From NCBI RefSeq assembly GCF_001194135.2, contig NC_068982.1, positions 192,237,158-192,301,157 of the forward strand: a DNA stretch of 64,000 nt, read 5' to 3'. The translations under genes and the position numbers were made by a program. The notes under the pieces were generated by a model that worked only from the letters and a program-made list of their open reading frames with translations, made no database searches and had not been told where the DNA came from. This stretch comes from Octopus bimaculoides (lineage: Eukaryota). The number at the start of each line of letters is the position of its first letter. Position 1 is the stretch's first letter. This document shows, in pieces, positions 1 to 64,000 of this stretch.

Positions 1-430
1 CCACACCTGAAACTTCTCCTCTAGTTCTGATAGTAACTCAGCAATTAGTGAAAGGTCATTAGCATAGAGGAGCTCCCAGGGGCATCCTGTCTTGAATTCC
101 TCTGTTATCGCCTGGAGGACTATGATAAATAGGAGGGGGCTGAGGACAGAACCTTAGTGGACCCCTACCTCTACCCGGAATTCTTCACTGTACTCATTGC
201 CAACCCTCACCTTACTGACAGCGTCTCTGTACATGGCTCACACAGCTCTCACTAACCATTCTTCTATCCCTAGTTTCCTCATTGACCACTTGATAAGGGA
301 TCGGGGGACCCTGTCAAAGGCTTTCTCCATGAAGATCAGAGACTTAAGGTGTTCTGGATTGTCAGACAGTGTGTTAGAAAGACTCAAGATGTGGGAGAGA
401 AGTTTGTAGAGACAGATAATGGTTCGCTTC
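1..430 (-). mobile_element. RTE-clade LINE reverse-transcriptase fragment (decayed)
   Basis: Reverse complement matches the RTE RT region at 52390-52700. The track ORFs 197-409(+) and 52207-52476(-) both start MPTLTLLTASLYMA, being antisense readings of the same RT segment. Confidence 0.75.
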
Positions 431-935
431 TCTTAATGATCCTGAAAAGAAAGAGGCATGGAAGAGCTACTTAGAAAGACTATTAAATGGGGAACATGAA
501 TGGGGGGAAAAAAGGGAGTCTTCCTCATGTGAACCCAACAGAGGGACCAGCTATCCTAGTTGACAGCAGCATGATAGATAAGGCAATTAAAGATATGAAG
601 ACAGAGAAGCCTATCAGGAGTCTCTGGCAAGATGCTCAAGATATGTGATAGAGTTGGATAAAATCCAGTCTCTGGTCTAGTTATTCAGGTTATTGAGGAA
701 GGTGGAATCCCTGGTGACTGATGCAGCAACATCATAGTCAACTGCTACAAGGGCAAGAGAGATGCCTTAGATAAAAGTAATTACAGAGGCATCGAATTAC
801 TGGACCAAATGATGAAAGTTGCAGAGAGAGAGAGAGTTAGAGCCCAATTAATTGGGAACCGAATTAGACGAGATGAAATGCAGTTTGGCTTTGTGCTAGC
901 ATGGAAGGTAGACGTTAAATGATGATGATGATGAT
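431..935 (+). mobile_element. RTE LINE RT N-terminal fragment plus (GAT)n-tailed 3' end
   Basis: Degenerate NCYKGKRDALDKSNYRGIELLDQMMKV and EMQFGF motifs, followed by gctagcatggaaggtagacgttaaa(tga)n. Confidence 0.7.
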
Positions 936-2194
936 ATGTATATATACACAGATGAGGAGGAGTTTAGGTCAAAGTAGCCCAAACTAACAGGTATGCAGTC
1001 TGAGTGCTCCAATTGACAAGCCACTAGGATCCCAGTTCAAACAAGGGATGGAGTTGTGATTGCACAAATATCCTTTTGGGAGAGAACCAGTTGTCAGTAG
1101 CTTACCTTTGAGTCAGTAGGTATAAGTTAAAGAAGAGGAAATTAATCAAGGCACGATTATGTCATTTAAATTTCTTTAGTTTAATTCAAGAGAGTTAATG
1201 CTAATACAATGTTGGTAGAATTATCTATATCTATTAATTCTACCTTCTTTGCATTAGCATTAACTCTCTAAAACTAAACTGAAGAAATATAAATGCTATA
1301 GGCAGGCCTTGATTAACTGATTTCCTCTTGTTTGATTTATATATATGTATATATATATCAACAGTTTTTTTTCTTCTGATGAACTATTACAAGGTCGGCT
1401 ATCTCTTTAACTCTGAGTAGTGGTGGAGACCTCTGACGAGAAACAAGATCATTCTGATCAAATTTTGAAATCACATGATAAGGCTTTGTCCAACTATTTC
1501 ATTTTGTGAGTTTATCTCACAAAGGAAATGCTGTTATCTGTTTGGATTGAGTGACTTAATTCTATTTAAAATCTTTCAACAAAGACATACTGCAAAGGAG
1601 ACTGGAGAATATATTTTCTTAAACGACGTACTAAAGTGCTTTAATTTGCTGAAAACTGAGTGTTGTTATTGTGTTATCAACATTATTGTAGTGTTGAAGT
1701 CTTGTTTTGATTCTAACTGGAATAATTTCATTCCTCTTTTACCAGAAATGTCCATGAAAAAGGTATTAATACCACATCATCTCATTTCTTTCACCACATT
1801 TGAATCTGTCATTTTTCCAAATAACATTCACATGTAACTCTGCTTTCTCCCTACATAAGTTGCCAGTTCTCTATCTGGTATCTTGTAGTTTCAAAGCACT
1901 GCCTGAGGATCCCTGACAAAATTGTGTAAGCTTTTTTCCACCATAGCTACAGTTTTGGCTTCAAGTTTTGATAAAGAAGAAATCTTTGTCAACTTGTAGT
2001 ATCATGTTTACAAAGTGTAGTTAATTGTTGGTCTGTGCTGCTACAATTAGACATGTTGAATTTATAAAACTATGTTGATACTAGGAACATACCATTTCAA
2101 ATGTCTGCTACGGTACTCTGCCATTCTTACCAGATTAGATGATTCTGTTCTGTTGCAGCAGCTGTAATATGTTCACTCATTCTCTCTCTTTCAG

Positions 2195-2669
2195 CACTGA
2201 ATATAATGCTGATTATGAAATCACAGCACACACACTTCTGGATGAACATAAAGCTGAGAAAGAGCAGAACCTTTGGCTTATAACCACCAAAGAACCTGAA
2301 GGAATTGCTTTGCCCCCTCGATGCTTGAAGACACCTCCTCCTCCTCCTCCTGTTGTTCCTTCTACAGAGGAAACTATTCCTGCTGTGAAAGAAGCTGAGA
2401 CCAAACCTGCAGGTATTTGTTGCTTAACCATTTCCGAGGAAGAGAGACAAGGTAAGGTTCACGACCTTCAAAACGAAGAATCGAGATTACATTCCCAATA
2501 CATTGAGGAACATACAAAAGCCCCTCGCTGTGGAAAGAAGGTTGGATTTGCAGACAATAAAGAGGACCTTCCCTGCAGTAACTGTAACCTTAGCAACAAC
2601 AGCAGTAATGACCACAACCAGGATGCTGTTGCCCCAACTACAACACCTGTTGAAGCTAGTAAAATGTAA
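2195..2669 (+). CDS. Probable terminal coding exon of an unidentified gene whose upstream exons lie mostly outside the window
   Basis: Strong acceptor cattctctctctttcag| (AG at 2193-2194, phase 2). Open frame TEYNADYEITAHTLLDEHKAEKEQNLWLITTKEPEGIALPPRCLKTPPPPPP to TAA at 2667-2669. Protein-like composition; AATAAA at 2783-2788. Confidence 0.6.
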
Positions 2670-3264
2670 TACAACAACAACAATGACAGCAACAACAATC
2701 ACTTCCATTAAAATATTGAAACTCCTCCCCCATCACCATGACAACAGATACTGTAACTCCAGTTCTTTTGTTAATTAATAACAATAAATTAAACAATGTG
2801 AACATCATTATTATTAATAGCAGCAATTATTAATCCATCTTCCAATTACAGTGATTGCTAAAGTAATTAACCACACTAATTAATATTCTGTAGTTGAAAC
2901 TTTGATATTTTAGAGATGATAAACATTAAACAATTGTTTAAATTTATTTATAATTTTCAATTCAGTGGGTTTTGTTGTTGTTTATTGTTTTATTTTATTC
3001 AAGTATGAAATTGTTGTTAGCTGTGGCCATGCTGGTGCACTTGTACCGTTTTAAGACAACTAAAGACAAGATGATCCAGGCTGGAACCCTTCAATCACAG
3101 GTCTACTTCGTCAGGTGTGATACTAAACATCATCAGCATCATCATCATCATCATCATCATTGTCATTGTCATTTTCATCGTCGTCGTCGTCGTCATCATT
3201 ATCATCAAGAACAACAACAATAGGTTTTAGTGAGGTTGATAAGATGTATGAAATTAAGTTGTTG

Positions 3265-3450
3265 TTGTTGTTGTTGTTTAGCCCTAGGTCATCTGATTTG
3301 ATATTAAAAACATTCCGCCCATGACTTTCGCATATTGTCTTTTATTCAGACATTGTGTATCTAGGACTACATTGCCTAATGTGTCCTTCATTTCTATGTA
3401 ATTTAAGCAAGATTTAGTTGTTGTTTCCAGCAGCTTGTGCTTCTTCCTTA
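3265..3450 (-). mobile_element. (AAC)n-tailed SINE-like or LINE-3'-end repeat (related pieces at ~18650-18845, 39720-39860, 44890-45070, 46700-46880, 60720-60900)
   Basis: Recurrent ctgctagaaatagcagc..aaatctccc...gacacattgga...gggctaaacaacaac sequence in both orientations. Confidence 0.6.
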
Positions 3451-3454
3451 AACT

Positions 3455-3718
3455 ACATCATCATCATCATCATCATCGTTTAACGTCCACCTTCCATGCT
3501 AGCATGGGTTGGACGATTTGATTGAGGACTGGTGAAACCGGATGGCAACACCAGGCTCCAATCTAATTTGGCAGAGTTTCTACAGCTGGATGCCCTTCCT
3601 AACGCCAACCACTCAGAGAGTGTAGTGGGTGCTTTTACGTGTCACCTGCACGAAAACGGCCACGCTCGAAATGGTGTCTTTTATGTGCCACCCGCACAAG
3701 AGCCAGTCCAGGGGCACT
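3455..3718 (-). mobile_element. 5'-truncated RTE 3' UTR copy with (GAT)n tail
   Basis: Matches the sequence following the RT stop at 53562-54030 (ggcgttaggaagggcatccagctgtagaaac...ggacgttaaacgatgatg). Confidence 0.85.
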
Positions 3719-4396
3719 GAAATAAATTTCATTTGACAACAAAATTAAGTTATTCAAGTTTTTTTTTTTTTTCCTTTTGTTCTTTGAATTTCAGTTTAAT
3801 ATTTTCCACTGTAAACAACTTTTATCATCATGTCTACCCTGAATTCTGATGGAAATTTCTGAAGCACAAAGACTGGGTTTTTCTTTCTTTTTGTTTGAAG
3901 AATTTTGTCTGGAGGGAGGGCTTGTCTCCATGACCTTCCTAAGCTTTCCAACACTGGTTAAGTTGAGGACATTTATCCCTAAGATCTTACACTGCCCACA
4001 CTTCTCTCTCTCTGCATCATGCAAGAAATTTAGTGCCAGGCATCAGTGTCAAAATTAAGAGATGGTGGGCAGAGTTATTCTCAGCCTCATCCCCCAAAAT
4101 ATAAAATATATTAATACATATTTTGCCAATATGTGTGCGTGTACAAGAGAACTATGTGAAACGTTACATATATATGTAAAGTAAAGAAAATATAAAGAAT
4201 AATCCAGAATCCTTGTCTGGTACCAGATCGATCCCAAAATCTAATGACACTGTGCCAGTCACAAGGCCAAACATACCTGAAAGTTTCATCCAAATCCATC
4301 AAACAGTTTTTGAGATATCTTGTCCACAAACAAACAAACACGACTGAAAACAATACCCCTGCCTTCGCTAAGGTGGAGGTAATAATAATAATAATA

Positions 4397-4432
<36 letters not shown>

Positions 4433-4435
<3 letters not shown>

Positions 4436-5575
4436 CAATCGCACTACTTCGGTATGAAGCTGGAATCATAAACTGGCAAAAGAAAAAAATTGATGAACCT
4501 GGAAATGAAGAGAATGCATGGAGCCTTCCCTGCTAAGAACGACACCAATAGGCTGTACTTGTCCAGAAGGCAGGAGAGGTTTGATCAGTTGCCAGGATTG
4601 TATTGAAGCAGATGAAAACAGCTTAGGGTGGGATGTTAAAAATACCATGGAGCCATTGCTGAAACAGGTGAAGAAGTCAGGCATCATGAAAATTGATAAT
4701 TGCGTAAAGAAAGAAAAGAACACAAAAAATGAATCAGCATGGAAGGAGAAAAAATGTGCAGTCAGTTTGCAAGAGATACAAGCACCAAGACCGATGCAGA
4801 AGACTGGTGACTGTGGATGAGGAGTGACCTAAAGATAGAGACAGAAGCACTTGTATGTGCAACACAAGAACAAGCATTACGAACTGTGTGAAGTGCAGAA
4901 TCAACAACACTAACAAGAGCAACAAATACAGAATGTGAAGTGAGAGGAGTAAAACAGAGTATGGCACATCGTTAACAAATGCCCAAAATCGGCACAACAC
5001 TGTGGAAAGAATGGTCCATTGGGAACTCTATGGAAATTATGGCTTACAAAGAGCAATGACATGGTATGAGCAAACCCCAGAAGGAATCACCAGGAATGAA
5101 GGTTGCAAAATCCTGCAATGCAATGATTCAGTGTGACCACCCGAGCAGATATTGGAAACCAGATATTATTGTGGTGAAAAAAAAAAGAAAGAAACTTGCA
5201 TAATGATCAACATAGCATGTCCTGGTGACAACAAGATCACAGAAAAAGGAGAAGGAATACTGAACAACTGTGACGATTTGAAGTAGAAAATGCAAAGGTT
5301 GTGGTCAATAAGGAGAATAGATGTGATACCAATAGTAATTGATGCACATGGAAGTATCAGCACTCTACTACCGACATGGCTAAAAAAGATTGGTACAAAT
5401 GTAAAGGTAGAACACTTCCAAAAATCAGCATTGCTTGGAACTACAAGAATTCTTCACAGGTTTCTTGAAGCATGACCAGTAACCAAGCATCACCTTTGCC
5501 TACTGGCTGTGGACAGCTGACACTTTCCATCATACCCAACTAAATAACCTGAGAGTTTTCATCAAATAATAATAG
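4433..5575 (+). mobile_element. R4/Dong-like non-LTR retrotransposon 3' part (RT C-terminus, CCHC finger, restriction-like endonuclease), frameshifted
   Basis: GRRGLISCQDCIEADE, QEQALRT, CPK..HN..ER.VHW, PDIIVV, IACPGD, IPIVI, QKSALLGTTRILHRFL across frames. Starts directly after the (AAT)n tract at 4381-4432. Confidence 0.8.
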
Positions 5576-7289
5576 TTTCAAATTTTGGCACAAGGCCTGC
5601 AATTTCGGAGTAGGGTGCGAGTCTATGACATTGACTCCAGAAGAAATACCACTAAGCAATTTGCTCAGTTTCGTACAAATTTGTGAGTCAAACATTTTCG
5701 AGAGGGATTCAGTCGCAATACTTCACCTGATTTGACTTGGTAGACCCCCACTCCCTCTCTGCCACCATCACAACATTATCCACCATCTTTGCAACAACAG
5801 CCTTGGGCCTCCATTTTGAATTCCGTATGTCTTACTTCTCGTGAACATACGAAATCAAAAAACAACATAGCACCCAAAAATTTTAGAGACACTTTTCTAT
5901 GTTCAGAACTGCCGAAGCAAAGAATAACCTACCTGTTCTAGTTGTTGGCTATCAGGACAATACATCCTTCAAAACTTCCATGGTTCCCGAAATTCGCCAA
6001 CAGGACACCTAATGCCCCACTTTTGGGGTTTTGTTTTTTGGAAACAACTCAGTCACTGTTCATTTTCTATTCTAGGTTCTGTTCATGTATTATCGGCCAC
6101 CTTTTCTTGCGAGCACTGTATACAATAAGTTCATTGTTCATCTCACATATATTATTGGGTGCTTACGTACATATACACATGGCGACCTATTTCTTTATTG
6201 ATTAGAAAATAGTCTCTGGTATCCCAGTTCCTTCTCAACCTTCAAGTTTGTGAGCAATGTAAGGGAGCTAATTCAACATAAAACACAGTTATCTCCCTTG
6301 GATGTAATTTTGTTTTTAAAAATATTTTTATGAAAAGGAAATTAATGAACACACATAAAGAGGAGGAAGATTTTACTCCTTTATTCTTAAACAGCTGGTG
6401 CTACACGAAATTGTTATTGCTGCCCATGATATTAATTCTCTGTAGTGTTGTTGTAGGATGGTGTCTGTATATCTCTGTCATTCTCAAAGAGAACAAATTT
6501 CATATTTAGATGCAGAACAGATCTCGGTCTCAAAGCGACGAAAATATTTTGACAAATTAAATTGAAATGTTGAAGTGAATCTAACGGTTTTGTATGTTTT
6601 TAAATGACTTATAAACACTTTCCACGCTGCAATTGTCTTTCTCCTATAAAACAACCTGTAACATTTATGTAAAGTATTTGTCCATTATTACGAATACAAA
6701 CAGATATGTACCGAGACCACGACACAGTTTTGTTACTAAACAAAGAACACGGCTGTTACAAGTTTATTTACTGATATGGCTCATAGAATTACTCGGGTAT
6801 CTTACACCCACATTTTAGTTCCCTTTTCGAATCTGGCACGTGCTGCCTACGAAGGCAATTATAGCAACATGCATATCTACGCTCGTGCGCGCGCACACAC
6901 AAACACATGAATACATACATGCATACATACATACATACATACACAGTGGTTGTCTACTCCTTACACAGAGTTTGACCACCTCCTGTACCTACACCTAAGA
7001 TCTATCATGGTGTTTGATGTAGCTTTTTAAACCAGACAATGTTTTGAAAAGGCACACACATAAATTGCATATCTGCTTTGAACCACCAAGAGCTGCAGTT
7101 AAGTTCTGATCTTTGTGGATCTTGAAATGTCTTTTGAGGCCTCTGTTAGATTTGCAGACCTTATGGCATACATGGCATTAACAGGTATGCACAGATAGGT
7201 AAACAGAGTTGTTGGTGGAGATTCATTTTCCATGGGTCCACAAATGAGATTTTAACCCAGCAAAAGAAAGGCGAGGTCTGTCACACATT

Positions 7290-9230
7290 GTACAGGCAAA
7301 AAGGTGGTTGGCATTCATTTTCTCATTGATTGTAGTATTTTTCTTTTGAGTTTCACATGGGTCATCTTGGTTTCTTCAAAAGCTTTCACTCCACTCTACA
7401 CTTTTGTTCACCATCCAGCTCAATCCAAAGCAAGGGTTTCTACAGCCTTTAGATCCATTCCAAGTGACTTCGTGTTAGTCCTTATACAGTCCTTAAACTT
7501 CTTTTTAGGTTTACACTGATTGAGTTTCCTTTCTGCAAGTTTTCCAGAAAACAACTTTTTGGGTGTGTGTTCATCTGCCACTCAAACAATGTGGCCAAAC
7601 AACCCTCATTTGATTTTTCAAGATCATTGACTTGAGTGAACTGATGCCTGCAGGTGCAAGAACATCTGTGTCTGGAGTAAAAATGTCCCGTTTAATGTTT
7701 AAAATGCAGCAAACATATTTTTGGTGGAATCGTTTTCACAATTTGAAATGTCTTTCATAACATGTCCATGTTTCAGAGGAATACAACTGGGATGGTCCGA
7801 CAAACGATTTGTAAAGAGCCAATTTTGTGTTGTTATTTATGTCATTGATGTCAAACATGTGACTCCAAACCAACAAATTCTTGGGCTACCCTTCCAATTC
7901 GCAGATGTATTTTTGTGTCCAGATTTCCATCATTTTGTACAGAGCTTCCAAGGTAGATGAAAGAGTCAACAACCTCAAGTAACTTACCCTTAACAAAAAT
8001 TTTAGTGGGGTTACATAAAGCACCACATACAGGTTGATACTTCACAACTGTTTTTCTAAGTTGATGGTCAAGCCAAAATCATCACAAGCTGAGTCAAATA
8101 CAGATACAAGAGATTGCAGGTCCGTTTCAGAGAGCCTGACTAGATCGTAATCATCAGCGTATAAAAGTTCCTTAATGAGTGAAGTTAAAATCTTTGTTTT
8201 GACTTTCAGTCTGGTCAGATTAAAAACACTCCCTGTTGTTCAATATTTTAGGTAAATACCCACCTCAGAGTTTTGAAAAGCAAGTAACAACACAACAGCA
8301 AAGTCTATTGCAAAGAGAGTGGGTGCATCAAGGTCTTTACTTCATTTTCCACAGCAAAAGATTCAGAGAGCCTACTACCAAAATTAACTCTACCTTTCAT
8401 ATTTTGATGCAAAGCCCTGATCATGTTTACAATTTTTTCTGGACAACCTATTTTCTTTAGAATTAACCATAGAGTATGAGTATTTCGATTAATAGTATTA
8501 AATGCCTTGCTACAATCACCAAAACAGTGGTTTAGTGTAAGATTCTGTTCTATGCACTTTTCCTGAAATTGCCTGATAGTAAAGATACAATAAACTGTGC
8601 CACTGGATAAGTGAAAAGCCATATTGAGACTCAGACATTATATTTGGAACTACAAAGGAATTTAAGTGTTCTAACAGAATACAGGCAAGTACCTTTCCAA
8701 CTATAGACAGAAGCGAAATCCCACAAAAATTACCACACAGGTCCTTTGGGCCTGATTTATACAAGGAGACTAAAATGGCATCAATCCAGCCTTGAGGCAC
8801 TTGTTCAGTTCTCCAACAGTGACAAATTAATATATCTAAGAGTTCAAACATTCTGTCACCGGTCACCCCCATATTTCAAGAGCTCTGCACAGGTTTCATC
8901 TGACCCCGGAGACTCATTGTTATTCAGCTTATTCACGACTAAATAAATGTCATTTAGAGTTGGTTCAAATGCCATCTCCTTTATAACTGGAAGGTGTTTG
9001 AGTATTTCTACTATTCATAAGTGCCTGTGCAGATGAATATTTTTTCAGAAGGTATAACTTGCACTGCACTACTCCCAAGAAGACTTTCACCAGTGTAGCA
9101 TGAGAATTGACAAACCAAGAACTCCCAAGGGCTCAGATTTCATTTCGGAGATTTCCTTCTCCTAGATTGAGTACCAACCTAGGTTAAAGAGCTTCTACCT
9201 GCCCATGAGCTAGGCTATCCCATGCCAGAT
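7290..9230 (-). mobile_element. RTE LINE (decayed ORF2) with a 5'UTR-like end near 9090-9230
   Basis: WRTEQVPQGWIDAILVSLYKSG..GISLLSIVGKVLACILLEHL, SESQYGF, DCSKAFNTIN, LEVVDSFIYLGS in track ORFs 8516-8872, 8305-8622 and 7851-8045. Confidence 0.85.
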
Positions 9231-9444
9231 ACCAAACCGACACCCAAACACTTCACAGAGTGATTAAGTATCATTCCGGCACCCAACATGGAGTAGCTCA
9301 CAAATACATGAAAAATGTAAAAGATATGAAAATTAAAAATATAAATAAAATAATATAATATAAAATGAATCAAGATTCAAAAATATGAATAAAATAAGAT
9401 ATATATATATATGTGTGTGTGTGTGTGTATGTATATATAAAATA

Positions 9445-10891
9445 TATATGGCAAATGAAAGACGAAAGATGGAATATATGAGAATTTATCATTGATTACA
9501 ACAATTGTTTTGACACATCTAGAATTGATCCCTCATGGGTGGGACACTCAACCTGATTTTCGGTTCGCATGTTTTAACCAGGATCACTGGAAAATTTTTT
9601 GCTGCTTTGGACAAATGTTTTCCTAAATCTAATCAGTATCATGCTAATTTTAATCAACATACAGTGAAGGTATCCTACACCAACTCTGCTAATTTGGAGC
9701 AGCTTATGCATCACATAAACCATAGCAAAATGTGACAAAGGTTCAATAACCCACCTAGTGGATCTAGTGAACATACACATCTAAAAGCTAACAAAGGAGA
9801 TGTAAACTGCAATGGAAAACATCAATTATGGCCAAATTGTAATAGTAGAAATACTTATGATACAGCTAACATGGTAACAACATCAGTAAATGGAGTCAGG
9901 ACTGCCTTATATACAAATAAATATGATAAATGCTCATGCAGGGGAAAATCAAAATGTCCATTGATGGATTTCTGTATGAGTACAAATCTTGTATATAAAT
10001 GTACCATGCACACAAGGGGAGGGCCGTATATGTACATTGGGCAGATTCATTTAAGAATTGTTATTGTAACCATGTTGCCAGCTTTAAAACAATCAATAAG
10101 AGACATTCAACATCTTTGGCCGATTTTGTATGGCAACTGAAGGAGGATAAAATGAGGTACAACATAACTTGGTCCATAGTAAGGTATGCGAGACCATACA
10201 ATATAATTTCCAGGAGATGCCGTCTCTGCTCCGAGGAATCCCTGTCTATTCTATGGACTAATGAGAAGATAATTAATAGAATCTCTGAAAGACTCTTAAG
10301 TAGTTTATATGCATATAAATGTACTTTTGCTCCATTCAATGAGAATGAATTTTGAGTAACTGTTAACGTAATTTACTCATGGATGACTGAAGTTTACTGT
10401 TAATCTCCCCATTCTTACAGACACCAAGTTATTAGTTAACTCACTTTGTGATCATGAGTGCACCAAACCTCACATGTGTCTATGCTCACATAGTCTTGGA
10501 TGCTTGTATGAGTGAGTGTATTCATGCCATGCAGCTTGCCCAAGGGCATTTATACATCCATATTTGTTAAAGGTTATTTTTAAGAGTTTTCTCATATTGC
10601 ATGTTTGTTTGTTTTTTTTCCATCTGTGATTTTATTTTTGATCTTCTATATAAATGAAGATATTTCCTCCATCTGGCTGTTTTTCTTTCTACAAAACGAG
10701 ACGTTACATTGCGGAACTGTTATTTTAATGAGTTGTGTCACCCAGTGAGATACATCTGCACCACCAGATGCTCCTGAACCAGTTGTTGAGTGTCCCACCC
10801 AAGAGGAATCAATGCTAGATGTGTCAAAACAATTGTCATGATTAATGATAAATTCATTATATTCCATCTTCTGCCTTTCATTTGCCATATA
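9445..10891 (+). mobile_element. Penelope-like element fragment (linker + GIY-YIG endonuclease) bracketed by ~107-bp inverted repeats
   Basis: NQHTVKVSYTNSANL; CSCRGKSKCPL; YIGQ..SFK..Y.NH..SF; CRLCSEESLSIL. Arms 9445-9552 and 10785-10891 are reverse complements at roughly 85-90% identity by eye. Confidence 0.8.
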
Positions 10892-10977
10892 CATAACGAT
10901 CGCTATGAAAGTGACCTTGCTTTACCAGTAATCTACCAGGTGTAAACCATTCGTTTTATTATCCAATATATATATAT

Positions 10978-11170
10978 NNNNNNNNNNNNNNNNNNNNNNN
11001 NNNNNNNNNNNNNNNNNNNNNNNNNNNNNNNNNNNNNNNNNNNNNNNNNNNNNNNNNNNNNNNNNNNNNNNNNNNNNNNNNNNNNNNNNNNNNNNNNNNN
11101 NNNNNNNNNNNNNNNNNNNNNNNNNNNNNNNNNNNNNNNNNNNNNNNNNNNNNNNNNNNNNNNNNNNNNN
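10978..11170. other. Assembly gap (further N-runs at 27197-27457, 28643-28842, 30313-30800, 61680-62176)
   Basis: Runs of N, mostly flanked by (TA)n, (GT)n or (CT)n microsatellites. Confidence 1.
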
Positions 11171-11520
11171 GGTTCTGGGTTCAGTCCCACTGCATGGCAC
11201 CTTGGGCAAGTGTCTTCTACTATAGCCTCGGGCCAACCAAAGCCTTGTGAGTGGATTTGGTAGATGGAAACTGAAAGAAGCCCGTCGTATATATGTATAT
11301 ATATATATATGTGTGTTTGTGTGTCTGTGTTTGTCCCCCCAACATCGCTTGACAACTGATGCTGGTGTGTTTACGTCCCCGTAACTTAGAGGTTTGGCAA
11401 AAGAGACCGATAGAATAAGTACTAGGCTTACAAAGAATAAGTCCTGGAGTCGATTTGCTCGACTAAAGGAGGTGCTCCAGCATGGCTGCAGTCAAATGAC
11501 TGAAACAAGTAAAAGAGTAA
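11171..11520 (+). mobile_element. tRNA-derived CORE-like SINE, 5' end lost in the gap
   Basis: B-box ggttcagtccc and CORE-like ggcaccttgggcaagtgtctt. Same family as 28460-28642. Confidence 0.75.
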
Positions 11521-13289
11521 ATATTGACATACGTCTTTTATTAACTTCATACACTAACACATTTTCTTACTATTGTTTACCTCTTCCATAATGTTTTGAC
11601 CTTGTTCACTATAACACTCTTTTTCAACATTTTTAGATTGTAACTCTTAATAATTATATTAATACTGTTAATGTAGGGATTAGTTTACAGATTTTGTCTC
11701 GTTATATATATTTTTATTTTTCATGTTTATGTTTATTCCTTGAATGATTTTAGGTATTTTCTTAGGAATTTGACCTGAAGAGTGACTGATTTTGGGAGTA
11801 AAATCATTTCCCCATTCTAATGAACTTGGATAGAATTTACTTATGGTTTTATATAGTCCTGTTTCAACCATGAAATGCATGTAGTCTACATTCTAGCACT
11901 GACTTTTATACATTTATACTTTCACACTTTATATTATTGTATTAAATTTTATTGCCCAATTTATAATTTTGATTTTTAAATTAATATTTTTATGATGAAT
12001 GTTTCTTTATATGATAGATTATATATTATTAAAATTATTAAAATTTTAGATTAAAATCTTAGATAAATGTAAAATGCACTGGTGCTGGTGTGACATAAAA
12101 AACAACACTTTGTACAGTGACTGGCATTAAGAAGGGTGTCCAGCCACAGAAACCATGCAAAAATAAACACCTGGAGTCTCGTGCAGCCCCCAACTTTACA
12201 GGTTGCTGTCAAACTGTCCAACTCATGACAGCATGAAAAACAGATGTTAAATGACATTGACAATGCTGATGATGCCACCAGCACTACCGTTGACAACACT
12301 GCCAACACCACTGCTGCTACAGACGTCACCACCACCACTGATGCTGCTGCCAGCACTCACGACTATGACAATGACTTGTTATTTGTTTGTTTCTTTTCTG
12401 TAAACCAATTTGGGAAATTTCTACTAAAACTATGTGAAAACACTTCTCTGCCAGACATTTACCATTATGGAAATCCTTTTCACAATTTTCTATTTAATTG
12501 AGGATGTATTTTCTTCCTCCTTCATCCTGCTAATGGATTGAATTTATAATTGAATTGTTCACAATCTTAAGCATTTATCAATTTAGTTAGAGATTTCATT
12601 ACAGAATTAAATACGAAGAAAATCTAGAAGCAGAGTCTTGATGTGAAGTTTGTCTCTTATTTAAAATATTGATTTATCTCATAGACACAGTGTAAGAGAT
12701 TTATAGGAAAGGAGAGGAATGAGAATGTGTGGTCTTCATACCTTTCTGATTAGATATATAAAGGAAGTGAAATGTTGAGATGTTATAGCAGTGAAACATG
12801 GACACTGACAAAGAAGTTATCAAAAGGGCTAAATGGAATCTAGACTAGGATGCCACAAATGGCCCTAAATGTGAAATTGCAGCCAACATATGAGAAATGA
12901 ATGCCTTTATGGAGACCTGTTGAAAGTTAGCAGGAAGATTGGGTAAAAAGACAGCCGCAACTATCTGGTCACTGTGTGTGCAATCCTGAGCTGCTGGAAG
13001 CATCCAAATTAGTCTTGTGGAACCTACTTCATGGTTGTGTAAGAAGAGAAAAATGTTGTCACAAACTTACATCAACAACTTGATTACAGAGAATGGCCTG
13101 GAATGTCTGCTGGACATTCCAGGCAGTGATGATGGACCAAGAAGTGTGGCCCAGGCTGGAACTCAACCATAATAATAATCTGAAGAAAATAACATACAGT
13201 TTAATGCTAGAAAATTCCAAGCTTTGTGCTACCAACACAAGAAGCTGAATGAAAAGTAGATAGGATACACTGGCCCAGGAGGGATTGTA

Positions 13290-13720
13290 TTCCCTGAATC
13301 AAAATCAGTTTGCTGTCTGAGCATCAGCATGGTGCACCTTTCCAGGTTCGTATGACTAAGTTAGCAATAAAATGCAGGCAGTTGGCTGGATGGATCTTTC
13401 AAACTTTCAGAATGAGAGAACAGGAAGCACGATGGCCCTGTGGAGGACATTCATCCTTAACTATTTGGATTACTGCTCCCAACTGTGGTTACCACAAGGT
13501 GTAAAATTAACAAGAGAACTTGAAGCAATCCAGAGAAGCTACACTGAGAGGATTGTCTCAATGTGACATGGGAGAGACTGAAAAAGTTACGACTAAGACC
13601 CTACTCCCTGGAATGAAGGCAGGAAAGATATGCAGTGATATACATCTGGAAAATCCTAGAAGGACATGTACCTAAGTTTGGCATTGTAAGTTACACAACA
13701 TTGCCATCAGGACACAGGAC
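13290..13720 (+). mobile_element. CR1/L2-group LINE RT C-terminal fragment
   Basis: LDYCSQLW..LEAIQRSYTERI..ERLKKL.L..YSLE.R.ERYAVIYIWKILEG across frames. Confidence 0.7.
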
Positions 13721-14199
13721 CAGAAACTGCAACAGCTTGGCTGTGACGAATGATGTAGAGTCTGGCTAATGATGAGATTAGTCATTTAATTAACATAAAT
13801 ATTTATAGTGTAATGGACTGACCACTTTACAATGACTTTTAAGAACCTTTAACAACCTTCAGCATGGCACAATGTTTTTGGATCCTGTCAATTAGAGTGT
13901 ATCCTGTCAATTAGAGTGTATCCTGTTGTCATCACTTCAATGGAAGGGATGACGTTTGAATCAACCCCTGAAACTATGGAAGAAAACATATGTTCAAGAG
14001 AGACTTAGACTTTGTAAGCAAACAACCAATCACACACACACACACAGTGTTGTGGCTAAATTTGAAAGTTTGCCAGAAAAGGAAAAGTTAACACAATATT
14101 TCGTTTTTGGATTTGATTTGCAAGATTCTGTAGCACAAGGAGTGCGGGTAGGTGTGATTCACTTACTGAATCGAAATGTCCCCTTTCTGCTAGCCACAC

Positions 14200-14480
14200 A
14201 CATGAAAATGTATTTTTTGTTTTACTTGTTGAGTCTGGAGGGAGGGGCAGAGCCCATGACCTTTCCAAACCCTCTGAGACTTGTAAGGCTGATTCTGTTC
14301 AAAGTATTGCAATGCAAAAACTGCAGGATATTCCAGAGGAACAAAGATCTGGGGAAGAAGGATTGGGCATAGTGATGGGGGGAGTACAAGATCAGCCAAC
14401 TCTGAAGAGCAGAGATCAGAGGGGAAGGAGAGACAATGCATGTGGTAGGCCAGAGGAAGGAGTGTGTCTGTGAACGATGG
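14200..14480 (-). mobile_element. CR1/L2-group LINE extreme 3' ORF fragment
   Basis: HYAQSFFPRSLFLWNIL resembles the SFFPRT..LWN.LP terminal motif. Confidence 0.5.
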
Positions 14481-16277
14481 AGTAGCATTCCACAGAACTT
14501 ATCAACATTAGTGCATTATTAGGAAATATCACAGTTGTACTTTTTTAGCAAATGATTGAATCTAAAACTGATGGAATTTATCATAGAAGAACCATTTCAG
14601 ACTCTAATATAATCTGTTAGATTGTGTTCAAACATTTCATCACATTTCTATCAATAAATCAGTTCTACTAATAAAGATCACATGTTCATATTTCTTCCTA
14701 ACTTTTCATTGTAACTCATTCAATTGTCTTGTTATTGTAGTGGCACCATCAGAGATTTATGCTATTAATACTGCTACTTCCATGTTCCAAAACATTTCAA
14801 AACATGTCCAGATGAAACATTTGTTGCTCTGCACTAACATTGTTGAAACTTATAAACCATTCTTTAGTAACACAATCTTTTGTAACATATTGTGAAATAA
14901 TTGTGACTAGTTCAATACATCAGGCAGCTCATCTCCAAGAAAAACAAAATTTAGCCTGCTTAAGTCCATTTTCTATTTCACTCAATATAATTTTTTGAAT
15001 TGCATTAATCAAGTTATTTCGAATTCTGTTTGAGTGACTTGAGAACACAGAAACTGGCCCAAAATGGTTTGCCAATTTTTTTTTTTTCTTTCTTTCATCA
15101 TACTTACTGATTAAATATAAAAGTTCTTTAGAATTCCTGTCATTATTGGATGCTTAGGATTCAAAATGAACATGAAATGATAATTCCTGGCAACTTAAAA
15201 GTTTGTTATTTTGTATGCTGCTTCTTTTATGTACATCTAATTGTATGTCTATGTGAACAATTCAAAATATTGTAAGGTCTATCAAGAATTTTATATGTCT
15301 TTAAGACCATTCATGATTTAGTAGGGCCATATGTAGATTATTCAAATTTCCATAATGTTTATCACTCCAAACAGTTTTTCTTAAACTGAACAACAAACAC
15401 GATCAGCAAAATAACTTATTTAGCTAAGCACTTCCAGTTAACCATTTTTCCTTTTACGTAAATTAGTCTGAAAGTAACTAATACATTCCTTGTTGGAATT
15501 TTGTAAATTTGGTAATTTCAGTGTTGATTTGCCATCATTTATAATTATTTCTCTTGAAAGTCCTTTTTTCAAAAGCTAATTTTCAAAAGTTCTTCTACAA
15601 AAACACATTTCAATTCTTTGGGAAAATATTTTGGTAATTGGAAAGAAAATTAAAAAATGAATAGAAGGTGGGGGGGTAAGGTTTCTATGTAGCTGTGCAT
15701 GTGTGTGTGTGTGTGTGTGTGTGCATGTGTGCTCATGCATGTGTGTATGTATAACAACATGAACAATGACAAGATGCAAGAAGCTAGAGAAAGTGTTGGA
15801 AGCAACAAACGCAAATGTTTCTTCCTGAAAGACGACCACGCATGACCCCCCCCCCCCATGGTTAGCATGTTCCCTTTGCAGGCACCAAGGTTCTGAGTTC
15901 ACTCTCACTGCACCAGTCAAGACACACCATTTTAGGGAGATGGAAACTGTGTAGAAGCTGGCTCATTTGCAGTCTGTCTTGTAGACTTCATCTGTTTGTC
16001 CAATTGAACCCCACCACCAGTCTTAGATTAGGCTTCCATTGAGAGGATAATATGATGTGCAAGACCATACTGCAGCAACCCATCTGCCTACCATTCTCCA
16101 CACCAGAATCAAAATTCAGACAAAGAAGTCACAAAAGGACACAACTGCTGCTACTGCTGCTGCTTTTAATTTTGACACATAAAACAGAAACTCTGCCAGT
16201 GGAGAGATGGGAATAAATAAAGAGTTGAGTGAAAACTAATGAAGACTGTGGCTGGAAGGCTGATGATGAGTGAAGAC

Positions 16278-16763
16278 AAGGTCAGAGGACTGATGACTGG
16301 TAAGAGCTTGAGGCTGGAAGACTGATGACTGGTGAAAGCATGAGGTCAGAAGACTGATGACGGGTGAAAGCTTGAGGTCAGAGGACTGATGACTGGTGAA
16401 GGCATGAGGTCAGAAGACTGATGACTGGTGAAAGCTTGAGGTCAGAAGACTGATGACTGGTGAAAGCTTGAGTCAGAGGACTGATGACTAGTGAAGGTTT
16501 GAGGTCAGAAGACTGATGACTGGTGAAGGTTTGAGGTCAGAAGACTGATGACTGGTGAAAGCATGAGGTCAGAGGACTGATGACGGGTGAAAGCATGAGG
16601 TCAGAGGACTGATGACGGGTGAAAGCTTGAGGTCAGAAGACTGATGACTGGTGAAAGCTTGAGGTCAGAGGACTGATGACTGGTGAAGGTTTGAGGTCAG
16701 AAGACTGATGGCTGGTGAAGGTTTGAGGTCAGAAGACTGATGACTGGTGAAGGCATGAGGTCA
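16278..16763. repeat. 32-bp minisatellite, ~15 units (TGAGGTCAGAAGACTGATGACTGGTGAAAGCT consensus)
   Basis: Directly visible tandem units with a few variant positions; one degenerate unit further upstream. Confidence 0.95.
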
Positions 16764-17059
16764 TATAATGGGGACAGAGTATGTCAGAGTAGAAGTGTGA
16801 AAGGACTGAGAGAATGGCACAAAGAGATGTGCCATGTGACAGATCTGTGTGGCTCATAACAGCATGGGAAAAGATTGGTATTGAAATAATGACGATGATG
16901 ATGATGATGATAATGTCCTGATGATAATGGCATGATAATGATGTGGTGCGCGGGAGGTGAGATGCATAGAGGATCTCCATACTGGAGATGTGGAATGAGT
17001 CACCAGACCAGTCCCAAAGGTCAAAGGACAGCAATAGAGTGTGGTGGCAGACATAGCAG

Positions 17060-17065
17060 ACAGAC

Positions 17066-17128
<63 letters not shown>

Positions 17129-17132
17129 AAAT

Positions 17133-17193
<61 letters not shown>

Positions 17194-17375
17194 CGAGGTA
17201 GATAGATAGATAGATAGATAGATAGATATAGAGATAGATAGATGAAGATAGATAGACAGATAGATGGATGGATGGATGGATAGAGAGAGAGAGAGGGAGA
17301 GGAGGGGGTTATGGAAAAAGAAAGAGATATATAAGTAGAGATAGAAAGAGAAATACAGAAATAGATAAAAGGATA

Positions 17376-17430
<55 letters not shown>
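17060..17430. repeat. (GATA)n / (GA)n microsatellite cluster
   Basis: Direct observation. Confidence 0.95.
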
Positions 17431-17432
<2 letters not shown>

Positions 17433-18369
17433 GGAGACAGAGAGTGACAGAGAGAATAGTTGCAATTGCTCAGAATAGAATCTGTCTGTGTGTTGGGAGG
17501 TAAAATAAAATGAAAATCAGAGGAACATAGTTGGCAGAATGAAGTGTGATGTTGGAGGGGGGGGGGGGGAGCGGGGGGAATAAACAACAACAACAACAAC
17601 AACAAAAGTTTTTGAAATCCCAAGCAGAGATTAAGAAATAGGTTTTGATGACAATGTTTGGAAACTGTAATTGTTGGTTGTCATAGTAACTCCAATAACA
17701 ACAACAACAACAATGGTCTTTTTTTTTTTTTTGATAGCAATCACTGCATGAGACCAGAGAAAAGAGTAAATTGGAAGAGCAGATGGAAGGCCAATGGGCG
17801 AGTGTTTACTACACACAGTAATGTTAATGCTGACTGATAAGTGTTGTCTCATATAGCATATGAGTGGGGGGGGGGAGGCAGGGGGTACGTCATACTTTCT
17901 CTTCTTTGCTGGCAACTCGACTTGAATGAAAAATTTCAGCAGACAATGATTGGTAAAGAATTCCTCTAAGCAACAACAGCAGAACTCTTCCAGAATCAAA
18001 TAACATGGGAATGGCATAATAATAAATATGATAATAATAATAATGATGATGATGATGATAATGAGGATGATGATAATGATAAGAAAAACAATAACAATAA
18101 CAACACAATAATAATAATAACAGTAATGATAATAAACAAGTAACAATAGCAGCAGCAGAAGCAGCAGCAGCAGCAGTTGTAGCAGAGGTGGGGGGGGAAT
18201 GGCTAAAAATACTCTCAAGACCATATTGATTTTTACTACCATCCCCACCTGCACCCCCTATTCTCTACCCCCTCCCCCAGCATTATAATCTGCAGTCATT
18301 ATGCTAATGAAGGAGGTCATTCAAGGTCAGAACTACTTGTGGCGTTCAGCTTTAACGATGATGTTACTT

Positions 18370-18383
18370 GTTTCCATGGCAAC
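18370..18383. promoter_or_regulatory. Candidate RFX X-box GTTTCCATGGCAAC
   Basis: Exact match to the high-affinity GTTNCCATGGNAAC form, in non-repetitive sequence. Confidence 0.45.
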
Positions 18384-19315
18384 TAAATGGTCACAGAATT
18401 TGCATACAATAATCATGTGAGATATTGTTAAAGATGAGGAACCAGTAAAAGGAGGCTGGCACCAGATGGGAGCCGTTTTATAGGAAACAAATATAAATGG
18501 TGGCTGATTCCTTGAAGCAAGGAAAATGAAAAGGTTCAATGTGAAACAACATAGAACTCTAACCCCTAATCCACCCCCATGTTAGAGAAAATAACCCTAA
18601 CCTACCCCCATCCCTCCAAAAAAGAAAACTGAAATGAATGGAAGAGACCTCTTAGAGATCACTAAATCTGCTAGAAATAGCAGCAGCCAAAAAAGCAGCT
18701 TTAAATCACATTTTGCACACAAAAAAAAGGAAGGACACATTGAATGACAATGTAAAAGAAAAGACCAAATAGTCATGGTTGGAACGTCTTTATTTGTAAA
18801 TCTGCCAGATTAGAGCTGAGCTGGAAGTAGCTAAACAACAACATTTCTGATTTTAGAGAACAACACCAATGATGAAAGCAGTTGAGTGTGGTTGGGGGGG
18901 GAGTAGTAGGAATAGAGGTGAGATGGACAAATGGAAGAGAGCGAGGAGTGGGAGTCAATAGCAAGCGGGTTTAGAGGAGAGTGAGTGATGACTGGCAGCA
19001 CAGAAAGACTGATGGTAGGGTGGATAGGATACTGCCTTCCTTAGTTACACAGATAGTATTACAAAGCAAATAAGAGATGGTGAGTAGAGAGAGACAGGTT
19101 GAATGATAACAGGATGAGTGACACAGAGAGATGACTCTTGGAGGGAAGAGTGATAAGAAAGGTGAATGGCATGGTAAATGAGTGATATTGTTTTGAATTT
19201 GTGTGAATGTGTGTAGAATAATATATCAGTTGAATAAAGTTAAAGAATGGTCTGTTTTCACGTTTTTTATTATGGTATTTTAACATTAAAAGAAATATTT
19301 TGTAATGCTCATAAA

Positions 19316-20088
19316 GTCAAGTTAGCACTTTCATACACAGAGTAATCATCAGATTTCAAATGTGTTTAACTGACAGTTGAGTTCTTGACAACTTTAGTAC
19401 CTCTTAGAATGCTCCAAAAAGCTGAATTTTTAGAATACCTTTTTGGCCAATCAGCATGCAGCTTAAACATCATGGTTTGCCACATGTACTGATATTCCGT
19501 AACTTGTTTATATTTATTTACTAGAGATATGTTTTAATCCACATCATTGACTGGTTGTTATATTATTGCTGTTATTTCCATTCAGAACAGATTTGAACAT
19601 TTTAATAAACTGTTTTTCTTTTATCTTTCTTCCAATCTCACTTCTGTCATGTAGTTTGTGGAAAGGAAAAATTAGAAACATTTTCTGACCACATGTCTCT
19701 ATATGTTTGCTCAATGGAATCTGGTGAAAATTGGTGTTCTGGATTTGTTGTCTGTAGACTTGTGAGCATTCTGATAATGCATTCCCTGTCTTGCCTTTAT
19801 ATAATTCCTTGCAATTCAGGTATTTAATGCAGTTGATCAAATTTCTGCTTTTGCAGTTCATATCTGTCCATTTTTTGTTCTAATGAATCTACCTGTTTGC
19901 ATGTATTGACACTTTCCACATCTGTTATCATTACACTTAGATATTGTGAATGTTTTATCCTGTGATGTTTAAAATGCATGCAGATTGGCCAAAAAGGTAT
20001 TCTAAAAATTCAGCTTGTTGGAGTGTGCTAAGAGGTACTCAAGTTGTCAAGAACTCAACTGTCAGTTAAACAAATTTGAAATCTGATG
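19316..20088 (-). mobile_element. Penelope-like GIY-YIG fragment with 126-bp inverted repeats
   Basis: CKELYKGKTGNALSE..RQQIQ..IPLSKHIETC..KEKQFIKMFKSVLN (ORF 19544-19861). Arms 19347-19472 and 19963-20088 are about 93% identical by eye. Confidence 0.8.
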
Positions 20089-20809
20089 CTCACAATTCAC
20101 AATGTCTACTTCTCAACCCTATCCAGTCTCTGAAGTCCTCAAATCACTTTCCCCTGCCTCCCCTTCAACTCATATTTATCGTCAACCATCCCTCAAGCCT
20201 TGTTCATCGTTCATTACACTCACCCACCCCACCCCTGTCCTATCACTAGTCATCCCTCATTTCACTCATACATTCTTACAATATCTGCCCTTCTTGTTCT
20301 GTGCCCAATCTCATTCATCTTGGTAACCCCACAACCCCCAGTACCTCTTGTGAGCAGCCAAGTAATTTCTTCTACAGCAAGAAACCTGTTCTGGACCTTT
20401 TCTTCCATACATTAACCCTTCATTTCCTGGCTTAAACTTGCCCCTTCCTCCTCCTACACCACCACCACCACCACTCACCTGATGAAGATCTTAGTCTTGC
20501 AGGCTACATGGCAACTTCACCAATGCTGGTGTAATAAAAAGATCACCCAGTGCACTCTGCAAGAAGAAAGGCATTGAGCTGTATGTCAGAGTAGACATTG
20601 GAGTATGATGCAGTCCTCCAGTCTCTCAGATCTTGTTCACCCTACCAACTCCTGCCAGCATGGATGAAGGACATTCGAAAATGATGAGGAGGAGCACAAC
20701 AATGATGATGATATGCAATTACAGAGTCATATTTTAGTTCACATACATTTGCGCACTTTCACAGAGACAAAGTAAATTTAAGAGGCTACATCAGACATAG
20801 TGGAAGCAA

Positions 20810-21115
20810 ATAGCCTAGTGGTTAGAGCAGTGTACTCGAGGTCGGGGGAGCATGGGTTCGAATCTCAGACTGGGTGATGCGTGTGTTCATGAGCAAAAAA
20901 AAACCTAAGCTCCATGTGGCTCCAGCAGAAGGTAATGGCAAACTTCTGCTGACTTTTTCGCCCTAACTTTCTCTCTCTCTTTCCTCTTGCATCTAGCAAC
21001 TCACCTGTGATGGACTAGTGTCCTGTCCAGGTGGGGAACCTATTCGCCAGAGAAACTGGCAAACTGGCCCTTATGAGCCAGAGGTGGCTCGAGGAGGAAC
21101 AAACTACAACAAACA
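20810..21115 (+). mobile_element. tRNA-derived SINE with V-domain-like core
   Basis: A-box gcctagtggttagagc, B-box gggttcgaatc, central gatggactagtgtcctgtccagg. Confidence 0.6.
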
Positions 21116-21499
21116 GAACACACATCAAGCACAATTTAGATTAGTTTTGAAATGAAAGAAAAAGGAAGGAAGGATGAAGAAAAGAAGGGAAGGAAGGAAG
21201 GAATGAAGGAAGGAAGGAATGAAAGAAGAGATAGGAGGAACAAAACAATTTGAAAATAGAAATGTTTGGCTATTTTATTGAATTTGTGTTGGAAAATGAA
21301 GGAAAGAAGAAGCTTTTAAAGATTTTCTTTCAATTCATATTTTGTTCTGTGCTAATTAATTTTACATGCCGACTAATTTGTTAAAAGTAAGTTAAAATGT
21401 AATTAGCAACTGAAATCAAAGACAAATTAAATTATAAAAATATTTTAAAACACTAGAAGCAAAAAAAATTATTTAAAGATAATCTTTAGACACACAGCA

Positions 21500-21566
21500 C
21501 ACACACACACACACACACACACATATTTGTGTTGATTTGTGTAATGTATGTATGTATGTATGTATG

Positions 21567-21600
<34 letters not shown>

Positions 21601-21700
21601 TGTACGTATGTATGTATGTACGTACGTACATATGTATATATGTATGTATGTATGTATGTACGTATGTATGTATGTATGTACGTATGTATGTATGTGTGTA
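21500..21700. repeat. (CA)n and (TATG)n microsatellites
   Basis: Direct observation. Confidence 0.95.
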
Positions 21701-21924
21701 AATATGGGGGGGGGTAAATAAAATGAGTCAACAAAACCAAGGCTGTGTGGAATTTCTAGGACATTTATAAAGAGAAAGGTAGTCCTACAGCTGTTTTGGG
21801 GATGTTAGGGGTATCTTTTCATCAGAGACGATATGAGAGAGTTAACTAGAGGGAAATAAGAGAATAAAAATAAAAGTAAAAATATATGTAGGATGTTGCA
21901 GTTCCATTATCCAAGGAAATTGCT

Positions 21925-23385
21925 GTGTAGAATGGGAAGAAATGCACTCTGGTGACATCACGCTTTGGTTCGCCCAGCTGGACACTTATTTTTCGGCCCA
22001 TGTGGTGTCTCTCGAACAGCAAGTAAGTTTATTGTACTGTGGGATGCCTACCCCTCTTGCACACTCAGTGAGAGATCTTATCACTGACCCACATCCAGAC
22101 GCAACTTATGTGTCCGTTAAATCTGAGGTTCTCCGACGGAACACCCAATCCGCCAACAGCAAATTCCAGATGCTGATGCAGGATGAGCACCTGGGAGACA
22201 AGACGCCATCTGGGTTTCTTCGTCGTTTACGTGAAGTCAGCGACACATCACCAGAGGACAATTCTCTGCTCAGAAAATTATTTTTCTCTCGGCTGCCGCT
22301 GAATGTCCAATCCATACTGGCCACAGTGGTCGACTCGAATTCGCTTGACCAGTTAGCCACCATGGTGGACAAAATTATTGAGTTCACTGTGCAGCCTGCA
22401 CCTCATCATACCTGTTCAGACACAGCAGTAGCTTCCTCTACTACTGTTAAGCCCACTCCCTTGTCACATGACGACATTTTGGAGAGAGTCGATGCGTTAG
22501 CACGTCGCATGGACACATTGTGGTGAGAGCACGCCAGCTCTCGTTGTCCTCACAGCAGAATCCGTTCTAAGTCACAGTCAACTAGGTCTACTCCAATGGG
22601 TTCTAATCTCTGCTGGTACCATGCCACCTTCAAGGAGAAAGCCCATTGTTGCATCCAACCATGTTCGTTCCAGTTGTCGGGAAACTAGTTACGGAAGATA
22701 TGAGCATGTCAGACTCTTCCCGCAAATTCTCATCTAATCGTGCATTCTTTGTTAAGGATCGTGTGCCTGGCAAAGCATTTATGGTTGACACTGGATCCAG
22801 CTGTGTTATTTGGCCTTTGCGTTTTACTTCAGACAAGCCAAAGCAATCTGCCATCAACCTGTACGCAGTGAATCTATCTATGATAAAAACTTTCAGTCCA
22901 TCATTTTTTGTCGCCCCCCCCCCACTGGTGACCAGTTCCACTCCTTTTTGGCTTCTTTCCCAGAGCTGGTGGATCCGACTTTCAAATCAAAGTCACTCAC
23001 TCAACTCGCCATTATATCACTACTTCTGAACCACCCCTTTTTTCGTGTCGACGGCGACTCGCTCCTGATTGGCTCAAAAAGGCTCATTCTGAGTTTGAAT
23101 ATATGCTTCAACTCAGCCTTATTCACCCCTCCACCAGCCCTTCGGCATCTCCTCTACATTTGGCAAGGAAAGGGGATTCAGACTTTCACCCGGTGGGGGA
23201 TTACAGACGTTTAAATGCAGTCACTGTTCCCGATCGCTATCCTATAAGGAATCTCCAGGATTTTTCTTCAAACTTGCATAATTGTACCATTTTATTCCAA
23301 GGTTGACCTCATCCAGGCTTATCATCAGATTCCAATGAACCCTGACGACATTCCCAAAACTGCCGTTATCATCCCCTTTGGAAGT
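21925..23385 (+). mobile_element. Gypsy LTR-retrotransposon relic (CsRn1/Kabuki-like): gag, CWYH finger, aspartic protease, partial RT; internally deleted and 3'-truncated
   Basis: Gag ORF 21942-22526 (LWFAQ..VRDLI..HLGDKTPSGFLRRL); CWYHATFKEKAHCCIQPCSF; FMVDTGS; SPLHL..GDYRRLNAVTVPDRYPI; AYHQIPM.PDDIPKTAVIIPFG. No LTR pair seen. Confidence 0.9.
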
Positions 23386-24900
23386 GTTGGCCCTGATATA
23401 GGATATCCCAGTCTATTATAGCCCAGGAAAGTTTACACTGTATTTTTCTATTGATTAAATGGTGTATGTGGTGAGCTAGTGATGTGAAATTGCTATTCGC
23501 TTTATATTCAAATGAGTTAAAATGGGCATAATACCTTTGTTTAAAATCGCTGCTAGAACCAATGTAGTAGCTACAGGAGTTATCTACTATGTTGTGAACA
23601 GTGCATTGGTATACGACGTTGAATCTTTTGCATTGGGCAATCTGTCCTGGATCTGTAGTTGCAGTTATCAGTTCTATGATGGCTAATTGGAGAGAGAGAG
23701 AGATGAGGCAGTGCTGGTAATGACAAGGGTTAGGGTTAGGCTTAGGTGAATCAATCATGATATTGCTCTTATTATTGCTGTCATTTCTAGTATCGATATC
23801 AATGCCAGCATTACCATTATTATTTATTATTACGTCATTATCGTTATCGGTGTTGCTGTTGTAATTATTATCATTAGTAGTAGTAGTAGTAGTATTGGTG
23901 GTAGTAGTCGTAGTAGTATTAGCAGAAATAGTAGTAGTAGCATCTTAGGTAGTAGTGTTAGTATTAGTGGTGGTAGAGGAGGTGGTAGAGTAGTGTTAGT
24001 ATTAGTGGTGGTAGAGGAGCTGTTTGTGGTAGGAGTATTAGTAATAGTCCGATTTTCAGTAATGGTAACATTGCCATTGGTGTTAGTATTAATATTGTTG
24101 CTATTCCTATCAGTAGTTGAAGTCATCATCATCATCATCATCATCATCATCGTTTAATGTCCACTTTCCATGCTGGCATGGGTTGGACGATTTGACTGGC
24201 TGCACCAGGCTCCAATCTGATCTGGCAGAGTTTCTACAGCTGGGTGCCCTTCCTAACGCCAACCCCTCCCAGAGTGTAGTGAGTGCTTTTATGGGCCAGT
24301 CAGGCGTATATGTATTATTAGTTGCAGTGGTTATAATATAATTATAATATAATTATAATATAATTAGTATCAGTGTGCCTATTAGTGTTTGCGTCCGTTT
24401 CAGGTGTGTGCCTGTTACCCTCAGAAGTGGGCATTATGTTATTTATGTTTAAGTTGTTTAAAGTAGTCGGGCCATGGGGTGTTAGATATGTTGTTGCGAT
24501 TGGTGTTGGTGTTTTCATTGTGTTGGTCTATGGTAGGGTTGTATGCATTTAGATAATAAGAGCTAAGTTAACATTTATTAGATGAGGTGATAACAGATTC
24601 TATATTTGGTGTAGATAATAATAGTAAACTGTGAACCCACAATGATATTTTAAGGGTCCCTGAAAAAATTTTGATTTAAATGTATTGCAAGAAACAGGTT
24701 TCTTTCTTTCTACAGAGTTCAAACTACACAAGGGAATATGTGAAAAACAAAATAGGAATTTTGAATGAAGTTTTTATTAAACTAGTTTTTAAATATCAAA
24801 AGGTTAGGGGATTCACAGTGTACTATTTTCTATATTTTGGGGCCATGAGCCCTTCTTCAGGACATGTGGAAAAGTGAAAAATGAATACTTTGAATTGCTG
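23386..24900 (-). mobile_element. Penelope-like element fragment (pLTR-like end, linker, GIY-YIG) interrupted by microsatellites and an RTE tail
   Basis: YYIGSSSDFKQRYYAHFNSF..TSLAHHIH (ORF 23369-23758); TLKISL..STPNIESVITS linker near 24590-24660; decayed hammerhead motif at 24826-24865. Confidence 0.65.
24125..24300 (-). mobile_element. RTE 3' UTR copy
   Basis: (CAT)n followed by cgtttaatgtccactttccatgctggcatggg. Confidence 0.85.
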
Positions 24901-26314
24901 GGTCTGGCCCCTCTTTAGGTGTGTTTTGATTGAAGCGCATCTATGCTCTTATATTTGAATATTCAATTTCCTGGCTGCCAATGAAGGATGCTGAATATTT
25001 ACTGCTTCACCAAAACCACTCCATTTTAACACACACACATATATATATATACTTATGAGGATTATACATCACAGTTTGTGTATGTCTGAAAAACTAAGGA
25101 CCATAACTTTTCGTTACCCATAGTGGAGTTAAGTCCCTTGAAGAATTAATTTTAATAATTATACACTGAATGAAATTGAGAAATAATATTTTCATTTTTT
25201 CCCCCCTTCCCTCATTAAATAATGAAATATTTTTTGATGTCTGTCCATTATGGAGCTAATTTTACAACAGTGAAATGTTCGATTCGTCAAGAACCTCTCC
25301 CCTTCTTTAGAACAATTAGTGGGAAACATTGTTACAGTTCAGCTCCAGTTGAATAAGTTGAAGACAAAACAACTAATCTTTGAGAAGCAACAATGTAGCA
25401 TGTTTTTCTCACAATAGTAAAATATGATAGATTTATCGGTTATTGAAATAATAGTTGAAGTGATCAGAGAAGTAGAAGTTCCCTCATTGATTGGAAAATA
25501 TAAGGTTGGTCAATCAGTGAAACTGGTTTCAACAGACTTTTGCTACAGGCATTGTGGAACTGCAGCACCCCCTATTTTCACTCAATATTACCAATAACAT
25601 TCAATATAATAAGTCTTTCTTTCTTTATACATTTTATAATCCTTAAGCTTGATGTCAGTAGTCATCCCCTTGTTCGTGAAAAATTACAAAAATCCTTGTA
25701 TGGAAGGAACTGTGTGCTTTACAGTTCCAGCGATGTGGTGTTTGGCTGTTCTGTGCATGTGATTGTCTGAGGAAAGAAGCTGCGCACTGATTAGAGAGAG
25801 CCCTGTTGCTCACGCAGTGCCAACCCTGTTGTCTGAGTGTAATGTAGTGCTTATTTTGGACTCGGCTTGTGTTGTGCTTGAAAACCGTCTACCATATTCT
25901 TGAATGTGATTAACTGTACATGATTATCATGCTTTCAAGTTAGTCTATTTAGTTCATAGGTTTTTTTATTGTTTTATTGTATAGAAAATTTTAATTATTT
26001 AACTGTGACCTCCTTACATCCCAAAGAAAATAAGTTCTGTGACAGTAAGTGAGGACAGAATTGGGGAGTTGGAGATAAGCATAATGCATGAAGTGGAAAT
26101 GCGAGGAAGAGAAGAGATGTAGAGACGTAGTTTGGTTTGTTGTGGTAGAGTGTGTGAGAAGTTTTCTTGTTAAGTGTGGGTGGGGCACACAGCACTTCTA
26201 GAGCTCAGTTTCACTGATGTAGGTGGGTCTTCTTAAGAACCTCATATCACCAGACATCTCAATCTATTGTTATTTCCTCCATGAAGTCCAACATCCTAAG
26301 ATATATATATAAAC

Positions 26315-26635
26315 ATCATCATCATCATCATCATCTTTTAACGTCCGTTTTCCATGCTGGCAAGGGTTGGATGGTTTGACTGGGGTCTGGCAAGCCAGGA
26401 TCCAGTCTGATCTGGCAATGTTTCTACAGCTAGATGCCCTTCCTAACACCAACTGCTCTGAGAGTGTAGTGGGTGCTTTTTATATGCCACCAGCACAGGG
26501 GCCAGTCAGGATGAGGGGGCTGGCATTGACTATGTTTGGATGGTGCATTTTATGTGCCACCGGTACGGGAGCCAGTCAGGCAGCACTGGCATCGGCCATG
26601 TTTGGATGGTGCCTTTTACATGCCACCAGCACACA
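26315..26635 (-). mobile_element. RTE 3' UTR copy
   Basis: Same family as 3455-3718. Confidence 0.85.
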
Positions 26636-27457
26636 TATGAATATTATATACAGGTAAAAAATTAAGAAGTGCGTGCGTTACATAAATAATATTTTCAGGA
26701 TTAAATAAAAAGACAATAAACAGAAAATTTGACATACCTCTGTATAATTAAAAGAATGTGTAGTAAATAAACAAATGAACGTATACTAAATACACAGGTG
26801 AAGAGAAAGCCCAGAAGGTTACTGACCCCTCATCAGTTATTGGCCATTTCAGCCATTATTGATAAGATTGCTTCCAGTCTGGAGGCACTGGGAATGGGAC
26901 CAAGACATCACAAAATAAGACTGTTAGTGGACGAATGAGGGATAAAAAAATAAACAGAATAAAGGCTTAGGACCACATGAAGACAACAATTGATAATAAA
27001 AAATAATAATACATATACAACAAAAAAAGCCTGAGGGCTGCAAAGACAGACAAAAGTGGGTAACACAAAAGAGAAATTTCATTTCTCCTCCGATAACTGA
27101 TGAGGAGCTGGTGACCTTCTGGGCTTTCTCTTCACCTGTGCATTTAGTATACGTCCATTTGTTTATTTACAACACGCTTTTTTAAATTTCATATATNNNN
27201 NNNNNNNNNNNNNNNNNNNNNNNNNNNNNNNNNNNNNNNNNNNNNNNNNNNNNNNNNNNNNNNNNNNNNNNNNNNNNNNNNNNNNNNNNNNNNNNNNNNN
27301 NNNNNNNNNNNNNNNNNNNNNNNNNNNNNNNNNNNNNNNNNNNNNNNNNNNNNNNNNNNNNNNNNNNNNNNNNNNNNNNNNNNNNNNNNNNNNNNNNNNN
27401 NNNNNNNNNNNNNNNNNNNNNNNNNNNNNNNNNNNNNNNNNNNNNNNNNNNNNNNNN

Positions 27458-28412
27458 TCCTCAGTCAAATCATCCAACCCATGCTAGCATGGAAAGTGGA
27501 CGTTAAACGACGACGACGACGACGACGACAAACAGCCATGCTACATGGCAGTGAAACATGGGCTGTGACTGCTGAGGACATGCATAAGCTTGCGAGGAAT
27601 GAAGCCAGTATGCTCTGCTGGATGTGTAATGTCAGTGTGCATACATGACAGAGTGTAAGTGCCCTGAGAGAAAAGTTGGACTTAAGAAGCATCAGTTGTG
27701 GTGTGTAAGAGAGACGATTGCGCTGGTATGGTCATGTGGTGAGAATAGATAAGGACAACCGTGTGAAAAAGTGTCACACCCTAACGATTGAGGGAGCCTG
27801 TGGAAGAGGTAGACCCAGGAAGAGTTGGGATGAGGTGGTCAAGCACGACCTTCGAACATTAGGCCTCACCGAGGCAATGACTAGTGACCGAGACCTTTGG
27901 AAATATGCTGTGCTTGAGAAGACCCAGCAAGCCAAGTGAGACCATAACCCATGGCCTATGCCAGTGGTGTAACCAGCCCACTAATGCATACCTTTTTTTC
28001 ATTGGACACTAAACTCTGCTTGCAAAGACCTGTTCAGGAAAGTGAAATCGAAATCAAATTCGCTGACGCGGCTGATGACAGCACCGCCTGACTGGCATCC
28101 ATGCTGGTGGAATGTTAAGAGCACCATTCAAGCATGATCGTTGCCAGGGCCACTGACTGGCTCCTGTGCTGGTGGCATGTAAAATGCACCATTCGAGCAT
28201 GATCGTTACCAGTGTCGCCTTACTGGCACTTGTGCCAGTGGCACGTGAAAAGCAACATTCGAACAAGATCATTGCCAGTGACACTGGACTGGCCCCTGTG
28301 CAGGTGGCATGTAAAAAAACACTATTTGAACATGGCTGTTGCCAGTACCACCTGACTGGCCCTCGTGCCGGTGGCATGTCCAACCCATGACAACATGGAA
28401 AGCAGACGTTAA

Positions 28413-28446
<34 letters not shown>
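27458..28446 (+). mobile_element. RTE tail (27458-27528) followed directly by an RTE 3' fragment (RT C-terminus + 3' UTR with internal repeats + (GAT)n)
   Basis: AMLHGSETWAVT, RWYGHVVR..RGRPRKSWDEVVKHDL (ORF 27718-27939), then UTR ending gacgttaaa(tga)n. Confidence 0.85.
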
Positions 28447-28447
<1 letters not shown>

Positions 28448-28459
28448 ATAATTATCATC

Positions 28460-28642
28460 AGGAGTGGCTGTGTGGTAAGTAGCTTGCTTACCAACCACAT
28501 GGTTCCGGGTTCAGTCCCACTGCGTGGCACCTTGAGCAAGTGTCTTCTACTATAGCATCAGGCCGACCAAAGCCTTGTGAGTGGATTTGGTAGATAGAAG
28601 CTGAAAGAAGCCCATCGTATATATATGTGTGTGTGTGTGTGT
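28460..28642 (+). mobile_element. tRNA-derived CORE-like SINE (diverged minus-strand relatives at ~28960-29230 and ~43010-43090)
   Basis: A-box 28465-28475, B-box 28508-28518, core ggcaccttgagcaagtgtctt. Confidence 0.8.
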
Positions 28643-29467
28643 NNNNNNNNNNNNNNNNNNNNNNNNNNNNNNNNNNNNNNNNNNNNNNNNNNNNNNNNNN
28701 NNNNNNNNNNNNNNNNNNNNNNNNNNNNNNNNNNNNNNNNNNNNNNNNNNNNNNNNNNNNNNNNNNNNNNNNNNNNNNNNNNNNNNNNNNNNNNNNNNNN
28801 NNNNNNNNNNNNNNNNNNNNNNNNNNNNNNNNNNNNNNNNNNCCATACTTGCATGGGTCATTTGTTGAGGCAGATTTTTCTTTTCTACAGCCAGGAGGAT
28901 GCCTTTCCTGTCACTAACTTGCATCTGTTTCCAGGCAAAGAAATATTTCCCTGAGACCAGATATGCTTTCACGAAAGATTGCAAACAACATTACATGTTT
29001 AATGGTGATTGCTTGTTTTTCACAAGCATCATGGAAATATCAAAACAAGGCTATACATAAACACAAACACACTCACATATATATACAAAAGTCTTCTTTC
29101 GGTTTCTATTCACCAAATCCACTCATAAAGTTTTGGTCAGCCTGGGACTATGGGGATAAAGCACTTGTCCAAGGTGCTGCACAGTGGAACTGTTAACCCA
29201 AAAATGGTTTGGAAGCAAGCTTCTTAAACTACGCTACCACACCTTCATGGAAAGTGGGTGTTAAATGATGCTGAGGATATATATATATACATACATATCT
29301 TAGGTTTTGGTAGGGTACAAAGATAGGGTACTTCCAGAGAAGCATTCAACCCAAGTTCTGGGCTATGAATGCTGTTGGATTCCAGACCAATACTGAAATT
29401 CTTCAAGTGTAGAAAATCCTGGTTTCATGACAATAATACCATTTTGTGGGTTTGGTGAAGAGTAAAT

Positions 29468-29754
29468 TATAATCCAGATAATAAGAAGACAAAGAAATTC
29501 TTTAAAACATCTTTAACGATTCATTACAATTGCTTCTGTACACCTTTACATTGGCACAATGTAAAGGCTCACCCCTTTGATGCAAGTCTGATGAAGTGTC
29601 ACTCTAATGTCTAAAACTGCAAACATTGTATAAATTTTCACTTTGAAATTTTGCATAAACTGGCATTGCAAGCAGAGTTGGTACAGAAACAATTGTAATG
29701 AATTGTTAAAGATGTTTTAAAGAATTTCTTTGTCTTCTTCTTATTTAGATTATA
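29468..29754. repeat. Foldback element: 74-bp inverted arms around a 139-bp spacer
   Basis: 29468-29541 is the reverse complement of 29681-29754 with about 6 mismatches; perfect 11-bp internal hairpin at 29543-29567. Confidence 0.9.
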
Positions 29755-30077
29755 TATATATATATATTCAATTAGAGGTTAAAATAGCCTCATTAAGGGA
29801 TAGTAATACCCAATGGATTACTGGTTTATTGCCTAGAATTTTTGTGAATAATAATATTCATAAAATAATAGGTCTAAATATAAATCTTGGTTTATAAGTA
29901 TACAAAAGAATATTTAGAAAATGGAGATAAAGCATTAATATAATTTATTATCTGCAAAAATCCAACATATTCTCTTACAGCTGTTTCAATTTAGCCAAAA
30001 GATTTAAATTACAATAATTAAATCATTATATAAGGCAAAATCTCATCAGAGGGGTAGAAAAAATATACTGTTCGATT

Positions 30078-30150
30078 ATTAGATGTTGTGTTTTTGAATC
30101 ATCTCAGCAGACTCAGTCTGCTAAGATAATTCGAAAACACAACACCTAAT
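30078..30150. repeat. 73-bp near-perfect palindrome (36-bp arms, 1-nt centre at 30114)
   Basis: TGTTGTGTTTTTGAATCATCTCAGCAGACT-C-AGTCTGCTAAGATAATTCGAAAACACAACA plus a short outer extension; 4 mismatches. Confidence 0.95.
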
Positions 30151-30879
30151 GCTATATCTCCATTTTCTGAATTTTCTTTATATATATATATATATATATA
30201 TAATAATTTTTTTCCAGAGGATGTGGCAACCGTTACCAATATAGCATAAGAACTTACCTGAGGAGATCATTAATTAGATTCCTTAAGGGTCGTTCTCACA
30301 GTTTATATTTATNNNNNNNNNNNNNNNNNNNNNNNNNNNNNNNNNNNNNNNNNNNNNNNNNNNNNNNNNNNNNNNNNNNNNNNNNNNNNNNNNNNNNNNN
30401 NNNNNNNNNNNNNNNNNNNNNNNNNNNNNNNNNNNNNNNNNNNNNNNNNNNNNNNNNNNNNNNNNNNNNNNNNNNNNNNNNNNNNNNNNNNNNNNNNNNN
30501 NNNNNNNNNNNNNNNNNNNNNNNNNNNNNNNNNNNNNNNNNNNNNNNNNNNNNNNNNNNNNNNNNNNNNNNNNNNNNNNNNNNNNNNNNNNNNNNNNNNN
30601 NNNNNNNNNNNNNNNNNNNNNNNNNNNNNNNNNNNNNNNNNNNNNNNNNNNNNNNNNNNNNNNNNNNNNNNNNNNNNNNNNNNNNNNNNNNNNNNNNNNN
30701 NNNNNNNNNNNNNNNNNNNNNNNNNNNNNNNNNNNNNNNNNNNNNNNNNNNNNNNNNNNNNNNNNNNNNNNNNNNNNNNNNNNNNNNNNNNNNNNNNNNN
30801 ATCCCCACCCAATACATTCTGTTTTTGAGATCTTCCCTACCAAATAACACATTAACTGAAATCTTAAAAACAAACTAAC

Positions 30880-30915
30880 CTTCGGTTCTTCTGCAAAAAC
30901 TCTTGACTGATTAAC
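30880..30915 (-). other. Candidate 36-nt exon (phase 0, VNQSRVFAEEPK)
   Basis: catgttttag|GTTAAT...CCGAAG|gttagt; open frame. Confidence 0.25.
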
Positions 30916-31311
30916 CTAAAACATGAAAGCCTTTTCAAGCATTACACTCCACATTAATATGGAGAATAATGCTTGATTAAACAGTAAACAATATCAGCAG
31001 TTTTGACATGGATGAATGATTTTGAATGGAATGAGGAAACAGCATGAATTGAACCTGTGACTAACTCCAGAAAAGATGGTAGTATCGCTTTGATGTATTC
31101 TTCAGATTTCAGAATGAAAACCATCAGGTTATTAGCAGAGTTGTTAGTTTCCTGTCAATCTTGTAAAAGTAAAATAATTCCAGAGCTGATCACTTTCGAC
31201 ATGAATCACCTGAAGAAGTTCTTCCACTGAAAGCATCGTCTCAGCCATTTACTTGGGTTTTGCTTTTATAAAAAAGAAAAGAAAGAAAGAAAAAACATGG
31301 ACCAATCTGAC

Positions 31312-31398
31312 CATGAATGTATTTCCAGCAAGTTTTAACAGTTTCAACCATTGTAAAGTAAGGATCAACAAACTTGTTTTCCTCATAATCGTTGGCTT
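31312..31398 (-). other. Candidate 87-nt exon (phase 1/1, ANDYEENKFVDPYFTMVETVKTCWKYIH)
   Basis: ccttttctcag| acceptor, weaker |gtcaga donor, protein-like open frame. Confidence 0.3.
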
Positions 31399-31486
31399 CT
31401 GAGAAAAGGGTAAATCCTTTCCATGTGGTACAACATAAAATGCACAAGAACATACACACACACACACACACATATTACTTTTATAA

Positions 31487-31517
<31 letters not shown>

Positions 31518-31561
31518 GTGTGTGTGTGTGTTCATATATATATATATGTATGTATGTATGT

Positions 31562-31613
<52 letters not shown>

Positions 31614-33003
31614 TTACAAATACAGATAAACACGGAGGAAATAGTTGAGCTTGAGAATGAATTATAAAAATAAAAATAAATGTTGCCACAATAAATATGA
31701 AATCTCACACAGATTGTCAAGGAGAACTCCCAGAATAAAAATTTGGAAGAGAGAACATTCTGACACAATTTAAGAACAGATCATACTTTTAGGTTCTATG
31801 GTTGTTGTGGGAAAAAAACAAAAACCATTTACAATACACAAACACAGTTTTGGTATCACTACAGCAGCATTAACCTATTTTGAAGTAAAACTTTTCAAAC
31901 ATTTCATTTCAATCTCCACTGCCCCTCCCTCCAAATACTTCCAAGTTGCCAAAGTCACTGGCAACTGTTCGGCTAAAGGGTTGTGATTACTGCTCAAAGA
32001 ATTTACCCAGGATTCCAAAAGCAGGAGAATATTGAAGAGAGATTCCATTTTGTATTAGGGAAGCAAAATGGAAATTATTAAGTTTTTCTTTTTTTTTTTA
32101 AATCATAAAAACCTGGTTGGAATGTCCCTATATTCAACAAGACTGACGACTACTGAATGATTCTGTAAAGTTCACTAAATGCATAGCATTGAAGATAAAA
32201 CAAAATCGATAAAGTTCTAAGAGAAAAGAAAACAAGACTCTTTGTTCTTAACTTTTGCATCAAAAAATGTCCAATCTCAGCAGATTTGTTTGTTCAGTGA
32301 AATTCCTTTAAATGTTGTTGTTGTTGTTGTTGTAGTAAAATGAGACAACTTGAGTTTGGCATTTAATATAATCAGTGATATACCATGCACGTATATAAAA
32401 GTTCAAGACAGGATATCATATGTCATGATTCCAAAAGATTTTTCTTACTGATATCAAGGAAAAGGAGTGGAAGATAAATACACACACACACACACACACA
32501 CACAATCTGTTGCAGCCATTTGTAAAAAAAAAAAAATGTTCTGAAAATGTTGGTGAAATAAATTGAAAAAAGACTAAAATTCATTAATGAATCTGAAGAA
32601 GGAAAAAAATCACAGTTTTCTGAAAACAGCCACGACAAAAAAAGAAGGAATGAAATATTTGGTAAATTAATGAATTGACGCTTTTGTTTAGTTTTTATAC
32701 ATTATAAAGAAACATGTAAAGTCATGATTTTGATCAGCATAAAGCAGTTGTAAAGAAAAGGAGGGGTAGAAAGATGGACATGGAAAATATACAATGAATT
32801 CAGCAAAAAACATGAGCAGCTTTTAAATTTCCTAAACAACAAAGATAGCTTACTATCGTAAAGGTTGAAATTTTTAAAAAAACTGTCTTCAGCAATTAAT
32901 GTCATTTGTTTTTAAATTGTCACTGTGGAGAAATAAACTAAAACAATTTCTTTTCACAAACTTCTCTTATTTATTTATTTATTAAGATGGCTTCTCCAGA
33001 ATG

Positions 33004-33012
33004 ACTCACCTC
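33004..33012 (-). other. Consensus splice donor GAG|GTGAGT, 72 nt downstream of the stop of the large ORF
   Basis: Forward actcacctc at 33004-33012; exon would end at 33010. Confidence 0.55.
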
Positions 33013-33081
33013 AATCTTCAAAAGGAAGAAGTGAGGACCAAGTGGAGGAGAGTGTTTAGATTTGGAGAGGATAGTTGCAGT

Positions 33082-36000
33082 TTATGGAGGCAAAGACACT
33101 GCACATTGAAGTAAATTAGCAGCATTTTCACTGCCTGTTAAACACTTCTTCAGTTGTGGTAAAACATTATCTGCAACTAATAACATGTCATCTGTCTCAA
33201 CATGAGGTAGACTATCGTTTAACTTTAATAAAAAACTACTTTGCGACAAGGAACATTTCTGTACTGCAATATTGTGATAGAGAAGTTTGTCAAACACTGT
33301 GGAAGATATCCATGAAGGATTGACATCACTCAGAAGAAAATATCTCTCTCCATTGTGCTCAATAAATCTTACAACTCTATTACTTAGCTGTGTCATTCCT
33401 CCCAAAATGAATTCTTTGTCTGGAGATGGTGAGCTGATAGACACAGCCTTGTTCTGATCCTTATCAGAATCAGTTTGTCCGTTGGGTTGTTCACTGTTTA
33501 GTTCATAATTTGACAGGGGAACAGAATCACAGAGACCTGGCAAAGAAGAGGAAGTTTGTATACCATCAGATGGAGATTTGAAAACCCCATTTGAGCAATT
33601 TAGACTTAATGATGACCCCAAAACATTTGTTTCCAAATCTACTGACGATGGACATTTGTCTGGAATTGGATGCTCTGTAGAATCTTTATGTGACAGACAA
33701 GTTTTTAACGTACCATAAAGTGTTAAAGAATTATGTAAGTCAGTCTCCATATCTGCATTATATTTAAAACTTTCTGCTGACGGTTCAAATATGCCTGACA
33801 CTGGCCGCTTCGGTGGTTTACGATATAAATTGCAGCATTCTAGTTTTGTCAATGAACCTGGCTCTGCTGGAGATTGTTGGCAGAGACAAGAGCATTTATA
33901 ACCCGTTTTATGTAAAGATTCGACCGGATTCTCCCTGGCAGACACAAATGTATTTTGTTCAGTTTTTTCTCCCAAACCTTCAGACCATTTAGGATCAAAA
34001 ACACCCGTATTATCTGGATCCCAGTCTTGGACACATTTTACAAGCTTACATTCTTTAAAACTATAGAAGAAATGATAGAGGAGTTCTGCATCAGACAATA
34101 ACATGATACCAAGTGGCGTCGCTCGATTACCATTGAAGACCAGACTAGATTCTAAAAGGTACTTCAAGGCAAAAGACCTCATATAATGTGGCAGCTCTAA
34201 GTAAGGTAAACTATAGTCTCTATATTTAGTCCGATAAAACACAGTTTGATTTTTGCCAAGAAAACATTTTTGAACAACTTCTCGGACAATAACATATTTT
34301 TTTACATTAATGACTACACAGAGGAGTTTGTGACCATGGAACTTGACAAATTTATGAATGATAGAATGAGGAGGAGTATTGCTCACTTGAGAATAGCAAC
34401 TCCCGCTGAAAGCATGAGTCACACATCCAGTGAAATTAAGGTCTGTTTGATTTTGCTTGTCATGAAATGAACTGGGATCTTCATGATGCTGTATCAAATG
34501 TGGAGAAGTGAAAACACGGCCATATCTGACAGGACAACTCATTAAAATTCTATTATGCAGGGTTTGTAAATCATATTTTAATGGCAGGGGCAGTTGAAAG
34601 GGGTTTCCTGGTGAAAGCTGATTTTCAACAAATAATGTTTCAATGTGGTTTTCTCTTATATTTTCACAAGACTTGACCTCCTGAAACGACTTTTTATTTA
34701 CACATTTAGTTCTTTTCTTAAAACTAGTGCAGAATTTCTTTAGCAAACGACTCTTCCTTACTTGTTTGGACCATTTGAATTTCCTCGGTTGGGGTTTAGC
34801 AACTAAAGACAATGAATTTAAGATTCCTTGGCTTTTAACATCTTTGTGCTTTTCATTTTTTTTGTCTGAGTATAAAGTCTTGGGAATTTTATCAGGGTAC
34901 AGAGCTTTGAAGTCTGTGATTGTTTTGCATAATTTCACTTCACAGGAAGGAAGAGGAAACAAAGGATTGCACTGATTGTTTTTCGTGGTTGGTTTTGAAT
35001 TACTTTTAACAGGTTTCCGTAATGGTTCACCAACAGCAGAAGAGTCACAAATCCTTTCACTGATGAAACCACAGCTACTGACAGACACTATTTCACCATT
35101 CTTTGTTTTCGTGACAACCTCTTTGCAAGATTTGTCCAATAAATCTGATGGAACTACCACAGATGTCTTGGCTGACTTCTCTTTACTCAGAATCTTGTCA
35201 TTGTCTGTTTGTACTGGTTCTTCTGGTCTGGACATCACAGAGGATTTGCAACCATCAGAAATGTCAACCGATGTTTCATTCTTGGCCAATTCCATTGAAC
35301 AACTTTCTGTAACAGGACACACAATGACATCAGCATGAACAGTATCTTTTAATAAATGCTCAGATTTGGTCAAATTTGACAGATTATCACTAACAGGTTC
35401 TTCATAGTCAGTTACTATGGCAACAATATTTATATCCCCATTCTCACTGACCTCCAAGCACGGAGCTTTGTTCAAGTCTTCCAATTCTTCAATAACACAG
35501 ATTTTCTTGGAAAGATTTAAGAAATTCATTTCAGATTGATGAACCACAGTCACTTGGTCCTGTTTCTCATTATCTTTGACTTGTTTCTCATTATTAATCA
35601 ATTGAAAGATATCACCTGCAGCAACATTATCGAGTTTCTTTGGAGCAATTTCGGTTAAGCAACTACCAACAACAATTTCATTTGGTTGCTGTTCCTGCTG
35701 TTGTTGTTGTTGTTGTTGTTCTGGTGGTGGTGGTGGTGGTGGTGGTGGTGGTAACTGTTGTAGTTGTGGGGACTGCTTTTGTTGTGGTGGCTGTGGTTGT
35801 TGTAGTTGGGGTGACTGTTGTTGTTGTTGTTGTTCTTGCTGTAGTTTTGTTTTTAACTCTTGCAATTCTTCTTGTGTTTGTTGTTTTTGAAGCTGTCTTA
35901 AGTTTGGTTGTTGTTGTTGTTGTGACAGTTGAGATCCCTCCTCCTCCTCCTCCTCCCCTAGTTGTGATGAAACAACAGCAGCAATGATGCCTGGTGATGT

Positions 36001-39000
36001 TCGGGCTGTCCAAGCATCTTCTTTCACATCTTTCAGCACAATTAGTTTATCACTGGTTTTCTCTTCAACAGGAAGTTTAGGGTTTGTTTTGTGACCACCA
36101 TCAGCACCACCACCACAACCCTCACCATCATCATCACCATCATCATCACCACTATCATCACCATCAGTATTGTTGTTGTTGTTGTTGTAAGTTTTGAAAT
36201 GTTCAACAGAGTTTGGTGCTTCAGTTTCAGATCTGGGACAGAAACTTTCATCCAAAACATGTTTATCCTTTTGGAAACTATTGAATTGGTTCTTCTGTTT
36301 CCAATATTTGGAATTCCCAGCCGTTCGAGCACAGTCTTTCTCCTTATTTTCTATTCCTTCCTTCTTATTCTCCTCCGTTCCCATTGTCAGTCTAGCCTCA
36401 GATTTCTCGATCCCTACTTGACAGTTCTTGGTGATTACACTGTTCTTTCCAGTCTCGTTACTTAAGGAAACAAACTTTTTGGAAGTTGCCAACTCATTTT
36501 CGCATGCTAATAGAGCCTTCTCTAACAAACTTTGACCTTTTCTGCGCTGACGGCCGTCATTGGTTGATGGTTTGACAGGACAATATGGAGCATAGACAGC
36601 AGACGCTTCTGAGAGGGTCTTGAAATCTGATTTTATAGAGATTTCATCATTGGTAAAATTAGTAGATGGACTTCGGTCAGGACTTGGTAACAAACACACA
36701 GTGGAATTAATGCTACTCTCATCACTGGAAACCAATTGAGATAAATCTTCTTTTACAGTTGATTCCACATCAGATTTCTGCTGGTCATCCTGAAGTTTAA
36801 CTGGTGATTTACATGATTCAAATTCCTTTTGTTTGATTTTCACCCAAGAAGAATTGGTAATTTCAACATCTGGATTAGCATCGGTTAATAATTTTCTGGT
36901 ATTAATAGATTTGTCTAATGATGAATTAGTGGAATTTGAATTCTCTTTTAAAACAGAAACTTTTGACAATGGAGAAAATGGTTGTATTCCTGGACTGACC
37001 TTATCTTCCATAATGGTAAAAACAATTTCTTTCTCCAGAGTTCTTTCTCCAAAAGAGTCGTTGTTTTCTGTCGCTTTGGAATTGATGCTTGTGTTTTTCA
37101 AAGAGTCCATAGAACTTTCAGCAGTACTTAGAGTGTCGACTGATTGCCTTGAATGAATCACAGATTTCGGTGCCATCGTTTCGCCAGCTTGAACTCCGTC
37201 AGAATCATCAGTGTCATCCAGTGTGACACACTTTTCATTGTTAACACTTTTCCCATGACGGTTAATTGTCCTGCGTTCAACTTGTCTCTCCTCAGGCCAA
37301 CACTTCCACATTTTGTCGTTTGTCTCCACTGGACTTTGATTTGAGCTCGAATTAGACAAAGAATGTAAAATATCTACGATATCACAGTATTCTGGAGCAT
37401 TGTTGCTGCTGTTGGTTTTGTCAAAAAATTTATCAGTTTGGTTAGCACCTAGCGATTTATTAGTTATAGAGGCAGGGATATAGTTCTTGGCAGAAGATTC
37501 ATAGTTGTTGCCTAATAATTTGTTCATTGACTCTGGAGGCCAACAGGAAGTATCTTCATCCAGTTCCAAGTTCTCCCGCTTGCGTGGCTCGTATTTTTTA
37601 CGTTTTGATCTACTTTCCAGCTTTAATCTGTAGTCCTGAACAATGTCCGTCGATAAAAGATTCTCTTTTTGATTGTCTTCAAGGCTGACATTTATAATGT
37701 CTGGCAACCTACGCTTTTTTGTGACGTTACTAGCACCAGTTGCTGCTATCAGGTCTTTTGATCTGTGAGGAACACCAGACAAAGATAAAGAGTAGGAACT
37801 GGTGATCACCAAGTCACAAGGAGTTTCGTCGTTTTGGTGGTTGGCTTTTTCAACAACAGAAGATCGGGGTCGCGCAAGAGCAGAGGGAGCAGAGACAGAA
37901 GGAGCGGAAAGATTGGGAGCAGAGACTGTGGGAGGGGCAGAAATAGTAGGAGTAGTAACAATAAGAGCAGGAGGAGGAAGAGATGGTGGTGGCGGTGGTG
38001 GTGGTGGTGGTGGTGGAGGTGGTGATGGAGAAGAGTCAGTGTCTCTGGACAAATCTATTACATCTTCGATTATATGATGATTATGTTTTGAAAATGAGGA
38101 ATTCAATGCCATGATATGGTGTTTCTTGGGAAGATGACTAAGGGTAGACTGACTACTAGACGTCACCTGAATATGGTTCTGTTGGTTAGAATTAGTAGTT
38201 AAAATATCAGAAATCACAGATTCTGAACTAGTTGTCTTTGAGCTCTTATTGAGTTTTGATTCATTTTGATGTTTTTTCATGAGCCTTTTGAGAAAATATT
38301 CAGCAAAGTTATTTGAAGAATTTGAAGAAGTGACAGAATCTGGAAGACAGTTGGAAGATTTTGAAGAATTTGAAGTTGACAGTTTGGTACAATTAAAATT
38401 GTTTGTAATAATAGCAGGATTTTCAAAGTTATTTGGTTTGTTTGGCACTGTACTTTCAACCCCACCTAAGTTCCCAGTTTTTTCATTGTCCTTTGTAAGT
38501 TTCTCTTTTTTCGTCTGTGGTGGTGGTGGGCTTTTTTCAGGCATTTTGTACCAAGACCTGCGTGTCACTGACCCGCCACACACCGATGTCGTTGTTTCAC
38601 ATTTTTGTACAACAGTTTTCTCAATGAAATTAAGGTCTGCATGGATGTGATTGCCAACTGGATGCAGACAGTCAATGTTTTCTAACTGAGTGGGTGGCAT
38701 GACCACAGGCAGCTCTGGTAGTGGAATGTCATTTGGATAGCGTGTATACCAGCCCCGAAGGTTGGCAGGGGTAGTAGGGTGTACAGAACCAAGAATAGGG
38801 TCTACTAATGAGCTGTGGGGTTGTGTTACAGATGGTAAATTAAAGGAAGGTGGAGGGACACGGTTAGTGACTCTACAGGGATATGACTGTTGAGGTGAAA
38901 GAACATTACCATTTGTAACAGAATGGTTTAACCATCCACCAGGAGGAGGCCAACCAGTCCAGGGGGGCGCTCGTGGTGACCAATTGATGTTATTGTAACA

Positions 39001-39162
39001 TGTACGATCTGGCACAAATGGAGGGGCCAGACCAGCATAGTAACCCATTGTTTGATGGTAATGAGAAATTTGAGTTGTGAATACATTCTCCTCTAACTGT
39101 AACCGGCTGTTACTGCGTCTTCGCTCTTTCTTAGAATGAGGTTCTTCATTTCTCGAAGACAT
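33082..39162 (-). CDS. 2026-aa putative nuclear protein encoded by one exon; low-complexity body and two C-terminal Ski/Sno/Dach-like domains
   Basis: 6,081-nt stop-free ORF in AT-rich DNA; in-frame stops upstream of the ATG; acceptor 61 nt upstream; basic NLS-like clusters. Domain similarity judged by manual alignment only. Confidence 0.93.
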   Translation of the reverse strand: MSSRNEEPHSKKERRRSNSRLQLEENVFTTQISHYHQTMGYYAGLAPPFVPDRTCYNNINWSPRAPPWTGWPPPGGWLNHSVTNGNVLSPQQSYPCRVTNRVPPPSFNLPSVTQPHSSLVDPILGSVHPTTPANLRGWYTRYPNDIPLPELPVVMPPTQLENIDCLHPVGNHIHADLNFIEKTVVQKCETTTSVCGGSVTRRSWYKMPEKSPPPPQTKKEKLTKDNEKTGNLGGVESTVPNKPNNFENPAIITNNFNCTKLSTSNSSKSSNCLPDSVTSSNSSNNFAEYFLKRLMKKHQNESKLNKSSKTTSSESVISDILTTNSNQQNHIQVTSSSQSTLSHLPKKHHIMALNSSFSKHNHHIIEDVIDLSRDTDSSPSPPPPPPPPPPPPPSLPPPALIVTTPTISAPPTVSAPNLSAPSVSAPSALARPRSSVVEKANHQNDETPCDLVITSSYSLSLSGVPHRSKDLIAATGASNVTKKRRLPDIINVSLEDNQKENLLSTDIVQDYRLKLESRSKRKKYEPRKRENLELDEDTSCWPPESMNKLLGNNYESSAKNYIPASITNKSLGANQTDKFFDKTNSSNNAPEYCDIVDILHSLSNSSSNQSPVETNDKMWKCWPEERQVERRTINRHGKSVNNEKCVTLDDTDDSDGVQAGETMAPKSVIHSRQSVDTLSTAESSMDSLKNTSINSKATENNDSFGERTLEKEIVFTIMEDKVSPGIQPFSPLSKVSVLKENSNSTNSSLDKSINTRKLLTDANPDVEITNSSWVKIKQKEFESCKSPVKLQDDQQKSDVESTVKEDLSQLVSSDESSINSTVCLLPSPDRSPSTNFTNDEISIKSDFKTLSEASAVYAPYCPVKPSTNDGRQRRKGQSLLEKALLACENELATSKKFVSLSNETGKNSVITKNCQVGIEKSEARLTMGTEENKKEGIENKEKDCARTAGNSKYWKQKNQFNSFQKDKHVLDESFCPRSETEAPNSVEHFKTYNNNNNNTDGDDSGDDDGDDDGEGCGGGADGGHKTNPKLPVEEKTSDKLIVLKDVKEDAWTARTSPGIIAAVVSSQLGEEEEEEGSQLSQQQQQPNLRQLQKQQTQEELQELKTKLQQEQQQQQQSPQLQQPQPPQQKQSPQLQQLPPPPPPPPPPEQQQQQQQQEQQPNEIVVGSCLTEIAPKKLDNVAAGDIFQLINNEKQVKDNEKQDQVTVVHQSEMNFLNLSKKICVIEELEDLNKAPCLEVSENGDINIVAIVTDYEEPVSDNLSNLTKSEHLLKDTVHADVIVCPVTESCSMELAKNETSVDISDGCKSSVMSRPEEPVQTDNDKILSKEKSAKTSVVVPSDLLDKSCKEVVTKTKNGEIVSVSSCGFISERICDSSAVGEPLRKPVKSNSKPTTKNNQCNPLFPLPSCEVKLCKTITDFKALYPDKIPKTLYSDKKNEKHKDVKSQGILNSLSLVAKPQPRKFKWSKQVRKSRLLKKFCTSFKKRTKCVNKKSFQEVKSCENIRENHIETLFVENQLSPGNPFQLPLPLKYDLQTLHNRILMSCPVRYGRVFTSPHLIQHHEDPSSFHDKQNQTDLNFTGCVTHAFSGSCYSQVSNTPPHSIIHKFVKFHGHKLLCVVINVKKYVIVREVVQKCFLGKNQTVFYRTKYRDYSLPYLELPHYMRSFALKYLLESSLVFNGNRATPLGIMLLSDAELLYHFFYSFKECKLVKCVQDWDPDNTGVFDPKWSEGLGEKTEQNTFVSARENPVESLHKTGYKCSCLCQQSPAEPGSLTKLECCNLYRKPPKRPVSGIFEPSAESFKYNADMETDLHNSLTLYGTLKTCLSHKDSTEHPIPDKCPSSVDLETNVLGSSLSLNCSNGVFKSPSDGIQTSSSLPGLCDSVPLSNYELNSEQPNGQTDSDKDQNKAVSISSPSPDKEFILGGMTQLSNRVVRFIEHNGERYFLLSDVNPSWISSTVFDKLLYHNIAVQKCSLSQSSFLLKLNDSLPHVETDDMLLVADNVLPQLKKCLTGSENAANLLQCAVSLPP

Positions 39163-39223
39163 TACATAAAGTGGTTTCTTAGTAAACTGTTAGAAAATGC
39201 CTGTCTCTGATCTTCAAAGTTAC

Positions 39224-39245
39224 CTGAAAGAGAAAAGAAACTAAA
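39224..39245 (-). other. Splice acceptor of the ~6.2-kb exon (tttcttttctctttcag|G, exon starts at 39223)
   Basis: Long polypyrimidine tract plus CAG. Confidence 0.75.
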
Positions 39246-39859
39246 GGTGAGAACAGCTAGTAAAATACGGAAACCAAGGAAACTGTACAACAGTAGTAAT
39301 AGTGGTAATAGTGGTAATAGTAGTAGCAGGTAAGCAAGTAATAAAAGAGGAGAAAATAAATAAACAAAATAAATACGGTTTTAATTTATAACTATTTTTA
39401 AAATGACTAAAGTATATTTTGAAAATTGAATCAAGACTTAAAATGACTGAAATTTGAAAATTAAATCTTTATTGAAATAAATGTACTTTAAAAGTCAATA
39501 AAATCAATTAAAATCCAACAGCTAGTAAATAAATAAAAGTCACTCTAAAACATAGGTGGACTAAAATCAATGAGAAAATTTAATAACAGAAAAACTTGAA
39601 AGGAAATTTTATATTAAAAAACAAAATTACATTGCTCATTAAAAAATGATTTCTATAAATTCTATTTTCACAAATTCCATTTCCAAAACATAAATTTAGA
39701 AGCAAAATAGTTCAGGTGTTATTGTTTAACCTTGGATTAGCCCTAATCAAACAAACCCTGTTAGCAATGGCTCTCCAGCAATCATCACCCTATATTTTGG
39801 TTAGGGTCTTTTAGGCTTTTGAGAACAACATTATACGAAATATTTTTCCCTTTCTAAGA

Positions 39860-40030
39860 TCATCATCATCATCATCGTCGTTTAACATCCGCTTTCCATG
39901 CTAGCATGGGTTGGACGATTTGACTGAGGACTGGTGAAACCAGATGGCTACACCAGGCTCCAATCTGATTTGGCAGAGTTTCTACAGCTGGATACCCTTC
40001 CTAACGCCAACCACTCAGAGAGTGTAGTGT
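39860..40030 (-). mobile_element. RTE 3' UTR copy
   Basis: Same family as 3455-3718. Confidence 0.85.
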
Positions 40031-40384
40031 GATATAATTAAAAAAAAAACTTGGTTGTTATTTCTAGCAGGTCAAGTAAGCCTATAGTGATTCCTTCATT
40101 GGTTTGAAATAATCCAGGCTAAAATTGTATTCCCTGCCTACATTTTTTGAAACTCTTAGGTTAATTACAACTGGGTAGAATTAATGGGCTAAAAACATCA
40201 GTTTGAAAGGACTAGGAGAGGGTTAGGCAGTTCTGGTGAGAAGAATTGATGATGTTGGATTCCAAGGTGAACTTAGGCGGTTGAACTTTTATTATGTTAT
40301 TTTCTGAAGTGTTTGTTCGTGGAAAACATTTATGTTGCTGTTTAGCTTTATATCTGTCCTGATTGAGAGGACTAATGATCTCAA

Positions 40385-40520
40385 TGTTCCAGCTGTAGAA
40401 ACCTTGCCAGATCAGATTGGAGCCTGGTGCAGCCTCCTGGCTTGCCAGTCCTCAGGCAAACCATCCGACCCATACCAGCATGGAAAGCGGACGTTAAAGG
40501 ACGATTTTGATGATGATGAT
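40385..40520 (+). mobile_element. RTE 3' UTR copy, inverted relative to 39860-40030
   Basis: ccagctgtagaaacc...gcggacgttaaa with GAT tail. Confidence 0.85.
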
Positions 40521-40761
40521 ATATATGAGAGAAACAGACATTCTCTATTATAGAATGCACTTCATCAATAACCCCTAACCCTGAAATTTATTTTCTCCTC
40601 CCACTACTCTCTTTCTAAATACCTCTCAACCCCTCCTTCTAATACACTTACTTAGTTCTCCACAAAATCATTCCATCTTTAATCTCCTTCCTGTCAACGC
40701 CTCAAATCTAAAGTTCTACCCTGAAGACGGAGGTTGGTATTATCTAATGATGGAATCAATT

Positions 40762-40800
40762 TATTGGGTTGGTGCATAATTGTTGCGGCTTTTTAAAAAG
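40762..40800 (+). mobile_element. Mariner-type terminal inverted repeat (single end)
   Basis: TA|TTGGGTTGGTGCATAATTGTTGCGGCTTTTT resembles Hsmar1/MADE1-type ends; no partner end found. Confidence 0.5.
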
Positions 40801-40934
40801 TGCATTTTGTGCACTAATTATGAAATCATTATATTTTGATGGTTAGGTTTTAGTAAAGGAGATGCTGAAACTTTGACTCTAAATGTTTATTATGTTACAT
40901 CATTTTTATGGAAGATATTTCATATATAACCATG

Positions 40935-41335
40935 TTGTGATTGAGAAGACCCAGCAAGAGATTGCAGCTGTGGCCGATGCCAGTGTCGTATAACCAGGCC
41001 ATTTAAAAGTACCGTTGAATTGCGGGGCAACATGCTGTGCTTGAGAAGACGTGTTGAGTCATAGCCGATGCCAGTGCCGCCTGACTGGCACCTGTGCTGG
41101 TGGCACGTAATAAGCACCATTCAAGTGTGGGTCGGTGCCAGTGTCACCTGACTGGTTCCCATGCCGGTGACACATAAAAAGCATCCACTCTACTCTTGGA
41201 GTAGTTGGCATTAGGAAGGGCATCTAGCTGTAGAAATTTTACCTGGTGCAGCCTACTGGCTTGCCAGTCCTCAGTTAAACCGTCCAATCCATACCAGCAT
41301 GGAAAACGGACATTAAACGATGAGGAAGGGGAGGA
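40935..41335 (+). mobile_element. RTE 3' UTR copy with internal repeats
   Basis: Matches 53590-54030. Confidence 0.8.
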
Positions 41336-42124
41336 GGAGGAGCCAGCAGCTGCTCTAAAATGGCATCAAGGTGTTACTTTCCTTGAAGCATAATGTCTTT
41401 AGAGAAGCACCATCCAATTCCAACAGGAGGAAGGACAGTTCTAGGATGAACATTAAAATTATTACAACTATTGTTGAGTACAAACACTATTGATGGAATA
41501 TAGCCATTAAAACCGTCATCAAATTCAAATGTAACATATCTATTGTAGTTGCTGTAGATGGAAAACAACAACGATGTCCAATTGCAGAGGTCAACAGTCT
41601 TGTAATGGCTGTCAAAATATTTTATTCAAAATTACTGACAAAGAAAACCTACAACTATTTTTCATGCAGATAATTCACCACATTTGTATTAGTAAACATT
41701 GCTGCATGTGTTTATGTTACTAAAAACAATTAAGCAACAATCTTGAAAATTTGAGGGTTTCCGGCAAAAAAAGGCCATTAGCCAGCATACATTCTGCTAA
41801 TTCCTTTATAACCAATATTTCTAAGATTTTCAAAACTTGATAATAAAACAAATAAATAAAATAAAAAACAATGCAGAACCATGGTAAACTGAGGTTGGAT
41901 TCTCAAAGCAGCATCACAATCTGCAGACTTCAAATAACCATTTTAGCAGAATTAATAAAATTTAAAAGACAAACAATCATAAAAAGGAAGAAAAAGCTAA
42001 TTGCCATTATCTCATTAAGTTCCTTTTTCTTCTGAAGTTTTCTTTGTTTTGTTCTTAACATTTTTCATCTTACTTTCTTCAAACCACAAAGAGAACCCAT
42101 CTGATCCACTAGAAATAACAGTTA

Positions 42125-43010
42125 ATCATCATCATCATCATCGTTGTTTAACGTCCGCTTTCCATGCTAGCATGGGTTGGACGATTTGACTGAGGACTGG
42201 TGAAACCAGATAGCTACACCAGGCTCCAATCTGATCTGGCAGAGTTTCTACAGCTGGATGCCCTTCCTAACGCCAACCACTCCGAGAGTGTAGTAGGTGC
42301 TTTTATGTGCCACCTGCAAAAAGGCCAGTCAGGCGGTACTGGCAATGGCCACGCTCAAAATGGTGTATTTTACGTGCCACCTGCACAAGAGCCAGTTTGG
42401 CGGCACTGGCAACGATCTCGCTCGAATGTCTTTACACGTGCCATCTGGCACAAGTGCCAGGAAGGCGATGCTGGGTACAGGTGCCATTGATGGTTTCGCT
42501 TTCGCTTGCCCCAATAAGTCTTCGCAAGCCCATTGACGGTTTCCAATGAAGGAGATGATGTTGGCATGGGTGCCAGTCGTCGAATTTAATTCGATTTCGA
42601 TTTCACTTGCCTCAACAGGTCTTCGCAAGCGGAGTTTAGTGTCCAATGAAGGAAGGTACGTATAAGTGGGCTGCCTGAGGCTTTCGATTTTGGTCTCACT
42701 TGGCTTGCCTGGTCTTCTCACGCACAACATATTTCCAAAGGTCTCGGTCAGAAGTCATCGCCTCGGTGAGGCCCAATGTTTGAAGGTCGTGCCTCACCAC
42801 CTCATCCCAGGTCTTCCTGGGCCTACCTCTTCCACAGGTTCCCTCCACTGCTAGGGTGTGGCACTTTTTCACACAGCTATCCTCATCCATTCTTGCTACA
42901 TGATCATACCAGCGCAATCGTCTTTCTTGCACACCACAACTGATGCTTCGTAAGTTCAACTTTTCTCTCAAGGTACTTACACTTTGTCTAGTATGCACAC
43001 AGTTATAGTA
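42125..43010 (-). mobile_element. RTE 3' fragment (RT C-terminus + 3' UTR)
   Basis: ORF 42696-43034 LRWYDHVARM..RGRPRKTWDEVVRHDL; (CAT)n tail at 42127-42142. Confidence 0.9.
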
Positions 43011-43436
43011 GAAGAGCTTTATCCAAGGTGCCACGCCAAGGTACTGAAACAGAAACCATATGGATGGGAAGCAAACTCCTTAAGCACAGAATCATGCCTC
43101 ATCTTGAACAAAACGGTAATGAGAAGCAGGCCAACCTAACAACGTATCATAGCAAAGAAAAAAGAAAAAAAGACCCCAAACAATTTCACAACTTTATAAG
43201 ATAGACACACAATTTACTTCTCTAGTTGAGGTCAATAACCTATAGAAGACTGTAGCAGAAGGAATAGCAAAACAGGTTAAACTGAGGTAAACTGAGAATG
43301 GACAGATAAATATCTTGGTGGAAAAGAGCGAGGGGGGGGGGTGAGTCAAGTTTAGTTCCTTAAAGAAAGGGATACTAAAGAAACAGTAGAAAGAGAATAT
43401 AATGTGAAGAAGGGGAAAAAAGAAGATTAAATGCTG

Positions 43437-44085
43437 TTAATGAAGAAATGAAGCAAAGAATGACAGCAAATGGAGCCAAAATAAAACAATATAAGTACAG
43501 AATAGACCAGTTTCAGCAAAATTATTTGAAGAATTGGAGAAAGAAAATGCAAAAAAAAGTATTAAGTTTCTGTGGAAGTTTTCTGTTGATGTCAGGATCT
43601 TGTGGGTTTTAATGTCTATGGAGTGTAATTCCTCTACAGACCAGTCAAATATTCCAAATGTGGATAACAGCATTAGGTACTGCAAATGCATTGTGGGATA
43701 TTGTCTGGTTGAAAGTGATGCGTGCCAACTGCTACATTTTTCTAAGTTTGATGTTATATTCTTGGGTCCTCTTTCTTTATTCATAGCATCTTCATATGTT
43801 GTTTTCATGAATGCCTAGGTATTGGTAGCATTCTTTGTGTGGAACAAGAGAGAGAGAGAGAGATACCAACAGTGCACAGGTTTGGGGCTTGGGGGACTGA
43901 TTTTCAACATTCAACAAATGTGAAGATTTCTCTTGACCAAATTCCAGTCTTATGTCAACTGAAAATGTTGTAATTAACTCCAGCTGTTTTTTTGGCATCA
44001 TTAACAGTCTTAGCATAAATCTTCAGGTCATCCACAAAGAAGTTATGGATTACATTGGTATCTCTAATAGTGGTAGACCCCAGCA
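43437..44085 (-). mobile_element. R4/Dong-like LINE RT fragment
   Basis: FFVDDLKIYAK, FSVDIRLEFG, YQYLGI, STFGIFDWSVEELHSIDIKTHKILT. Confidence 0.7.
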
Positions 44086-44544
44086 TGAATGTATGCTTGT
44101 TTGTGTGTGTGTGTGTGTCTAATAGTGTGTATGTTAATATATTACATATATTTGTGAGAATGTGCGTAATGGTGTATATATTAACAACTATATTATGCAT
44201 GTGTAATGCTTACATGTAAAGGTAAGAGAGAGAGAGAGAAATAGAAAGAAATCAGACGAAAATCAAACAGATTTCAAGAGAAAAAAAGTCAACATCATAG
44301 AATGGTCAGCAGAGAATAATAATTCATAAGAATCAAATAATTTTCCAGGGTCATTGTTGATATAGAACCAACAAATTCAGATAAGGCTAAAATCTTCACA
44401 AAATCCTGTCCAAATATTGAGAATATTTAAGGAGGAAATATCTTCTGCAATGTTCTCAACTTGGTACATATTCTTCAAGATTCAATAGAATATATCCAGC
44501 TGTATGAGAAAACCAGTTTAACAATCAATATTTTGGGAAAAGTG

Positions 44545-44745
44545 GCAAGCTAGCAGAATTTGTTCACCGGGCAGAATGCTTTCCAACTTTACATTGTGAG
44601 TTCAAATTCTGCCAAGGTCAATTTTGCCTTTCATCCTTTTGGGGTCGTTAAAATAAGTACCAGTTGAACATTGGGTTTGATCTAATTGATTTACACTCTC
44701 TCCCTCCAAATCGCTGGCCCTGTGCCAGAATTTGAAATCAATATT
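44545..44745 (+). mobile_element. SINE with a gcctttcatcc...ggggtcg.taaaataagtacc central domain (second copy ~63690-63900)
   Basis: B-box-like gagttcaaattc and a shared central motif. Assignment to a Ceph/Meta-type family is uncertain. Confidence 0.55.
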
Positions 44746-45589
44746 TCAGGATAGTGTCAAACCAAAGAGAAACAGCAGGTAATGCAACAAGATTTTCAGT
44801 CTTTGTATAAGCCATTTCTGTTTACTAATGCTGCTACAGACAATCCTGGAGATGGCATGAATACCACAACTGCAGCCATCTGATAATAAGGGGGCCTTTC
44901 TGTGGTTGATTAATCTGCTAGAAATAGCAACAAAATCTCAGATCACACCATCTTATAAAAAAAAAAAGGAAGGACACATTGGGCAATGCAGCACCTGATT
45001 TATAAAAAGATGAAATGATCATGATTAGAACGTCTTTGACCATAGGTCTTCCTGATCAGGACTGAACAATTGACTCTTCATATCGAAAATTCAAACCAAT
45101 GTTTAGAGATTTTCAGCAAAAACTTATTTTTCTTTAATATTGGCTTTTTTTTTTTTTTTGAGTCAGTGGTCGGCCAATTTTTATAGGGGACAGTTACTTA
45201 TTTTAGTGACCCCTTCTGAGGAATTATATAAAAAATATCTAATTGCACAATTAGATGGTAAAAAAAATAAAATATTGTAATAAGTGTTTCCCTTTCGTGA
45301 CTTTTTGGTTTTGCTAGTTTGAAAAATTTAAACAATTTCCACAATTTAAATCTTTCAACCATCTCTGAGCCAATCTCCAAGCCTATCTCCACTCTGTTAA
45401 CACAGAAGTTTCTCCATTAATAAAAACCATGTCCATCTAATTCCATCTAACTTCCTTTTCATCTTCCTTGGGATTAAAGCTTTTCTTTCTCAACTAGATT
45501 AGCCACAACTCATCCTAAATGGTTTCTCTTTGCGTCAGAAAGGAATGGAAGGAATGTTTAGTGTGAGTTATGGGAAAAAAAACTGGCAT

Positions 45590-45850
45590 TCTGTCAGTTA
45601 GAATGATGAGTGATCAACAGCCTGCTTGTGAAATGAACGTGCATGTGGCTGAGTACTTCGCAGACATGCGTAACCCTTAACATAGTTTTCAGGGAGATTC
45701 AATGTGACAAGGCTGGCCCTAAGCATTTTTGCCAAAGTTGACTGGAGCAATGTGAAATAAAGTGTCTTGCTCAAAGACATAATGCACCACCAGGTACTGA
45801 ACTCACAACCCTACTTTCATCAGTTGAATACCCTAACCACTGAGCCATGT
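45590..45850 (-). mobile_element. Diverged tRNA-derived SINE
   Basis: Reverse complement gives ggctcagtggttaggg...gttgtgagttcagtacc...ctttgagcaagacactt. Confidence 0.55.
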
Positions 45851-46464
45851 GCTAATTCTACTACAGTGCTCACCCAAAGCCTTATTTCCCCTCCAATTAT
45901 GAATCTATAGCTTGAAACAAGTGCACTAGCACACCTAGTTACCCAAATTCACAATCTCTAGTCTAGAAGAGGCAAAAAGTCGAGTGTGAACCATGTCCCA
46001 TTGTCGGAAGTCAACACAAACACTTCTTTGAGACAGAAACCATCCGGATTACCTCCCTTTATACTAATGGGGAAAGTTTTCTTTCTTTTCTGCTAATACT
46101 TGTATTTCGACATAGTTGTTCCAAACTCAACCAGAAGGAAGAAGAAAGATGTCATTTAAAATGACCTACTTTCAAACACAGACCCTACCCTATTGAGTGG
46201 CCTCTGTATTTATTTAATAGTTTCAAGCAATAATTACTAAACCAGCCCCACCCCTTTTATCCATAAACTCTTTCTTTTCCCTTTCTCCCCCCCCCCCCAT
46301 TAAAAGATTATCATCAACAATGACAAGCTCCCCTGCAGTATGGGAAATGTTACAATAAAATCTAAAACTCTACTAATTTATATAACAATGTATTTTTAAA
46401 AATTATATTTAAAAAATTTTAATTAATTTTACAAAATTGATGAGTTTATTCAATGATGTCAGAT

Positions 46465-46610
46465 TTTCCAGCTGTAGAAACTCTGCCAGATCAGATTGGA
46501 GCCTGGTGCAGCCATCCGGTTCACCAGTCCTCAGTCAAATCATCCAACCCATGCTAGCATGGAAAGCGGATGTTAAACGATGATGATGATGATGATGATG
46601 GTGGTGGTAA
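46465..46610 (+). mobile_element. RTE 3' UTR copy
   Basis: Same family, GAT tail. Confidence 0.85.
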
Positions 46611-49600
46611 TTGTTGTTAAGTCTTGCTGGAAGTTTATTTGCAGCTCTACACAATCCACAACCAACAACAACAAAACAATTATGCAATCACTACTCAACA
46701 TGCTAGAAACAGCAGCTAAATTTCCTTTGTATTATTCACTACTATTTTTAAAACGGGAAGAACTCACCAGGTACATATAGCCCTAAATACACTGGGTGGC
46801 CATATGTGGACTACCTTCAATTATAGATGATTGAAGGTATACTCGATCAAATCTGACCTGAGGCTAAATGACAACAAATCATTTGCACACAAAAGAGGAG
46901 ACACATCCCAGCTGTAAGTAAGATGAAAGTGATGAGAGAGAGGCATGGCTGTATGTGTAGATGAAAGAACACACACACCAAGTCAATGGCAAAAAAGTGA
47001 TGAGGAAGACCACTGCTGCTACTGTTAATGAATCAGATGCACCAGTGATTAGTCCAGGGTGATATTGGTGTTGGGTGTAACCATCAGTGAAATGAAACTG
47101 CTTTCTTTTTAGGTGGCAGGCTTGTATTATCTGGGAAAGAAAATGGGTTTTAGTGTCCCAAGTAATTATCGAGTCTTTTATAAGCTAACAAAAGCCCCTT
47201 TGTTTTGTCTTTCCACATTGCCTGTGCATAAAGTAACAGTGAATGCCGCATAAAGTGAAACTGGTATGGAGCTTTCTGAAAGACACGTATAGCTTTTGCA
47301 GGTGAAAGCAAAACTCTTATTTAAAGATTGGATCTTTGGGACAAATCATATGCGATAGTTCAAAAAAGGCTAGAAGCTCAATGCTAAAATGTATTTGAAA
47401 CAATGGAGAACAGTCGAAATATCATAATGGATGGGTAAATAAGCATCCTTAAAGTGAAAAAAAGCATTGGTGGGGCATCAACAAATAGAAGAGAGGGAAG
47501 GGAACATCACCTTTCAAGTAACTCGGAATAGGTAAAGGTAAGCTTGCCAAAGTTTAATGCAGATTGTTTGGTATTGGACAGTCATCGCTTACAGTGTTCC
47601 TAGTTAATTTAATCACAGTCACAGGTGGACAGTCAAAATAAATAGACAAAATCCTTTCACTTTTATAATATTCTCTAACCAAAACTCAAACAATACACAG
47701 CAATACACAATTACAACATATAAATAAATAATAAATCAAAAAAAGTGATAACCACTAAAAAAATATTCTCTAATGCTAAAAAAAGTATGGAAGACCCTAC
47801 ATACAAAAAACTATGTATAATGAATATGGAAAATCTTTTAAATTAACAAACATTTATTTACATGAGAGAAAATTACCAGAAACATAACACATGTGCTAAA
47901 AATAACAGCTAAATAAGAATATTTGGAGAAATCTTTTAAATTAACATAAACATTTATTTACGTGAAAACAAAATGACAGCTTTTAAATCTTGTTTCCTGA
48001 CTGGGTCACCACACAGGTGAACAGTCAAAGTAAATAAATAGACAAAATCCTTTTACTTTTATAAAAAGATTAAAAAAGTATGGAAGACTCTACATACAAA
48101 AAAACTATGTCCATTTACGTGGGAGTTCTGGGCAAAATGTTATAGTGCATGACCATCCTTGGGACATAAGTAATGTAGATGTAAAGTTTGGAGAAAATCA
48201 GTTGAGAATTGTGGAAATGTATGCATTAGTCATTATACACACACACACACACATACTGTGATTTATATATATGAGATGATAATGTATTCTTCAAAGAATG
48301 GGAAAATTATCTAAATACAAAGTGGAGAAATTAGAGATAATCCATTTGAAAATAGAACACATCCTTTTATTAATTGGTATCTTGTGAATAACTACAATGA
48401 AACCAAACCTTAACTGAAAGCCTAGAATTTCCAAATACATGCAACCAACAGAAAGTGACACTGCTAGGTACCACATATATGTAGAACACTTTGAACATCA
48501 CAGAAGCAATAAAAACCAAAGCAAAACACTGCACATAGAGTTACACTTGGTAGTGCAGTAAAAGGATGCCATAACAACAACAATAATGGTCTCAAATTCT
48601 AACTGGGCCCCACTTGCAAAGCCATGCGCTGTTTATCTTGATGAGATCACCATGTTGCACACATATGGTTGTGATGCATGTGCCTGGTGTACCCTTATCA
48701 GACGGGTAGTCATGATGGGTATACTGGGCTTTGTCTATTTTACCCCAGTGTCACTTTGATGACATGTGCTGCTCTTTCACTCAATAATAATAATAATAAT
48801 AATAACTCATGCCAGTATGGAAGACAGGCATTAAATGATGATGATGATTTGAATTCTTTGTCTAAACTCAGTATCGATGTGTGTGTGTACTCTACCAATG
48901 TATAAAGTGAGTTTCTCTGCCCTAGGTGTCAGGAAGACACTTGGCAAAAAATGGAAACAAAATTGAAAGAAAGTGATAATGATAATAATAATTTCCTCGA
49001 TTCAATAAGCTACATTAACTATCACATGATATGATTTCTATATAAAAACACAACATTTCTAATCAATGACGTCTAATCAATAAATGTTGATAAACTTTAA
49101 TCTTGAATTGAATAACTGATAACAAATTATAGTGATGGTGGTAGTGTTGAGGATTATAGTGATGATGATGATGGTAGCAGCAATGGTGCGGTGACTATGT
49201 TGATGCTAGGAGTGATGATGATGGTGCTAGTGGTGGTGGTGGTGGTAGAGATGTTTGTGCTGGATAGTGGTGAGTGATGATGGTGGTGATGGTGAATATG
49301 TTCACTGTGAAGGTAGTGATAATGATGAGGATGATGATGATGGTGGTGGTGGTGGTGGTGATGGTGATATCCTTCATTTTTTAAGATGGCAGTGTTATTT
49401 GTGGGCTATTTGGCTATTATTATTGGCAGCTCATATTGATTTGCATTACTTGACATTTGTCACTTGCAATATTTTCTCCATGTTCACACTTAAACCCCAT
49501 CTCCAATCCAACCCCCACCCTAATTACATTTAAATAAATTAACAAACGCAATTTCCTGAAGGTGAACTACACACACACACACACATCTCCTTAAGTGTCT

Positions 49601-49739
49601 TTAGAAATGATGTCAAGATTCATCCCAGATCTCATTCTAACCCCCACCACTTTACTTCATGTTTCCCCATCAGAAGTTGTACAACAACCCTAACAATCAC
49701 ACTAAACTGGGAGGATTTGCTAAAGTTGGGGACACCTCC

Positions 49740-49958
49740 TTAACCCTTTTGCTACCGTATTTACTTTGAGATGCTCTGTGTTTCTTTCAATTAATTTTAA
49801 ATATAACAAAGAATTTAGCAAAATAACTTCGTTATCATTAAGCTGGTGTTAGGAACATAAATTGCGACTAAGATTTGGTGGAAGATTTTAATTAAAAACT
49901 TATGAAAACAAGACATTTGTAAGCCAGAGGCAGTTTCAGCCGGTATTGAAAGGGTTAA
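49740..49958. mobile_element. piggyBac-type MITE (49744-49954) with TTAA target-site duplication
   Basis: TTAA|CCCTTTTGCTACC ... GGTATTGAAAGGG|TTAA. Confidence 0.8.
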
Positions 49959-50807
49959 AGACTAATTCTTCTAAGTCTCTGGCAAAGAAATGCATTTTAT
50001 TCTTTAGCAAGTATCAGCTGAAATGTTTTTGAGGGCAGCGACATTTGATGAAATAAATCCTATTTTACAAATGAAAATGAAAATATCTCCACTGCTGTCA
50101 CTATATTAGAGTAGAACCACACATATTTGTCCAACCAGTGATCCCTCTCCCTCTCCTTGGAACCATTTCTCTCCTGTACCACCAGCTGTCTTTCCCTTGA
50201 GCTACATCTTAGGACATCCTTTCATATCTACCATCAATGGCCCCCAACTTTTGTTTGTCTCTAAACCAACTCCCACACACCTCTCACCTCCGTCTCTCTC
50301 TCACCTCCATCTCTCTCTCACCTCCGCCTCTCTCTCACCTCCGTCTCTCTCTTTCAATTCTTCTCTCCACACATAATCTCTCTTTTTCTCATCTGTTTAC
50401 AGTTTTATTATACTTCACCTCTCACCCCCTTCCTTCCTTCCTTCCTTCCTCACCTTGCTCTCTCTCTCTCTCTCAAACTCATATTTCCCATTGACTCTAC
50501 CCATATTTCACCTCTACTCCCCTCTCACACTCTTCTAAACTTATCCCCTCACCCCTTTCTCCATATCCTCTCTCTCTGGTACTCACTTTATTGAACTTTG
50601 AGAGTACACTCTGACACTTCATCTTCTTTCCACCTACTCCCACCCACCCTTATATAAAACAGGGTAGCCATATCTATCCTGTAAAGCAAGACACCTATCT
50701 CCTGTCCCCCCTGTCGTACTTTAACCTCTCAAAGGCTGGCATAAAACCACCTCCTCCTCCTCAACTACACTCCCCCATAGTTGAAGGTTTTTTTCTTTAT
50801 CTTACAA

Positions 50808-50820
50808 GTTGCTAGGCAAC
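50808..50820. promoter_or_regulatory. Candidate RFX site GTTGCTAGGCAAC
   Basis: Perfect GTTGC-N3-GCAAC inverted half-sites. Confidence 0.4.
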
Positions 50821-52344
50821 GGAAACATCACCCAGTTCACTCTGTAAAATGATTAGTATTGGGAGGGGGGGGTACTTGACCCTAAAAACCAAAACAGAGA
50901 GTAGGGCTCAAGGCAGACCTCTGGGGCCTATTGGATGCTGTCAAACCATCCAACGCAAGCCAGCAATGGAAGACGGGCATTAAAAGATGGTGATGATGAT
51001 GATGATGGTTTGAATTCTTTGTTTAAATCCAACATGGCTATGAAATATGAAAGATAAGTGTCACTGAAACACAGCGGAGACAGTGGTGGGGGCTGTAAGG
51101 GTTCAGAGGCTGTAAAGGTCCAGGGGCTGTAAGGAGTTAGGAACATTTAACATCAAGTAGCTGAGAATAAACACCCCCACATCCTCCCTCTCTCTCTCTC
51201 TCTCTCTCCTTCTCCCCCCCCTCTCTCTCTTTCACCTTGTCTGTTTAAAGCTAACATCTCCTCGGATGACTCTGACTCGGGATACATTGTTTCTAATAAA
51301 AACACAGCCAAAAGTAAATCTAGGCTGTTCCCACAACAGAATTGAATTCAACCTTAATGTACATCTGGTATTTTATTCATCGGCCCCAGGAGAGGGACAG
51401 AAAACAAAGTCAGTTCAACTACTTCCAGTTTGCTGCCATTTGTTCATTAAAAAATTAATTTCATTTCCATTTTAGGTTTGACAAAAATATAATGAAACAA
51501 CTTTTCTGTTGTCTTTATTTCATGTTAGGTTGATGAGTCTCTTAAATTGATTCACCAACAAAATTAAACTGGAAAATATTAAAAAAATTTTTCTTGTTTT
51601 TTGTTTGTTTTTATATTTCTTAAAGTTTTATTTATTTTGTTACTATAATTTCTAGAAACTTCTACTGTGAAACAAATTAGACATTTCACTCATATTTTTT
51701 TAATTGTTTTTTAAAATAAATTTCAGTTTTTACAATCAACTTATAGCTTTTAGAATATAGATTAATTCTTACAGACATTATAATCATCATCACCGTCACT
51801 AGCAACATCATAACTTAGTATTTTATAAACAATTTCACCAAATACAATTTAATATACACTGTTGATTTTTTATCCTTTTTTAGCCTGTATGTAAAAATAC
51901 TTGATGGCAAAACAATTCTTCTCTGCTTCTCTTTCTCACATTAAGTCTTGGCAGTCCATCGATCTCTGATGAAGACGTAGTGTGTGGTGGGAACGCATGC
52001 GGCTCTGCGGTCCAAAGTATAGAGTAACAAATACATAAAGTATCAAAACTTGATACTCATCCACATAGTTTATCAAACATAGCAATTCTGAATCTAGGGT
52101 CTGAAAGAAAGCCGTGAGGTTAAGATGCTGGGTTACTCGTAACCCATCTGTGACTTGAAATTACTCATTTTGTTGTGACTGGGCAAGGGACATAACTCTG
52201 CCTCATCTAGTCTCCATGACTTGCAAACAAAGCAAGTTCAGATCTGAAATAAATGGTTTCAACAGAAAACAATAGCGTCAAAACATAGATGTAGTTGGAG
52301 AAATAACAGGGCAGAACCTGGCTGACAACGTGTTTTACTCCTAC

Positions 52345-54030
52345 ACCACCAGATAAGGGATTGGGGATCTGGTCCCTTATCTGGTGGTCAATGCAGAAAC
52401 AAGGGATGGATGAGTGATTGGTGAGAGCTGTACAAGCCATGTACAGGGATGCTGTCAGTAAGGTGAGGGTTGGCAATGAGTATAGTCAAGAATTCCAGGT
52501 AGAAGTAGGGGTTCAACAAGGATCAGTCCTCTGCCCCCTTTTATTCATCAAAGTCCTCCAGGCAATAACAGAGGAATTCAAGACGGGCTGCTCCTGGGAA
52601 CTCTTCTATGCTGATGACCTTGCTCTAACAGTTGAGTCACTACCAGAACTACAAGAAAATTTTCAGGCGTGGAAGCAAGGTCTAGAATCAAAGGGCTTTA
52701 GAGTGAATCTAGCAAAACCAAAGTCCTAGTAAGTAGGAAAGCAGACAAATCACAAATCCTTTCAAGTAGATGGCCCTGCTCAATCTGTAGGAAAGGTGTA
52801 AGTAGAAATTCCATAAGATGCACCAAGTGTAAGCTTTGGACACATACAAGGTGCAGCAATATCAAAGGAAGGTTAACTGGGAAAATAGTTTTTGTGTGTG
52901 GCAGATGCACTGGGGCAATAAACATCAAAGATGTACAGAAAACAGATTCCATCAGATGCCAGGGGAAAAACTAGAAATAGTTGATAGCTTCTGTTACCTA
53001 GGTGACCAAGTCTGTAGCGGGGGTGGTTGCACTGAAAGTGTAGCAACTAGAGTAAGAATAGCCTGGGCAAAGTTCAGGGAGTTCCTACCTCTGCTAGCAA
53101 CTAAAGGCCTCTTGCTCAGGATGAAAGGTAGACTGTATGATGCATGTGTGCGAACTGCCATGCTACACGGCAGTGAAACATGGGCCGTGACTGTGGAGGA
53201 CATGCGTAGGCTGGAAAGAAATGAAGCTGGCGTGATCCGCTGGATGTATAATGTCAGTGTGCACACACGAGAGAGTGTAAGTGCCCTGAGAGAAAAGTTG
53301 GGTATAAGAAGCATCGGATGTGGCATGCAAGAGAGACATTTGTGTTGGTATGGTCATGTACTATGGATGGACGCGGAGAGCTGTGTGAAGAAGTGCTACT
53401 CCCAAACAGTGGAAGGAATCCGGGGTAGAGGTAGACCCAGGAAGACATGGGATGAGGTGGTGAAGCATGACCTTCAAATTTTGGGCCTCAGAGAGGCAAT
53501 GACGATAGACCAAGATGTCTGGAGATATGCTGTGACTGCAAAGACCCGGCAAATAAAGTGAGTTTACAGCTGTAACCTACACCAGTGTTGCATAACCAGC
53601 CCCAGCCCACTCAAAAGTACCTTGAATCGTAGGGCAACATGCTGTGCTTGAAGAGACCTATTGAGTCAAGAACATCAACATCAAATGGAAATTGTAGTTG
53701 TGATCCCTCTGCTGGTGGCACATAAAAAGCACCATCCAAACATGGCAGATGCCAGCACCGCCTTGACTGGCTTCCGTGCCAGTGACACGTAAAAAGCACC
53801 AACTGATCGTGGTCATTGCCAGCCTCCTCTGGCCCCTGTGCTGATGGCACGTAAAAAGCACCTACTACACTCTGAGTGGTTGGCGTTAGGAAGGGCATCC
53901 AGCTGTAGAAACATTGCCAGATCAGACTGGAGCCTGGTGCAGCCTCCTGGCTTCCCAGACCCCAGTCAAACCATCCAACCCATGCCAGCATGGAAAATGG
54001 ACATTAAATGATGATGATGATGATGATGAA
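52345..54030 (+). mobile_element. RTE LINE 3' part (RT through 3' UTR and (GAT)n tail); longest copy in the window, frameshifted
   Basis: GVQQGSVLCPLLF, LFYADDLAL, VDSFCYLG, AMLHGSETWAVT, RGRPRKTWDEVVKHDL; stop at 53561, then UTR. Confidence 0.92.
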
Positions 54031-54756
54031 TTGTATGGGGGATAATAAGGAAAAGACAATAATAATGAAGAGAAAAAATGAATGACAGGGGATTATATGT
54101 GGAATGATAAAGGGAGTGAGAGGATTAAGTGAGGAGAAAAATATGAGAAAAAACGGGTAAGATGATAGGAAGACAAAAAGGAGTGTAACAGGATTATTAT
54201 GATGAAAAGACATAAAGTGAAATGGGAATATAATAGAAAAAAAAAAGGGCAGAATTATGAGGAAAATATGTGAAGGTAAAAGACAGACAATGGTGGGAGG
54301 GGTGGGAGGGGTGGGAGGCTAGATGGACTTGCATTAAAATTGTATATTTTAAATTTGACACATCTGGCCAAGAATGTAAGACCAGCTGAGCAACTGCACG
54401 TGTGCATGTGTGTGTGTAAGTGCACGATTTTCTTGTATGTGTGTGATATTTACATGTTTGTGTGTCAATGTGTATTTTTGTTTATGTGTAAATGAATGTG
54501 TGTATGAGAGAGAAAGCAAGAGGGAGAGAGAGAGTGTGTGTGTGTGTATGTGTCTGTGAGGTTCAATGCAAGTGTGTGCATGTGTACACACGTGTTTTGT
54601 GATTATAAAATATAGAGAGATGATAATACATAATCATGTGAGGTTGTGTGTGTGTTTGATACACACACATATATACTGTAAGTGTGTGACTTGTTTGTCT
54701 GAATGAGCATGTGAGTGTGTATGCATGTGTGAAACTGTGTGTGTGTGTGAAACTGT

Positions 54757-54759
<3 letters not shown>

Positions 54760-54802
<43 letters not shown>

Positions 54803-54941
54803 GTGCATCAATAAGCACATACATGCTGTATATTGAAATCCATGTGTGTGTTTGTATACATTTGTATGTGTCTCTGAGTAACTATTGTGAGATTGTGTGT
54901 GTGTACATGTTGTCTATGACTCATGTATGAATGTATATATC

Positions 54942-55012
<71 letters not shown>
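54760..55012. repeat. (GT)n microsatellite tracts
   Basis: Direct observation. Confidence 0.95.
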
Positions 55013-55014
<2 letters not shown>

Positions 55015-55984
55015 GCTTTTGAACTCTGTTTATAATGGTAAATGTCTGATGTAATGAGGGTAACAGTGTGTCACCAAACTTAATAGTAGTAGTAGTAGTA
55101 GTAGTAGAAGTAGTAGCAGCAGCAGTAGCAGCAGCTAGTTAGATTGATGTCACAGTTGCAGAGAATAGGCAGAGCAATTCTGACAACTGCAGACTTTACT
55201 GATTGCTTCACTCTGCAGGTAGACTTGTTGCAGTCCATTGCTGCACAATACACAGTAAAACATCTGCAAGTCTGTCGCAATTGCATTGATAATTCTTTCA
55301 GCAAGTTTACTTGACCAATCACTGATTCCACCACCACCACAAGAAAACCATACCAATGCAGCTCTTCCTACTTTTCCACACAAAATCACTGATTATACAT
55401 CTGGTTTAACACACACACACACACACGTCTACTCAACACACAGGAACTAGTGGTGCTCTGTTACACTGTGTTCTCTCCACTGCATCGTTTGCTGACATTA
55501 CAATGGCCTCTGCTCTTCTGAAACTGCTGGCCCCTACCCAAACCCATTCAATACCCCCTTCTCCTTTTCTCTTCTCTCCATATTGTCTACGTCTCTATTC
55601 CTGGTCCCATACTGACTACACATCAGAGACCTCGTCATTGTGAAACTTGTGTAAGGGCTACAAAACTGTTCCCCCCCTTCATCCCACTATCTTCCTAGGA
55701 CTCCACAATTATTCTTGTTCCTAAGACTACAAAGTACTAGAAAGGAAATTCCATCACTGACACCACCACCACCACCCCCCACACACACACACTTCTTTGC
55801 CTTTCTCTCACCAAATAATACTAAGATGATTCTCCAATGTTCTAATGTTCCTGAAACCAGACAATTAGTCTTCTATTCAAAAGAATATCCCAGCACTTAT
55901 TCTAACCTTACTCTAAGGAAGCTGAAAATGAGCCTAAGCCCTAGCCTCTCTCTAATCAGCAGAGATTTAATCAAGATTTGTCAA

Positions 55985-56870
55985 GAGTACTGGACTGAAT
56001 CACTACCAGAACTAGAGAAAAAAAGAATTTCATGTCTGGAATCAAAAGGCCTTAGAATTAATTTAGTGAACAGCAAAGCCTTAGCAAGTAGGAAAACAGA
56101 CAAATCACAAATCCTTTTGGGGAGATGGCCCTGCTTGATATGTAGAAAAAGTGTAGGTAGAAACTCTATAAGATGTTCCCAGTGTAAGCTATGGACACAT
56201 AAAAGGTGCAGCAATATCAAAGGCAGGTCTTTGTGTGTGGCAGATGTGTAGTTCACAATAAACACTAGGAATGTACAAAGAATAGACTTTGTCAAATGCC
56301 CAGGGGGATATTCAGAAGTGGTAGATAGCTTCTGTTACCTTGGTGACAATGTCAGCAATGGAGGAGGATGCTCTGAGAGCATAGCTCTCGAATAAGAACA
56401 GGCTGGGCAAAATTCAGAGAGCTGCTACTTTTGTTGGTAACGAAGTGTCTTTCCCTCAGAATGAAAGGCAGATTGTATGATGTGCAAACAGCCATGTTAT
56501 ATGGCAGTGAAATATGGGCTGTGACTACAGGGGCCATAATGAAGCCAGTATGCTTCACTAGATGTGCAATATCAGCATACAAGTGTCTTAAAAGAAAAAT
56601 TGAAGATAAGAGGCATCAGATGTGGTGTACAAGAGAGAAGACTGTGTTGGTATAGCTGTGTAATGCATATGGATGAGGACAGATGCATAAAGATTCTAAT
56701 CTCTAACTGTGGAGGATGAGGTGGTGAAATATGCTACAGATGGATGCCCTTCCTAATGCCAACCACTCCATGAGTGTAGTGGGTGCTTTTTATGTACCAC
56801 TGACATGGGAGCCAGTCAGGCAGCACTGGCATCGGCCACAACTACAATTTCCATTTGATTGTGATTTGAT
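55985..56870 (+). mobile_element. Decayed RTE RT C-terminal fragment ending in an inverted UTR piece (56735-56870)
   Basis: Homologous to 52630-53430. Confidence 0.8.
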
Positions 56871-57762
56871 TTTTGATAAAAGACCAACACAGAAAACACT
56901 TTGTGCAGTAAATAAATGTTCTGTTAATGTCCACAAGTGTTGTTTATTACTTCCACATGCAGCTCTAGAAATACATTTTCATTCACTTCAGCAAACATCA
57001 CACATGCTAGCAACATTGAGGTCTTTTATTTAAAAATTTGAAAGACATTAAAAATGGACAAATTGCAGGTAAGAAGGAATATTTTTATTGTTCTTCCAGT
57101 TGACTTTAGATTTCTCTTGTTCTCAACTACGAAATTTGTCAACCAAATCCCCAAATTCTGTATACTATCTGTATAGCTAATGAACTTCTTAAATGCATAT
57201 TTTCAGATAACAGGTGAATGGTTTAGTTCTAATTGTTTCATTTGCTCTTTCTATGTGATAGGTCAACTTCAAAGAGAAGAAATGAAGAAAGATATTAAAT
57301 AGTAACAAACTCAAGATCAAGAAACAGAAAGACATCATGCTGCAACTGAGAATGAGCCGTTTCTTTTGTTTGTGACCTGTGTGATTTTTGGCATCATTAG
57401 ATGCTACACTTCTATATTTTAACTTATTAGTGTTTCAGTGAAGACCCCATGTTGCAATCAACTCCCTAAAAACTTAATGATCTCCCCTTAACATTACACC
57501 ATGACACAGCAGACAATATAAATTTCTTGAATTATTTAAGACTGACTTATTTGCCACATGAATGCAAGGGTGGCTGTGTAATTAATAAGTTTGCTTTGCA
57601 ACCACATGGTTCCAAGTTCGAGTCTATGTACAAAACTTTGTCCAAGTAACTTCTATTTATAGCCTAAAGTTAACCAAAACTTTGAGTGAAATTCAGTAGA
57701 CATAAACTGTGTGAAAACCCATCATTTATATTTATGCATGTGTATGGATGTACCTTACCATA

Positions 57763-58520
57763 TACAGGGTGTTCAGACTGAATTTGACAATTTCTTATGT
57801 CACCTTTTTTGTTAGGAACAGCTGAGTGGCATTGGAGAACAGAAAAAGATTTTAAAGTGTTGTTGGGAAAAAAATTAGCTGGCATGGAGGACAGAAAGTT
57901 ATCTGAATATTGGAAAATATTCACCTGTATCATATTTGTGCCAGGTATCAAAATGCTGACACCATGACTACTGCTCAGCGCTCTGTGAACACTGAAAAGG
58001 CTGTCAGACGTGACATAGACTGCTGCAACAGTGACTAGGAAGCTGTGGCTAGCAGGAAGAGAAACAGCAGGCATTCTGCACACTAGAATTCATCCAAAAA
58101 CTGGTGAACAGGGCCTTATGCCCAATTCAGAGGTACCATGTGAAACTACCGGAGTCTGGTCAATCCCTGGCTGGAGAGGGTTGCTGCTGGAAGGCCATAG
58201 GGGTAGCAGCAGGACTCAGCTCCTTGCCATACTTCCAGAAAAAAAATTAGAAGTGATTGTTGGAGAATTTCTATGACTTTATCAGCGCTAATTTCTGGCT
58301 TTCTAAATTCCTCCGATTGCAATTCCATGGATGTGTGGGGTACAGTTGAGAAAGACATCAACCACTCTGCTTGCAATACCAAGGCTCAGCTGGTGGCCAA
58401 ATATCAAGATGTTCAAAGATCTTGCCAGACACAGTGAGAAACTCACATACTAGCTTCCAGTATCATCTTGAGGCCATTGTGGAAGCTGAGTGTGGCTACT
58501 TTGAGTAAACTTTTATCTCC
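57763..58520 (+). mobile_element. maT (DD37D-like) Tc1/mariner transposon relic, internally deleted
   Basis: TA|CAGGGTG terminus; QQDSAPCHTSRK...ENFYDFISANFW..NSSDCNSMD.WGTVEKD..NTKAQL with stops and frameshifts; 37-38 residues between the second and third catalytic D. Confidence 0.75.
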
Positions 58521-60074
58521 CAGCCATTATCTAGTTGATATTTTTAAATGTTTTTTTTTTTTAAAAACTAAGATTATGCAGAGTGAAAACTCTCTCTACT
58601 AATACAATATGTTGTAAACTTAAGATTGAAAGGCAAAATTGAGCTTGGTGGAATTTTCACTCTGATCATAAAGAGCTGGGAGAAATGTCATTAAAGTTTT
58701 GTCCAACACACTAACAATTTTAGTGGTGGTGGTGGAGAAGATAATGATGATGATGAATATTTTGAAGATAAAATTATTAACTTATCAAGATGAAGTATAA
58801 AATCAGGATACAGAGTAGGAAGAAATAAAGTGATTGCTGAACAAAGACTCCAGCCGTGACCATCCTGTCATATTAGGAGTAAGTAGGATTATATTATTTA
58901 ATGTCTTTTTAGAGAGTCAAATAAGTTTTCAGCGAGATTTAGCTGTTTTGTCTAACACAGCCAGTGACCACCAAGTGGCTTCTGTTCTGTAAAGTTTCTG
59001 GCACCTAAATTTTACTAACACTGCTTTTATTAACTTGAAGGTGTAGTAAAAGATTGTTACCGACACTGCTGTACACTGCACACTAGAATTCATCCAAAAA
59101 AATGATGAAAATGACAAAACTCCTTGCAGTGGCCATGAATACTCCACACTCACCTGGCCACCTTCTCACCACCAATGTTTTTAATTCATTTTGTTATTTT
59201 GCAGCTTTTCTTCACATTTACTGTTCAAAGACTCAGGTATTGTCCACATCAGGGTAGTATTGAACTTCCAGCCTTGTGATTGAGAGTTTATACTTTATCT
59301 GTGGTACTGCCTAGTGGCCTTATGGTTAGGGTGTTGCACTCACAAGTGTCAGATCGTGGGTTTGATTCCCAGACTGGGTGGGTTGTTTTGTTCAAGCAAA
59401 ATGCTTCATTCCATGTTACTGTAGTGCTGTGGGGGTTAGGACCAGCATGTCAAAGATAAGACCCAACGAATTCTGCTGTGTGTTGTTGTAAAAGGGGACT
59501 AAAAGGGGTTGAGATTGAGGATTTGCACTCCAACCTTGTAAAACCTTCACCAGCAACAACTACCCAAACCTACCCATGGGTTGGAGGGTTGTTGCTTGAA
59601 TGGTGCAGAGGCATCGTTCGCCAGGAGTCGAAAGGGAATCACTAACAAATGGTAGATGCAGTGACACACTCTTACAACACATGCCCCACACACACACACA
59701 CACACACCACACCACTGCCCATGATATTAAACTCTGAGTAACAACAGCCCACAAAGAACGAATATCAGGAGAGCTACCAGCCTTGCCAAGACATTCACTC
59801 CATAATCACTGATCATCAGGCATGACTTTATATTGGTTAGACTCCCTACCATCATCCTTATCACCCCCCCCCCTCGTCCTCTCTCTCTCTCTCCCCCTGC
59901 ATCACAATGCCCTTAATTTAGGAATTCATTTCCTCTCCACCATCCACCATCGTCCTCTGGTGTTAACCATCACTTCACCCACTCCATAATGATTGACAAC
60001 CATCACTCCTCACTTGCTGCTGCCTGTTTCCATCAGTCACTCTCCCCCTCACCACTAAACAGGAAGTTGCCACC

Positions 60075-60090
60075 ACTCTCTCTCTCTCTC

Positions 60091-60121
<31 letters not shown>

Positions 60122-60152
60122 CATTTCATCTTTCCCTCTTCCACTCTCTCTC

Positions 60153-60190
<38 letters not shown>

Positions 60191-60195
60191 CCTCT
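60075..60195. repeat. (CT)n microsatellite
   Basis: Direct observation. Confidence 0.95.
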
Positions 60196-60525
60196 CTCAC
60201 CTACAAACCTCTGCTGTTTATTCTCCAAACACTTTCACAGCGGTTACTCTCTCTTCTAAGAACCCCCATCCCAACAAATTTGTTCTTCCTCTTCACAATT
60301 CTTTCACTATCCTATCCTCTTTTACCATCTCTTTTCACTATATTATCCTCTTACATGGACCCCCCCCCCATAGCCATTTGAAGTTTCAAAAGAGATTCAT
60401 TATATTTTTAATCAAATATTATTTACGAATTGTGTAAAAAAAAAAAAAAGATTAATGAAATATTCTGTGCATTGTAGAATTACAGCTGATTTATTACACA
60501 TGTAACTTTTTAAAACAAAAACTTA

Positions 60526-60633
60526 CATGGAGCCCCTAGGATCATGTAGAGTCCCCAGGGTCATGTGGAGCCCCAGGGTCATGTGGAGCCCCAGGGTCAT
60601 GTGGAGCCCCAGGGTCATGGTTGAGAACCACTG
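60526..60633. mobile_element. hAT (Charlie-like) element end with a tandem 18-bp subterminal repeat
   Basis: GGTTGAGAACCACTG (60619-60633) is the reverse complement of CAGTGGTTCTCAACC; preceded by ~5 copies of TCATGTGGAGCCCCAGGG. Confidence 0.65.
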
Positions 60634-60979
60634 ATGCAGTGTCTACAACACTGGGTCTGTGGACCATCTATTTTTGTTTGACCAACTACATGCAGTGGTC
60701 ACTTGTAAAGGAGCCTCATTGTGGTAGATGTAGCAGCTAAATCTCCCTTAAATCAAATTATACTGTCTTATAAACAAGACACACTGGATAATGTAGACTG
60801 GAAAAAAATAAGATATGTTTACTTAGGGGTCTATGGCCAGGGATGAGCTGACACTAAACAAGAAAATCTAGGCTTACACAATAACAACTAGTAACAAGTA
60901 AAAAAAAATAGGGTAACTTAATTACGTATTTCTCTTTTAAATGGTAGGTTAAGTTAGGTTTGAGGGGTAGGTGGGTTGA

Positions 60980-61215
60980 TTTGACAGACAGACAGACTAA
61001 CAAGCAGATAGACAGATAGATGGACAAACAGAGAGACTAACAAATAGACAGATAGGTAGATTGACATACAGACAGACAGATAAATAGAGTGACAAATAGA
61101 CAGACAGATTGAACTTGAGACAGGCAGATAGACTGACAGACAGGCAGATAGATTGATAGAGACAGACACAAACTGATAGACAGGTAAACAGACAGATGAA
61201 TGGATAGACAGACAG
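60980..61215. repeat. (GACA/GATA)n compound microsatellite
   Basis: Direct observation. Confidence 0.9.
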
Positions 61216-62929
61216 CTAACAATTATAGAATGGGCCTGTAGAAGAGAAAGATATGGAAAGATATAGTGAAGGCTGATCACAGAATGCTGAAGCTCAGAAA
61301 TAGCAAGAGTTCATGGTTTGTAGCAAGAAGTAGCAGAAAAAATCCATCAAATAAGGGGAAAAAATGATGATGATATTTAATTAATTCAATAAGTAAAATA
61401 TATGTAGGAGCTTAACTAAAAAGACATCAAGCAATAAAGACCATGAGCCTCAAAACAAAAGACACGGTTAAAACTTTGATCTTTCTGCTCATTCTCAATA
61501 TCTTCACATTCTCCAACATCATTTTCCCATTTTCAGAAAATTCATAAAATATCAGAATCAGACACTTTTTCTTTCTTAATTTTGCACATCATTTCTGTTT
61601 AATACTGTTGATGCAATTCTAGAGTGTTCGTTGTAATCTTTTTCATTCCTCTCTATCATCCCCTCTCTCTCTCTCTCTCNNNNNNNNNNNNNNNNNNNNN
61701 NNNNNNNNNNNNNNNNNNNNNNNNNNNNNNNNNNNNNNNNNNNNNNNNNNNNNNNNNNNNNNNNNNNNNNNNNNNNNNNNNNNNNNNNNNNNNNNNNNNN
61801 NNNNNNNNNNNNNNNNNNNNNNNNNNNNNNNNNNNNNNNNNNNNNNNNNNNNNNNNNNNNNNNNNNNNNNNNNNNNNNNNNNNNNNNNNNNNNNNNNNNN
61901 NNNNNNNNNNNNNNNNNNNNNNNNNNNNNNNNNNNNNNNNNNNNNNNNNNNNNNNNNNNNNNNNNNNNNNNNNNNNNNNNNNNNNNNNNNNNNNNNNNNN
62001 NNNNNNNNNNNNNNNNNNNNNNNNNNNNNNNNNNNNNNNNNNNNNNNNNNNNNNNNNNNNNNNNNNNNNNNNNNNNNNNNNNNNNNNNNNNNNNNNNNNN
62101 NNNNNNNNNNNNNNNNNNNNNNNNNNNNNNNNNNNNNNNNNNNNNNNNNNNNNNNNNNNNNNNNNNNNNNNNNNNNTTGACATTTGTTGTTGCTGTTGTT
62201 GTTGTTGTCTTACTTTAATGGAATAGGCTGTTTTATAACGTGAAGGTTATTTCAAACCTAATATGACTTTATATCATGATCTTTAGTTGAAATTACCAAA
62301 AGAATGTAAAACTTAAAAGTTAATACAGTAGATATTTAGACAAATGAAACAGAGACAGGAGATTAGGGGCTGATGTGGAGTTGAACTGGTAGAAGAACAG
62401 TTGTAGAAAAGGGGCTGAAGGAGTGATAAAAAAAAAAGTGAAACAAATGTTGAAAAAAAAAATGGAAATGTGGAAAATTATGGGATGGGAGGGATATAGT
62501 GTTAAACTGCTTACAGAGGTGTATGGAAGAAATGTCAGATAGAACTTCTTATTATATCGTCATCGTCATCATTGATTTGACTCTGGTTTGTTCTTATTCC
62601 TGGTAGAATTTATGTGGGTACTACCTGTAACCTTAGGTATCCACAAGCTTTCAATTGTCTTTTGTGTGCTTAAAACATACACCCCACCTCCCACCCCGAT
62701 AATCTTTCCTAAGAGGCAAACTTTTCTGTTTAAGCTCTACAGGGCATTCTATTCCAAACTCCTTCAGCCATTTGTCAATAACTTTGTTTATGATTATTAT
62801 TATTGTTTTACTTCTCAGAACACTCAGTCTTGTTTGCTCTGGTAGATTCTATGAGAGCAGACAGCAGCCTGTTGTCAGACACCTCACAGGGTCTCTTTCC
62901 ACACATTATAAACTTTGAGACTTAGTTGT

Positions 62930-63631
62930 TAATTATCATGGGAGGCATTCAACATCCAAGGACCAATCTCAAAATCCTAGCTGTCCCCAGCAGAGCAGTT
63001 TTTTGGGGACTTGCTCTTTTTGAGAAATCAGAATTGACTCATGTCAATTTTGATTTCTCTGACATATTTCTCAAACTTGGTTCCTAGTGCTCCGAATGCC
63101 CTTAAAACTACTGGAATGACAAACACTCTCCTCATAGTCCACATTCTTGCGATTTCGTCTTTTAGTAGTCTGTATTTTTCAATCTTTTCTAGTTCTTTGC
63201 CATTTATGCATGTATCCCCTGGTATTGCAATATCTATAATTTTGGTTTCCTTTTTTCCTTTATCTACCACAACAATATCTGGTCTCCCAGCATTCATTAG
63301 GGAGTCACATTGGATTGTAAAATCCTACAGTATCTTATATTCCTTGTTCTCTGTGACACCTTCTGGTTCGTTTTCGTATCATTTCCATGCTCTGTTCAGG
63401 CCATACTTTCTACATAGCCTCCAGTAGATGAACTTAGCCACGTAATCGTGACTCCTTTTGTAGTGCTTTTGGGCCAGTTTGCTACACTCACTCACAATAT
63501 GCGAGATTGTTTCGTTTCTGCTGCCACACATCCTACAAAGGGGCAATTCGATATTCTTATCTATTTGGAACTTGGTGTAATTAGTTCTTAGAGCTTGTTC
63601 TTGAGTGCTGCATATCAATGCCTCAATGCAT
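62930..63631 (-). mobile_element. R4/Dong-like LINE 3' part (CCHC finger + restriction-like endonuclease)
   Basis: QEQALRTNY..CRMCG..ETISHIVSEC..HDYVA; RPDIVVVDK..IIDIAIPGD..KEL.KIEKY..L. 5' junction abuts the (TAA)n tract at 63632-63672. Confidence 0.85.
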
Positions 63632-63632
63632 C

Positions 63633-63672
<40 letters not shown>

Positions 63673-64000
63673 ATTATCCAGTGAGATGACAGAATCATTA
63701 GCATGTCAGGCAAGATGCCTAGCAACATTTTGTTCATCTTTCATCATCATCATCATCATCATTCTGAGTTCAAATTCTGCTGAGGCCAACTTTGCCTTTC
63801 ATCCCTTCGGGGCCAATAAATTAAATACCAGTGAAACACTGAAGTCAGTGTAATCAACTAATCCCTTCCCACCAACTTTCAGGCCTTTAGTAGAAAGGAT
63901 TATTATTATTATTATTATTATTTTGGTTTGGCTCCGGTTTGGTCTTATTCCTGGCAGGAATTATGTGGGTAGTGGGGTACTTCCTGTAACTTTAGGTATC

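Follow-up and report, generated by a model that had tools for sequence, protein, structure and literature searches.

A gene on the reverse strand of the 64,000-nucleotide Octopus bimaculoides stretch analyzed here (the window) encodes a protein of 2026 residues (CDS with stop codon, 33082..39162). This gene is genuine, is subject to selection and is a member of an unnamed, mollusc-wide family with conserved architecture. We consider it reasonably likely that the protein is an orthologue in this family which consists of a long, mostly disordered chain with scattered short conserved motifs, carries at its end two divergent winged helices of the Dachshund-homology-domain (DHD) type and serves as a nuclear chromatin scaffold or co-regulator.

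The two ordered segments which the preliminary description had placed near the C-terminus were delimited as domain A (aa 1602-1713; 34024..34359, reverse strand) and domain B (aa 1920-2009; 33136..33405, reverse strand). AF2 models, built on shallow alignments of 10-11 sequences, had a pLDDT of 79.7 and a pTM of 0.74 for domain A and of 82.3 and 0.71 for domain B. Both models had the element order β1-β2-β3-α1-α2-β4-α3-β5-α4. The same order, including the insertion of α3 into the wing, has been published for DHDs (PMC2944819). When the models were compared with the PDB by Foldseek, the best 12 matches of domain A were 1l8r, 3eq5 and 1sbx (TMt 0.66-0.72); 12 of the 13 best matches of domain B were 3eq5, 1l8r and 1sbx (TMt 0.61-0.71). 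The proposed structural check retrieved the DHDs of DACH1, SnoN and SKI with both domains, at a probability of 1.0 and an rmsd of mostly 2.6-3.7 Å; the E-values were modest (1e-3 to 5e-2) and query-length TM scores reached only 0.48-0.60. Next in rank were Mbp1, BCOR PUFD and SMARCB1-WH, the DHD-like neighborhood as in Allen et al. 2015 (PMC4509781). The prediction for A and B alike is a DHD fold. Domain A had a dN/dS of 0.04 against O. sinensis; F1608-H1609-G1610, C1705 and C1710 were invariant and C1615 was present in nine of ten orthologues. Invariant in domain B were G1921-G1922, R1932, D1946 and C1970. No description of tandem C-terminal DHDs was found in the literature, and the architecture still appears to be new, as had been proposed.

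The earlier assignment of two Ski/Dach domains held for the fold as judged by AF2 and Foldseek, but not for the Ski_Sno profile or the CLPQ motif. With E<=10 as the threshold, Pfam Ski_Sno still matched neither the full-length proteins nor any of 21 domain sequences, i.e. the HMMER check once suggested for this assignment gave no score for any family member. PDB sequence and profile searches found no DHD for either domain. SKI, SKIL and DACH1 share an invariant CLPQ motif, which was absent from A and B. Alignment by hhalign with the SKI/SKIL/DACH1 DHD profile was weak yet in register for domain A (P=4.7e-4) and for 72 columns of domain B (P=0.025). A similarity between domains A and B was undetectable by sequence comparison. 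Because a Ski_Sno match and CLPQ are missing, our claim is limited to the fold: the models argue for a Dachshund-like fold, while family membership is not proven.

An exhaustive phmmer search of 1.84 billion representatives with one divergent cephalopod query yielded 12 true relatives. By HMMER, full-length relatives were confined to molluscs, i.e. cephalopods, scallop, mussel, oysters and abalone, and had both domains in unchanged order. Among them are proteins of Octopus, Mizuhopecten, Mytilus, Crassostrea/Magallana, Saccostrea and Haliotis; all are labelled "uncharacterized", in line with the earlier failure to recognize a named gene; no Pfam domain was found in them. Since the family covers cephalopods, bivalves and a gastropod, the former epithet 'lineage-specific' has to be corrected in that the family is not cephalopod-specific. 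A giant exon with both domains was also present in scallop and abalone, and the bivalve and gastropod versions of the gene contain introns. Bivalve and gastropod orthologues carry a C-terminal coiled-coil tail which cephalopods lack; therefore, the mechanism may differ between mollusc classes. Complete ORFs of bivalve-type members were located on Logan run-assembly contigs of ~5.3 kb, which are probably transcripts.

Could domains A and B instead be Bro-N/KilA-N/APSES-type DNA-binding domains, perhaps from an old viral or mobile-element capture, their DHD likeness reflecting closeness of folds? Against predicted viral structures, Foldseek returned for domain B many Bro-N, KilA-N, Ant/anti-repressor and baculovirus BRO matches with probabilities of 0.9-1.0 and E-values down to 8e-4. 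Mbp1 (APSES) and PCG2 ranked after the DHDs in the PDB lists, and the first β-hairpin weakly matched P22_AR_N in domain A (E=0.18-0.21) and the anti-repressor phrog_2593 in domain B (E=0.39). By eye there is a 'V-R-F-I-x-x-x-G-E-x-Y-F' pattern which we take to be like the Bro-N hairpin. However, the viral superpositions of domain B had query TM scores of 0.29-0.51 at an rmsd of 5-18 Å, compared to 0.50-0.60 at ~3 Å for the DHDs. A significant Pfam or PHROG family of the Bro-N/KilA-N type was matched by none of the 21 domain sequences, and a search of 2.9 million viral contigs brought up no relatives. Both models have an additional helix, α3, in the wing, a hallmark of DHD-like domains, and the gene occurs as a stable orthologue in different mollusc classes, with introns in bivalves and gastropods. 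We regard a viral-type origin of the domains as unlikely.

In a different reading, the protein is a fast-evolving mollusc orthologue of a named bilaterian chromatin protein with a DHD-like module, e.g. SKIDA1, BCOR/BCORL1, DNTTIP1 or a Ski/Dach paralogue, its identity being masked by divergence of the sequence. Then neither architecture nor family would be truly new. BCOR-type proteins are likewise long and disordered with a C-terminal DHD-like PUFD, and a DHD-like fold recurs among metazoan chromatin proteins, as described for the latter (PMC4509781). Moreover, distant non-mollusc orthologues may have been missed because only one query, a divergent cephalopod sequence, went into the exhaustive search. 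Yet Pfam matches to Ski_Sno, c-SKI_SMAD_bind, BCOR, PUFD, Ank and DUF4584 were absent, and the Foldseek fit of BCOR(L1) PUFD was poor (TM 0.28-0.38, rmsd 7-13 Å). SKIDA1 has one N-terminal DHD and a reported early-vertebrate origin (PMC8864842), and two DHD-like domains are present in none of the candidates. This orthology is improbable in our view, and we retain the reading of a separate mollusc family.

The reality of the gene is evident from its sequence and from comparisons with other cephalopods. The 6,081 nt from ATG (39160-39162) to TAA (33082-33084) constitute one uninterrupted frame; the next-longest ORF of the 64-kb window has 241 aa. At the stop-codon frequency of the window (0.060), ln P for 2026 codons without a stop is about -125. 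Retroelement fragments and microsatellites are abundant in the window. An identical product has already been called as a gene, uncharacterised, on chromosome CM046602.1 of the O. bimaculoides assembly GCA_001194135.2. In O. sinensis, the orthologue has 94% identity, likewise consists of one uninterrupted ORF (gene range 6195 nt, i.e. 2064 codons plus stop) and sits at the corresponding end of the chromosome; an ORF of 5742 nt without interruption is present in a second cephalopod. Between the two Octopus genes, dN/dS was 0.22 for the whole CDS, with three regions close to 0, and all 16 indels were in frame. The frame, the indels and the uninterrupted O. sinensis counterpart agree with the single-exon CDS of 2026 residues described previously. 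That the ORF is of transposon or viral origin, a pseudogene or a chance frame in repetitive DNA, as might be suspected with retroelement fragments and microsatellites filling the window and a CDS partly made of trinucleotide repeats, is effectively refuted by the chance estimate, the dN/dS and the in-frame indels, by orthologues in three mollusc classes including the one at the matching O. sinensis chromosome end, by a protein in which Pfam detected no RT, integrase, transposase or capsid domain, and by the complete bivalve-type ORFs on the probable Logan transcripts.

The giant exon is opened by a putative 3' splice acceptor (39224..39241, reverse strand), a polypyrimidine tract with AG at 39225-39224. 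The acceptor noted earlier at this position is present as TTTCTTTTCTCTTTCAG/G and has the same letters in O. sinensis. Between this putative acceptor and the ATG are ~61 nt of 5'UTR which contain in-frame stops; therefore, the CDS starts inside the giant exon. The 'strong donor' assumed at the other border fared less well. The donor-like motif GAG/GTGAGT (33003..33012, reverse strand; GT at 33009-33008) is located 72 nt 3' of the stop codon and reads GAG/TTGAGT in O. sinensis. Because TT replaces GT, it probably is not a conserved splice site. A cluster of AATAAA-type polyadenylation signals, AATAAATAAATAAATAA (32967..32983, reverse strand), which may be used, follows ~100 nt past the stop; its first AATAAA (32983-32978), ~25 nt beyond the donor motif, is kept in O. 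sinensis.

The first ~1,550 residues had been described as largely low-complexity or disordered. Low-entropy sequence indeed accounts for 32% of aa 1-1550, with none in the two ordered segments, but the N-terminal 600 residues, about the N-terminal third, are under strong constraint and thus are no mere filler. Compared to O. sinensis, aa 1-210 (38533..39162; this and all following features on the reverse strand) had 0 non-synonymous and 14 synonymous changes, and dN/dS was 0.06 in aa 211-600. The region aa 1-210 is rich in Pro, Trp and Tyr, opens with a basic KKERRR cluster and is 62-85% identical to the second cephalopod protein, P0002, across most of its length. It contains the family signature W-Y-K-M-P (aa 204-208; 38539..38553), the pattern of which, W[YC][KR]xP, occurs exactly once and N-terminal to domain A in 11 of the 11 family members examined. 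At aa 364-378 (38029..38073), IIEDVIDLSRDTDSS has a hydrophobic core and then an acidic/Ser tail, and is followed by a run of 13 prolines. The motif is kept in O. sinensis and P0002; judged by its pattern, it may be a SUMO-interaction motif (SIM). The conserved short motif LVITSSYSL (aa 451-459; 37786..37812) has counterparts in O. sinensis, P0002 and scallop (IRILDTFSL). Similar strings were seen by eye in P0006 (ISIINCFTL) and a mussel protein (LYIVNTYSL). The block around an acidic Ser/Thr cluster, VTLDDTDDSDG (aa 646-656; 37195..37227), is 72% identical between two cephalopod lineages; in bivalve orthologues, a block resembling it, (D/E)SDATIPY, is located between domains A and B. A tract of poly-Glu, poly-Gln and poly-Pro (aa 1056-1173; 35644..35997), encoded by imperfect trinucleotide repeats, had a dN/dS of 0.74 and several larger in-frame indels. 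Upstream of domain A, a strongly basic Lys/Arg-rich stretch (aa 1456-1499; 34666..34797) is a candidate NLS or nucleic-acid contact. Lys-rich stretches before domain A were also noticed by eye in P0002 and P0006.

The charges of the two domains differ. Domain A is basic in all ten orthologues (pI 9.2-9.8; octopus 9.5). For domain B, neutral or acidic values prevail across the family (pI 4.6-8.7), and the octopus domain is slightly acidic (6.3). The reference DHDs have a pI of 9.1 (DACH1), 4.8 (SKI) and 5.1 (SKIL), although net charge reflects a binding surface only roughly. In the literature, a positive surface is tied to DNA binding in DACH1, a neutral one to protein binding in Ski/SnoN. By analogy, domain A with its DACH1-like charge and the Lys/Arg-rich stretch ahead of it may contact DNA or nucleosomes, and its invariant His/Cys set might bind zinc. 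Domain B, with a charge like SKI/SnoN, may dock a protein partner. The basic clusters would mediate nuclear import and the disordered region would recruit further factors via the W[YC][KR]xP, SIM-like and acidic motifs, possibly including SUMO. The most likely mode of action would then be that of a nuclear, chromatin-associated scaffold or transcriptional co-regulator.

Among known systems, the DachBox-N of DACH1 (1L8R) was the best or near-best structural match of both octopus domains; domain A gave a TMt of 0.69-0.70 and domain B one of 0.65-0.70, with 94-99 aligned columns at an rmsd of 2.8-3.5 Å. The octopus domains and the DachBox-N have a β3-α2-β-α-β-α topology in common, and DACH1 is basic like domain A (pI 9.1 compared to 9.2-9.8). 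Yet identity is 14-21%, and the octopus domains are without Ski_Sno match or CLPQ. In DACH, a single DHD close to the N-terminus occurs together with a DachBox-C, whereas the octopus protein has two at the C-terminus and no DachBox-C. The DHDs of SKI and SnoN (SKIL; 1SBX, 3EQ5) supplied the remaining best matches (TMt 0.61-0.72) and resemble domain B in neutral/acidic character. They align in register by hhalign, including a 'G-[LI]-I-x-x-x-D-A-x-x-L' segment of domain A, although sequence similarity is below the thresholds of profile searches. In Ski/SnoN, the DHD occurs once, in the N-terminal part, and is accompanied by a SAND-like Smad4-binding domain and a coiled coil (PMC2944819); neither of the latter was detected in the octopus protein. 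The Bro-N/KilA-N/APSES domains similarly start with a β-hairpin followed by helices and gave many high-probability Foldseek matches in the viral library, but differ by low TM, high rmsd and the lack of significant profile matches and viral sequence relatives. In BCOR, a PUFD module is located at the extreme C-terminus of a long disordered co-repressor. BCOR(L1) PUFD and SMARCB1 appeared in the lower part of the Foldseek lists with a much weaker fit (TM 0.28-0.48, rmsd 6-13 Å). The BCOR/BCORL1 PUFD, the SMARCB1/INI1 N-terminus and DNTTIP1 are winged helices with an extra wing helix in metazoan chromatin proteins (PMC4509781); their Pfam families did not match the octopus protein and none has two modules. 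SKIDA1, reported as a vertebrate innovation, has an N-terminal DHD and, at the C-terminus, a PRC2-binding region that also occurs in EPOP (PMC8864842). It differs from the octopus protein in number and position of the domains, and sequence similarity was undetected. Nevertheless, as a long low-complexity protein with a DHD as the sole recognizable fold and a proposed role as PRC2.1 tether (PMC8864842), SKIDA1 is a conceptual precedent for a DHD joined to a disordered scaffold.

The ORF runs on the minus strand from an ATG at 39162-39160 to a TAA at 33084-33082 and comprises 2026 codons; every other ORF in the 64-kb window has at most 241 aa. Stop codons have a frequency of 0.060 in the window, which gives a log-probability of about -125 for 2026 consecutive codons without a stop. 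Therefore, a chance ORF can be excluded. An exact-sequence look-up placed the window in GCA_001194135.2, about 0.2 Mb away from the end of chromosome CM046602.1. The identical 2026-aa product is already called as a gene in Octopus bimaculoides, without Pfam annotation. The preliminary description had bounded the exon by an acceptor and a donor. The acceptor (TTTCTTTTCTCTTTCAG/G, minus strand, AG at 39225-39224) is present and has the same sequence in O. sinensis; in-frame stops lie between its AG and the ATG. The donor fared less well. The motif GAG/GTGAGT does exist on the minus strand 72 nt past the stop codon (GT at 33009-33008), yet in O. sinensis this position reads TT instead of GT, while a nearby AATAAA, about 25 nt beyond the motif, is kept. 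We therefore regard the donor as unproven and reject a functional 3'UTR intron starting from it. O. bimaculoides and O. sinensis share 95% identity over the 1.5 kb past the stop codon (31580-33081, minus strand). Because this conservation exceeds that of the synonymous sites of the CDS (dS 0.13), a transcript running past about 32960 has to be considered. As judged from the sequence, an end of the message near 32960 is quite possible, as is one further on, and the conserved 1.5 kb suggest a long 3'UTR or regulatory sequence.

Several other features of the window were recorded. At 2139-2669 on the plus strand, i.e. opposite to the 2026-aa gene, a 176-aa ORF matches, over its first 50 residues, the C-terminal end of the CFAP161-like domain PF24569 (E = 1.6e-5, slightly below the cut-off); it probably represents the final coding exon of a neighboring cilia/flagella gene. 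Decayed mobile-element pieces are located at 21942-23758, 8516-8872, 42696-43034 and 52836-53561. Among them are a gag-like ORF (DUF7041, E = 3e-9) and, after it, an ORF carrying a retropepsin-like VDTGSS motif, a weak GIY-YIG ORF on the other strand (E = 1.5e-3), an RT-like fragment and two ORFs that end in a common RGRPRKTWDEVV tail of the kind typically seen in non-LTR elements. Assembly gaps (runs of N) lie beside microsatellites at about 11.0-11.3, 28.6-28.9, 30.3-30.85 and 61.65-62.2 kb; none touches the 2026-aa gene. A strong GC-skew spike (+0.43) with long Ser/Leu- and Ile-rich pseudo-ORFs at 16000-18300 is due to dense microsatellite and simple-repeat DNA.

The orthologue in O. sinensis, LOC118762189 ('uncharacterized protein'), is about 93-94% identical and is located about 2 Mb from the chromosome end; in both octopuses the gene sits at corresponding chromosome ends. 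Since the O. sinensis gene range of 6195 nt equals its CDS, here again one exon holds the entire coding sequence. The three RefSeq isoforms of this gene are distinguished solely by 11-12 in-frame residues within an Asn/Asp/Gly low-complexity patch. In the second, more distant cephalopod orthologue overall identity is 38%, and the protein is encoded by one unbroken ORF of 5742 nt. Selection was examined between O. bimaculoides and O. sinensis by the Nei-Gojobori method. Overall dN/dS was 0.22. Residues 1-210 carried no non-synonymous and 14 synonymous changes; dN/dS was 0.06 for residues 211-600 and 0.04 for the first of the two C-terminal domains (domain A, residues 1602-1713), and reached 0.74 in the poly-Q tract and 0.89 in residues 1401-1595. 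All 16 indels between the two octopuses were multiples of three. The O. vulgaris annotation has the orthologue split at the poly-Q tract into two 'hypothetical' proteins of 1108 and 821 aa (P0015 and P0016), most likely an artefact of assembly or annotation.

How far does the family extend? A single exhaustive phmmer run with one divergent cephalopod query (the last 652 residues) against 1.84 billion representatives yielded 12 true relatives and one spurious Sushi-repeat protein. The named relatives are from O. sinensis, O. vulgaris, Mizuhopecten yessoensis, Mytilus californianus, Crassostrea/Magallana gigas, Saccostrea and Haliotis rubra, and all carry 'uncharacterized' labels or wrong names. 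In full-length relatives both C-terminal segments were matched in unchanged order. Outside of these, only short motifs can be aligned between cephalopods and the other classes. One of them, W[YC][KR]xP (here WYKMP, residues 204-208), is present in exactly one copy in 11 of 11 members examined, each time far N-terminal of domain A. The giant exon is ancestral, as a single exon with both domains inside also exists in the scallop (5 kb, encoding residues 114-1788) and the abalone (encoding residues 1-1230). Bivalve and gastropod orthologues (the scallop and abalone loci L004 and L005; P0005, P0007, P0008, P0011 and P0022) have a C-terminal coiled-coil tail from small downstream exons. The cephalopod proteins lack this tail, and no counterpart was found in the window. 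Judged by these sequence matches, the family is at least mollusc-wide and not cephalopod-specific. A word-indexed protein search, run once with the C-terminal 626 aa and once with the alignment of domain A, gave no match; even the product encoded in the window and its approximately 93%-identical orthologue escaped it. Because both are members of the collection, this null result does not equal absence for the mollusc family.

The preliminary description had read the two C-terminal segments as Ski/Dach-like. Structures were predicted by AlphaFold2 for residues 1590-1730 (domain A, 10-sequence alignment) and 1908-2026 (domain B, residues 1920-2009, 11-sequence alignment). The alignments behind both models are shallow and the Foldseek E-values modest. 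Mean pLDDT and pTM were 79.7 and 0.74 for domain A, 82.3 and 0.71 for domain B. The element order in both predicted models is β1-β2-β3-α1-α2-β4-α3-β5-α4 with helix α3 within the wing hairpin. In the Dachshund homology domain (DHD) the 'wing' is built from β4 and β5, with α3 set into its loop, and α2 serves as the 'recognition' helix (PMC2944819; PMC4509781). Thus, both models, which are predicted and not experimental structures, have the published DHD topology (PMC2944819, PMC4509781). In a Foldseek search of the PDB with domain A, ranks 1-12 were all DHDs (1l8r, 3eq5, 1sbx), with TM-scores of 0.66-0.72 normalised by target length and 0.48-0.54 normalised by query length (TMq), rmsd 2.6-3.7 Å over 90-103 columns and E-values of 2e-3 to 5e-2. 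With domain B, DHDs (1l8r, 3eq5, 1sbx) made up 12 of the 13 best matches (target-normalised TM 0.61-0.71, TMq 0.50-0.60, rmsd about 3 Å with one chain at 4.6 Å, E 1e-3 to 3e-2). The sole other match among these 13 was a granulovirus Orf22 domain, which superposed poorly (TMq 0.42, rmsd 9.1 Å). Foldseek probability was 1.00 for every DHD match of either domain; the ranks below, Mbp1/PCG2 (APSES), the PUFD of BCOR/BCORL1, the SMARCB1 winged helix and XPA, reached at most 0.47. Allen et al. described a 'DHD-like winged helix' structural neighborhood in which the wing loop has an extra helix (PMC4509781), and the lists for domains A and B reproduce neighbors of this group, i.e. Mbp1, BCOR PUFD and SMARCB1. 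For both segments, then, the closest PDB structures to the models are solved DHDs, which superpose along the entire domain, and with good confidence the two domains are predicted to have a DHD-like fold.

Alternatively, both domains might be of the Bro-N/KilA-N/APSES type and of viral or mobile origin. By eye the first hairpin of either domain looks Bro-N-like, and two sub-threshold matches, each of a single member, point in this direction: P22_AR_N (best E = 0.18, 12 bits versus a cut-off of 30.7 bits) and the phage anti-repressor phrog_2593 (E = 0.39). Further, a Foldseek comparison of domain B with predicted viral structures (BFVD) returned many Bro-N, KilA-N, Ant and BRO matches with probabilities of about 1. 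However, these superpositions (TMq 0.29-0.51, rmsd 5-18 Å) were clearly worse than those with DHDs, as was that of Mbp1 in the PDB list (TMq 0.33, rmsd 7.8 Å). None of the Bro-N, KilA-N, P22_AR_N or phage anti-repressor profiles from Pfam and PHROGs was significant, and a viral-contig scan with the domain A profile yielded no sequence relative. We consider this origin improbable. A transposable-element or viral ORF, of which the preliminary description had named the transposon ORF as a possible refutation, is rejected: the 2026-aa protein contains no RT, integrase, transposase or capsid Pfam domain, the orthologues are at corresponding Octopus chromosome ends, selection is purifying and no relatives were found in viral contigs. 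A BCOR-like identity is rejected for its poor PUFD superposition and the absence of an ANK or BCOR Pfam match, and SKIDA1 orthology for a domain order that does not fit and the lack of the PRC2-binding C-terminus.

Is the DHD-like fold accompanied by sequence similarity to Ski/Dach proteins? A Ski_Sno match (PF02437), by which the preliminary description proposed to check its reading, was absent even at E<=10 from everything scanned: the complete protein and pieces of it, 21 isolated domain sequences and six full-length homologues. Pfam scans of the whole protein, four pieces, the six homologues and all members of both domain alignments returned nothing relevant; in the 2026-aa protein neither c-SKI_SMAD_bind nor another partner domain was matched. 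In the PDB, phmmer and profile hmmsearch identified no DHD chain, only chance matches such as TTK kinase and PP2A B56. The C-L-P-Q motif at the β3/α1 junction is invariant in the reference DHDs of SKI, SKIL and DACH1 (aligned sequences from the PDB). It is absent from domains A and B, where the residues equivalent by model position are VIVRE and FLLSD, respectively (FPFED in bivalves). The domains were then aligned by hhalign with a profile of these three PDB sequences, a very thin reference. Against it domain A gave P = 4.7e-4 and a probability of 33% over 52 columns from α2 to α4, pairing G-I-M-L-L-S-D-A-E-L-L-Y with G-L-I-T-K-T-D-A-E-R-L-C; domain B gave P = 0.025 and a probability of 2% over 72 columns. 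Both alignments are in the register expected from the fold. Domains A and B had no similarity to one another (P = 0.47), and a recent internal duplication is rejected on this ground. These sequence comparisons would place each domain closer to a canonical DHD than to the other, but they are not decisive. Homology of both domains to Ski/Dach is plausible; membership of Pfam Ski_Sno is not demonstrated.

The two domains differ in charge. In 10 of 10 orthologues domain A is basic, with a net charge of +6 to +12 and a pI of 9.2-9.8. For domain B, which is mostly neutral to acidic, the net charge ranges from -8 to +3 and the pI from 4.6 to 8.7. The pI values of the reference DHDs are 9.1 for DACH1, 4.8 for SKI and 5.1 for SKIL. 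In the literature the positive face of DACH1 is linked to DNA binding and the neutral face of Ski/SnoN to protein binding (PMC2944819). In domain A an F-H-G triplet and a C-x(3,4)-C pair are invariant. Thus H1609 (residues 1609-1615, 34315-34338) as well as C1705 and C1710 (residues 1705-1710, 34033-34050) are found throughout, and C1615 is present in nine of ten sequences. These four residues have no counterpart in the DHDs of SKI, SnoN and DACH1. Their conservation hints at a candidate metal site, which could bind zinc.

About 32% of residues 1-1550 are of low entropy, in domains A and B none. These stretches consist of Ser/Asn runs, 13 prolines, poly-Asn/Asp-Gly and poly-Glu/Gln/Pro; imperfect trinucleotide repeats encode the poly-Glu/Gln/Pro. 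Basic clusters are located at residues 11-16 (KKERRR), 482-485 (KKRR) and 520-529 (KRKKYEPRKR), and a Lys/Arg-rich stretch of 44 residues directly precedes domain A. Motifs conserved in cephalopods are IIEDVIDLSRDTDSS, which by its pattern resembles a SUMO-interaction motif (SIM), LVITSSYSL and VTLDDTDDSDG. Bivalves have (D/E)SDATIPY between the two domains and some of them VVDLT(T/V)DD past domain B.

The NLS-like basic clusters, the poly-Q tract and the basic domain A are indirect hints that the protein may be nuclear and chromatin-associated. Beyond the reality of the gene, its conservation, architecture and predicted fold, the mechanism is drawn by analogy with DACH1, Ski/SnoN, BCOR, DNTTIP1 and INI1. 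The 2026-aa protein would then act as a nuclear scaffold or co-regulator. The basic clusters would mediate nuclear import, domain A and the preceding basic stretch may contact DNA or nucleosomes, and domain B may serve as the docking site for a partner protein. Additional factors would be brought in by the conserved linear motifs in the disordered part of the chain, possibly depending on SUMO. Taken together, a tentative and rather doubtful joint reading is that of a mollusc-wide, possibly wider lophotrochozoan, family of chromatin regulators with the first tandem-DHD architecture. Of its two anciently diverged winged helices the basic one, which may bind zinc through H1609, C1615, C1705 and C1710, would read DNA or nucleosomes and the mostly neutral or acidic one would recruit a partner; W[YC][KR]xP and the SIM-like motifs, which lie in the disordered region of the giant exon, would bring together a complex that is repressive or depends on SUMO.

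These data offer a first approach, structural as well as functional, to a conserved protein with >1,200-2,000 residues which is labelled merely 'uncharacterized' in every mollusc genome examined. So far, the fold was tied to a few bilaterian co-regulators; it may have lineage-restricted derivatives which are invisible to sequence profiles. If the split into DNA binding and partner binding is true, the family would be a tractable entry to mollusc-specific chromatin regulation, cephalopods included. The importance is moderate, as no long-standing open question is touched. Literature searches revealed neither a description of tandem or C-terminally paired DHDs nor a publication in which one of the six RefSeq loci of the family is mentioned.

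Neither the DHD fold nor the general idea of a disordered co-regulator bearing a DHD is new. Novelty lies in the family itself, in the pairing of two such domains at the C-terminus, in the lost CLPQ motif and in the His/Cys set; the Dachshund/Ski-type winged helix is met here in a new context, in two copies at the C-terminus, without CLPQ and in one case with conserved His and Cys residues. Of the Ski/Dach-like reading in the preliminary description the fold is upheld by the predicted models. A Pfam Ski_Sno match, the CLPQ motif and the canonical architecture are absent. Canonically, one N-terminal DHD is combined with a partner, i.e. a SAND-like Smad4-binding domain, the DachBox-C or the C-terminal region of SKIDA1 (PMC2944819, PMC8864842). 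Unlike Ski, SnoN, Dach and SKIDA1 with their single N-terminal DHD, the octopus protein carries two DHD-like domains at its C-terminal end, at residues 1602-1713 and 1920-2009 of 2026.

Follow-up and report, generated by a model that had tools for sequence, protein, structure and literature searches.

We asked what is encoded at positions 34048 to 34353 of a 64,000-nucleotide stretch of the Octopus bimaculoides genome (contig NC_068982.1; hereafter, the window), where an initial annotation, working by eye against reference strings, had proposed a Ski/Dach homology domain. The peptides that it quoted are present: the minus-strand translation of this interval reads KFVKFHGHKLLCVVINVKKYVIVREVVQKCF...GIMLLSDAELLYHFFYSFKEC and corresponds to residues ∼1604 to 1705 of a 2026-aa open reading frame (ORF), which carries this domain (Domain 1) and another at its C terminus (Domain 2) (Table 1).

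A long single-exon gene conserved across molluscs

The O. bimaculoides assembly GCA_001194135.2 (CM046602.1) contains a gene call with a product identical to the 2026-aa ORF, and this call, together with an ORF of such length in DNA of 38% GC, indicates that the gene is real. A plus-strand feature at 34048 to 34353 was rejected, as that frame is riddled with stops. Most of the protein is of low complexity and rich in S, K, P, N, E, and Q, with polyQ and polyP tracts, acidic runs, and NLS-like basic clusters lying outside the two domains; one of these clusters, KRKKYEPRKR, looks like a nuclear localization signal, a putative function read from its sequence. Pfam searches of the whole protein found no transposon or viral domains, and since the ORF is also vertically conserved across mollusc classes, its interpretation as a transposon or viral ORF was rejected.

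Table 1. Positions in the window of the ORF and of the features within it
Feature	Position	Strand	Basis
ORF, 2026 aa plus stop, single exon, uninterrupted	33082..39162	minus	ORF translation
WYKMP, one copy of the short motif W-[YC]-[KRQ]-x-P	38539..38553	minus	Motif comparison across family
KRKKYEPRKR, basic cluster, NLS-like	37576..37605	minus	Kept in other cephalopod orthologue
Domain 1, aa 1601-1700, predicted DHD fold, basic	34063..34362	minus	AF2, Foldseek, hhalign; translation checked
Domain 1 C-terminal extension, aa 1701-1713, C-x(3-5)-C pair (C1705, C1710) and short extra strand	34024..34062	minus	Alignment, AF2
Domain 2, aa 1920-2009, predicted DHD fold, mostly acidic, C-terminal	33136..33405	minus	AF2, Foldseek; translation checked

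Conservation of this ORF spans cephalopods, bivalves, and gastropods: the family includes 14 homologues (250 to 2050 aa), with named members from Octopus, Argopecten, Mizuhopecten, Magallana, Mytilus, Haliotis, Potamilus, and Biomphalaria. All 12 full-length homologues carry both domains and the WYKxP motif, and in each the motif occurs once, in the N-terminal third; of the other two, P0009 stops shortly past Domain 1 and P0004 consists of a fragment with Domain 2. Across the C-terminal 492 aa used as query, the Octopus sinensis orthologue XP_036356612 (“uncharacterized protein LOC118762189”) is 95% identical. Genome annotations call family members “uncharacterized” or mislabel them, for example as “FK506-binding protein 5-like” or “serine-rich adhesin for platelets.” Within the searches made here, the protein is so far found only in molluscs. 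Homologue searches of the protein collection with the C-terminal 472 aa and with a Domain 1 profile came back empty, a result that is uninformative because known members there were also missed; in a Ski/Dach family search of the same collection, every listed match was 165 aa or shorter.

Domain 1 is the best-conserved block of the protein, with 76 to 90% identity to another cephalopod versus 20 to 46% in its flanks. Synonymous divergence (dS) from the other cephalopod orthologue is saturated in nearly every region, and therefore only dN and counts of codon differences are usable: dN is lowest in Domain 1 (0.15, versus 0.7 to 1.0 in the middle and linker regions), and different codons are used at 53 of the 91 identical residues. 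The Domain 1 segment is thus a real protein domain under selective constraint.

Predicted fold of Domain 1

Predicted from a 13-sequence alignment, the AlphaFold2 (AF2) model of Domain 1 has a pLDDT of 85.9 and a pTM of 0.80, with all five models at pLDDT 83 to 86. Its five strands and four helices follow the order b1-b2-b3-a1-a2-b4-a3-b5-a4 (E5-12, E15-22, E25-29, H30-37, H43-53, [E59-60], H63-75, E89-92, H93-104), as in the Ski/Sno/Dachshund homology domain (DHD), an alpha/beta module derived from the winged helix. When the model was compared by Foldseek with 350,542 PDB chains, the best 12 matches were all chains of 1l8r (Dachshund), 3eq5 (SnoN), or 1sbx (Ski), each with probability 1.00, TM 0.70 to 0.75, and rmsd of ∼3 Å over 94 to 104 columns, covering the whole ∼100-residue target; the first match after these 12 had E = 0.47. 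The Ski/Dach-type fold that the initial annotation anticipated is therefore what the models predict. One caution is that AlphaFold, having learned from PDB structures, may be biased toward a known fold.

Beyond the predicted DHD, the cysteine pair of the C-terminal extension (C109 and C114 of the Domain 1 alignment) is present in 12 of 13 orthologues, and the model has a short extra strand there (residues 115 to 117); the extension has no counterpart among the Ski, SnoN, and Dach sequences compared. Along with H1609 of the FHG turn and C1615 in strand b2, this C-x4-C tail may form a lineage-specific His/Cys metal site that stabilizes Domain 1. The FHG histidine is invariant, and Potamilus lacks three of the proposed residues together.

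Sequence similarity to the Ski/Dach family

The model Ski_Sno (PF02437) of Pfam, carried by all genuine Ski/Dach family members retrieved for comparison, has no match at E ≤ 10 to the whole protein, to isolated Domain 1, or to the 13 orthologue domains, and Domain 1 therefore falls below its gathering score. Across the same protein, isolated domains, and orthologue domains, Pfam as a whole gave only scattered sub-threshold noise. A profile HMM of Domain 1 retrieved no Ski/Dach chain from the PDB sequences, where the profiles of Domains 1 and 2 found only chance-level matches (TTK kinase, bZIP, PP2A B56).

The 13-sequence Domain 1 profile aligned co-linearly with a Ski/SnoN/Dach profile by hhalign over 85 columns (score 28.3, P = 2.2e-4), and none of 150 column-shuffled controls reached this score (mean 11.7, sd 2.4, max 19.5), which the real alignment exceeds by ∼7 sd. 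The associated probability was 45%, below the usual HHpred standard of >90%, with a shallow, Dach-dominated template of 15 non-redundant family sequences; against three PDB sequences it was 28% (P = 6e-4). The HHpred-type check thus favors the initial annotation only in part: probabilities stayed below 50% with small Ski/Dach alignments, although the score was far above the shuffled controls. In these profile comparisons, the likeness of Domain 1 to Ski/SnoN/Dach sequences exceeds chance.

The reference strings behind the initial annotation are correct, 1l8r reading CKMVDLRGAKVASFTVEGCELICLPQAFDLFL...CKLISRKDFETLYN and 1sbx ending in ...CGLITKTDAERLCN. Its description of a close pattern match was overstated, with identity to solved DHDs at 12 to 17% and the Pfam family model silent, but hhalign keeps the register that it proposed, placing FHG over L-E/R-G and GIMLLSDAELLY over GLITKTDAERL. 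The glycine of FHG (G14), in the b1-b2 turn, falls on the G that never varies in L-E/R-G, and the block hiGII..-D-A-x-R-L-Y aligns with CGLITKTDAERL / CKLISRKDFETLY, in keeping with the b5-a4 motif [CG]-[GK]-L-I-x3-D-x-E-x-L. The expected ∼100-aa spacing also holds, at 82 residues from the turn Gly to the Asp of DA.RL versus 74 in Ski, a difference due mainly to a longer alpha3-beta5 loop in Domain 1. The CLPQ at the b3/a1 junction, invariant in Ski, SnoN, and Dach, is absent from Domain 1, which has [IVL]-[VM]-[RK]-E there (VREV in octopus, MREL in most orthologues).

A second predicted DHD at the C terminus

Domain 2, conserved in the family, yields an AF2 model of similar quality (pLDDT 85.7, pTM 0.76), and its top Foldseek matches in the PDB are again SnoN, Dach, and Ski (probability 1.00, mostly TM 0.65 to 0.71). 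By hhalign it aligns with Ski/Dach at P = 2.4e-3 to 8e-3, a score reached by 1 of 150 shuffles. Most orthologues have P-[FLY]-x-D-L at the position equivalent to CLPQ, and cephalopods have L-L-x-D-[VI] (LLSDV in octopus). Neither BLASTP nor hhalign (alignment A1 versus A2) found significant similarity between Domains 1 and 2, and they are therefore not a recent duplication.

Interpretation and alternative explanations

Given the AF2/Foldseek match and an hhalign score above shuffles, Domain 1 qualifies as a DHD by its predicted fold, backed by a sequence signal that is weak but real. For both domains the models confidently predict a DHD fold, and known DHD structures match them far better than any other PDB fold. 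We consider it likely that Domain 1 represents a Ski/Sno/Dachshund homology domain that has diverged greatly, set in a long, mostly disordered protein with a second, C-terminal DHD-like domain. Both modules are predicted to be DHD-like and are missed by standard domain databases, so that the call made by eye holds, as a divergent DHD.

The two-DHD architecture is new; to our knowledge, all known DHD proteins have one Pfam-recognized DHD. All characterized DHD proteins are nuclear transcription or chromatin co-regulators, and on that ground this protein is probably a nuclear regulator as well. By analogy with Dachshund, the basic Domain 1 would contact DNA or chromatin via a positive face formed by helix a2, strand b4, and the a3-b5 loop; the acidic Domain 2 would offer a docking surface for partner proteins, as the Ski/SnoN DHD does; and the disordered remainder, with its homopolymer tracts, acidic runs, NLS-like clusters, and WYKxP motif, could act as a scaffold.

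Even if the fold is right, neither domain need touch DNA: both could be purely protein-protein modules, for instance linking a transcription factor to a co-repressor complex. Such a role would agree with Ski and SnoN, whose DHDs bind N-CoR and Skip but are not considered DNA-binding (PMC2944819); with both domains, SnoN/Ski score as well as Dach in Foldseek, and the Ski-type G-[LI]-I-x3-D-A-x-R-L is kept in the hhalign alignment. We nevertheless judge it rather unlikely, because Domain 1 is basic in 13 of 13 orthologues (net charge +5 to +12, pI 8.9 to 9.8, counted from sequence rather than surface-mapped), including the a2/b4 segment (+1 to +5, compared with +2 in DACH1 and −2 in Ski/SnoN), a DACH-like property unlike the acidic Ski/SnoN, and because the residues of the SnoN-type groove (Leu167, Pro168, Gln169, Leu171, Asn172, Ser173, and others; LPQ.LNS) are not kept in Domain 1.

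It is improbable that the DHD likeness is an artefact of chance sequence similarity and AlphaFold bias, the conserved block being instead a novel fold or a segment that folds upon binding. The silence of Pfam and of the profile HMM searches, an hhalign probability below 50%, and an alignment of 13 sequences would fit such an artefact, but it would leave unexplained the uniform confidence of the five models, structural matches to every DHD chain in the Foldseek hit list and to nothing else, the margin of the hhalign score over shuffles, and the convergence of Domain 2, unrelated in sequence to Domain 1, on the same predicted fold.

Least probable is that Domain 1 belongs with the Bro-N/KilA-N/phage antirepressor N-terminal domains, DNA-binding modules of a beta-hairpin and helices of similar size, perhaps of viral or mobile-element origin and only superficially like Ski/Dach: the gene has a single exon, Pfam P22_AR_N matches the octopus b1-b3 region below threshold (E = 0.17), and a Foldseek search of predicted viral structures yields giant-virus proteins and Bro-N/antirepressor N-terminal domains at probabilities up to 1.00, but P22_AR_N appears in 1 of 13 orthologues only (12.5 bits against a 30.7-bit cutoff), with no consistent sequence signal across the others, the viral matches are much poorer than those to DHDs (TM 0.4 to 0.55 and rmsd 4 to 7 Å), and the protein is vertically inherited across mollusc classes and free of transposon and viral domains. 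An APSES/KilA-N assignment was likewise rejected on weak structural scores, the APSES proteins (1mb1, 4ux5) standing low in the Foldseek PDB list with probabilities below 0.2.

Significance

Returning to the reading of Domain 1 as a divergent DHD, a predicted fold and a testable function are now assigned to a conserved family that lacked correct annotation, and strongly diverged DHDs evidently slip past the current family model. Members of the DHD class (Ski, SnoN, Dach, Fussel/SKOR, SKIDA1) have key repressor roles in TGF-beta/BMP signaling and organ determination. It is possible, if somewhat doubtful, that the family represents an unrecognized mollusc-restricted (or lophotrochozoan) class of DHD transcription or chromatin factors, built from anciently diverged DHDs, with Domain 1 as a DACH-like DNA or nucleosome reader and Domain 2 as a Ski-like docking module. 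If so, the DHD superfamily is wider than the Pfam Ski_Sno model. A two-DHD chain could bridge DNA and partner proteins. For the developmental biology of cephalopods and bivalves, the protein is a candidate regulator specific to the lineage; it is not a new kind of molecular system.

Comparison with known DHD proteins

Like the octopus protein, SKIDA1 and SKOR/Fussel are long and for the most part disordered. They are nuclear proteins organized around a DHD, and unlike the octopus protein they have a single Pfam-recognized DHD near the N terminus. SKIDA1 binds PRC2 (PMC12820645).

The Ski/SnoN DHD (1sbx, 3eq5; PF02437) shares the predicted fold of Domain 1 (TM 0.70 to 0.75), and its b5-a4 motif is near-literal in both, reading GLITKTDAERLC in Ski/SnoN, GIIHVNDAKRLY in scallops, and GIMLLSDAELLY in octopus. 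Domain 2 is acidic, as are the Ski/SnoN DHDs, whereas Domain 1 is basic. The octopus protein differs from Ski/SnoN in having no Pfam Ski_Sno match and in not keeping their partner-groove residues; the SAND-like, zinc-binding, Smad4-binding domain of Ski/Sno (c-SKI_SMAD_bind) has no Pfam match in the 2026 aa, which carry a short C-x(3-5)-C tail instead.

The octopus protein is not the Dach orthologue, because O. bimaculoides has a canonical SKI/SNO/DAC-domain protein (P0108). Compared with Dachshund, identity is 13 to 14%, CLPQ is missing, the a1-a2 and a3-b5 loops of Domain 1 are longer, and an extra C-x4-C tail is present; Domain 1 lies near the C terminus of a 2000-aa protein, whereas the Dach DHD lies near the N terminus, and the octopus chain has a second DHD and no DachBox-C by Pfam. 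The Dachshund DachBox-N/DHD (1l8r; DACH1/2, Drosophila dac) nonetheless has the same predicted fold and element order as Domain 1 (Foldseek E = 1e-3, probability 1.00, TM 0.70, rmsd 2.7 to 2.9 Å), and the two share the Gly in the b1-b2 turn and the aromatic (LY) after D-x-E/A-x-L in helix a4. Like Domain 1, the Dachshund domain is basic (pI ∼9) and its a2/b4 segment is positive, and the positive face of DACHbox-N is its proposed DNA-binding site (PMC2944819).

Gene structure, family and conservation

The segment at 34048-34353, which the initial annotation had likened to Ski/Dach, contains many stops when translated on the plus strand, ruling out a feature there. Its minus strand translates to KFVKFHGHKLLCVVINVKKYVIVREVVQKCF...PLGIMLLSDAELLYHFFYSFKEC, the same peptides first picked out by eye, and belongs to a long open reading frame (ORF) (Table). 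An exact look-up found the identical 2026-aa product called in Octopus bimaculoides GCA_001194135.2 (chromosome record CM046602.1), with no Pfam family attached. A polypyrimidine tract followed by AG, seen by eye ~60 nt 5′ of the ATG, suggests that a 5′-UTR exon precedes a single coding exon; in a second cephalopod, the orthologue is likewise one continuous ORF.

Exhaustive searching of 1.84 billion representative proteins by phmmer, with the last 492 aa as query, returned 14 true homologues, each of 250-2050 aa, and one spurious sushi-repeat match. The named homologues (Octopus sinensis, O. vulgaris, Argopecten, Mizuhopecten, Magallana/Crassostrea, Mytilus, Haliotis, Potamilus, and Biomphalaria) come from molluscan genera, and therefore all members detected in this set are molluscs, of three classes. 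They are annotated as "uncharacterized" or mislabelled, and literature searching on a mollusc family with two Ski/Dach homology domains (DHDs) found nothing; the family, left blank by current annotation, is defined here. In 13 of the 14 homologues the best-matching stretch is exactly the segment noted by eye, here called Domain 1, while the remaining one (P0004) is a fragment of a second domain, Domain 2. The alignment of the 13 orthologous Domain 1 sequences (A1) has the consensus F-x-FHG-x-KLLC ... Y-x-x-MRELL-x-KCF ... KERDL-x-IPY-x-ELP ... YL ... H-x-GII-x3-DA-x-RLYHFF-x-G-x-K-x-C-x3-C.

Against the second cephalopod, no other 100 residues of the protein are conserved as well as Domain 1, whose two 50-aa windows are 90% and 76% identical, versus 20 to 46% in the surroundings; its dN is 0.15 versus 0.7 to 1.0 in the middle and linker regions. 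Different codons encode 53 of its 91 identical residues. Together, the low dN and these codon differences indicate that the protein sequence is kept by purifying selection and that silent sites are saturated. Elsewhere in the protein, the N-terminal ~300 aa rank second in conservation in the cephalopod pair (54 to 80% identity) and have no Pfam match. They include WYKMP, an instance of a short W-[YC]-[KRQ]-x-P motif. Every full-length family member, from octopus to Biomphalaria, has a single copy of this motif in its N-terminal third, usually after G/R-R/Q and within unalignable surroundings; it is likely a short linear interaction motif. Conservation is lowest in the mid-protein low-complexity region (70 to 88% identity even to O. 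sinensis), whose opposite strand yields spurious poly-V/T ORFs.

Features of the window (positions in nucleotides; residues refer to the 2026-aa ORF)
Feature	Position	Strand	Residues	Details
Uninterrupted ORF	33082..39162	-		2026 aa; segment likened to Ski/Dach at residues ~1604-1705
N-terminal conserved region	38263..39162	-	1-300	
WYKMP motif	38539..38553	-	204-208	
Low-complexity region	~35640..36020	-	~1050-1170	Long polyQ, polyP, and polyE tracts; N/D/G-rich run
Domain 1	34063..34362	-	1601-1700	Predicted DHD
C-x(3-5)-C tail and short extra strand after helix a4	34024..34062	-		From A1 and AlphaFold2 model
Domain 2	33136..33405	-	1920-2009	Second block common to the family, at the C-terminus (alignment A2)
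ORF resembling CFAP161-like domain	2139..2669	+		First ~50 residues resemble the domain's C-terminal end; E 1.6e-5, 24.9 bits vs cut-off 27
Retroelement remnants	21942..23214	+		ORF with DUF7041 domain, E 2.6e-9, above cut-off
Retroelement remnants, opposite-strand ORF	23369..23758	-		Weak GIY-YIG match, E 1.5e-3, below cut-off
241-aa ORF	52836..53561	+		Ends ...RGRGRPRKTWDEVV...; by eye like a LINE/RT-associated C-terminal region; no Pfam match
178-aa ORF	55715..56251	+		Weak PHD/C1-type zinc-finger match, E ~1e-3, below cut-off

Predicted fold of Domain 1

AlphaFold2, run on A1 without templates, modeled Domain 1 with a mean pLDDT of 85.9 and pTM of 0.80 (all five models, 83 to 86). The elements run b1(5-12), b2(15-22), b3(25-29), a1(30-37), a2(43-53), b4(59-60), a3(63-75), b5(89-92), and a4(93-104). 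This predicted order is that of the DHDs of SnoN, Ski, and Dach, which have five strands and four helices and carry a3 as an insertion in the b4-b5 wing (PMC2944819). Among 350,542 PDB chains searched with Foldseek, the 12 best matches were only chains of 1l8r, 3eq5, and 1sbx (prob 1.00, target-normalised TM 0.70 to 0.75, rmsd 2.5 to 3.8 Å, 94 to 104 columns); match 13 had an E of 0.47 and prob of 0.14. The predicted fold is thus of the Ski/Dach type, in favor of the initial annotation.

At the sequence level, Pfam-A searches, even at E ≤ 10, found no Ski_Sno match in the full protein, isolated Domain 1, or any of the 13 orthologue domains; the only recurrent matches were noise. An A1 profile HMM searched against all PDB sequences found no Ski/Dach chain. 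The Ski/Dach strings used in the by-eye comparison proved accurate against the PDB sequences 1sbx (Ski), 3eq5 (SnoN), and 1l8r (Dachshund), which we took as references. With hhalign, A1 aligned co-linearly to these three over 83 columns (P = 6e-4, probability 28%), and to 15 non-redundant PF02437-bearing sequences over 85 columns (score 28.3, P = 2.2e-4, probability 45%), recovering the register proposed by eye: FHG on L-E/R-G, and GI(M/I)xxxDAxxLY on G/K-L-I-xxx-D-A/F-E-x-L. Shuffling the Ski/Dach alignment columns gave at most 19.5 (n = 150; mean 11.7, sd 2.4) and reversing the alignment gave 12.6; a score above all of these indicates a sequence signal that is genuine, though weak. The original Ski/Dach interpretation thus holds at the level of predicted fold and weak sequence signal, and DHD-fold homology is likely.

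A Bro-N/KilA-N/antirepressor-N identity is suggested by a weak P22_AR_N Pfam match (12.5 bits) and by Foldseek matches in a viral library. We disfavor it because the viral matches are clearly poorer than the DHD ones (TM 0.4 to 0.55, rmsd 4 to 7 Å) and the Pfam signal is confined to the octopus sequence among the orthologues. An artefactual DHD resemblance is also disfavored: the top Foldseek matches are exclusively DHDs, two domains unrelated in sequence converge on one fold, and the shuffle test speaks against it. Weaker matches to the DHD-like models include the N-terminal domain of baculovirus CpGV Orf22 (PDB 4ye7, rank 10 for Domain 2), the SMARCB1 winged helix, giant-virus proteins, and Bro-N/antirepressor-N domains; DHDs and viral DNA-binding modules of the Bro-N/KilA-N/antirepressor-N type may be distantly related in structure.

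Domain 2 and proposed function

Domain 2 has the consensus GG-x-A-x-L ... FRF ... G-x-KF-x-P-x-x-DL ... C-S-x-x-E-x-x-FLN-x-LE-x-x-LP. Its AlphaFold2 model (pLDDT 85.7, pTM 0.76) has the element order of Domain 1, and its best Foldseek matches are SnoN, Dach, and Ski (prob 1.00, TM mostly 0.65 to 0.71). Its hhalign signal against Ski/Dach is marginal (P = 2.4e-3 to 8e-3, a score reached by 1 of 150 shuffles). Sequence comparison, including hhalign, detected no similarity between Domains 1 and 2, which points to an ancient divergence of the two DHDs. The gene is thus conserved and constrained, and encodes two domains with a predicted DHD fold.

All 13 orthologues have a basic Domain 1 (net charge +5 to +12, pI 8.9 to 9.8; a2/b4 segment +1 to +5), like DACH1 (pI 9.1, segment +2) and opposite to Ski/SnoN (pI ~5, segment -2); 11 of 13 Domain 2 sequences are acidic. 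We propose a division of labour in which Domain 1 would contact DNA or chromatin in the manner of DACH, Domain 2 would dock partner proteins in the manner of Ski, and the disordered body would act as a scaffold. The DNA-binding part of this proposal is tentative, at slightly under even odds. The protein is probably a nuclear regulator, as hinted by basic, NLS-like stretches (KKRR at aa 482 and KRKKYEPRKR at aa 520-529, the latter kept in the second cephalopod), polyQ/polyP and acidic tracts, and a Ser content of 12%.

Remainder of the window

The window (GC 32 to 46%) also holds assembly gaps, microsatellites, and retroelement fragments. N runs at ~11000-11300, ~28650-28900, ~30310-30810, and ~61680-62180 produce artificial X-filled ORFs. 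Microsatellites of the (CA)n, (TC)n, and (TATC) types are dense around 16.8-18.3 kb (where GC skew is 0.43), 31.2-31.8 kb, and 60 kb. The DUF7041 ORF is followed by ORFs with, by eye, an FMVDTGSS aspartic-protease-like motif. The 241-aa and 178-aa ORFs are probably transposon debris, and the CFAP161-like ORF could represent the final coding exon of an adjacent cilia/flagella-associated gene.

Comparison with Ski, SnoN, and Dach

Members of the Ski/SnoN/Dach family match its Pfam model, whereas the mollusc family does not. In place of the invariant CLPQ and the groove residues of Ski/SnoN, Domain 1 has VREV/MREL, and this position in Domain 2 is P-[FLY]-x-D-L in most orthologues and LLSDV in octopus. 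Both the a1-a2 loop (basic in bivalves) and the a3-b5 loop of Domain 1 are longer than in known DHDs, and the mollusc family conserves residues of its own (F12, H13, G14, L18, E32, F38, K50, L61, Y72, A96, and Y100) along with the cysteine tail and extra strand. A lineage-specific metal site, without counterpart in Ski/SnoN/Dach, might be formed by the invariant His of the FHG turn (H13; H1609), a conserved Cys in strand b2 (C19; C1615), and the tail residues C109 and C114; the Potamilus orthologue lacks all three cysteines together and retains H13. Pfam found no SAND-like Smad4-binding domain of Ski/Sno in the 2026-aa protein, and the DHDs are C-terminal in the mollusc family but N-terminal in the known one. 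No characterised protein is known to combine two DHDs. The outcome adds a useful annotation and bears out motif recognition by eye, but it is not a new kind of system: Domain 1 is a highly divergent version of a known kind of domain, set in a new two-DHD architecture.
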